Notes under the pieces: generated by a model | Databases searched by the model: none | The model's input: only the letters and a program-made list of their open reading frames with translations | Told to the model about the DNA's origin: nothing | Translations under genes and position numbers: made by a program | Source of the DNA: Macrostomum lignano | Lineage: Eukaryota | Assembly (NCBI GenBank): GCA_002269645.1 | Contig: NIVC01002486.1 | Coordinates: forward strand, 1-40,849 | Length of the DNA stretch: 40,849 nt | Reading direction: 5' to 3' | Part shown: positions 1 through 40,849 of the stretch, in pieces | Layout: each line of letters begins with the position of its first letter | How positions within the stretch are numbered: position 1 is the first letter of the stretch

Positions 1-952
1 AGTGACTTTTGTGTGCCACTCTTGGTGACTTCGGTGTGACACTCGCGAGTGACTTCTGTGTGACACTCTTAAGTGACTTTTGTGTGCCACTCTTGGTGAC
101 TTCTGTGTGACACTCGCGAGTGACTTCTGTGTGACACTCTTAAGTGACTTTGTGTGCCACTCTTGGGTGACTTCTGAGTGCCACTCTTGAGTGACTTCTG
201 TGTGCCACTCTTGGGTGATCTGTGTGCCACTCTGGGCGATCTGTGTGCCACTCTTGGGTGATCTGTGTGCCACTCTTGGGTGACTCTGTGTGCCACTCTT
301 GGGTGATCTGTGTGCCACTCTTGGGTGATCTGTGTGCCACTCTTGGTGATTCTGATGTGCCACTCTTGGTGATCTGTGTGGCACTCTTGGTGATCTGTGT
401 GCCACTCTTGGGTGATCTGTGTGCCACTCTTGGGTGATCTGTGTGCCACTCTTGGGTGATCTGTGTGCCACTCTTGGGTGATCTGTGTGCCACTCTTGGG
501 TGATCTGTGTGCACTCTTGGGTGATCTGTGTGCCACTCTTGGGTCTTCTGTGTGACACTCGCGAGTGACTTCTGTGTGACACTCGCGAGTGACTTCTGAG
601 TGCACTCTTGAGTGACTTCTGTGTGCCACTCTTGGTGTCTGTGTGCCACTCTTGGTGATCTGTGTGCCACTCTTTGGGTGATCTGTGTGCCACTCTTGGG
701 CGATCTGTGTTCCACTCTTGGGTGATACTGTGTGCCACTCTTTGGGTGACTTCTGTGTGCCACTCTTGGGCGATCTGTGTTCCACTCTTGGGTGATCTGT
801 GTGCCACTCTTTGGGTGATCTGGTGTCCACTCTTGGGTGATCTGTGTGCCACTTCTTGGTGATCTGTGTGCCACTCTTGGGTGATCTGTGTGCCACTCTT
901 GGGTGATCGTGTGCCACTCTTGGGTGATCTGTGTGCCACTCTGGTGATCTGT
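1..952. repeat. Minisatellite, ~22-bp unit (GTGCCACTCTTGGGTGATCTGT), with variant units GTGACACTCGCGAGTGACTTCTGT
   Basis: The unit is directly visible, head to tail, with many 1-bp indels. The array runs off the left edge of the window. Confidence 0.97.
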
Positions 953-1346
953 TTGCGTGCACTGCTAAGTGAACTTGGAGTAAAATCTGTGATCGAAGCT
1001 GTGTCATTTGCGATAAATGAAAAGTACTGCATGTGCTTTAAAAGCCGGAAGTGACCTCCGTTGTAGTCAAAAGAAAAAATCAGTGAATGCTCAACTGAAG
1101 TTGAGGCAATAGGTCCCGACTCGGGGCCTACAACATGGCTAAGCAAAATCGCCAGTACACGGGTTTATTTTTCTGTCTAAAGTTGAACATTACTCAGCTT
1201 CTACAGTCGCTATGGATACGCTGGTCTAAGTTTAAGCGAGACGGAGCTAGCGAGGATGGTTAATAAAATAGCTGTCAGCAAGCAACACTAAGGTTAGTTA
1301 AAACCTGTTTGCCAATTAGACGATCAATAATTGAGTAGAGCCTCAA

Positions 1347-2162
1347 CTATTTGATAGATGTTCTCAATCTCAACCGGTGCGAAGCATGTCGAACATCGTC
1401 CGAATCTTCTTCATTGACATTGTGCCAGAGTGGCGCTTCCCGCAGCTCCTGATTGCTCGGCGATTGGCCCCGATGATGGAGCAGGAAGCTGCGAATCTTC
1501 TGCATCAGCTCACGACGCTGGAATCGGATTATTGAATTGGCTTCTTATGTTTCTTGCTATTTTACATACCAAAGGCCCTAGAGTTGAGGCTCTCTACGAA
1601 CTGTTTGAAGAGTTGAGGCTCTCATCGTAATGGAATTACGGAGATTTCAGGAGATTTTCGAAAAATCGACAGACAGAATTTTCACTCTCCATTTACTTTG
1701 AGGCTCTCGACGCTCTTACATTTATGTAGACCTTATTTAGGCTCCTACTTCTTTGCAAGACGAATCTTTCTACGCGTTGAGGCTCTCTATCTATAAACAT
1801 CTCTAATAGCTGCAACAAAAGCTCTCGACGAAGCCTCCAAAAGTTTTGGACTCCTACGAGTCTCCCAAAAAATCGGGGCTCTCCACGATCGAACCTTTAG
1901 AGAGTTTAGGCTCTCGCCTGTTCTGTAAATCTACGATGATGCACGTAATACGCTCGTATTAGAGGCTCTCTACGAACCCGCCTGAGTAAACTATTTTACT
2001 CACGCGCTCGAACTGGTCGTCAGTCGGAACAGAGCTAGCAGCGTCCGAGAAGTCGCCCTCGTTTTCAAAGTCGACTACGTTCGAAGCGCCATCTCGACTC
2101 TGCTGCGGCAGAGCCAGACAGGTAGCTGAGATAAAGCTCATGATGAGCAAAGAAGCAATCAT
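1347..2162 (-). CDS. Small secreted orphan protein or candidate prohormone, ~109 aa, 2 coding exons (2162-2004, 1517-1347)
   Basis: Hydrophobic N-terminus MIASLLIMSFISATCLA-LP is followed by an acidic spacer. Donor CGC|GTGAGT and acceptor TTCCAG|CGT are both phase 0. Splicing gives ...QFER-RRELMQKIRSFLLHHRGQSPSNQELREAPLWHNVNEEDSDDVRHASHRLRLRTSIK*. The start could lie further upstream. Confidence 0.6.
1575..1980. repeat. Degenerate dispersed motif (TTGAGGCTCTCTACGA-like) inside the intron of the secreted gene
   Basis: The motif recurs repeatedly with variable spacers, e.g. near 1583, 1614, 1700, 1778 and 1962. Confidence 0.55.
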
Positions 2163-2274
2163 GATGACGCATCCCGTGCCGCTTTGTGTTGCTGACCGAG
2201 CATTCTTGCAAAGTTCAGATCCTGCATCAACGAAAGCATAGTGCAAGCGTAAGTTTGTGTCTCTTAAGGCCACC

Positions 2275-2895
2275 TACCCCCATTGATTTCAGGTCCTTCC
2301 TTTGAAGTGCCTACAACCCCCCATTGATTTCAGGTCCTTCCTTTTATGCGCCGACAGCCCCCTCATTGATTTCAGATCCTTCCTTTTATGCGCCGACAGC
2401 CCCCTCATTGATTTCAGGTCCTTCCTTTTATGCGCCGACAGCCCCCTCATTGATTTCAGGTCCTTCCTTTTATGCGCCGACAGCCCCCTCATTGATTTCA
2501 GGTCCTTCCTTTGAAGTGCCGACAATCCTATAGATTTAAGGTCCTTCCTTTAATGGGCCGACAACCCCCATTGATTTCAAGTCCTTCCATGTGCTGACAA
2601 CCCCCCATTGATTTCAAGTCCTTCCTTTAATGTGCCGACACCTCCCATAGATTTAAGGTCCTTCCTTTGAAGGGCCGACAACCCCCATTGATTTCAAGTC
2701 CTTCCTTTAATGTGCCGACAACCCCCATTAATTTCAAGTCCTTCCTTTAATGTGCCGAAAAACCCCCATTGATTTCAGGTCCTTCCTTTGATGTGCCGAC
2801 AACCTCCCATTGATTTCAGGTCCTTCCTTTGATGTGCCGACACCCTCCCATTGATTTCAAGTCCTTTGATGTGCCGACAACCCCAATTGATTTTC
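2275..2895. repeat. Minisatellite, ~39-bp unit (CCCCATTGATTTCAGGTCCTTCCTTTTATGCGCCGACAG)
   Basis: The tandem unit is visible and explains the periodic 13-aa ORFs at 2289-2533. Confidence 0.96.
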
Positions 2896-3879
2896 AATTC
2901 TTCTTTTAAAGGACTCCATGTTTTTCTTGCATTTTGCATCCTTTCAGACACCCACCGAATTCATGTAAACGAAGCGTAAAATTTCAAGTGTACTGTAGCT
3001 AAAAATCTGAGAAAAATTTCGATAACAAAACGCTAAACAAAGCCACGAGCTTCACAGCACTCAGCTGAGAAACAAAAAGTTTCTTACATAGTTGGTAACT
3101 GTTCCACTAATGTTTAAAGCATATCTGGGCAAAAATTTTTACTTTTAAGCTGGTTCTGCAAGCGGCTTAGGCCAAACTCAACTGCAAGAAATTGATGCAA
3201 GAAAAATAACTAGAAGCAACAAGAAGGGGCCGGACCGGCCTGTCCATTGCACTTGTGGCAGCTGGTCCCCTCTGTAATCCCCCCCGGATAATGGCAATTG
3301 ATTTGATCGCTTAAACCGCTTCTGTTTCTTTCCCAGACTCTGTCAATCAATACGGATTGGAATTTGAAAATAAGCAGACAGATGCAAGTAATATGCTTCA
3401 TCGCTCCAGAAGAGACAAAAAAGCATATGCAAAAGTTCTAAATCAAATCCGCCTTGTCAAACTTACCAATAAGAAAATGGTCCACAGGATTATATTGGGT
3501 AAAGATCGAGAATTCAGTAACGATTGCTCAGATTTTGTCTTGTACTGTCAAGAGTCGGCGTCTCTAAAGCGAGATTTTCTAGCATGCTTTTTATAGAGAG
3601 ACTAGCTGATAGATATAATTGTCAGCAAGGCGTGGCCCTGACCAATGGGGATTGAGATCTGGGACTGGGATCGAAGGCGGCTCGTATTTTCTATTACTAA
3701 ATTAGGCAAAGAGACTGTCGCAGGTTTTGCACAGGATTCACAGAAAATATTCTGACTATAGTATCCTATTAATCCAGATTTTTTAAATTTAGGAAAACTT
3801 ATAAACGCTCATATTTTAAAAAAAGACTTGATCTTTTAAAAAAATTAGGTAGGATTTATCAAAACATATTTTAGAGTTT

Positions 3880-4430
3880 TCCACTAGGGATTTCTGAGAG
3901 AAAATCCACGATTCTTCTTAGAAAATCGTTTCTAAGAAACGACTCGGGTTTTCTGAGGAAAAACGTTAAACTTAGAACATAAGTTTTTCTAAGAATTTTA
4001 ATTGGCTTTCTAAGAGACCGTCGATTTTTAATGACGTTATTATGATTTCTAAGAATAATAGTGGATTTATTACAAAAGTTCCACAGTTCTTTAAAACGCA
4101 TTATATGCCTGCTAAGAGATACGACCGTCGGTCTTGTGATAAAGTATCCGCATGATTTCTAAGAAATATCGGTAGGTTTTCTATGAAATAATATCCCGTT
4201 AAAAAATAATCGCTAACTTTTCACGAATAATCCCGAGGTTTCGATGCAGTATCTTGGGCCTTCTTACAAAAAAGCATCATCGGGTTTCAATGAAGTATCT
4301 AAGGATTTCTAAGAAATATGCTGGGTTTTCTAAGAAGCATCGTAGACAGTTGAAGAGATATCACCCGGTTTTGATAAGGTTTCACTGGATTTCTCCATGG
4401 GGTTTTCTAAGAAGCACCGCAGGTTTCCAA
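3880..4430. repeat. Degenerate AT-rich repeat (TTTTCTAAGAA motif)
   Basis: TTTCTAAGAA-like motifs recur at roughly 20-40 bp spacing. Confidence 0.5.
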
Positions 4431-6106
4431 TTTACAAGATAACACTGTGGTGTTGTATATTGTAACGGTAACTTCCAGTGGTCCTTAGTTCGAAGTTTGA
4501 TTATGTATACTTAGGCTACCTCCTTTTTCCTTAATGAATCTTTATCAGCGGTTATTCAGACTACGGTTTCTCAGCGCCCACTGCTCAACAAGTTAATTAG
4601 CATATACTACTGTTCTCCCGAAAATGCAAATAAGCCCAACCAATCTGCACTCAGTCTGAATGAAGCTCAGCTGCAGCCTCGTCCTACTCAAAACAATTCT
4701 CGAGTGACAAGATGCCACTCAGTCAGATTAAAATTCGAATTCGATCTTGTAGTTGTCGGCATCAATTCGAAGAAAATTTCTGAAGACAGTCTGAAATTCT
4801 GTTTGACAGAATGTTAATTATAGGCAGAACTTCGAGTCTTACCTGGGCTCAAACAGTCTGTAATTATATGACCGCTACATGCAGAAGGCAGAAGGAAGGC
4901 TGTCTGCAAAATCGTTGCAGCAAATTTTGCGACAATAGCCGGGGCCATTGCTATTCAGGAAGAAACAACAAGCGAGCAGCAGTTCCTAGGAAAATTGCTA
5001 AATTATAGTCATGCAGAACGCATCTTCGCAAAGTTGAGGCGCCCGCAATGCACCTGCTCAGATGCCACGTCTCATTATAGTTTACGCTTCAAGTTGAAGC
5101 AGTCAGCATACCTGCCTAGAGCTGAGATCCCACAACTCACTGCTCAAAGTTTAAAATTTATTAAATCGATAAAATTTGGATCAGATAGAGTTTAGATTTA
5201 CAGGTTCGAAAGCTATTTTTGACAACAAAGCAGTGCGCCAATGCAGTGCCAAAACATCCGGCCATATTTAGACGTGAGGACATGACATGAGCCAGACAGC
5301 TCAGAGACTGAGTTTGCGTGCGTGCTGAGATCAAACAATTGAGCAATCAAGTTATCAGCTCGTGCTGCCTTTTACATTCCTTACTTGAACTGAGCATTCG
5401 CTCTTTGATGCAAAGGTTTGATGCAAAGCAAATCAGATATCGTCACACAGCACCATGCAGTGCCTTGGAGGGGTTTGGCTTTCATAGCTGTGAAGTCCGG
5501 ATTGTTGCTGCAAAATGTTGACAGAAATTGCTGTTTTGATTTAACAATAACTAGAACACATCTCACCGTGAACTGAACTTGCAAATAGGTTGACAAAACA
5601 CACAGTTCTTCAGTTTACAATTCAGAAGTTTAATAAGGTGAAGCTATAGGCAGTTCGGCTTCGTAATGCTAAAAAAGGAACTGAAAATTTCCGAAATCTC
5701 GATAACTAATTTTACAACGTCCTTAGCTTCTGGCTTATTTTAGTTGGCCCACGGGCAGCATCCCGTCTGTCACTGAGCCCGTTTAGCCAGAGCCCATGGA
5801 ACAAGCCGCTGTGCTCATGTTAACAATGTCTGATTTATTATTAACTAATGCGTAACCGACTCCCGATCGCGGTGCAGCGGCCATAATAACAGTTTTGGAG
5901 GTCGTAAAACACGGCAGAAATTTCTTCACCAACCGTGCATTATGCATGGCTGAGGTGAAGCGAACCTCTCGCTGACTGTGCGCCTGCAGTTCGTTACATG
6001 TTTTGCTGGGGGATGTGACCGGGGTTAAACAATAAGTCACTGCCATGCAGTGGGAGAAAACTGGGAAGGTACAGGGGGAGAAGATAGAAGAGGGAACAGA
6101 ACAGAG

Positions 6107-7115
6107 GACACTGACAGATAGGGACAGGCAAAGACAGACAGGGACAGACAGAGACAGACACGAGACAGAAAAAGACAGACAGGGACAGATAAAGACAGGC
6201 AGGGACAGACAAAGACAGGCAGGGACAGACAAAGACAGGGACAGACAAAGACAGGCAGGGACAGATAAAGACAGGCAGGGACAGACAAAGGCAGACAGGG
6301 ACATACAAAGGCAGACAGGGACAGACAAAGACAGGGACAGACAAAGACAGGGACAGACAAAGACAGGCAGGGACAGATAAAGACAGGCAGGGACAGACAA
6401 AGGCAGACAGGGACATACAAAGACAGACATGGACAGAAAAAGACAGGCAGGGACATACAAAGACAGACAGGGACAGACAAAGACAGGCAGGGACAGACAA
6501 AGACAGGCAGGGACAGGCAGGGACAGACAAAGGCAGACAGGGACATACAAAGACAGACAGGGACAGACAAAGACAGACAGGGACAGACAAAGACAGGCAG
6601 GGACAGACAAAGACAGGCAGGGACAGGCCGGGACAGACAAAGGCAGACAGGGACATACAAAGACAGACAGGGACAGACAAAGACAGGGACAGACAAAGAC
6701 AGGCAGGGACAGATAAAGACAGGCAGGGACAGACAAAGACAGGCAGGGACAGACAAAGACAGGCAGGGACAGGCAGGGACAGACAAAGGCAGACAGGGAC
6801 AGACAAAGACAGGCAGGGACAGACAAAGACAGACAGGGACAGACAAAGACAGGCAGGGACAGGCAGGGACAGACAAAGGCAGACAGGGACAGACAAAGAC
6901 AGGCAGGGACAGACAAAGACAGACAGGGACAGACAAAGACAGACAGGGACAGACAAAGACAGGCAGGGACAGGCAGGGACAGACAAAGACAAAGACAGGC
7001 AGGGACAGACAAAGACAGACAGGGACAGACAAAGACAGGCAGGGACAGGCAGGGACAGACAAAGGCAGACAGGGACAGACAGACAGGGACAGACAGGGAC
7101 AGACAGGGACACAAA
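6107..7115. repeat. Compound GACA/GGCA micro- and minisatellite (GGGACAGACAAAGACAGGCA family)
   Basis: Almost T-free purine-rich array. It produces the spurious C/L/S/V/P ORFs at 5783-7232. Confidence 0.97.
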
Positions 7116-7228
7116 GCTAATAGAGGAGATAAACAGGATCGCAAAACAGTCCAGACCCTTCCGCAACCCTACACCAAGTCCACAACTGTAAACGGTAGCT
7201 CGTACATCAAACTGCAGTATCGAATCAA

Positions 7229-10152
<2,924 letters not shown>

Positions 10153-10394
10153 CTAAAATTATTCTAATACTAGAATTCTCAGTGTTTGCTTGCGGAAAAA
10201 ATGCTTTATAAGAACAACAACCGACTTACCATAGACTATAATACTCCTGGATAATAAAAATCAGAAATTCTTTCAGAAGTTTAAACAAAACAGTATAGTA
10301 CGAAACTTAGAAAGAGACCAGATCCAGCTACTCAAAAAGATGGCATCAAAAAGTCTCAAAGTCTCAAACTGTCGACAATGGTACCAGAGGCAAT

Positions 10395-11965
10395 TGACAG
10401 TGACACCGTGTAGATCAGACACAATCGACAGTGACATTGTGTAGATCATGCACAATCGACAGTGACACTATGTAGATCAGACACAATCGACAGTGACACC
10501 GTGTAGATCAGACACAATCGACAGTGACATTGTGTAGATCATGCACAATCGACAGTGACACTATGTAGATCAGACACAATCGACAGTGACACCGTGTAGA
10601 TCAGACACAATCGACAGTGACATTGTGTAGATCATGCACAATCGACAGTGACACTATGTAGATCAGACACAATCGACAGTGACACTGTGTAGATCAGACA
10701 CAATCAGCAGTGACACTGTGTAGATCAGACACAATTGACAGTGACACTGTGTAGATCAGACACAATTGACAGTGACACCGTGTAGATCAGGCACAATCGA
10801 CAGTGACACTGTGTAGATCAGGCACAATCGACAGTGACACCGTGTAGATCAGGCACAATCGACAGTGACACTGTGTATGTAGATCAGACACAATCGACAG
10901 TGACACCTTGTAGATTAGACACACTGTGTAGATCAGACACAATCGACAGTGACACCTTGTAGATTAGACACACTGTGTAGATCAGACACAATCGACAGTG
11001 ACACCGTGTAGATCAGGCACAATCGACAGTGACACTGTGTAGATCAGGCACAATCGACAGTGACACTGTGTAGATCAGACACAATCGACAGTGATACTGT
11101 GTAGATCAGACACAATCGATAGTGACACTGTGTAGATCAGACACAATTGACAGTGACACTGTGTAGATCAGACACAATCGACAGTGATACTGTGTAGATC
11201 AGACACAATCGACAGTGATACTGTGTAGATCAGACACAATCGATAGTGACACTGTGTAGATCAGACACAATCGACAGTGACACTATGTAGATCAGACACA
11301 ATCGGCAGTGACACTGTGTAGATCAGGCACAATCGACAGTGACAGTGTAGATCAGACACAATCGACAGTGACAGTGTAGATCAGACACAATCGACAGTGA
11401 CACCGTGTAGATCAGACACAATCGACAGTGACACCGTGTGGATCAGACATAATCGACAGTGACACTGTGTAGATCAGACACAATTGACAGTGACACTGTG
11501 TAGATCAGACACAATCGACAGTGACACTGTGTATGTCGATCAGACACAATCGACAGTGACACCTTGTAGATTAGACACACTGTGTAGATCAGACACAATC
11601 GACAGTGACACCTTGTAGATTAGACACACTGTGTAGATCAGACACAATCGACAGTGACACCTTGTAGATTAGACACACTGTGTAGATCAGACACAATCGA
11701 CAGTGACACTGTGTAGATCAGACACAATCGGCAGTGACACTGTGTAGATCAGGCACAATCGACAGTGACAGTGTAGATCAGACACAATCGACAGTGACAC
11801 TATGTAGATCAGACACAATCGACAGTGACACTGTGTAGATCAGACACAATCGGCAGTGACACTGTGTAGATCAGACACAATCGACAGTGACACTGTGTAG
11901 ATCAGACACAATCGGCAGTGACACTGTGTAGATCAGACACAATTGACAGTGACACCGTGTAGATA
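10395..11965. repeat. Minisatellite, ~31-bp unit (GTGTAGATCAGACACAATCGACAGTGACACT), ~1.6 kb
   Basis: Direct tandem array with no unique spacers. Confidence 0.98.
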
Positions 11966-12318
11966 GATGCAGATAGAACCATTAGGACATGTTGGTCTCA
12001 TCAAAAAAATCTGAAAATTTTGTGAAAAAAGATTCGACAGAGTCTTATAGAATGAATCAAGGCAGGTTAATAAGAACTCGGAGAAGATGAGCCGATTTTA
12101 ACGGTTCTGAGAAAGTAAGGGAAGTACGTTGTAAGTACGCTTGTAAGCAAACTAGTTCGAGTCTTTTGAAGGCTTGAATTAATGAAACATTTCTTGAGCA
12201 CCTGCGAACTCCCAAGTGAAGAAAATTGAGCATGCCTGAGGCCATCTCGAGTGGAACTCTATGAGCAATTTTGAGACGCACAATCAAACTAGCCGTTCCT
12301 AAGAGCAGCCAGCTAGTT

Positions 12319-12541
<223 letters not shown>

Positions 12542-13424
12542 AAGACTTATTAATAAAGGATTTGCTATCTTTGAAAAGCGGTGGTTTTTTAAATTCCCTA
12601 GTCTGAGATGGATTAGAAGCATCAGGCTTTGGATTTTTAGAGAAGGAGAATTCCCTACTACCTAAGGACAGAAAAATCTCCTCACAGCCCACTCTCATCC
12701 CGTGTTCAAAGCTTTCATTAACTCCAGAACCAATCACGATCGGTTGGCATCAAATCCAGTTCAGTCGTTTCATTCTCTCAAATTTTGTTATTGAAAGCTT
12801 ATAACAGCTCGAGACGCAGGTCCTCCAGCGGCACGAAGCGGGTTTTTAGTCCAGAACTTCTCTTGAACTGGAGCTTGTCTCAACGTACTAACAGGTAAGT
12901 TTTGCTGATATATATTGAATGTTATAGAAAGATCAACAGAGCATATTAATACATGCTCTCAGACAGGCTGCATCATGAAATTCGCTCAGTTTTTCATAGC
13001 TGCAAAAAATTCGCGCTTTAGGCGGCAAATAAATCAAATTATTTGATATTATCCAAGCCAGCAGCTTGAGTTCCCTTGAGGCTTGGATGGAGCATGGATT
13101 AGCATAATGGATTCAGTTTAGTGCTTGCTAGATCGAACTGGTCGTAGTGACGCGGTCTCAAATTCGATAGATTAGAAAAACAAGAGCAAACATAAAAATG
13201 ATTTTTCCTATTAATCGGTGACGCACCGCGAGCCATACGGCATATGGCACATTGGCATATTTTACCGACTCTCTCATTAAATATGCACCCCACAGGATTA
13301 AGTTGTAAAATATAAGCTGCGAGTAAGTAAATCTAGCCACCATTTCCTTCTTAACAACAGCAACATCCACACGAAGGATTAACTACCGCGTGCACCTTGA
13401 GATATCGTTGACGCTAATTCAAGC

Positions 13425-14015
13425 ATGGTGCGTTATGGAACGGCTTTTGCTATGGCAGTCATTGCCGTTGTCTGCTTCTTGACGGTCGAGGCTCACGAAA
13501 GCAAGCGACGCTACAACTACCTGAGGGACGCCATGCTGAGCAAGCGAGGCTACAACTACCTGAGGGACGCCATGCTGAGCAAGAGAGGCTACAACTACCT
13601 GAGGGACGCCATGCTGAGCAAGAGAGGCTACAACTACCTGACGGACGCCATGCTGAGCAAGCGAGGCTACAACTACCTGAGGGATGCCATGCTGAGCAAG
13701 AGAGGCTACAACTACCTGACGGACGCCATGCTGAGCAAGCGAGGCTACAACTACCTGAGGGATGCCATGCTGAGCAAGAGAGGCTACAACTACCTGAGGG
13801 ACGCCATGCTGAGCAAGCGAGGCTACAACTACCTGAGGGACGCCATGCTGAGCAAGCGAGGCTACAACTACCTGAGGGACGCCATGCTGAGCAAGCGAGG
13901 TTACAACTACCTGAGGGACGCCATGCTGAGCAAGCGAGGTTACAACTACCTGAGGGACGCCATGCTGAGCAAGCGAGGCTACGAATACCTGCATAAAGCA
14001 ATGAGAGAAATCTAA
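13425..14015 (+). CDS. Multi-copy neuropeptide precursor, 196 aa: signal peptide, 12 KR-flanked 11-mers and a C-terminal GYEYLHKAMREI
   Basis: Signal-like MVRYGTAFAMAVIAVVCFLTVEA. Peptides: 9x GYNYLRDAMLS, 2x GYNYLTDAMLS and 1x RYNYLRDAMLS, all separated by KR. Most unit-to-unit differences are synonymous (CGA/AGA, GAC/GAT, GGC/GGT). AATAAA lies near 14079. Confidence 0.93.
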   Translation: MVRYGTAFAMAVIAVVCFLTVEAHESKRRYNYLRDAMLSKRGYNYLRDAMLSKRGYNYLRDAMLSKRGYNYLTDAMLSKRGYNYLRDAMLSKRGYNYLTDAMLSKRGYNYLRDAMLSKRGYNYLRDAMLSKRGYNYLRDAMLSKRGYNYLRDAMLSKRGYNYLRDAMLSKRGYNYLRDAMLSKRGYEYLHKAMREI

Positions 14016-14797
14016 ATCTGGCCAAAGTTCAATAAGTTTGGCTTGGCTTTGGCTTGATACCAATATATTGGCGGTATCAATAAATTTGATGAAACCTATA
14101 CGATATAAACTAAGATTTATCAAGAAACAGTTCTTGTATTTTTCGATTTAAAATTACACAATATGCAGCCACTATTTGCTCTGAATTTATAATTTTAATC
14201 TGATCAGAGGAATAACTAATGAGTTCGCGAGATCCCCTACGGCTGTCTCTGATATATATAATAAAATATTTATTAAAGCCGATAGGCCAAGCCTTGCAAT
14301 CCTTTGATTTTCACTCTGCTTTCTGTTTCTTATTAAGTTTTTCGGTAAGAAAGACGGATTCTGCAGTGCAGGGTAGCAGAGTTATTATCGATTGATTGAT
14401 CCACCATAAAATAACTGGCTTAGTGGGATGAAATTTGCAATGATTTTTGACGTAAATAAAGCTCATATTATAAGAACTGATTCTACTGTTCAAATTTTGG
14501 CTTGTACTTTTTAATGCAGATTTGTGTATAGTTAAGACTAAGCTATTTCGAAAAGATAGTATAGAGATGATTCACTTTTATGATATTTTATCACATCTAG
14601 CCGAAAAATCTCTTATATTTAGCAGGGAAGATCTCACAACCTATGGAAGATATTATCAAGCAAGGAAACTTCATATTTTCAGAAGCATTTTACATCTAAT
14701 ACGTTTATCAACAAATTCCTATATCCAACAGAGATCATAGCACAGAAGATCTGGATCTGGATACGGTGACCGCAAGAACAACAGGATACACTACATG

Positions 14798-15561
14798 GGG
14801 CCCATCACAAGCTCGAAAAATCACATCGTCGAAAAGCATCCACCATCACAAGCTCGAAAAGTCATAAGCTCGAAAAATCATATTGTCGAAAAGTTTAGCA
14901 ACCACCATCACAAGCTCGAAAAATCATAAGCTCGAAAAATCACATCGTCGAAAAGTTTAGCAACCACCATCACAAGCTCGAAAAGTCATAAGCTCGAAAA
15001 ATCATATCGTCGAAAAGTCCAGCAACCACCATCATTAGCTCGAAAATTCACAAGCTCGAAAAGTCACATCGTCGAAAAGGTTAGCAACCACCATCACAAG
15101 CTTGAATAGGGTTAGGGTTAGAGCTTGTGCCTTAGGGTTAGGGCTTAGGGTTAGGGTCGGGGTTAGAACTAGTGCCTTTAAGTTAGGGTTTAGGGTTAGG
15201 TTAGGGTTATGGTTCAGGGTTAGGCTAGGGTACTGGTGCCTTAGGGTTAGGGTTAGTGCCTTGGGGTTAGGGTTAGAGCTTGTGCCTTTTCAAGCTTGTG
15301 ATGGTGTTTGCTAAACTTTTCGACGATGTGATTTTTCGAGCTTATGACTTTTCGAGCTTGTGATGGTGGTTGCTAAATTTTTCGACGATGTGATTTTTCG
15401 AGCTTATGACTTTTCGAGCTTGTGATGGTGGTTGCTAAACTTCTCGACGTTATGATTTTTCGAGCTTATGACTTTTCGAGATTGTGATGGTGGTTGCTAA
15501 ATCAGTTTTCGACGATATGATTTTTCGAGCTTGTGATTTTTCGAGCTTATGATGGCGACCC
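14798..15561. mobile_element. Foldback/Mutator-like non-autonomous element: long, internally repetitive inverted arms around a telomere-like core
   Basis: Arms at 14798-~15104 and ~15291-15561 are reverse complements built from CATCACAAGCTCGAAAA subunits. Termini are GGG...CCC. An exact 9-bp TSD CACTACATG lies at 14789-14797 and 15562-15570. Confidence 0.88.
15105..15290 (+). repeat. Interstitial degenerate telomeric (TTAGGG)n tract
   Basis: About 11 exact TTAGGG copies plus variants (TCAGGG, CTAGGG, TTGGGG), punctuated by GTGCC-containing spacers. Confidence 0.9.
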
Positions 15562-16156
15562 CACTACATGTGTATTATATATATATGCATGCAAGCTTTC
15601 GGACTGCTCCAGTGTATTATACCTTCGTACTAATGCGCAAAACATCGGGTGGTGTGACACAGGCAGGCAGCCACCCCACTCTCTTCTCTTCTTTTCCTTT
15701 TTGAAGCTGTCCAAATTTAGCAGAACACTGTACAGTTTGACCTTCACTACAAAACGCGTACTACATCTTGTGCGCTAATTTCATTTTTCAAACCCCAACT
15801 TCTCAGTTTTTCTTTTAATTTTTGGCGAGTACACTCATGAGCACAGTCTCGAAGTAACTGGGGGTAAAATAGTCTGTGTGTACACTATACACTTGAGCGA
15901 TGCGCCTAACGCGTGCCTGAGTGGGCGTGTATTGTTGCTGTGCTGTCTGCCGAATCTGTTAAAAAATAGATTCTCTTACAAAATTGCCCTAGCTCTCATG
16001 CTTATCTCTTACGACGTAACTGCTTCGTGTGCTTAAGCAAATTTGTTAACATAGATTTTAGTTCTGTGTTGTTTTCAATTAACGCCTGTTAGAACAGTCT
16101 AGTATTATGGATTGAAGAAACAGTTTGCGTTCGAAGTAAACTACAAGGATTGATAG

Positions 16157-19100
16157 ATGGAATTCACAAAAGAGTAAGTATAGCCGTCGATTTATTGAAC
16201 TTAACATGCACATTAGGGGATCTTGCTTTGCATCTGCACCTAAAATAAAATTTTTGAAACTATCGTACCCAGAAAAACCCTGAAAATAGATAAAATTTTC
16301 TACCTAGCAGGAAGTTTACTGAACCGCAGTTCCTCAAAAGCGTACAAGAAAAAGCGGGCAGACTTAAAGAAACTGCCTATTTAAACCAGCTTCCAAATTA
16401 TAAGCAATTAAGCGCAGTTATAAAAAAACAATGCATAAGCAGAAAATCAGAAAAAGCATTCAAGTCAAAACCAAAGCCAAGTGTCCACATTTTTGACGAT
16501 CAGTCGCGTCAAAAGTTTAGCCGAGAGTTCCGGGCCAGGTCAATAGTGCACAAAGCTTTTCCCCGCAGATTCGATCCCTACCAGGTGTTTAAAGTTGAGC
16601 AGCAGCCGTGCCAGGTGTTGCAGGTAACCGTTATAAAAGGTCGGAAGATCACCAAAGGTCGACTGTGGGATTTCAGTGAGTTGCGCGTGACCAAAACTTG
16701 ACAGAATCTGTACTACCTCATCTGATTGTAAAACCAAAAGTGAACTGTGCCTCCGCAGTTGACAAGCCGGATCCCTACGTGCAGCTGAAGATTCCCAGCA
16801 GTCCAACTGGAGTGAAGCGAACCAGCTGCATAGAGAACAACTCTGACCCCATGTGGAACGAGTCTTTCACCTTTCTGCTCGATGGAGCGAAGGAGAACGT
16901 GCTAAGTAAGTGAACTACATTTTTTATTGCACCTTCCCTAATGGGCAGATGTGCAACCGACAGCTCAGCTGCAGTAATCGCGCGGCCCATCTGAAGGCTG
17001 CGTACGGCTGTTCAGTCCAAGGACTAGGGGGGGGGGTCGCCACACACACTCAATTACCCCAGCTAATGCTGGCACCCATTTTACAGCTGGGTGAACTGAC
17101 GCAATGTAGAGTTGAGTGTCTTGCTCAAAAGACACAAATTGTTCCAGTGGAATCGGGAATCGAACCCCCTGAAATTTCAGTCGTGAGTCTGATGCTCTAA
17201 CCACTAGGCGAACTACATGTAATGCACTAATTCGAATATTCGACCAATATTCGAAAAAAACTGTCATGATAATATTTGTGCCAAAGAACCGGGACTACTA
17301 TACAACCGGTACTGATATTACTGCATCAACTATATTTTCTCTCAACTTCGTTTCAGTAATCTCTTTAATGGAAGCGAACCATTTGGGCTTGGATAGCCAA
17401 TATGGCGAAGTTTATTATCCACTAGGAGATCTTAAAATGGATCGAATGATTGCAAAAACATTCCATTTTGACAAGGTTAGTGTGTTGTAAACTGAAGGAT
17501 AAACTAGTACACTTGAAAGTTTCATGTAACTCGATAAATTTTAACCTACCGAACATTTTTTTTTCAGAAAGGACAAGTTGACATTGAATTTTACTTGAGC
17601 AACGAGTAAGTTTATTAGACCAGTAGCTATAGACCATTAAATTTTATCCCGAAATTACCGCCATCGTCAAAAGGCTTGCACTTCCACTTATCATACTGAG
17701 AACACTTTCACAACCGCGGTGTTTCTGACAGTCAAAATTTGTAAGACACCTATGATTTATTAAATATAGTTCTCAATAGCTGAGCAAGTTTACATTCAGT
17801 ATACTCAAGTCAACCACAAAGCTAATCATTTTACTTCAACTAACACATAGCTCGTTGGATTATACGATTACTGTCAAATCATCTACGAGAATAAGCCACT
17901 TCTAAACGTAAGCGCTTAAACATCTTAACAATTTACCGTAACCACCCAAACCAACCGAGAACAGCTGCAAGCCTGACCTCCGGTTCAGCCTGTGCCTATG
18001 CAACGAAGAGAAAGTGTTCCGCGAGCGTCGGCGCAAAGTCGTGTTCGAAGCGCTGCACGGACTGCTGCCCCGAGAAGCCGCTCCCGAAGCCTCGACGAGG
18101 TGCCCGTCATCGCCGTGATGGGCTCCGGTGGCGGCTTCCGAGCGATGGCCGCTTTTAGCGGAGTGTTCAACGCATTGGAGTCTAGCGGAGTGTTGGACTG
18201 CACAACCTACACTGCCGCTCTGTCAGGTAGGTTGCTAGAGAGCTACAGAGCTAGCTCAGATTATATCATATATCAATTGGTACTTGTTGTCCCGTATGTA
18301 GGTTATTTTTAATGAGTAGATCTGTAATTGCCAAACTTAACCAACTAATAGGGGTTTCACAAATCACAACGATCTTGATTCTTACGAGCAGAGAGATACA
18401 TTAAATGACAGCGCATATCGTTGAATGACAGTGCTAATTAGCTAGCGTCCTATTTGCCAATTTTTTTAGGAAAAACAGTTATAAAAGTACATCCTTGTTT
18501 TGTAGGTAGCAATGAACGAGATTTCGTTTGAATTTCTATTCAGAATTAAGTGCTAGACAATTTGGTGTCACGGAAAACGCTCAAAAACATGCGTTTAATG
18601 TGAAATGGAGAATAAAATATGAACATTCTAGATCTAGCCGTTTTCTTTGGATGCGACTTTTAGGAATTCGATTTCTTAGGAATTCTGAGACCACAGAGTT
18701 ATGGTTAATCAAGGTAAATATTTAAGTTGGTGGAAACAGCTTAAATTCATGTTTAGGGTAGACTACTATATAGAAAAGCGACTTCATGCTTTAAGTGAAG
18801 CGAAACTGCAATCATTTTAACAGTCACATGCATTAAGCTGTAGGCCAAAATCGATGCTCACAGTGAGCATGTTCAATGCTAAAATGGCTGAAGGAAGTAC
18901 ACTCGTTTACTATGAAATCGATTTACATGCCATTAACTGACACCCGCAGGCTCAGCCTGGTATCTGGCCACCCTGTATTCCCACCCGGAGTATCCCAGGA
19001 AGTCTTGCCGCATAGTGCAACAAGAAATCCGCTCTCGGGTTCAACAATCAATGCTGCGACTAGTGTCACCCAGCTACCTGTACAACTATGTGTGCCTCCT

Positions 19101-22100
19101 GGCCGAGAAAAAGCGACATGGCATACCGTTGTCATTCACCGACTTCTTCGGGTTGATGATTGGCCAGACGTTGATACCCGATGTAAGCAGTTGGATTCAG
19201 GCGCGTCGCCACCGGGGGACAGGGGAGACATGCCAACCCCCAGTAAAAGCTATGGGGGGACATGCCAATGCTTTGTTCCCCCAATCCACCTTGTTACCAA
19301 TAATCAATAATGTAATCAATAATTTTTCTTCAAGGCACCAAAATGAGTGCCTGCGGTGCCAAAATGAGTGCCTACGGCGCCAAAATGAGTGCCTACGGCG
19401 CCAAAATGAGTGCCTGCGGCGTCAAAATGAGTATCTGCGGCGCCAAAATGAGTGCCTGCGGCGTCAAAATGAGTGCCTGCGGCGTCAAAATGAGTATCTG
19501 CGGCGCCAAAATGAGTGCCTGCGGCGTCAAAATGAGTGTCTGCGGCGTCAAAATGAGTATTTGCGGCGCCAAAATGAGTGCCTGCGGCGTCAAAATGAGT
19601 GCCTGCCGCGTCAAAATGAGTGCCTGCGGCGTCAAAATGAGTGCCTGCGCGTCAAAATGAGTGCCTGCGGCGTCAAAATGAGTGCCTGCGGTACCAAAAT
19701 GAGTGCCTGCGGCGCCAAAATGAGTTCTGACAACACGATTCTTAAAATAATGTTAATGTAGGAATTTAGTCATGTATACATGAACATGTCCCCCCACGAA
19801 TAAAATCTATGGCGACGCACCTGGTTAGATTTAGTGATTTAATGTTAAAACCTTTACGACCTAATTTATGCGTCTTAAATATTCGCGAACAGCGGAAGAA
19901 AGCAGCATTTCTTATTGAAGGGACTTGGCTTGTCAAAGCGGAACACGAATTTAGCTATTGACGCGTATGGGCACCGTTAAGTGCATGAAACTGCATGAAA
20001 AAGGGTCCCTATGGTAATTATCTTAACATATTTGCAGCAAATACGAGGGGTGTTCGATATATTTCCCGATCCATAGAAAAGCAACAGTGTTTAATAAAAA
20101 ACAAATTTTAGCCCTTTCTGAAGTACTCTCCGTCTGCATCAGTGCACTTCCACATTCTCTCAAACCACATAGAAAAGCAGTTGCCCCACTCCGACTGTTC
20201 AGTTTATTGAACATTCCTCGTATAAACCTATCGAATTTAAAGTCACAAACAAAATATTTGTCAAGCTGTGCGTTGTCTGACAAAATGAATATACATTAAC
20301 TGAGAATGAGCTTCATTGTGCTGCAATACTAGTCACTCTGCCGATCATTTTATCGGAAAATTACTTAGTATCATACGCTCATATTAATTTCAGCGCATGT
20401 CCTGCAAACTGAGCGATCAATGTCAAAAAGTGAAGTACGCCAACCTTCCTTTGCCTCTCTATTGCTGTCTAAACGTTAAGAAAGACGTATCGGCGAGAAT
20501 ATTTCAAGAGTGGCTCGAGTTCACGCCGTTCGAAATTGGCTTGCCCAAGTACGGCTGCTTCCAACGAACCTGCCATTTCGGTTGCAAATTCTTCATCGGG
20601 CGGCTTTGCCGCGAATATGAAGAGCCACCGCTACACTTCTTAATGGGTAAAAGAGCTTAATGTTTGAAATCGTCTGTTTACATTTTGTTAATATTCGTAA
20701 TCGCAACGCCACATAATTTATCTTGCGCAGGTATTTGGGGCAGCGCGTTTACCATTCTGGTCAAGGATCTGCTCCGGCGCGAGATTGACTTGGAGAAGTT
20801 GTACAATGGCAACTACGAGGCTGAGCGATTCCGAGGCGAAGTTCCAAACGGGTTGGATGAAGCAGCTAAAAGACGGGGCAGCGGTAAGGCCCGGAGGACT
20901 AAAGGAATCGCAGCTTGACGAAGTCGGAGCAGTGTAGGATGAGGATAAGAAACATTGTTATGAAAAGCGTCGCTATAGAAAGTCATTGAACCAGATTGAA
21001 CCTGGCGTTCAACCAACTCGGAAGACTCACTAAGAACTCATACGATTTTCTGACATCTCATAAGGGAAGATGAAGTCGCCTCAGTCGCAACGCAGAGTTA
21101 AAGAAATGTCCTTAGAAATTTCCTGTCTAAGTCGTTCCGAGTCAGGAGAGCAATTAATCTATTTTTAGTTCACACTTTAGTCGTTATAAAGCCTCCGAAC
21201 GAGCCTCTTAACTATGCATCCACAATTCGGAAGTTCTTTCTGAATGATTTCAGCAAATTTTCTCGTGACAATGCTAACATATCGTGTTTTTGATGGGCTA
21301 ACTTTTTTTTTTAAATAAGCATCATATAAATATAAACGACTCTACGGAATGCCGTACGCGCTTGTCCAATAAATATGAACTGGGTTGACCCTAGTGATTT
21401 TTCCAATTTTCAGACTTGTCTGTTTCCTCGAACAACTCGGAGCCCCTGGGTCGTCGGCGGGCCGGCATGGCTGCGGCCAGTGGCGCTGACCCGCTGCATC
21501 CGCGACCAGTCAACAAAATTGACAAATTGCTACTGAATCTTGACGCCGAATGCAAAAACTTGCGCAGCTCCTACAACTTTGGCTCAAGCGGGATTGGCTC
21601 CATGAGCGCGCCAGTGAAGATGCAATCAAAAGGCGATAGTCTTTTTCAGTTTGTCAAGGGCGACCCGCCGTCAGAGGAGTACGGAACAATTGGTGAGCGC
21701 GTCTTGCTGTTGATCGTCGGTCTCTGGAAATAGAAACTCCTTCTGTCACTAATTTTTATTTCTTTGAATCTTTTGTACACAATTCACAGGAGACGACGAC
21801 GCCTCCTCAGTTGTGTCGCACGATTCCGACTCCGAAGAGGAACGAGGAATTTTGGAGAAGCTAGATCAACTGACTGCTGAGGACAATTCACCGCTAGGCT
21901 GGTGGGAACGATGGAGGAATAGCGTTTTCTCGGAGTGAGCCAGTACTTTGGTTGCAGAAAAAGATCTTTTGATTTCGATACATATTAATAGATACTGAAT
22001 CAAAGAAAATTATAAAATTTCAGATTGCGACTGCTCAACACCATGTCGGGCAGGGCAGCCATGGTGCACAACTTTATGCGCAGTCTTACTGTTACCAAGG

Positions 22101-24220
22101 CCTATCCTATAGCGCCATTCACTCCCACAAGACCTCGTGAAGCTGGATTTCGCTTTGAAGATGCACCGATTTCAGGTGAGCCAAACTGCGTTAGACTTTT
22201 ACTCACAGTGACCAAAATATTCATTCAAGTTTACGTTCCGCTTCCGCACGAGTTTACCGATTAAAGAAAGGTTGGTTTCCAAAAAGAAGCATTTCAGCTA
22301 CACTATGCTACTGTATGTGACTGTGTTGTTACTAGCAGTAATACCTTAAATTCCTTTATAAGTACGAGCCACCAATTATTTCACTATCTAACGATTGCAT
22401 TCTGTTTATTTACGAAGACAAATAGATCTCTAAAAAAGCTACACCTAAAATTTTTTGCAGTTGCCGGCAACGGTGATTTCCTAGAAATGTTTGAGACGGA
22501 CCAGAACTCCTTCTCCAAGTACATGCACGTAGTCGACGCTGGTCTGGCCTTCAATTCGCCCTACCCGCTAGTGCTGAGACAGCAGAGGGGCGTCGATCTC
22601 ATTTTGTCGTTTGACTTCAGCGGTAGAAAGCACGACAATTACCCGCCTTTTAAGGTGAGACAATAGTTTATTACGAGTTGTATTCATTAGTTACAAAGAT
22701 GATTGATACCCCTGCATACCTACCTATTATACTTTGGATAGCAGACGAACCATGCGATTTCGCCCCCGGATGTAACAAGTATTTGAATCGTCCGATTTAT
22801 TTGGTCAATGTGGTTATTTGCGCATTAGTATACAGTTAATTAAGTTATAGTTCGATACTTAAAACTTTGCCCTATAAACTCGTACAAAATAATCTTTTTC
22901 GTCACTTCAGGAGCTATTACTGGCGTACAAATGGGCCCTGATCAGAAATGTTCCATTTCCGCACATCACACTAGACAAATACGAGAAGAAAGGCATGCAG
23001 GAGGTTTACATCTTTCGAGACAAAGAGAATCCACGAGTGCCAATAATTATGCACTTCGTGCTGGTCAACTTATCATTCCGCGAGTTTAAAAACCCAAGTA
23101 ATAAGTTAATCCTAACTTTATAAATACCAATCACTACTTGATTCTACGGTTTGTCGATAGAAACAAGCTTAATTAAACTATTTCTTTTCCAGACGTTCGT
23201 CGGACTCTGCAAGACGAGCTAAACTTTGCAAACTTTGACATTTTTGGTGGAGAAAAGAATCCCTACAGTACATTCAACTTTGTCTACTCTCCGCTGGAAT
23301 TCGATCGCATCGCTTCCATGATGGAGTACAACACTCTTAACTGTCTGCCTCGCATCAAGAAGTGCATAGCCGAGTGCATCGAGCGTAGACGAAGCTTCGA
23401 TCTTGGAGTTCCCATCGACCAGTCGCACATGAACGACTTCCTTAACATGTCCGCCAATCTGGGCGTGAATCGCCACGACGCTAAAGTTCTTGGAAAGTAC
23501 ATAAGTCAAAGGGAGACAGAGTTCTCGCTTAACAGCTCGAGCGGAACCGGCGGCGGCGGACGCCACGCCAGACGCTGGGATTCAGACTTCGACGATCAAG
23601 ACGATGAAGATGAGGAAGAATTCGACGAAGAAATCACAACCCACGATGATGCGCAAGTTATTCAGCAGCGTAATGAAATTTCTCAAGGAAGCAATAGAGC
23701 TAAGCCCGATACCGGAAAAGAAAAAGTCAAGATTGTAGCATTCGACGAGCCAGATGGACCGCTGCAGCCACCGGAGTCGCTGCCGCATCAAGTATCGGCG
23801 ACAGCACCTACTCCTGCGCCCACACAATCTGTGAATTCGAACTCGGAAGCTTCATCTTTACGCCAGCGTAGAAAAGGTCAGCGCGGTCGCAACCAGCTAC
23901 GAGTGATCATACCGCAGCGGCCCTTCTTAGCACCAATACGACGCGACTGCCCCCGCTGTTCTGTGGCCTCGTCCTCATCATCGCCTTCATCAACATCTCC
24001 GATGGTTGGTTCGGCAAAGACTTCGCCACTTTTGCCTAAGGTTCGACAGCCGACACCGGTGAGAGTTGTTAAATCGGCGGTGACGTCGTCGTCTTCGTCT
24101 TCTGAGTTCGACACAGCAGATGAGGGGGGCGGTGGTCAACAAGCCAAGGACGAAGTTGATGCCGCCATTCGAGAACGTCTAAATGAAGATTTGCTACAGG
24201 AGCTGCAGAGATTTCATTAA
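16157..24220 (+). CDS. PLA2G4A: Cytosolic phospholipase A2 (group IVA-like): C2 domain, catalytic domain and a long C-terminal extension; ~15 coding exons; one apparent -1 frameshift near 18085
   Basis: Exons: 16157-16173 (tentative), 16569-16675, 16759-16905, 17357-17475, 17568-17606, ~17960/17972-18226, 18950-19182, 20394-20646, 20731-20883, 21414-21692, 21790-21934, 22024-22175, 22461-22654, 22911-23097, 23193-24220. Motifs: FDPYQ, DKPDPYV, PMWNESF, PDLRFS, GSGGGFRAM, ALSG|S (nucleophile), WLEFTPFEIG, G|IWGSAF, HVVDAGLAFNSPYP (catalytic Asp), GVDLILSFDFS. The acceptor of exon 6 is ambiguous. Confidence 0.95.
16921..17209 (-). mobile_element. tRNA-derived SINE with a CORE (MIR-like) domain, in cPLA2 intron 3
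   Basis: On the minus strand: A-box region CGCCTAGTGGTTAGAGC, B box GGTTCGATTCC, CORE-like TTGAGCAAGACACTCAAC...CAGCTGTAAAATGGG, and tail GCAATAAAAA. An exact 9-bp TSD GAACTACAT lies at 16912-16920 and 17210-17218. Confidence 0.85.
19198..19823. mobile_element. hAT-like MITE containing ~18 copies of a 21-bp repeat, in a cPLA2 intron
   Basis: TIRs are CAGGCGCGTCGCCA and TGGCGACGCACCTG. The 8-bp TSD is GTTGGATT / GTTAGATT (1 mismatch). The internal array (AAAATGAGTGCCTGCGGCG(C/T)C)n spans ~19335-19725. Confidence 0.82.
20044..20220 (-). mobile_element. 177-bp mariner-derived MITE/deletion derivative
   Basis: Ends are TA|CGAGGGGTGTTC and GAACATTCCTCG|TA. The minus strand encodes RMWKCTDADGEYF, resembling the mariner transposase C-terminal KCxxxxGxYF motif. 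Confidence 0.75.
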
Positions 24221-24518
24221 TCTAACTCGTTTTCTTGACTTCAAACTTGCGTTTTCAAGGATCTTCCTGGATTCACTGATTACGCTCATTATAATGCGTT
24301 ATTTGACACATCCATACACAGCAATGATTGATAAGTGTTTCGAATAGGTTTTGGCACGCTTAATATTGAAAAGTTATTGTATTTAACAGCACAAGTACAT
24401 GCTGCATAAAGCGTTTTTAAGCAGAAATATTACTTTGTTCATTTCCTTTTCAAGTAAAGTATTAGAAAAATTGAATGAAACGGTACTATACAAAACTGTA
24501 TCACTAATATTCGACTGG

Positions 24519-24637
24519 TTTTTCAACGAAACCAGTTGCATTTCAATACCTCATATTTTAGGCGTTACAGCAAAATTATCATTACTTTTTGACTTCCCCT
24601 CGTACTGCATATCAAAAAGTGCACAAATTCCGGAAGT
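24519..24637 (-). mobile_element. Isolated inverted copy of the mariner left end plus ~35 bp of its outer flank
   Basis: Its reverse complement aligns with 25002-25124. Confidence 0.8.
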
Positions 24638-25036
24638 GCACTAATACGAGCATAAAGAAGCTTTTTAAAAAATCAATTATTTATCTGCATACACATAATG
24701 ACAAATAAAAATACAACTGACATGCTTTTAGGCTACAACTCTGACAAACGAAAGCGTCTGGTCATCCAATAATCAGGTTAGGGTTGCGAATTAATCAAAC
24801 GTATGACATGAAATGTCGAAGGCATGTCCAAAAAAGCGCGTCACTAAGAGTATAATAGCTATTTCAGATCTTAGATATTATGAATACTACACAATGAGCC
24901 AGACTTTTAAGGGGCATGAGTCCGTCCTACGAATTCGGTTTCAAGAGACAAGAGTGTAGGGATCAATAATGAGGCGCTGCCGATCTCGTGATAAATACGC
25001 GACTTCTGGAATTTGTGCACTTTTTGAAAACCAGTA

Positions 25037-26037
25037 CGAGGGGAAGTAAAAAAGTAAAGATAATTTTGTTGTAACGCCTAAAATATAAGAGGTATTGAAA
25101 TTCAACTGGTTTCGTTTGAAAAAACATCTTTTGTTCTTAATTTGACAGAGTTTTGGTTCTTCTAGAGTGATCGATTTCTGCATGATGACGCTCTAATAAC
25201 AGTATACCCTTTCAGCAAAGGAAAATTAAAAAATCGAAGCTCGCACTAAGGTGAAGTTTCTTGTAAAACTTGGTTGGAAGACAGCCGAAATCATTGTCGC
25301 TTTGAAGAAGTCTATATGGACACTGCTCCACCAGATCCAACCATTTACTGCTGGATTTAGGCTTTTAGAAAACTTTTACCAACGCTTAGTGACTGGGGTT
25401 GAAACATGAATATTTCAGTATAATCCCGAATCCAAAGTCCAATCCAAGGAGTGGTTGCACAAGGTTCAGCGGACCCCAAGAAGTTCCGTGCGGAAGGGTC
25501 TGCAGCGAAGGTCTTGGCGACCATCTTCTGGGATGTTGAGGGAGTGGTGATGGTGGACTTCTTGGAAGGCCAGAAGACCATCAATGCCACCTAATATGAG
25601 TCGCTTCTGCAAAAGCTCCACTCCGAATTGGCCAAAAAGCGACCTGGCAAGCTGCACCATGTGATTCTCTTTCACCACGACAATGCACCAGCCCACACTT
25701 CTCGGCTTTGCCGTGAACCCCTTCGAGATTTCCGCTGGGAAATCCTCTAGCATCCTCCATATAGCCCTGATTTGGCTCCTTAAGACTTTTTTTGGTTCCC
25801 AAGCTGAAGGAAGCAATCAAAGGAGTCTAACATGAGGACCAGGAGGCTGCCAAAAAGGCTACTGTACAGTGACTTGCTGCACAGCCTCCTGAGTTCTACG
25901 CGAACGGCCTGGAGAGATGGCGACACCGCATGGAGAAGTGTCTGACCCTGGAGGGGGACTATGTAGAAAAATAGATTCTAATTTTAAGTTTGACACTCGT
26001 GAGAATAAAATTATCATTACTTTTTGACTTCCCCTCA
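25037..26037 (+). mobile_element. Decayed mariner (DD34D-type) element with an internally deleted transposase pseudogene
   Basis: TIR is C/TGAGGGGAAGT(A/C)AAAAAGTAA(A/T)GATAATTTT, with TA at both ends. Remnants: IEARTKVKFLVKLGWKTAEII, VTGVET*IFQYNPESK, TIFWDVEGVVMVDFL, HDNAPAH, HPPYSPDLAP*DF and KCLTLEGDYVEK*. There are multiple stops and frameshifts, and the region between the HTH and the first Asp is missing. Confidence 0.93.
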
Positions 26038-26773
26038 TATTGGTGCGGTTTCATATTGCTAATGTGAACAGACGGTCTCGGAGTTCGATTAGATGTTCGC
26101 TTTATCGGACTTGGTAAATATTCCTTAACACAAGATATCATTTATTAGTATTGAATTGCATAAAAATATATTAGAGCAAACATCCTACTACAGTAATTCG
26201 TTCTAAGGAGATTCGTGAGTTCTGCCTAATAGTTCTAATCATTTGACATACAATTTGTTGTTCATGTGCATCAAATGCAAACCCAACAATCATTTTTATC
26301 AGATATCCATATGCGACTACAAGCGCAATATTGCGATTCAAAGCAGAGTATCCGATGAAGAGTAGGAAGAGCAGCGGCTGCATTCGCATTATGAGAAAAA
26401 TTTTGAAATTGCTAGCTACATCACACCGCCACCGCACACAAAACGGTTCTGCTTTTCATCCAGCCATAAACAAGACTGCAGGGTGTTGGATTTTCGTGGT
26501 GTACGTAGATCATTTTTTTGAATTTGCATAGAACCGAGGGTCGCCGTGTTAATTTGAATGAAATTAACTCCGCTGAGCATTTCTAGTCACTAAAAACGCG
26601 AGAATTAAAGCAAAATCAAATTAATCCAAACGCCAATCGCATTTCTCTGGGTTTTGCAAACAGCAAAACTATAAACTTCAGCATTAAAGGCCAAGCGCAT
26701 TAGTTCTCTCCAACAGAAGCTTTCATTTTTGCTCTGTTTCTCAGTCCAGCAGCAGCTTGAGACAGTGGAGACT

Positions 26774-29570
26774 ATGAACTCGCAGGCGCAAAAGCAATCT
26801 GGAAGCAGGATTGCAGCGGCTGTTAAAAGTGGCGGAATCCGCTTCTGTCAGTCCAGCTCTCTTCGTGGCGTTGGTCGGCTTACAAAGACTGACAAGCCAC
26901 TGCTAATGGTAGTGTGGCTAGTATTTGTACTAACCATGCTAGCGTTTATGGTGGCCGCGGTGACTAGTCTGGTGCAGAGGTAGGCTTTGTACCTTTAAGC
27001 CTTCATTTTTCGTAATTATCACTTTATTGCAGCGATAATTGAGCCCCAGCAAAAGAATAATGTAATAAAGACGAATCTGCTTCTATAGTAGTAGAATTTG
27101 GATTCGATAATCACTAATAATTCCTGTACCCCATACATCAGATACCTGCGCTACGAAACCACCATAATGTCGACAATCCACACTAACTCACCGACCGAGT
27201 TTCCCAGCACAACACTGTGCCTGCTACATCCTTTTCCTGACAGAGTTCGGCAACTCTGGCAGAGCAAAATGTCCGAGTTTTCGCCAAGGAAGATGAATAA
27301 GTAACTAGCTATGGCTGTAGAAACATGCCATTTACTATTCGACTTTTTACTTTTCAAGCAGTGAAATTTATAATTTTAAGTAGACATCGCAATGCTACCG
27401 AAATCCTTTTTGCAATTGTAGTCGCTTAAGGCAGCAGGTCGACAAACTGATACAGGCCTCGGAGCTGTCAAAGGCGAGCGTTCTAAGCCACTACGACAAG
27501 CGCAGTATGTACTATCAAAGTCTGGACCCAGACATGGCCCTAGAGTTCGGATACCAGATGGACGAGGCACTGATGGCTATGATGACTGTGCAGGGAAACG
27601 TAGCTTGCATTGGGGTGAGCACTGAGCAATGAGCAGTAGTTTGCAAGATTCAGAGGAACATAAGAATTATCAATGATGCTCTTTAAATAGTGTATTAAAA
27701 GTACCTCCGATTTAGATACTCGCAAGTTAGACGTTAGAGTTCGTAGCGAACGTGTGGCTTTTGCGTTAGTAACAACTCACACCATTTACGATCCGATGTT
27801 TGTCCCGTGACTATCTCTCAATTCCATAAAGCAATACGACTGCGTTTCGAATCCGGTACAAAAGTGACAACCAGCACGTGGAGTCATCCAGACTATTTTA
27901 ACTGTTTTACTCTAAACATCGAGGGCGATTCAACCGGTGTGGACTCGTTAACCGTAGTGATTAGTATTGGCAAACAGCCGCAGCACACCGGGCCGCATAC
28001 AGCGTTTGTCCAGGATGTGTTTGAGCAGGCCTGGGGCGTCTTAGGCGCTGTCCACGAAGCCGGACAATACCCGAGTATAAAAAGGCACTCTGTGTATCTA
28101 CAGAATGGCAAGCTAAACGAGGTACGAGCGTATGCACCATTCCTCTGAGTTGTTAGTATTGCGTACATCATTTAATATTAACCTCATTTATATAAAAAAC
28201 AACTTTATATTAAAAAATCGGTCAATCACAGCTGAAATTCGAGGCAGTTCGGCACGAACTAACAGCCACACCGGTGCGTCCGTGCATCAATAACGCCGGA
28301 GAGCACAAGCGGGGTCGTCTGCGCGACCTTGATTTAGTAGTGGATTATAGTCACGAAAAATGCGTCGAATCGGCAGCGGCTAGGGTAATAGAAGAGCACT
28401 GCCGCTGCCTGCCAGCGTGGCTGATGAGGCGAGTGCGGCCAGGTCAGGTGCCCTACTGCGGAGACTTGCGGCAGGGTGTGGACAGTATATTTGAGCGACT
28501 TGATTGCTTGGGTGAGGAACACACTCATTGGGCTGAGGACCTTGTACGAAGCTACGGACTCAGGGGAACTATAAACTAACTTTAGCCCAGCAAATTCCGT
28601 TGAACAGGGACAACACATGAAGAGGCTAAAGAAAAATTCTTAGCAAAAGCGATTAAGAGTTAGTTTCGTATAATTAATTACGCACCTTAAGTGAAGTGCA
28701 TTTGAAATTGTTAGTTTGAAAATGTTTGACTTTGGATTTGAATGCTAGAAAATGGTTTATACCTGTTTCAATAAAATCTGTATGAGCCAATGAAACTAAT
28801 CAACAATAGCAAACCAGGCCCCAATAAGACTAGAAATAGGATTCTTTTCTATAAGATTTTTAAGTTTATTGCGTCTTCTGTGCCAAATTACAGAGCGAAT
28901 TATTCCAATGCTGGCGACAGATGCATCCTCGGCAAGCAGCCAGTGCCCCGAGCGTTGCAGCCGTATTGAATACCGAGCCGCGGTGTCGCAGACGGACTGG
29001 CTAGTTAGCCGCTGGCAAATGCTGCGTATGGTGCAACAGCATGCCTTGTGGAATAGAGTCTACCAACACATGGAGCGCATTAAGTTAAATAAGAATGCCA
29101 CAAACGCGAGTTCCACCATTAGAAGGCTAAAGAATTATTTCACTCGACGGGACATTGACAACCTGACTGATGTGTCCCCAGACGATGACACGCTAGGCCG
29201 CTGGGCTCAGCTGGCCGGAGAGCTGCAGGGTCACGGAGCAGGGTCCGGGAACAAGGACGAAAGCGGAGATCATCAATTTGTATTCTTGCGAGTTCGACGC
29301 ACCACAGGAGACGCCACGGAGACGCGCAAGGAGACATTGACTCTGAATTTCTATAGCCTTGTATGCCAGATTGGAGGTGTCTGCAGCATCACGCTGGGTC
29401 TCAGTTGCGCTTTTGTTGTAGAGCTGTTCGAGTGGCTGTACATTAGCGTCACAGGCAGTCAAGCAAGAAATAGAAAACCTGGTGAAGAGGCGCCACAGGC
29501 CGCTGCTATCACTACTGATGTCCCACCAGCTAGGAAGGATAAAGAAGCTAACGCCCCTGATGCTGTGTGA
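26774..29570 (+). CDS. DEG/ENaC (amiloride-sensitive sodium channel family) subunit
   Basis: Exons: 26774-26979, 27142-27300, 27422-~27620, ~27830-28122, 28232-28511, 28894-29570. The exon 3/4 junction is unresolved and an upstream exon is possible. Motifs: TM1 LLMVVWLVFVLTMLAFMVAAV, FPSTTLC, FNCFTLN, Cys-rich YSHEKC...EHCRC...YC...CPERC, and TM2 LVCQIGGVCSITLGLSCAFVVELFE. Confidence 0.88.
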
Positions 29571-30262
29571 AACATAGTAAAGTCGACGACATTGAGAAAT
29601 CAATGACGTTTGTCATGTCAGTGTTTAAAACATTCGCTTCAACTTGCATAGTTTTTGCTTTTAAATCTGTATAATTTTGGCTCTACATAGCACTTTATTT
29701 TACGTCGGATAGACGCACAGTCGCACAAATATTTATTCGAATTTTCCCATTTTGATACTGATACTGATGATACACGTTCCATTTAGCTACATAAGAGCAC
29801 TGCTTTCTGCCTATTTCTAGCATACAAGTGTATTTACTCGCATAATTTATGCTCTACAGAGAAAACCTTCGAATTTTTAATAATTTTCAACTGCATGAAA
29901 ATGGCTTTCTAGCTTTGGACCTTATTGATTTGATTATTATCGCTATTGTCGAGCTTTTATTACTACAGTAGTAACCTCCGAATATTTTCGGTTTTTCTGA
30001 TTGATTTTAAGCTTACGCTTTTAAGCACGGTACAAATGAAACTAATTAATTGTTGTCTTAGCATTGTATCATGTCAAGTTAAACAACATCACTTTTCGCA
30101 AACGGCAATTAATTTTAGGGCTATTTTTAAAGCCAAACATAAAATTCGAATGTCTTAAAGAATAAGTTAAATTTATTTATTTTACTAATCGTGTTACGGT
30201 AAAGAACAAATTAAATGAAAAGCAGACTAAACCGTACTTTTAACTTGTCACGCCTGTATTAC

Positions 30263-30472
30263 TACACATTTTCACGTTCAATTCTGATCAAAGTCCAGTT
30301 CCAAAAAAACTAGCGGAAATTCAATTCAGACTGAGGATAATTTTGTCTATGGCTAAACCTTACTTCAGTTAGAATGTCTTGAGCTGGGGTTAGACTGGGT
30401 CCAAGTCTAAATTGAATTTCCGCTAGTTTTTTAGAACTGGACTTTGATCAAAATCGAACGTGAAAAGGTGTA
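30263..30472. mobile_element. Palindromic MITE, ~70-bp inverted arms, TA-flanked (Tc1/mariner/Stowaway-like)
   Basis: TACACATTTTCACGTTCAATTCTGATCAAAGTCCAGTT...CTAGCGGAAATTCAATT pairs with AATTGAATTTCCGCTAG...AACTGGACTTTGATCAAAATCGAACGTGAAAAGGTGTA. Confidence 0.82.
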
Positions 30473-31989
30473 TTACAAATATTACGTAACGCTGATTCCA
30501 AGAAATGTACACAGATAAACATTACATTGATTTTTAAGGAAGCAAATACCTGACCGAAAATTGCACAAAAAGTTTTATGCCACACATGCATAGTTCAGAA
30601 TATTGTTTGAAGTTAAAACTCGATGCAGCATAGATAAATATATAAAACTATTTCATAATGCTATACATAATACAGAGCAGTTCAACTGAGCAAGATTTTG
30701 CGTTAGATAGTTGTTTAGACATGCAGTTTAGCCACAGTGCATCCTACTGACAGAGTAGACAGTTAATATTTTGTTAGTAGGTTGTTATGTGTTAATGCAA
30801 ACGATCAGGTTCTTTAATTATAATTTATTATCTACTTCCTCTCGTACTACAGTGTATTCCGAGGGTAAATTTCCGTATGTTGTCATGAGGTACGGTGTGG
30901 AATCCAATGACACTATTTTTATGCTTAGTAACTATTTTTTGATCCTCAATATCTAAAAAATTGATTTACAGCATGAGGGAGTCGATGAGTTACAACCGCG
31001 TCTCTCATAAGAGTACATAAAGTGATCAGCACAGTAATATAACTTAATTAATAACTGCACATAATTTGGCTGCACTAAGTGCAGAAATTGACTGCATAGC
31101 GAATAAAGCGTCACAGATTACTTTGATTACTGCATATTGGTTTAGTGCGAAGCTTTTAAAGAATAAAGCTGCTTCTTATTGTTGACAACAATAAAAATGC
31201 AGCTCAACTGTTAAACCAATTGAGTTTTTACACCATGAGATTGTATATATGCATAATTGTTCATGCAAGCGCAGACAACAGTGCTGGAACGAGTGAATCC
31301 TTTTTATATCGGCCGTTTTGAGATCCTTGGAACACGTTCTAGCATTTTAACGATAGACAACATTTTTAGATTTTAACTTATACTTATATATATTATACTA
31401 AAGGCGAATTCTAATTTGTCTAAATATTGATCAACATTTCTAAGCGGAAATTTAAAAAATACAGGATTTTTAAAACAACGAGCAAACATCAAAGGAATAC
31501 TGAGTCTTTTTCCATTGAAACCGTTTTATACTACTGACTTAAAATATTGTCTCTAGCTAGTGACTAAGTTTGTTATCTACTCAATAATTTAAGAGCCACA
31601 TGTTTCTGATGTCTAAACTGAAATACGTTCGAACTGAATTGACGCAGCCCACATAAGAGAAATCTTTTTAAAAGTTATTTTAATCGCGAAGGATATTTCT
31701 GAAGGTCAGTCGGGCTGGCGATCAATAAGAAATCCATTGGAGTTGATGCTTAATTCTTGGAGAACTATTTCAGGCGACCATCAAAGAGAAAGGAACTTAC
31801 CCCTGTTTGGTTACAAGAATAGAGCTCTAGGTTTCTTGGAAAAACCGACTTTATATTCCTACTAGTTAAACACGTTAAAAGTTAATAAATGCTTGTGTCA
31901 TAAAGCTATCTTTTTCACAACTCTGGCTAAATATTGACTGCCATTTGTTGAATAGGCAAAAGTTTTCAATGTTCAATTGAATCCATCAA

Positions 31990-34900
31990 TCATTGATAAT
32001 ATGGCGGCTGCCCAAACGACGGCCAATTACTGGCAAACTGACCAAAACTATGGCTGAACTGTGGAAGCGAGCGACCCTGCTGCTGCTGTTGTTGTTGTTG
32101 CTGCTGTTGTTGCTGTTGTTGTTGTTGCTGTTGCTGCTGTTGTTGTTGTTGCTGTTGAGCGGCCATAATTTGCTGTTGCTGACGCTGAAGTAAAAGATGA
32201 TGCTGCTGTTGCTGATGCAGCTGTACCTGATTGAGATTGATTTGACTATTGCTATAGGCAGCTAAAGGCGCAGATGCAGAGCTAACAGCACCAGTAGAGT
32301 ATACTGAATGCTGTTGCTGATTTTGCTGATGAGGCCAAGCTGCTGCGGCTGCAGCTGCGGCCAATGCAGCCGATGGTGACAAGTGAACATCCAGACTACT
32401 ACTACTGCTTGGCACTGTCGGCTGTGTCTGCTTCTCTAACCTTTGTTGACGCTGCCGTTGAGGCATAGCTTGTTGCTGAGGCGTTGGAGGCGGCGAAGGA
32501 ATTAATGGCTGCAGCTTTTGCTGTTGGTGCTGCTGAGTAATCGAGTGGCTCAGAGTCTGCTGCTGCTGCTTTTGCTGAGACTGATTAAGAGTGGAAAATG
32601 ACGATAAATCTTGTTTCTGTTGCTTCTGCTGCGACTGTTGCGTACTTTGATAGATACTTGAAGCTTGCTGCACTGACTTAAAGGCATCAAACAGCGACTG
32701 TTGCGACTGTTGCTTAGCTAAGTTAGCCTTGGATTGTTGCTGCGATTTCGATGTCTGAGCCAATTGATTTGAAGGCTTATGCATCTGCGTTGTCTGCAGT
32801 TGAGATGGGAAACTTAGCGGTGCTGATGGCTGAAGGTTAGCGACTTGCTGCATTGGCTGATATGCATTACTGAGCCGCTGTGGAATTTGTTGAGACTTGA
32901 AGATTTCTTGAGATGGCGAATGCACAGGATCATAAACACGTTTGGACGGCGGTTGCTCAGGCCTTGAGACCTGTGGTGGTGCCGGTTGCTGAGGCCTTGA
33001 GACCTGTGGTGATGCTGGTTGTTGAAGACTTGAGACCCGTGGCGGTGTCGGTTGCTGAGGTTGCTGAGGTCTTGAGACCTGTGATGGTGTCGGTTGCTGC
33101 GATCTTGAAACCTGTGATGGTGTCGGTTGCTGAGGCCTTGAGACCTGTGATGGTGTCGGTTGCTGAGGCCTTGAGACCTGTGATGGTGTCGGTTGCTGAG
33201 GCCTTGAGACCTGTGATGGTGTCGGTTGCTGCGATCTTGAAACCTGTGATGGTGTTGGTTGCTGAGGCCTTGAGACCTGTGATGGTGTTGGTTGCTGAGG
33301 CCTTGAGACCTGTGATAGTATCGGTTGCTGAGACCTTGAGACCTGTGGTGGTGTCGGTTGCTGAGGTCTTGAGACCTGTGATGGTGTCGGTTGCTGAGGT
33401 CTTGAGACCTGTGATGGCGTCGGTTGCTGAGGCCTTGAGACCTGTGATGGTGTCGGTTGCTGAGGCCTTGAGATTTGTGGTGGTGTCGGTTGCTGAGGCC
33501 TTGAGATTTGTGGTGGTGTTGGTTGCTGAAGACTTGAGACTTGTGGGGTGTTGGTTGTTGAAGACTTGAGACTTGTGGTGGTGTCGGTTCCCGAGGCCTT
33601 GCGACCTGTGGTGTTGGTTGCTGCGTGGTGACTTGGTGCTGCAGTGCTTGCTGAGGCTTGTCTTGTTGCAGCCGTTGTTGAAGTTTGGAGACGGGCAGCA
33701 GATGCTGCGACTGTTGCTGAGAGCTGTAAAGCCCATGTATTAACATTAGCATAGTTGTGTTACTATAAAAATCTGAACTAAAACTTCAAATATTTTATGC
33801 GGAAACAGTACTGCTATTAGTACGTTAGTTTTTGTTGGCATCTTGTCTCAATCTTGTGCTCTGCTCTGTTAGGAGAAAATGTTAGGAATTAAAACAAAGT
33901 ACATGTGTATACAAACAGGATTTAACAATCAGCTATAAATTGCAGTCGCTGGCTGAATACAGAAAATCTTCTAGCACCTCCTGCTAACTAAACAGGAAAA
34001 ATACAACTTTAGCGGCCGCTACTCTCACTTGAAGTTGGACTTGTCTCTTGGCTCGGCCTTGCAGGCACCGGTAGCAGAGGCCTGCTGCTGCTGCTGCTGT
34101 CGCTGCTGCTGAGACTGCTCGCGCTTGGCTTGGCTTGGCTTGGATTTCAGCATCGGCCTGATTATGCTCATCAACTTCCTGTAAACAAGCAGCCAGTCAG
34201 TATGATCAACTCCATAGCAAAGCTTGATAAAGCTTACATTCTGAAAGAGATTTCTAAATTGTCTTTCCTAAAATTTGCGATAAAAATTCCGGCTAAAATT
34301 AGGATTATGGGATAGACTAAAACTATGATTCTCTGAATCCATAAAATCGAGATCCCAAAATGCCTTAGGTAGAGATCCTAGTCCCTAGAATTTCGAGATC
34401 CCGAAATCCCTGAAATCGAGATTTCAAAATCCCTGAAATCGAGATCCCAAAATCCCTGAACTCAGGATCGAAAAATCTCTTAAATCGAGATACGAAAATC
34501 CCTAAATTCGGGATAAAAAATCCCTAAAGTCGAGATCCCAAAATCCCTAAATTCGCGATAAAAAATTATTTAAGTCGAGATCCCAAATCTCTAAATTCGG
34601 GATAAAAAATTACTGAAGTCGAGATTCCAAAATGCCTTAGGTGGAGATCCCGAAATCCCTGAAATTTGAGATCCCGAAATCCCTGAAATTCTAGATCACG
34701 AAATCCCTAAAATTGAGATCCTAAAGTCCTTAAGGATCCTAAATCATAAAGTCCTCAAGCTTGAACTCGAAATCCCAAAATTCCTAAATTTGGGATCCAA
34801 AAATCTCTGAAATCGAGATCCCGAAATCCCTGAAATTCTAGATCACGAAATCCCTGAAATTCTAGATCACGAAATCCCTAAAATTGAGATCCTAAAGTCC

Positions 34901-37900
34901 TTAAGGATCCTAAATCATAAAGTCCTCAAGCTTGAACTCGAAATCCCAAAATTCCTAAATTTGGGATCCAAAAATCTCTGAAATCGAGATCCCAAAATCC
35001 CTGAAATCGAGATCCCAAAATCCCTGAATTCGGCATCCAAAAATTCCTAAAGTGAGATCCCGAAATACCTAAAATTCAAGATCCCAAAATCCCCAAATTC
35101 TAATTCCAAAAAGCTCTAAAGTCGAGATCCCAAAATCCCAAAAGCTGCTTACACAACGTTCTCCAAGCAAAACAAAACTCACATGCAGCTCATCCAATCA
35201 GCTGGCCACAGCGGCACCAATTGCTTCTCAGCAAACTCTTTAATCGCATCCTCCCGCTCGCTCTCTTTGATCCGCTGGCTGGCCAAAGCTTCCAGTTTAA
35301 TCCTGGCCGCCCGGTTCAACAGCTCCGTGGACTTCTGGCACCAGACGAAGTTTCGACGCGGTTGCGGGCCCGGCGGCTTGCCGGCAACCGACGGCGAAGG
35401 CGGCGGCCTGCCCTCAGCCGTCGCGGCAGCCGCGGCCGCGTCGTTCTGCTGTCGCCAAGCGTCTATTCGCTCCCTGTAGAGCCGAGTCTCCTTAGCGTGC
35501 CTGGCCAGCTGTTCAGGCATAGCCGATTGCACTAATTCGCGCAGTCGGGTTAGCAGCACTTGCAACTGGGACTCGCTGCGATTCTCGCGCAGTTTTAATA
35601 TTTTACGGCGCAGGCTAACCTTTGTGGCCAGGCCCAGGTGACCGGCCAGGTGGCTGTAGACTGCGTTGCATTGGGCCGAGGGCAGACCAGACCTGACGGG
35701 CGGGAGCGTTTAAATAGTAGTCAATGCTTAAGTAGCTGACACCTTTGAAGGGTAGCTGAAACTTTTTTTAATCTGACACTTTTGAGGTGTAGCTGACACT
35801 TTTGGAGGGTAGCTGACACTTTAGGAGTGTAGCTGACACTTTTGGGGTGTAGCTGACACTTCTGGAGTGTAGCTGACACTTTTGGAGGGTAGCTGACACT
35901 TTTGGGGTGTAGCTGACACTTCTGGAGTGTAGCTGATACTTTTGGAGTGTAGCTGACACTTTTGGTGTAGCTGACACTTCTGGAGAGTAGCTGACACTTA
36001 TGGAGAGTAGCTGACACTTTTGGAGGGTAGCTGACACTTTAGAGTATAGCTGACACTTTAGAGTATAGCCGACACTTTTGGAAGGTAGCTGAAACTTTTG
36101 GAGTGTAGCTGACACTTTTGGAGGGAGCTGACACTTTTGGAGTGTAGCTGACACTTTTGAAGTGTAGCTGACACTTTTAGAGTGTAGCTGACACTTTTGG
36201 AGGGTAGCTGACACTTAAGAGGTAGCTGACAGCCTGACAGGTTAGAGTGTAGCTGACACTTTTGGAGTCATGACCATAACGTTCAATCAATCATAACGGA
36301 TCAAAGCCTAACCGAAGAAAGTCGTCCAAGGCCAGCCAATCAGAAGCGAGGTCATTGCTAGCAAACAATTGCGACAATTTTCCACCGCCAGCATTGGCCG
36401 AAGCAGCAGACGAGGATTTCCTCTTAGCCTCCTTAATCCGATCGACAATCTGCAGAATTGGTGGCGGCAGATTTGGCGGCAGATTGGGCACCGCCTCATC
36501 GGGTTTAGCCTGGTTAGGCAGTTTGGACTGCTGCTGCTGCTGCTGAGCTGAACTTTTTCATTGCCCAACACTACGGAATCAAATATAGAGTCGAGAGACG
36601 GCTTCAACGGATTGACGTTGGCGGCTGGCTTAGCTGGAGACGGAGAGTCTGCCAGAACCCTGTCGATGATGTGATCGATAGATCGAATTGGTTGAGCAGG
36701 ATTCTGCGAGGCCGCCGCCTGTTGCTGAACAGTAGCTGGAGGTTTCAACGGAGTGACAGAACCTGTCATCTGAAGGTCAACAGCAGCCGTTGCGTTAGCC
36801 GCAGCTGTAGTAGTTTTCTGTCGCCTATGCGCTTTAGTCAAAGTTTTAACTGCTTTGGACACTAAGTCCCTTCGGCCGGGCGACATCTTCGACTTGGACT
36901 TGTTGGCGCCGCCGCCAAACAGCGAGGGTCGATCCGGAAGGAGCTGCTGCTGATGCTTGCGACGCTTCTTAGCAACACCCGCTGAGCTGTCCGCTGACGA
37001 GGACGAGGAAGCAGACGAGGAAGAAGATGATGAGGAAGAAGCAGAAGAATCTCGTCGGCGTTTCTTTGAAGCGGCATCGGCATCGGCGGCCGCGGGACGG
37101 GCGGCGCCGGATGGCGTGCTGCCGTCAGCACTAGCGGTCCTTCAATAACAATGTCTGACGCGTTGTCTGTAGTGACCTGCGATTGAAATAGGCTGCTCTT
37201 TAATCCCACACCCGATTCTCAATCTCACACCATTTATATTCTCAATCCCACACTCCAGATTCTCAATCCCACACCCCAGATTCTCAATCCCACACCATTT
37301 ATATTCTCAATCCCACACTCCAGATTCTCAATCCCACACCCAGATTCTCAATCCCACACCCAGATTCTCAATCCCACACTCCAGATTCTCAATCCCACAC
37401 CCCAGATTCTCAATCCCACACCCCAGATTCTCAATCCCACATTCCAGATTCTCAATCCCACACCCCAGATTCTCAATCCCACACCCCAGATTCTCAATCC
37501 CACATTCCAGATTCTCAATCCCACATTCCAGATTCTCAATCTCATACCTCTTAGATTCTCAATCCCACACCCCAGATTCTCAATCCCACACCCCAGATTC
37601 TCAATCCCACACCCCAGATTCTCAATCCCACACCCCAGATTCTCAATCCCACACCCCAGATTCTCAATCCCACATTCCAGATTCTCAATCTCATACCTCT
37701 TAGATTCTCAATTCCACACCCTACTTGTAGATTCTCAATCCCACGCCCCAGATTCTTAATCCCACACTCCAGATTCTCAATCCCACATCCAGATTCTCAA
37801 TCCCATACCCCAGATTCTCAATCCACACCCTAGATTCTCAATCCACACCCCAGATTCTCAATCCCACACACCAGATTCTCAATCCCACACCCCAGATTCT

Positions 37901-38813
37901 CAATCTCATACCTCTTAGATTCTCAATTCCACACCTTACTTGTAGATTCTTAATCCCACACCTTTCAGATTCTCAATCCCACACCCCAGATTCTCAATCC
38001 CACACCCCAGATTCTCAATCCCACACCCCAGATTCTCAATCCCACACCCTAGATTCTCAATCCCACACCCCATTCGCTAGCAATCAGCCCCTAGCATTCG
38101 CACCTCCAAGTCGCCCTGATTAATATAGAAGCCGCCGAGCTTGGGCTTCTGATTCGGCAGCACCATCAGTTCTCGAGCGTCGCCATCGTCAATGAAAGAA
38201 TCCTCAGAGTCGTAGCCCTCACCCGGGTCCATGTAGTCTTGGACGCAGATTCTTCGCTGCCTGCGACCGCCTTTGCTGACGTACACCTGGGGACCGTATC
38301 TGGACAATCGGAGGAAATTTAATACAGTGATTAATGATGAAAAGTAATAAGACTATTTTATGTTTCTTGCCTAGTGTTACTCTTTTGGATTTCTTACCTA
38401 GCCTCGAGACTCTGAGCAATTGACCGAAGTCTGTCATCCTCTGCGCTATCGACAGCAGCGAATGGATCAGCTGAGCCATTGTTATTACCATTGCTGCTGC
38501 CACCGCCGTTGTGCAGCGGCAAAGGTTCCGCCGGCTGACTGGGTTTAGTTGAAGCAGCCTTGCCGATAAGATCTAGGAATGAATATTCGTACCGTCTGTG
38601 CTCATCATCGTTGAGCTCGCCATCGGGAAACAGTTTGATTTCGACTCGATAGGCAAAATCTGATTTACTGTCGCTGGACTTGGGAAATTTGCTTTTGGAA
38701 GAAGCCGGCTGACATTTCTGCTGTTGCTGCTGCTGCTGCTGCGAGGACAACGCGGATGCTCCAGTTGTGGAAGCCAGGGTCTCAAAGTCCACGCGCCTCG
38801 GTCGAGCAGCCAT
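31990..38813 (-). CDS. UBN1: Ubinuclein (HIRA complex H3.3 chaperone subunit, Hpc2/UBN1/UBN2 family); 6 coding exons; three apparent -1 frameshifts
   Basis: Exons: 38813-38398, 38299-38104, 37176-36313, 35692-35183, 34178-34029, 33723-31990. HRD/HUN motif GYDSEDSFIDD...GGFYINQGDLE. Middle-domain motifs LPPNLPPPILQIVDRIKEA, AVYSHLAGH, AMPEQL, PRRNFVW and LVPLWPADWM. The C-terminus is Q/P-rich. UBN1 versus UBN2 cannot be resolved. Confidence 0.88.
32955..33600 (-). repeat. Coding 30-bp tandem repeat (QQPTP[S/P]QVSRP, ~20 copies) in the last ubinuclein exon
   Basis: Unit CCTCAGCAACCGACACCATCACAGGTCTCAAGG. The Q/P frame continues into the 31990-32925 ORF. Confidence 0.85.
34355..35140. repeat. 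Intronic minisatellite, ~22-bp degenerate unit (GAGATCCCAAAATCCCTGAAATC)
   Basis: Tandem units with higher-order duplication (~34680-34830 vs ~34850-35000). Confidence 0.92.
35730..36270. repeat. Intronic minisatellite, ~20-bp unit (GTAGCTGACACTTTTGGAGT)
   Basis: Direct tandem array. Confidence 0.96.
37200..38072. repeat. Intronic minisatellite, 21-bp unit (GATTCTCAATCCCACACCCCA)
   Basis: The array fills almost all of ubinuclein intron 2. Confidence 0.97.
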
Positions 38814-39043
38814 TTATTATTATTAATAACTGGTCAACCAGCCAATGACAATACACTGGATATGCTTAGTCAATAAGGAACTGTAAATTAGGAATAACGC
38901 AAATTAAATTTACGCAAATTTCTTTTGACAACACCCATATTGCTTACAGATTGTATGTGCATGCTTAAGATATAAAAACAAAACTATATACAAGTATATT
39001 AGTGTGGTAGGGTGGGTATTTCAAGCTGTTGTGTTGACTATAC

Positions 39044-39190
39044 CAGGCACATAGCCAGAAATTTTCTTTGGATGGAGGGGAAAGCTGCCTCTAGGGAGGG
39101 AAAGATATACTAGAAAAAGACTTCAAAAAAACTTTTTGGCTCTTTCAAGGGATAAATACCCCCTCCCCATGCCCTTGGACTATACATATT
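39044..39190. mobile_element. Possible heavily decayed hAT-like MITE remnant
   Basis: Starts CAGGCACATAGCCAG, i.e. CAGGCGCGTAGCCAG-like with CpG converted to CpA. It has G-rich and C-rich inner blocks and ends CTTGGACTATACAT. No convincing TSD. Confidence 0.35.
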
Positions 39191-40544
39191 AGTTCTATTA
39201 ATTCCATCTGTCTATAAGAACATTAAAGCATCTGCCAAAGTAAATGTACTGTAGTTATCTACTAAAGTCAATTATTTAGGATTGGTTGTGAATAAGGATG
39301 AAACAGTTTAGCTTTTGAACTAATATTAGTAGTTTGTCTCAGGGACTATTAGTAAACAGGGCTGAATATGGCTTGGCAGGATTGCTTATAAGAATAGGAG
39401 CAGTGGAGCTCTTAGAAAGAAAAAAGAAACAAAAACCATTAGCCTGAACTATATGAGACTCACAATATCATTGGTATATTGGATACATCTAAAATTGGAT
39501 ACATGGTATAGCATGTTATATTATGGAAACCCTTTTTCTATAGCTACACAACAATTTTTTCATGAGAATGTCAAATGCTATTAGCAAAATCCTATATTTA
39601 CTATAACAGGATTGGAATCTTCTTAAAGATTTTATTAATTTTGATTGATAGGGATACAAAATCACTATAATGATCATCTATCCTAAGATGATAAAGGTTA
39701 AAAACACTTAATAGCAAAGCTAGAAAATATAGCAAAGTTTCTAACAGTAGGCCATATGAATATAATATACTATTCCTAATGGTACATGGCTCATATGTCA
39801 AATTTTAATATGCTTTTGATTAAAATTTGTATCCAATTATTGCCTAGAAAAATATAGTAGCAAGTCTAAATAAATAGTTTAATCACTTATTAATTAGATA
39901 AAAGACCTATCCATTTTAGATACAAGATATTTTGGCAAATGTTATTTTGATGATAGCTATATTAGTAATAAATAATCTAGTAATAGTTTTGGCCAATTTG
40001 GCAAATATTTACTCATAAGTTAATAATAGTGTATATATTTCAAAAATAATTAAATTCAGTATACATTTTGCTTTAATTTAAACATTGATTAGTTGTAGGG
40101 TCTATGTAAATTAAATAATTTATTGTTAATATGGCTTTCCCAAAGCAAAGCCCAAAAAACATTTTCTAAAATGATTTATTATCAAAATCTTTGGAATCCT
40201 TTTAGAGAACTTATGTTATAAATTTAAAAGTTATATCAATATAACAATATGTATTTTAATTAGAGTTCTGCCATAGCCACTGATATGGCTATGATGACTT
40301 ATATATAAGAGGTTGTTGGCAAAGCATATGGATATAGATATGGTTATAGGAACATATTTTCTATATCTTGTTCCCATATCTAGTAATACTGCTAAACTAA
40401 GAATTGCAAGACCATTGAAGCCATTGATTTGATTTGGTTAGGGTACGTTGTAGTAGTAAAAATAAATAAAATGTTGCTAGTGTCAAAGTGAAAGGAACTA
40501 ATAAGTCCCTAGAATATAGGACTCAAACATCAATATAGATTGCC

Positions 40545-40849
40545 TATGTTGTGGTTGGGTGGTAGATAGCTAATGCTAAGATAAATGTTTTCATTTTCAA
40601 AGGGAAGCTCTTAAGTCCTTGCATAGATTTGGGGTTGGGGACTTAACAACAGAAAGTTTCATTGCTATATACACATTGTAGTTGGGTAGTAGGAGGCTAA
40701 TGTTAAGATAAATGTTTTTACTTTCAATGCAGAGGAGCCTTTAAGTCCTGGGGTTGGGGACTTAAACAACTGAGAGTTTTGATGCCACATGCACATTGGG
40801 ATTGTGGGGCTAATATTAAGAAGATAAATGTTTTCACTTTCAAAGGAAG
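40545..40849. repeat. Degenerate ~125-bp tandem repeat (~2.4 copies, truncated by the window edge)
   Basis: GCTAATGYTAAGATAAATGTTTT...TTAAGTCCT...GGGGTTGGGGACTTAA recurs at ~40570, ~40697 and ~40809. Confidence 0.75.

What the first reader, a model, noticed from the sequence alone, without database searches (positions are those of the whole stretch)
13425..14015. Unrecognised multi-copy, non-amidated neuropeptide family (GYNYLRDAMLS x12)
This is a textbook prohormone layout: signal peptide followed by 12 KR-delimited 11-mers and a divergent terminal peptide, GYEYLHKAMREI. No unit has a C-terminal Gly, so the peptides would end in a free Ser-OH, unlike RFamide or LWamide types. The R-to-T variant recurs twice and removes a charge, while most other differences are synonymous, implying selection on peptide sequence plus recent unit duplication. 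I do not recognise the motif as a named family. The Tyr-rich N-terminus, internal Asp and hydrophobic C-terminus are only loosely reminiscent of pedal-peptide/orcokinin-type peptides.
Basis: partly seen in the sequence, partly recalled or inferred. Interest (0 to 1): 0.82.

Follow-up and report, generated by a model that had tools for sequence, protein, structure and literature searches.

The report
Orphan flatworm multi-copy secreted peptide precursor
A small intron-less gene of the flatworm Macrostomum lignano encodes a signal peptide followed by twelve near-identical 11-residue peptides separated by Lys-Arg cleavage sites, so it looks like a species-restricted, non-amidated neuropeptide or secreted-peptide precursor that public databases hold only as a truncated 53-residue "hypothetical protein".

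Summary
Window 13425-14015 (+) is a 196-aa ORF: a signal-peptide-like N-terminus, HES, twelve KR-preceded 11-mers (9 GYNYLRDAMLS, 2 GYNYLTDAMLS, 1 RYNYLRDAMLS after KRR) and KR-GYEYLHKAMREI-stop. No unit ends in Gly.

The organism is Macrostomum lignano. The same ORF lies on two Mlig_3_7 contigs. A third, about 95-97% identical locus has an intact 7-unit version. GenBank annotates that locus as a 53-aa hypothetical protein (PAA57452.1), which looks like a repeat-collapsed, transcript-derived model, so there is indirect evidence of transcription.

No relative was found in searches of 5.8 billion and 1.84 billion proteins, and no held paper contains the motif. The closest known analogues are the planarian pedal-peptide-like prohormones Smed-ppp-1 and Smed-ppp-2, which have the same architecture and were verified by mass spectrometry. 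The family's D-x-I-G-x-x-L-L core is absent here and sequence similarity is at noise level, so I do not file the gene in that family.

The best reading is a lineage-restricted, convertase-processed multi-copy peptide precursor, probably neuro- or endocrine. Neuronal expression, processing and function are untested. Evidence for selection is marginal: 4 synonymous and 3 non-synonymous variant types, P≈0.05. The "recurrent" R→T is one mutation copied by a 78-nt duplication. This is a new member of a textbook kind and of moderate interest.

The parts
13311..13316 (+). TATA-like hexamer (TATAAG), 109 nt upstream of the ATG. Candidate core promoter only.
   Evidence: Read directly from the sequence. 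The nearest upstream ATG is at 13283, before the TATA-like site, and an in-frame stop lies at 13398. Function was not tested.
13425..14015 (+). Complete single-exon CDS of 196 codons plus TAA, encoding the multi-copy peptide precursor.
   Evidence: The start context is aagcATGG, with A at -3 and G at +4. The identical protein is encoded on two M. lignano Mlig_3_7 contigs.
13425..13493 (+). Predicted signal peptide, MVRYGTAFAMAVIAVVCFLTVEA (aa 1-23). It has Arg3 in the n-region, an uncharged hydrophobic core and V-E-A at -3..-1.
   Evidence: It is the only one of 93 ATG ORFs in the window to pass a crude signal-peptide filter, with a hydrophobic core of mean Kyte-Doolittle 3.17 and a small residue at -1. 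SignalP was not available, so the cleavage site is inferred.
13494..13502 (+). Three-residue spacer, His-Glu-Ser, between the predicted signal cleavage site and the first dibasic site.
   Evidence: Translation.
13503..13970 (+). Twelve tandem 39-nt units, each Lys-Arg plus an 11-mer. Unit 1 is (KR)RYNYLRDAMLS. Units 2, 3, 5 and 7-12 are GYNYLRDAMLS. Units 4 and 6 are GYNYLTDAMLS.
   Evidence: GC3 is 0.90 in this frame, against 0.44 and 0.39 in the other two plus-strand frames and 0.57 pooled for other coding exons of the window. Units 4-5 and 6-7 are an identical 78-nt pair.
13971..14012 (+). Lys-Arg plus the divergent terminal peptide GYEYLHKAMREI. It keeps G1, Y2, Y4, L5, A8 and M9 of the repeat unit although 8 of the unit's 13 codons differ.
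   Evidence: It is identical in the 7-unit paralogous locus L003.
14079..14084 (+). AATAAA, a candidate polyadenylation signal beginning 64 nt after the stop codon.
   Evidence: The plus strand has about one AATAAA per 1.5 kb, so this is weak support only.

Best explanation
This is a real, lineage-restricted Macrostomum lignano gene for a secretory multi-copy peptide precursor of the prohormone type.

Proposed mechanism:
1. The 23-residue signal peptide takes the protein into the ER.
2. In the regulated secretory pathway a subtilisin-like prohormone convertase (PC2 or furin type) cuts after each Lys-Arg.
3. A carboxypeptidase E-type enzyme trims the basic residues.
4. One precursor releases about 12 copies of a non-amidated 11-mer: 9 GYNYLRDAMLS, 2 GYNYLTDAMLS and 1 RYNYLRDAMLS or YNYLRDAMLS. 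It also releases one 12-mer, GYEYLHKAMREI.
5. The peptides most likely act as a neuropeptide or peptide hormone on an unidentified receptor.

The array grows and shrinks by unequal exchange of 39-nt units: 12 units at this locus, 7 at a paralogous one.

Shown: the ORF anatomy, the organism, the paralogues and the lack of homologues. Inferred: transcription, signal cleavage, dibasic processing, the neuro- or endocrine cell type and signalling.
For: Anatomy: ATG in a good Kozak context, an in-frame stop 27 nt upstream and no upstream ATG for 141 nt. There is a signal-peptide-like N-terminus that is unique among the 93 ATG ORFs of the window, and 13 KR sites in exact 13-residue register. A divergent last unit keeps the G-Y-x-Y-L-x-x-A-M core. 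AATAAA begins 64 nt after the stop. GC3 is 0.90 in the reading frame only.

Conservation: an intact 131-aa version with 7 units and identical signal and terminal peptides lies at a third locus whose flanks are about 95-97% identical. Across the two loci there are 4 synonymous and 3 non-synonymous variant types (P=0.048, dN/dS about 0.21).

Transcription (indirect): GenBank PAA57452.1 (BOX15_Mlig028694g1, 53 aa) equals signal peptide plus unit 1 plus terminal peptide, within a 396-nt gene span. The skipped 234 nt are exactly 6 units, and unit 1 contains no GT that could serve as a donor. Mlig_3_7 annotation was built only from RNA-seq-derived transcripts, novel ones below RPKM 0.5 being discarded (PMC5730564).

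Processing machinery and precedent: M. lignano has a nervous-system-expressed PC2 homologue that is essential for development (PMC4490696). In the planarian Schmidtea, KR/KRR-delimited non-amidated 11-12-mers from small multi-copy precursors (ppp-1, ppp-2) were detected by mass spectrometry and fell after pc2 RNAi (PMC2953531 supplements).
Against: There is no direct expression, localisation or peptidomic evidence.

No homologue outside M. lignano was found, so there is no phylogenetic conservation to lean on.

The units are 95-100% identical and sit in a satellite-rich region, and two minus-strand frames are also open. The non-repeat CDS (123 nt) shows 0 substitutions against L003, where only about 2 are expected, so that comparison has no power. 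The selection signal is marginal and could be inflated by C>T bias.

The unprocessed proprotein is basic (pI 10.1) with 15% Tyr, which would also suit a gland, eggshell or adhesive protein.

AlphaFold2 on the single sequence models each unit as a short helix in a repeat array (mean pLDDT 65, pTM 0.50).
Confidence: 0.5

Rival explanations
1. The same convertase-processed multi-copy precursor, but made by an exocrine or reproductive gland rather than by neurons. The peptides would be released outside the animal or into the partner as a pheromone, seminal-fluid, defence or toxin-like peptide.
For: The architecture is shared with multi-copy exocrine peptide precursors such as yeast alpha-factor and insect apidaecin (my own knowledge). 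Restriction to one lineage and copy-number change between paralogues are typical of fast-evolving reproductive or defence genes. In planarians many prohormone genes are expressed in reproductive glands and the copulatory apparatus (PMC2953531).
Against: The main peptide has net charge of about 0 (pI 5.8), so it is not a cationic amphipathic antimicrobial type. The gene identifier was not found in the held supplements of the M. lignano seminal-fluid in situ screen or of the positional and comparative RNA-seq papers, though those files may be incomplete or use other identifiers.
Confidence: 0.2
2. A secreted but unprocessed basic, tyrosine-rich tandem-repeat protein with a structural or gland-product role (eggshell, cement, adhesive or mucus type). 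The KR pairs would then be part of the repeat rather than cleavage sites.
For: After signal cleavage the protein has pI 10.1 with 15% Tyr, 14.5% Arg and 8% Lys. Tyr- and Lys-rich basic repeat proteins are used in quinone-tanned flatworm eggshells and marine adhesives (my own knowledge). AlphaFold2 predicts a regular array of 11-residue helices with pTM 0.50.
Against: Thirteen perfectly phased KR sites, each flanking a short hydrophobic-ended peptide, plus a KRR at the first site, match the pattern seen in MS-verified planarian prohormones. The protein is small, 173 aa once the signal is removed. The structure model has low confidence, and Foldseek against the PDB gives no match at E<=0.001, only generic helical repeats with TM 0.2-0.4.
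Confidence: 0.12
3. A non-functional or proto-gene ORF. A 39-nt satellite in a repeat-rich region happens to be open and to follow a hydrophobic ATG-initiated stretch. It may be transcribed, but its product has no selected function.
For: The window has about 20 separate tandem arrays, many with periods divisible by three. Two minus-strand frames are also open across the array. No homologue exists outside the species. The selection test is only marginal.
Against: The combination of signal peptide and 13 phased KR sites is unique among the 93 ATG ORFs. The terminal unit has diverged at 8 of 13 codons yet keeps 6 of its first 9 residues. The ORF is intact at a paralogous locus despite a five-unit length difference and about 2-5% flank divergence. 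GC3 is 0.90 in the reading frame only. There is a transcript-derived gene model.
Confidence: 0.13
4. A highly divergent member of the pedal-peptide/orcokinin (PP/OK) family, that is, the M. lignano counterpart of planarian ppp-1 and ppp-2. This is a claim about homology and is compatible with the best explanation.
For: The architecture is the same: a small precursor, 11-12-mer non-amidated peptides, KR/KRR spacing and a divergent last peptide. The 11-mer aligns in register with canonical cores as G-[LY]-[DN]-x-[IL]-x-x-[SA]-[LM]-L-x. Only 1.8% of shuffles of the peptide score as well. hhalign gives probability 71%. phmmer hits a PP/OK-like precursor, P0047, at E=1.6e-7. No canonical PP/OK precursor from M. 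lignano turned up in the profile search.
Against: The invariant D-x-I-G-x-x-L-L core is missing: Gly is replaced by Arg or Thr and Asp by Asn. BLASTP against ppp-1 finds nothing, and against ppp-2 gives E=0.44 out of register. The PP/OK profile search did not retrieve the M. lignano protein. A nonsensical register that spans the KR site scores higher (6.34) than the true register (5.48) in the same test. The phmmer and hhalign E-values are inflated by 13-residue periodicity, and many unrelated 13-mer-repeat proteins score far better.
Confidence: 0.12

Closest known systems
Schmidtea mediterranea pedal-peptide-like prohormones Smed-ppp-1 and Smed-ppp-2 (Collins et al. 2010, PMC2953531); PP/OK-type neuropeptides
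   Same: Both are flatworm genes. Both encode a small precursor (96-154 aa there, 196 aa here) with an N-terminal signal peptide and 5-8 tandem 11-12-residue peptides delimited by KR or KRR. Neither has a C-terminal Gly, so the peptides are non-amidated. Both peptides have an aromatic residue near the N-terminus and L/M-L near the C-terminus, and both precursors end in a divergent last peptide. In the planarian, KR.RSFYDPIGGGLL.KRR was seen by mass spectrometry with the N-terminal Arg retained, which parallels KR-RYNYLRDAMLS here.
   Different: The defining D-x-I-G-x-x-L-L core is absent. There is no significant BLASTP similarity, and the PP/OK profile does not retrieve this protein. There are more copies here, and they are much more homogeneous. 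The planarian peptides are MS-verified and depend on PC2; nothing is verified here.
Orphan 'secreted peptide prohormone' (spp) genes of planarians, and lineage-specific neuropeptide-like precursors in general
   Same: Recognised only by signal peptide plus dibasic-flanked short peptides, with no orthologues outside a narrow clade.
   Different: The planarian spp genes were validated by mass spectrometry and in situ hybridisation. The peptide sequence here (GYNYLRDAMLS) matches none of them: a search of the paper's supplements found 'KRGY' only in spp-18 and spp-19 (GYHFFRL) and did not find 'AMLS' at all.
Multi-copy exocrine peptide precursors processed by Kex2 or furin-type enzymes (yeast alpha-factor, fungal KEPs, insect apidaecin)
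   Same: A signal peptide followed by many identical short peptides separated by dibasic sites, with copy number that varies by unequal recombination (my own knowledge).
   Different: The taxa are unrelated and there is no sequence relation. Those precursors usually carry spacer dipeptides that need extra trimming. Here the KR pairs abut the peptides directly.
GenBank PAA57452.1 / UniProt A0A267E9S5 (hypothetical protein BOX15_Mlig028694g1, M. lignano)
   Same: It is the same gene family, annotated at the paralogous locus NIVC01002487.1. The signal peptide, first unit and terminal peptide are identical to those of the window protein (94% identity over residues 1-50).
   Different: The database entry is 53 aa because the model skips exactly six 39-nt units. 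The genomic ORF there is 131 aa with 7 units, and the window ORF is 196 aa with 12 units. The full-length proteins are not in the protein collection.

Membership tests
Prohormone / proneuropeptide-type multi-copy precursor (generic class) | N-terminal signal peptide | tested here: met
   MVRYGTAFAMAVIAVVCFLTVEA has a basic n-region, an uncharged hydrophobic core and V-x-A at -3/-1. It is the only one of 93 ATG ORFs in the window to pass a crude filter. No trained predictor such as SignalP was available.
Prohormone / proneuropeptide-type multi-copy precursor (generic class) | Repeated short peptides flanked by dibasic (KR/RR/KK) convertase sites | tested here: met
   There are 13 KR sites in strict 13-residue register, and the first is KRR.
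Prohormone / proneuropeptide-type multi-copy precursor (generic class) | The gene is transcribed | tested here: inconclusive
   The evidence is indirect only. The transcript-derived GenBank model at the paralogous locus skips exactly 6 units. No reads or transcripts could be inspected, and the gene identifier was absent from the held supplements of five M. lignano expression papers.
Prohormone / proneuropeptide-type multi-copy precursor (generic class) | Expression in neurons or endocrine cells, and mature peptides detectable by mass spectrometry | not testable with these tools
   This needs in situ hybridisation or single-cell RNA-seq, plus peptidomics. The predicted monoisotopic [M+H]+ values are 1302.615, 1247.561, 1401.694 or 1245.593, and 1509.752.
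Prohormone / proneuropeptide-type multi-copy precursor (generic class) | The processing enzyme is present in the organism | not tested
   From the literature only: an M. lignano PC2 homologue (RNA815_2403.2) is expressed in the nervous system and its RNAi is lethal (PMC4490696).
Pedal peptide / orcokinin (PP/OK) type | Multi-copy, non-amidated peptides of about 10-20 residues between dibasic sites | tested here: met
Pedal peptide / orcokinin (PP/OK) type | Conserved core [FLYM]-D-x-[IVL]-G-x-x-[LM]-[LIV], which is invariant D, I, G, L, L in the ppp-1/ppp-2/P0047 alignment | tested here: not met
   The in-register peptide has N for D and R or T for G, and only the L/M-L end is shared. A nonsense register scores higher than the true one.
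Pedal peptide / orcokinin (PP/OK) type | Significant sequence similarity to known precursors | tested here: not met
   BLASTP gives no hit against ppp-1 and E=0.44 out of register against ppp-2. The profile search retrieves 12 canonical precursors but not this protein. The hhalign probability of 71% and the phmmer hit to P0047 are driven by periodicity.
Amidated flatworm neuropeptides (FLP/RFamide, NPF, L/I/M-amides) | A C-terminal Gly before the basic site, as amide donor | tested here: not met
   Every unit ends ...MLS-KR, and Gly follows rather than precedes KR.
Pfam families that hit the ORF (YqbF PF14553, DUF559 PF04480, zf-NOSIP and others) | At least one matched stretch that is significant on its own and covers the domain | tested here: not met
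   YqbF scores 34 bits in total but no stretch passes on its own, and the best stretch is 10 residues. DUF559 is at its threshold and matches over the signal peptide. All are summed repeat noise.

The most novel reading that the evidence does not exclude
GYNYLRDAMLS defines a previously undescribed, non-amidated neuropeptide family restricted to Macrostomum or macrostomorph flatworms. It would be a young gene whose copy number is still changing between the sub-genomes of a neopolyploid (12 units against 7), and it would signal through a still-orphan receptor. In that case it would be a tractable example, in a transgenic and RNAi-amenable flatworm, of how a new peptide-receptor pair arises and expands in satellite-rich DNA.
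Probability: 0.35. Interest if true: 0.55.

Novelty: new member of a known kind. Interest (0 to 1): 0.4.

Why it matters
If the peptides are real, M. lignano gains a new, abundant, easily synthesised signalling peptide. M. lignano is a transgenic, RNAi-amenable model for regeneration, stem cells and sexual selection. The peptide has no counterpart in planarians or parasitic flatworms, which makes it useful for receptor deorphanisation and for studying how lineage-specific neuropeptides originate.

The finding also exposes an annotation problem. Transcript-based annotation collapses tandem peptide repeats, giving a 53-aa model instead of 131 or 196 aa, and filtering against repeat annotation may remove such genes altogether. 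Multi-copy peptide precursors are therefore probably under-represented in this genome annotation and in others built the same way.

The mechanism itself is textbook, and orphan neuropeptide-like precursors are common in every newly mined invertebrate. The surprise to a specialist is modest.

Tried and rejected
1. Word-indexed homology search with the full ORF returned only two chance hits, P0001 and P0002. It even missed the true relative P0013, so it was insensitive for this repetitive query.
2. An exhaustive phmmer search of 1.84 billion representatives gave 97 hits. Inspection showed all but P0013 to be unrelated proteins with 13-residue periodic repeats (bacterial G-I-N-W repeats and others) or other KR-periodic neuropeptide precursors. 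I rejected them as homologues.
3. P0013 used as a query found only itself.
4. The Pfam hits are summed repeat noise.
5. A full-text search for 'YNYLRDAML' and for 'Mlig028694' found no papers. The supplements of five M. lignano expression papers contained no occurrence, and a sixth paper has no held supplements. McVeigh et al. 2009 (PMC2749192) is not held, and I did not try to retrieve Koziol et al. 2016. I therefore could not exclude that one of those two papers lists this precursor.
6. Comparing paralogues to measure selection failed. L001 and L002 are identical or nearly identical to the window around the gene. L003 differs by only 1-2% locally, so the 123-nt non-repeat CDS has no power.
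7. PP/OK membership was tested by BLASTP, profile search, hhalign and a shuffle test and is not supported.
8. AlphaFold2 plus Foldseek gave a low-confidence helical repeat with no meaningful structural match, so there is no support for a folded repeat-protein family.
9. The bacterial promoter/terminator scan and Rfam were irrelevant or empty.

Full report
**Observation**

Window 13425-14015 (+) is an ATG-initiated ORF of 196 codons ending in TAA. Tandem Repeats Finder reports a 39-nt period at 13500-13991, with 12.6 copies, 95% matches and no indels. Cut into units, the product reads as follows:
- MVRYGTAFAMAVIAVVCFLTVEA, then HES.
- Twelve units of KR plus an 11-mer at 13503-13970.
- KR-GYEYLHKAMREI and the stop.

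Unit 1 is RYNYLRDAMLS, preceded by KRR. Units 4 and 6 are GYNYLTDAMLS. The other nine are GYNYLRDAMLS. No unit has Gly before KR, so there is no amidation signal.

Units 4-5 and 6-7 are an identical 78-nt pair. The twice-seen R>T is thus one mutation copied by a two-unit duplication, not a recurrent change.

**Is it more than an open satellite?**

The window is full of tandem arrays, and two minus-strand frames are also open through this one. An open frame by itself proves nothing. Several other features do set this ORF apart:
- Of 93 ATG ORFs of at least 50 aa in the window, only this one passes a crude signal-peptide filter, and only this one has 5 or more KR sites.
- The ATG has A at -3 and G at +4. 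An in-frame stop lies 27 nt upstream, and the nearest upstream ATG is 141 nt away, before a TATAAG at 13311-13316.
- AATAAA begins 64 nt after the stop.
- GC3 is 0.90 in the reading frame of the array, against 0.44 and 0.39 in the other frames and 0.57 in other coding exons of the window.
- The terminal unit has diverged in 8 of the unit's 13 codons yet keeps G1, Y2, Y4, L5, A8 and M9.

**Source and paralogues**

The exact 196-aa protein is encoded on two contigs of GCA_002269645.1. A related 53-aa protein found by exhaustive search (P0013) is GenBank PAA57452.1 / UniProt A0A267E9S5, 'hypothetical protein BOX15_Mlig028694g1 [Macrostomum lignano]'. The organism is therefore the free-living flatworm M. 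lignano.

L002 is the same locus as the window, 99.76% identical over 7.2 kb. L001 is identical across 12425-14800 apart from one single-base gap, and differs in the upstream satellites.

L003 (NIVC01002487.1) is a third locus with flanks about 95-97% identical. Its ORF is intact at 131 aa, with only 7 units and the same signal and terminal peptides. Its unit 1 reads RYNYPRDAMLS. Copy number therefore differs, 12 against 7, between duplicated loci of this neopolyploid genome.

**Indirect evidence of transcription**

The GenBank product at L003 is 53 aa, but the gene spans 396 nt. The missing 234 nt are exactly six 39-nt units. The junction must fall inside unit 1, which contains no GT. That is what a repeat-collapsed transcript aligned back to the genome would produce, not a real intron.

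Wudarski et al. 2017 state that the GenBank annotation of Mlig_3_7 derives solely from StringTie/TACO and de novo transcript assemblies, with TransDecoder ORFs. They discarded novel transcripts below RPKM 0.5 and excluded transcripts overlapping repeat annotation (PMC5730564). This implies RNA evidence for the family. It may also explain why the 12-unit locus has no protein entry.

I could not inspect any reads. The gene identifier was not found in the held supplements of five M. lignano expression papers, so the expressing tissue is unknown.

**Selection**

Across the window and L003 there are seven distinct unit variants:
- Four are synonymous: CGA/AGA, GGC/GGT, TAC/TAT and GAC/GAT.
- Three are non-synonymous: G>R in unit 1 at both loci, R>T, and L>P.

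With 8.67 synonymous and 30.33 non-synonymous sites, the binomial P is 0.048 and dN/dS is about 0.21. Three of the four synonymous changes are C>T. The 123-nt non-repeat CDS shows no substitution against L003, where only about two are expected.

**Homology**

The word-indexed search with the full ORF gave only noise. The exhaustive phmmer search of 1.84 billion representatives gave 97 hits. Apart from P0013, they are unrelated proteins with 13-residue periodic repeats or other KR-periodic precursors. P0013 used as a query finds only itself among 5.8 billion clusters. The Pfam hits are summed repeat noise. No held paper contains the motif. The family is an orphan as far as these resources can see.

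**Closest known system**

The supplements of Collins et al. 2010 give the planarian pedal-peptide-like prohormones Smed-ppp-1 and Smed-ppp-2. These are small precursors with KR/KRR-delimited, non-amidated 11-12-mers such as GAYYDPIGGGLL and SYFDKIGSDLL. The peptides were detected by mass spectrometry, including forms that retain an N-terminal Arg after KR-R, and they fell after pc2 RNAi. The architecture is the same as here.

Membership fails, however:
- The ppp-1/ppp-2/P0047 alignment has an invariant D-x-I-G-x-x-L-L core that the M. lignano peptide lacks.
- BLASTP finds nothing against ppp-1, and E=0.44 out of register against ppp-2.
- A PP/OK profile retrieves 12 canonical precursors but not this protein, and none from M. 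lignano.
- hhalign gives 71% probability on a periodicity-driven alignment.
- In a shuffle test the true register scores 5.48, reached by 1.8% of shuffles, but a nonsense register spanning the KR site scores 6.34.

The gene works like a PP/OK-type precursor but cannot be filed as one.

**Mechanism**

The most likely course is co-translational signal cleavage after Ala23, then convertase cleavage after each KR, then carboxypeptidase trimming. This would release about 12 copies of a neutral, non-amidated 11-mer and one 12-mer, which would then act as signalling peptides. M. lignano has a nervous-system-expressed PC2 homologue whose knock-down is lethal (PMC4490696). Every step after translation is inferred.

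**Rivals**

- An exocrine or reproductive-gland origin for the same processed peptides.
- An unprocessed basic, Tyr-rich repeat protein. The proprotein has pI 10.1 and 15% Tyr, and AlphaFold2 models a helical array at pLDDT 65 and pTM 0.50. Foldseek finds no PDB match at E<=0.001.
- A transcribed but functionless satellite ORF.

**Verdict**

This is a real and well-described feature, and most likely a lineage-restricted multi-copy secreted peptide precursor. It is a new peptide family of a textbook kind, under-annotated in public databases, with expression, processing and function still to be shown.

Noticed in passing
L003:3001-3396 (NIVC01002487.1), paralogue of window 13425-14015: GenBank model PAA57452.1 (53 aa) skips exactly six 39-nt repeat units by a non-canonical 'intron'. 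The genomic ORF is 131 aa. Transcript-based annotation seems to collapse tandem peptide repeats, and the 12-unit loci have no protein entry at all.
   Followed up: yes
window 14802-15555: A large palindrome lies about 0.8 kb downstream of the gene. Two arrays of a 62-nt unit in inverted orientation (arms up to 226 nt, 92% complementary) flank a core of degenerate TTAGGG/TAGGGT telomere-like repeats (15107-15276). The Mlig_3_7 contig behind L002 ends just past this structure, at about window 15617. The contig behind L001 also ends about 2.3 kb after the gene, but where that falls in the window was not mapped.
   Followed up: partly
window 16698-22666 (+): Exons of a cytosolic phospholipase A2-like gene (a C2 domain, then PLA2_B catalytic-domain pieces) start about 2.7 kb downstream on the same strand. 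The gene called at the same relative position in L003 is 1104 aa with C2 and PLA2_B. Whether the peptide gene shares a trans-spliced transcriptional unit with it is unknown.
   Followed up: partly
window 28869-29570 (+): An exon encodes the C-terminal part of a DEG/ENaC (amiloride-sensitive sodium channel, PF00858) protein, about 15 kb from the peptide gene. The score is 23.1 bits, just under the Pfam gathering cut-off of 23.6. Some members of this channel family are peptide-gated in other invertebrates. The proximity is probably coincidental.
   Followed up: no
window 35179-35565 (-) and 36308-38813 (-): There is an exon for the ubinuclein conserved middle domain (PF14075, E=3.9e-16). Neighbouring minus-strand ORFs are probably from the same gene.
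   Followed up: no
window 8987-9134 and 19339-19725: The same 21-nt satellite (unit GCCTGCGGCG..AAAATGAGT) occurs twice, once upstream of the peptide gene and once inside the cPLA2-like gene region. About a fifth of the window is tandem arrays (periods 4-93 nt).
   Followed up: no
P0047, P0100-P0105 (database proteins, not in the window): The PP/OK profile search turned up several unannotated multi-copy x-L-D-x-I-G-S-x-L-L precursors from metagenomic and Logan assemblies, plus a Pomacea canaliculata 'hypothetical protein'. These look like unannotated pedal-peptide-type prohormones.
   Followed up: no

What the first reader, a model, noticed from the sequence alone, without database searches (positions are those of the whole stretch)
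14789..15570. Foldback transposon carrying telomeric repeats at the centre of a ~0.76-kb hairpin
A discrete insertion with a perfect 9-bp TSD (CACTACATG) and GGG...CCC ends has ~270-305-bp inverted arms made of nested subrepeats. These enclose ~185 bp of one-stranded degenerate TTAGGG. When extruded as a cruciform, the telomere-like tract would be the single-stranded loop, able to form G-quadruplexes or bind telomere proteins. Such an element could spread interstitial telomeric sites and seed breakage or de novo telomere addition. That would be notable if the host is M. lignano, which has an unstable karyotype. It sits ~0.8 kb after the neuropeptide stop and ~0.6 kb before the cPLA2 start. Telomere-like cores are known in some non-autonomous DNA elements of other animals, so novelty needs checking.
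Basis: partly seen in the sequence, partly recalled or inferred. Interest (0 to 1): 0.75.

Follow-up and report, generated by a model that had tools for sequence, protein, structure and literature searches.

The report
Foldback transposon with telomere-like centre
A 764-bp hairpin-shaped, non-coding jumping-gene relic sits between two genes of the flatworm Macrostomum lignano and has a short degenerate telomere-like repeat at its centre; the structure is real, but whether it belongs to a family that spreads telomere repeats could not be tested.

Summary
Window 14798-15561 is a discrete 764-bp element flanked by a perfect 9-bp direct repeat (CACTACATG). It has GGG...CCC ends and two inverted arms of 309 and 273 bp. 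The arms are built of 62-bp units made of 16-bp subunits and are about 92% complementary. Between them lies a 182-bp centre of degenerate TTAGGG, all on one strand. The host is M. lignano: exact hits fall in assembly GCA_002269645.1. The same insertion, with the same flanking repeat, occurs in two redundant contigs of that assembly, so it is not an assembly artefact.

The best reading is a non-autonomous foldback-type DNA transposon, Mutator/Foldback-like by its 9-bp duplication. It inserted before the recent duplication of this region. The centre is not a neutral loop. It is five blocks, each a diverged arm subunit followed by telomere-like hexamers, in the register of the right arm.

The functional claims (cruciform loop, G-quadruplex, telomere proteins, seeding of breaks) are unsupported. 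Copy number, empty sites and an autonomous partner could not be tested, because no tool here searches the M. lignano genome.

Interest is modest: a new member of a known kind with one unusual feature seen at one locus.

The parts
14789..14797 (.). Left copy of the 9-bp flanking direct repeat CACTACATG (target-site duplication)
   Evidence: It is identical in the window, L001 and L002.
14798..15106 (+). Left arm, 309 bp: terminal GGGC, a 41-bp truncated unit, four 62-bp units and an inner 16-bp partial unit CCATCACAAGCTTGAA. Each unit is built of 16-bp subunits TCAYAAGCTCGAAAAR.
15107..15288 (+). Asymmetric centre, 182 bp of degenerate TTAGGG on the + strand only. It consists of five blocks. 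Read on the - strand, each block is a diverged arm subunit head (GGCACAAGCTC or a variant of it) followed by (TAACCC)n-like hexamers.
15135..15162 (+). The only canonical G-quadruplex motif (four or five G3+ runs, loops of 7 nt or less). These are the only two G4 motif starts on the + strand of the whole window.
15289..15561 (-). Right arm, 273 bp, an inverted copy of the left arm: inner 16-bp partial unit, three 62-bp units, one 65-bp unit and terminal GGGTCG (read on the - strand).
   Evidence: It is 78 bp shorter in L001.
15562..15570 (.). Right copy of the 9-bp flanking direct repeat CACTACATG

Best explanation
Window 14798-15561 is a non-autonomous, foldback-type cut-and-paste DNA transposon of Macrostomum lignano.

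Shown: it is a discrete 764-bp unit with no coding capacity. It is bounded by a perfect 9-bp duplication. Its arms are arrays of a 16-bp motif organised into 62-bp units, and the number of units differs between the arms and between copies.

Inferred: a DDE transposase supplied in trans made a 9-bp staggered cut at CACTACATG and joined the element in. A 9-bp duplication fits the Mutator/MULE-Phantom-Foldback group best. The repeated 16-bp motifs would be its binding sites. Slippage or unequal exchange changes the unit number afterwards.

The insertion is old enough to precede the recent duplication of this chromosome region, because both redundant copies in Mlig_3_7 carry it. There is no sign of current activity.

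The telomere-like centre is an internal minisatellite in the register of the right arm, made of arm-subunit heads alternating with TTAGGG-like hexamers. I think it most likely was already part of the element when it inserted. It could go back either to captured telomeric or subtelomeric DNA or to telomerase-added repeats at a break in the centre of an ancestral palindrome, later amplified by slippage. It is most likely a passive passenger with no telomere-related function at this locus.
For: - Perfect 9-bp flanking repeat placed exactly at the ends of the inverted structure, far beyond chance.
- GGG...CCC termini with slightly asymmetric ends, GGGC versus GGGTCG.
- Arms of tandem 62-bp and 16-bp repeats at 92% complementarity.
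- Hairpin energy z = -40.
- No reading frame open for more than about 90 codons and no ORF from a start codon longer than 70 aa inside the element.
- The same insertion with an intact duplication sits in two redundant Mlig_3_7 contigs and in the window. The only structural difference is a 78-bp (62+16) change in the right arm. This shows the palindrome is real and that unit number changes.
- The published Tm1 Mutator/Foldback family has the same anatomy: tandem-repeat TIRs of variable length, about 93% arm identity, asymmetric terminal motifs, 9-bp duplications and MITE-like members. The same paper states that 9 bp is the size typical of MULE-domain transposases.
- Centre block structure and shared GAGCTTGTG motif.
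- The inner ends of both arms carry the same AAGCTTGAA variant.
Against: - No second, independent copy was found, so mobility as a family is inferred from one insertion.
- No empty site and no transposase partner were found.
- A 9-bp duplication is also compatible with Merlin (8-9 bp, from my own knowledge) and lies close to hAT and P (8 bp).
- The window is full of minisatellites, so tandem arrays as such are not transposon-specific.
- The origin and timing of the telomere-like centre are not resolved by any result here.
Confidence: 0.7

Rival explanations
1. The element belongs to a mobile family whose cargo is the telomeric tract. Once extruded, the tract forms a single-stranded G-rich loop (G-quadruplex or telomere-protein binding). 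The family thereby disperses interstitial telomeric sites that seed breakage or new telomeres in an unstable karyotype.
For: - The tract is telomere-like, on one strand only and central.
- M. lignano telomeres hybridise with (TTAGGG)n.
- One canonical G4 motif is present.
- Both Mlig_3_7 contigs end within 47 bp and about 870 bp of the element. This is anecdotal.
Against: - Only one insertion is known.
- The tract is short and degenerate: 65% of bases lie in exact hexamers, and runs of perfect repeats are no longer than about 3 units.
- The 182-bp spacer and 8% arm mismatch disfavour cruciform extrusion (established knowledge of inverted repeats).
- The locus has stayed intact in both duplicated copies, with an identical centre.
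- FISH shows no interstitial telomeric signal.
Confidence: 0.08
2. The transposon is ordinary, but the telomere-like centre is a repair scar added after insertion. In this reading the tip of the palindrome broke, telomerase or telomere capture filled the break, and slippage then amplified and degraded the tract. An ancestral arm junction ...CACAAGCTTGTG... would have been a perfect palindrome.
For: - Both arms end inwards with the same CCATCACAAGCTTGAA variant. Joined head to head, the arms would make a perfect palindrome around AAGCTT.
- Most short interstitial telomeric tracts in mammals are attributed to telomeric insertion during double-strand-break repair.
- Internal 45-bp and 20-bp duplications in the centre fit later slippage.
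Against: - A single healing event predicts one uninterrupted tract. The centre instead has five blocks, each restarting with an arm-type motif.
- The tract is already degenerate and identical in all three copies, so the event would be old.
- Nothing at hand dates it relative to insertion.
Confidence: 0.2
3. It is not a transposon. It is a local inverted duplication of a minisatellite, made by fold-back or template-switch repair that included telomere-like repeats, and the 9-bp repeat is a by-product of a staggered break.
For: - The region is packed with minisatellites.
- No other copy occurs in 41 kb of unique sequence.
- No relative turned up in any searchable collection.
Against: - The 62-bp unit occurs nowhere else nearby, so there is no parental array.
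- The ends are sharp, with GGG...CCC termini placed exactly inside a perfect 9-bp duplication. Fold-back repair does not produce this arrangement.
- The collections searched do not contain the M. lignano genome, so the negative searches carry no weight.
Confidence: 0.1
4. It is an assembly artefact, for example a palindromic chimeric long read.
For: Palindromes are a known artefact of missed SMRTbell adapters (own knowledge). Two Mlig_3_7 contigs stop close to the element.
Against: - The same structure is present in three assembled sequences: two contigs of Mlig_3_7, and a window that spans the contig ends and differs from L002 by 0.16%.
- The arms are only 92% complementary and of unequal length.
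- The flanks are not palindromic, and the centre is asymmetric.
Confidence: 0.02

Closest known systems
Tm1 Mutator/Foldback family of root-knot nematodes (PMC3169594)
   Same: Composite inverted arms made of short tandem repeats in variable number. The arms of one element are about 93% identical. It has short asymmetric terminal motifs, 9-bp target-site duplications and MITE-like non-coding members.
   Different: There is no sequence similarity: Tm1 Motif C is absent from the element. Here the subunits are 16 bp and organised into 62-bp units. The centre is telomere-like rather than a histone-hairpin motif. No transposase-bearing partner is known.
Drosophila Foldback (FB) elements (Potter 1982, cited; details from my own knowledge)
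   Same: Long arms made of nested tandem repeats, a variable or absent central region, a 9-bp target duplication, and arm length varying between copies.
   Different: The phylum and sequence differ, and FB has no telomeric centre. Membership in one transposase lineage is untested.
Galileo and other foldback-like elements of the P superfamily (mentioned)
   Same: Foldback architecture that arose by expansion of the terminal repeats.
   Different: Galileo makes 7-bp duplications (own knowledge). Here the duplication is 9 bp.
Tandem-repeat-containing MITEs of bivalves, e.g. DTC84 (PMC3879986, abstract)
   Same: A short non-autonomous element whose central region is a short array of tandem repeats.
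   Different: Only the abstract was read, and it says nothing about arm length. As far as I know those elements have short arms and centres of satellite monomers, not telomeric hexamers.
Short interstitial telomeric sequences inserted at double-strand breaks (review PMC6410037)
   Same: A short internal tract of TTAGGG-type repeats in one orientation.
   Different: This tract lies at the centre of a transposon-like palindrome. It is degenerate and interleaved five times with an arm-derived motif.

Membership tests
Foldback-type transposable elements (structural class) | Long inverted arms composed of tandem subrepeats that make up most of the element | tested here: met
   The arms are 309 and 273 bp of 764 bp, with 62-bp units of 16-bp subunits at 92% complementarity.
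Foldback-type transposable elements (structural class) | Target-site duplication flanking the element | tested here: met
   Perfect 9-bp CACTACATG on both sides. The chance rate is 3.6e-4 or less.
Foldback-type transposable elements (structural class) | Dispersed multi-copy family with independent insertions | not testable with these tools
   No tool searches the M. lignano genome. Indirect attempts found nothing. The three copies at hand are one insertion.
Foldback-type transposable elements (structural class) | Arm length varies through changes in repeat number | tested here: met
   The left arm has 5.0 units and the right arm 4.5. The L001 right arm is 78 bp (62+16) shorter.
Mutator/MULE superfamily (including Phantom and FB) | 8-10-bp, typically 9-bp, target-site duplication | tested here: met
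   The duplication is 9 bp. The typical size is as stated in PMC3169594.
Mutator/MULE superfamily (including Phantom and FB) | An autonomous relative with the same termini that encodes a MULE-domain DDE transposase | not testable with these tools
   The window has no transposase ORF. The genome cannot be searched here.
Tm1 family (Meloidogyne) | Shared TIR motifs A-D, e.g. Motif C CGATTCAGTATCCGC | tested here: not met
   Motif C has no match in the element even with 3 mismatches.
Fusion-type interstitial telomeric site | Head-to-head (TTAGGG)n(CCCTAA)n | tested here: not met
   There are 11 TTAGGG and 0 CCCTAA, and no hexamer coverage on the opposite strand.
Short interstitial telomeric sequence from telomerase-mediated break repair | A tract present against an orthologous or paralogous empty site, inserted without a transposon | not testable with these tools
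   No empty-site sequence was obtainable. Both paralogous contigs carry the whole element.
G-quadruplex-forming sequence | Four or more G3+ runs with loops of 7 nt or less | tested here: met
   There is one locus, 15135-15162. Whether it folds was not tested.

The most novel reading that the evidence does not exclude
M. lignano harbours a family of foldback transposons whose consensus includes a telomeric-repeat core. Transposition would then scatter short one-orientation TTAGGG tracts, below FISH resolution, through a neopolyploid genome with an unstable karyotype. These tracts could act as preferred sites for breakage, for recombination between dispersed copies or for telomere seeding.
Probability: 0.12. 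Interest if true: 0.7.

Novelty: new member of a known kind. Interest (0 to 1): 0.35.

Why it matters
As it stands, this is a clean example of a foldback-type non-autonomous DNA transposon in a basal flatworm. It is useful for repeat annotation of a genome that is hard to assemble, and it lies 587 bp upstream of a cPLA2 start codon.

It would matter more if the telomere-like core proves to be a family feature. Transposon-borne telomeric tracts would then be a concrete, testable source of cryptic interstitial telomeric sites in a species known for karyotype instability. Four searches of the held paper library found no description of a foldback element or MITE with a TTAGGG core. Repbase and Dfam could not be consulted, so this is not proof of novelty.

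Tried and rejected
Searches for further copies:
- A protein search with the translated arm found nothing.
- An exhaustive HMMER search of the representative library with a 59-aa arm peptide gave one hit, an unrelated repetitive 1047-aa protein.
- Exact look-ups of the two ORFs inside the element were not on record.
- DNA pattern scans of JGI metagenomes (two patterns), prokaryote genomes and IMG/VR all returned 0. This was expected, since none of them holds flatworm genomes.
- nhmmer with a profile of the 62-bp unit and a sensitive blastn of the element against the rest of the window found nothing.

Searches for an empty site or other paralogues:
- The cPLA2 composite query returned only distant animals.
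- The cluster look-up found nothing in the collection.
- Exact look-ups of four flanking or downstream ORFs were not on record.

Other checks:
- Rfam gave only a sub-threshold snoRNA chance hit.
- The assembly-artefact idea was rejected.
- A telomere-fusion origin was rejected because there is no CCCTAA.
- Tm1 membership was rejected.
- I looked for mirrored unit variants between the arms as a sign of a single inverted duplication. Units do not pair by position, apart from the shared innermost AAGCTTGAA variant.

Full report
**What is there**

A perfect 9-bp direct repeat, CACTACATG, lies at 14789-14797 and 15562-15570. It brackets a 764-bp unit (14798-15561) that starts GGGCCCATCA and ends TGATGGCGACCC.

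The left arm (14798-15106) is GGGC, a 41-bp truncated unit, four 62-bp units and a 16-bp partial unit. The right arm (15289-15561) is the inverted counterpart with 3 x 62 bp, one 65-bp unit and the end GGGTCG. Each 62-bp unit is built of 16-bp subunits of the type TCAYAAGCTCGAAAAR. That motif occurs 17 times in the element and nowhere else in the window, against 0.14 expected. The longest gap-free inverted matches are 217-226 nt at 92%.

As single-stranded DNA the element folds into one long hairpin of -280.8 kcal/mol, against -84.6 +/- 4.9 for shuffles.

The 9-bp flanking repeat is not a chance feature. In a shuffled window it appears at a rate of 3.6e-4 even with +/-5 bp freedom, and never at exact positions. 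In the real window the only other 9-bp matches at this spacing lie inside a minisatellite near 37 kb.

**The centre**

The 182 bp between the arms (15107-15288) hold 11 exact TTAGGG and no CCCTAA. Exact hexamer rotations cover 65% of bases on the + strand and none on the other strand. TRF scores it as period 6, 27.5 copies and 63% matches, with superimposed 45-bp and 20-bp periods.

It is not a featureless loop. Read in the orientation of the right arm, it splits into five blocks. Each block begins GGCAC(A/T/C)AG(C/T)TC or a shortened form and continues with (TAACCC)-like hexamers. That head is a diverged copy of the arm subunit GTCATAAGCTC. The centre is therefore a continuation of the right arm in which the A-rich spacer of the subunit is replaced by telomere-like repeats.

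Both arms end inwards with the same variant, CCATCACAAGCTTGAA. Joined head to head, they would make a perfect palindrome around AAGCTT.

Canonical G-quadruplex motifs (loops of 7 nt or less) are confined to 15135-15162. With loops up to 12 nt there are three more.

**Host and independent support**

The neuropeptide-like ORF 783 bp upstream (13425-14015) is found exactly in two contigs of GCA_002269645.1. Papers identify that accession as the M. lignano assembly Mlig_3_7, accession NIVC00000000.

L002 (NIVC01001526.1) is 99.8% identical to window 3424-15617. L001 (NIVC01000463.1) is a redundant copy, about 95% identical in the repeat-rich left flank and 99% in the right flank. Such redundancy is expected: 180 Mb of Mlig_3_7 lies in duplicated blocks at least 95% identical, because line DV1 carries extra large chromosomes.

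Both contigs carry the element with the same 9-bp repeats. The sequences are identical apart from single-base differences (mostly one-base indels), a 3-bp insertion in L002's right arm and a 78-bp (62+16) shorter right arm in L001. This has three consequences:
- The palindrome is not an assembly artefact.
- Unit number changes over short evolutionary time.
- All three copies are one and the same insertion, which predates the duplication. They give no information on mobility as a family.

Both contigs stop 47 bp and about 870 bp to the right of the element. That may reflect trouble assembling through it, but it is anecdotal.

**What it most likely is**

The anatomy is that of a foldback-type, non-autonomous DNA transposon. 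It has sharp ends inside a target-site duplication, arms that are arrays of a short motif, unequal arm lengths, slightly asymmetric tips and no coding capacity. No ORF from a start codon exceeds 70 aa, and no frame stays open for more than about 90 codons.

The closest described analogue I found is the Tm1 Mutator/Foldback family of root-knot nematodes. Tm1 has TIRs of roughly 14-bp tandem repeats in variable number, arms about 93% identical, asymmetric terminal motifs, 9-bp duplications and MITE-like members. Its authors note that 9 bp is the size typical of MULE-domain transposases, and that foldback architecture has arisen independently in several superfamilies.

This element is not a Tm1 member by sequence. 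Superfamily placement therefore rests on the duplication length alone. Merlin (8-9 bp, own knowledge) cannot be excluded.

The mechanism I commit to has three steps:
1. Insertion by a trans-acting DDE transposase through a 9-bp staggered cut. This is inferred.
2. The 16-bp motifs act as transposase binding sites. This is also inferred.
3. Array length later drifts by slippage. The 78-bp polymorphism shows this directly.

**The telomere-like tract**

M. lignano telomeres hybridise with (TTAGGG)n, and FISH shows signals only at chromosome ends. A 180-bp degenerate tract would be invisible to FISH, so this neither supports nor refutes dispersed tracts.

Two origins are plausible:
- The tract was part of the element when it inserted (captured telomeric or subtelomeric DNA, or an ancestral healing event).
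- It is a later repair scar at the palindrome tip. The review literature attributes most short interstitial telomeric tracts to telomeric insertion during break repair, and lists transposition by mobile elements as another possible route.

The five-block interleaving with an arm motif and the degeneracy argue for an old tract amplified by slippage. Nothing at hand dates it relative to the insertion.

A 182-bp spacer and 8% arm mismatch make extrusion from duplex DNA unlikely (established knowledge of inverted repeats). The locus has also stayed intact in both duplicated copies.

**What could not be done**

No available collection contains the M. lignano genome. Copy number, independent duplications, empty sites and an autonomous partner therefore remain untested.

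Indirect routes all failed:
- translated-arm protein searches;
- exact look-ups of element ORFs and of flanking ORFs;
- a cluster look-up;
- DNA pattern scans of metagenomes, prokaryote genomes and viral contigs.

Within the window there is no second copy or fragment.

**Verdict**

The transposon reading is supported at about 0.7. The telomere-biology reading is unsupported at this stage. The element is a new member of a known kind with one unusual feature seen at a single locus. A single BLAST of the arm against the M. lignano assembly would decide whether it deserves more attention.

Noticed in passing
window 13425-14015 (+): A 196-aa neuropeptide-like precursor: signal peptide followed by 13 tandem copies of (G/R)YNYL(R/T)DAMLS separated by KR sites, encoded by a 39-bp repeat (TRF 13500-13991). 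AATAAA signals at 14079, 14260 and 14455 lie before the element.
   Followed up: partly
window about 16157-24220 (+): A cytosolic phospholipase A2 gene. The probable start is ATG at about 16157 (MEFTKE, spliced to FDPYQVF at about 16573). The C2 exon is 16698-16913 and the lipase exon with GSGGG lies near 18090-18230. The best database hits are 37-40% identical cPLA2s with PF00168 and PF01735. The foldback element lies 587 bp upstream of the ATG.
   Followed up: partly
L002 end (= window 15617) and L001 end (= window about 16444): Both Mlig_3_7 contigs that carry the locus terminate 47 bp and about 870 bp to the right of the element, whereas the window reads through. The palindrome or the adjacent TA-repeat may have broken the older assembly.
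   Followed up: no
window 15334-15411 versus L001: There is a 78-bp (62+16 bp) length difference in the right arm between the redundant copies. The left arm and the centre differ only by one-base indels.
   Followed up: yes
window 24519-25122: Another MITE-like structure in the gene-poor stretch downstream of the cPLA2 gene: inverted arms of about 40-88 nt (88-91% complementary) around a centre of about 360-520 bp. Flanking duplication was not examined.
   Followed up: no
window 30260-30475: A small inverted repeat (49-nt arms, 90% complementary, 118-bp spacer) in an AT-rich stretch. It is MITE-like and was not characterised.
   Followed up: no
window-wide, e.g. 10-956, 6113-7111, 9137-9723, 10391-11964, 19339-19725, 32950-33610, 37202-38072: The window has an exceptionally dense set of minisatellites with 19-42-bp units. 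They create long spurious ORFs on several strands. This is consistent with the published 13-15% tandem-repeat content of the genome.
   Followed up: partly
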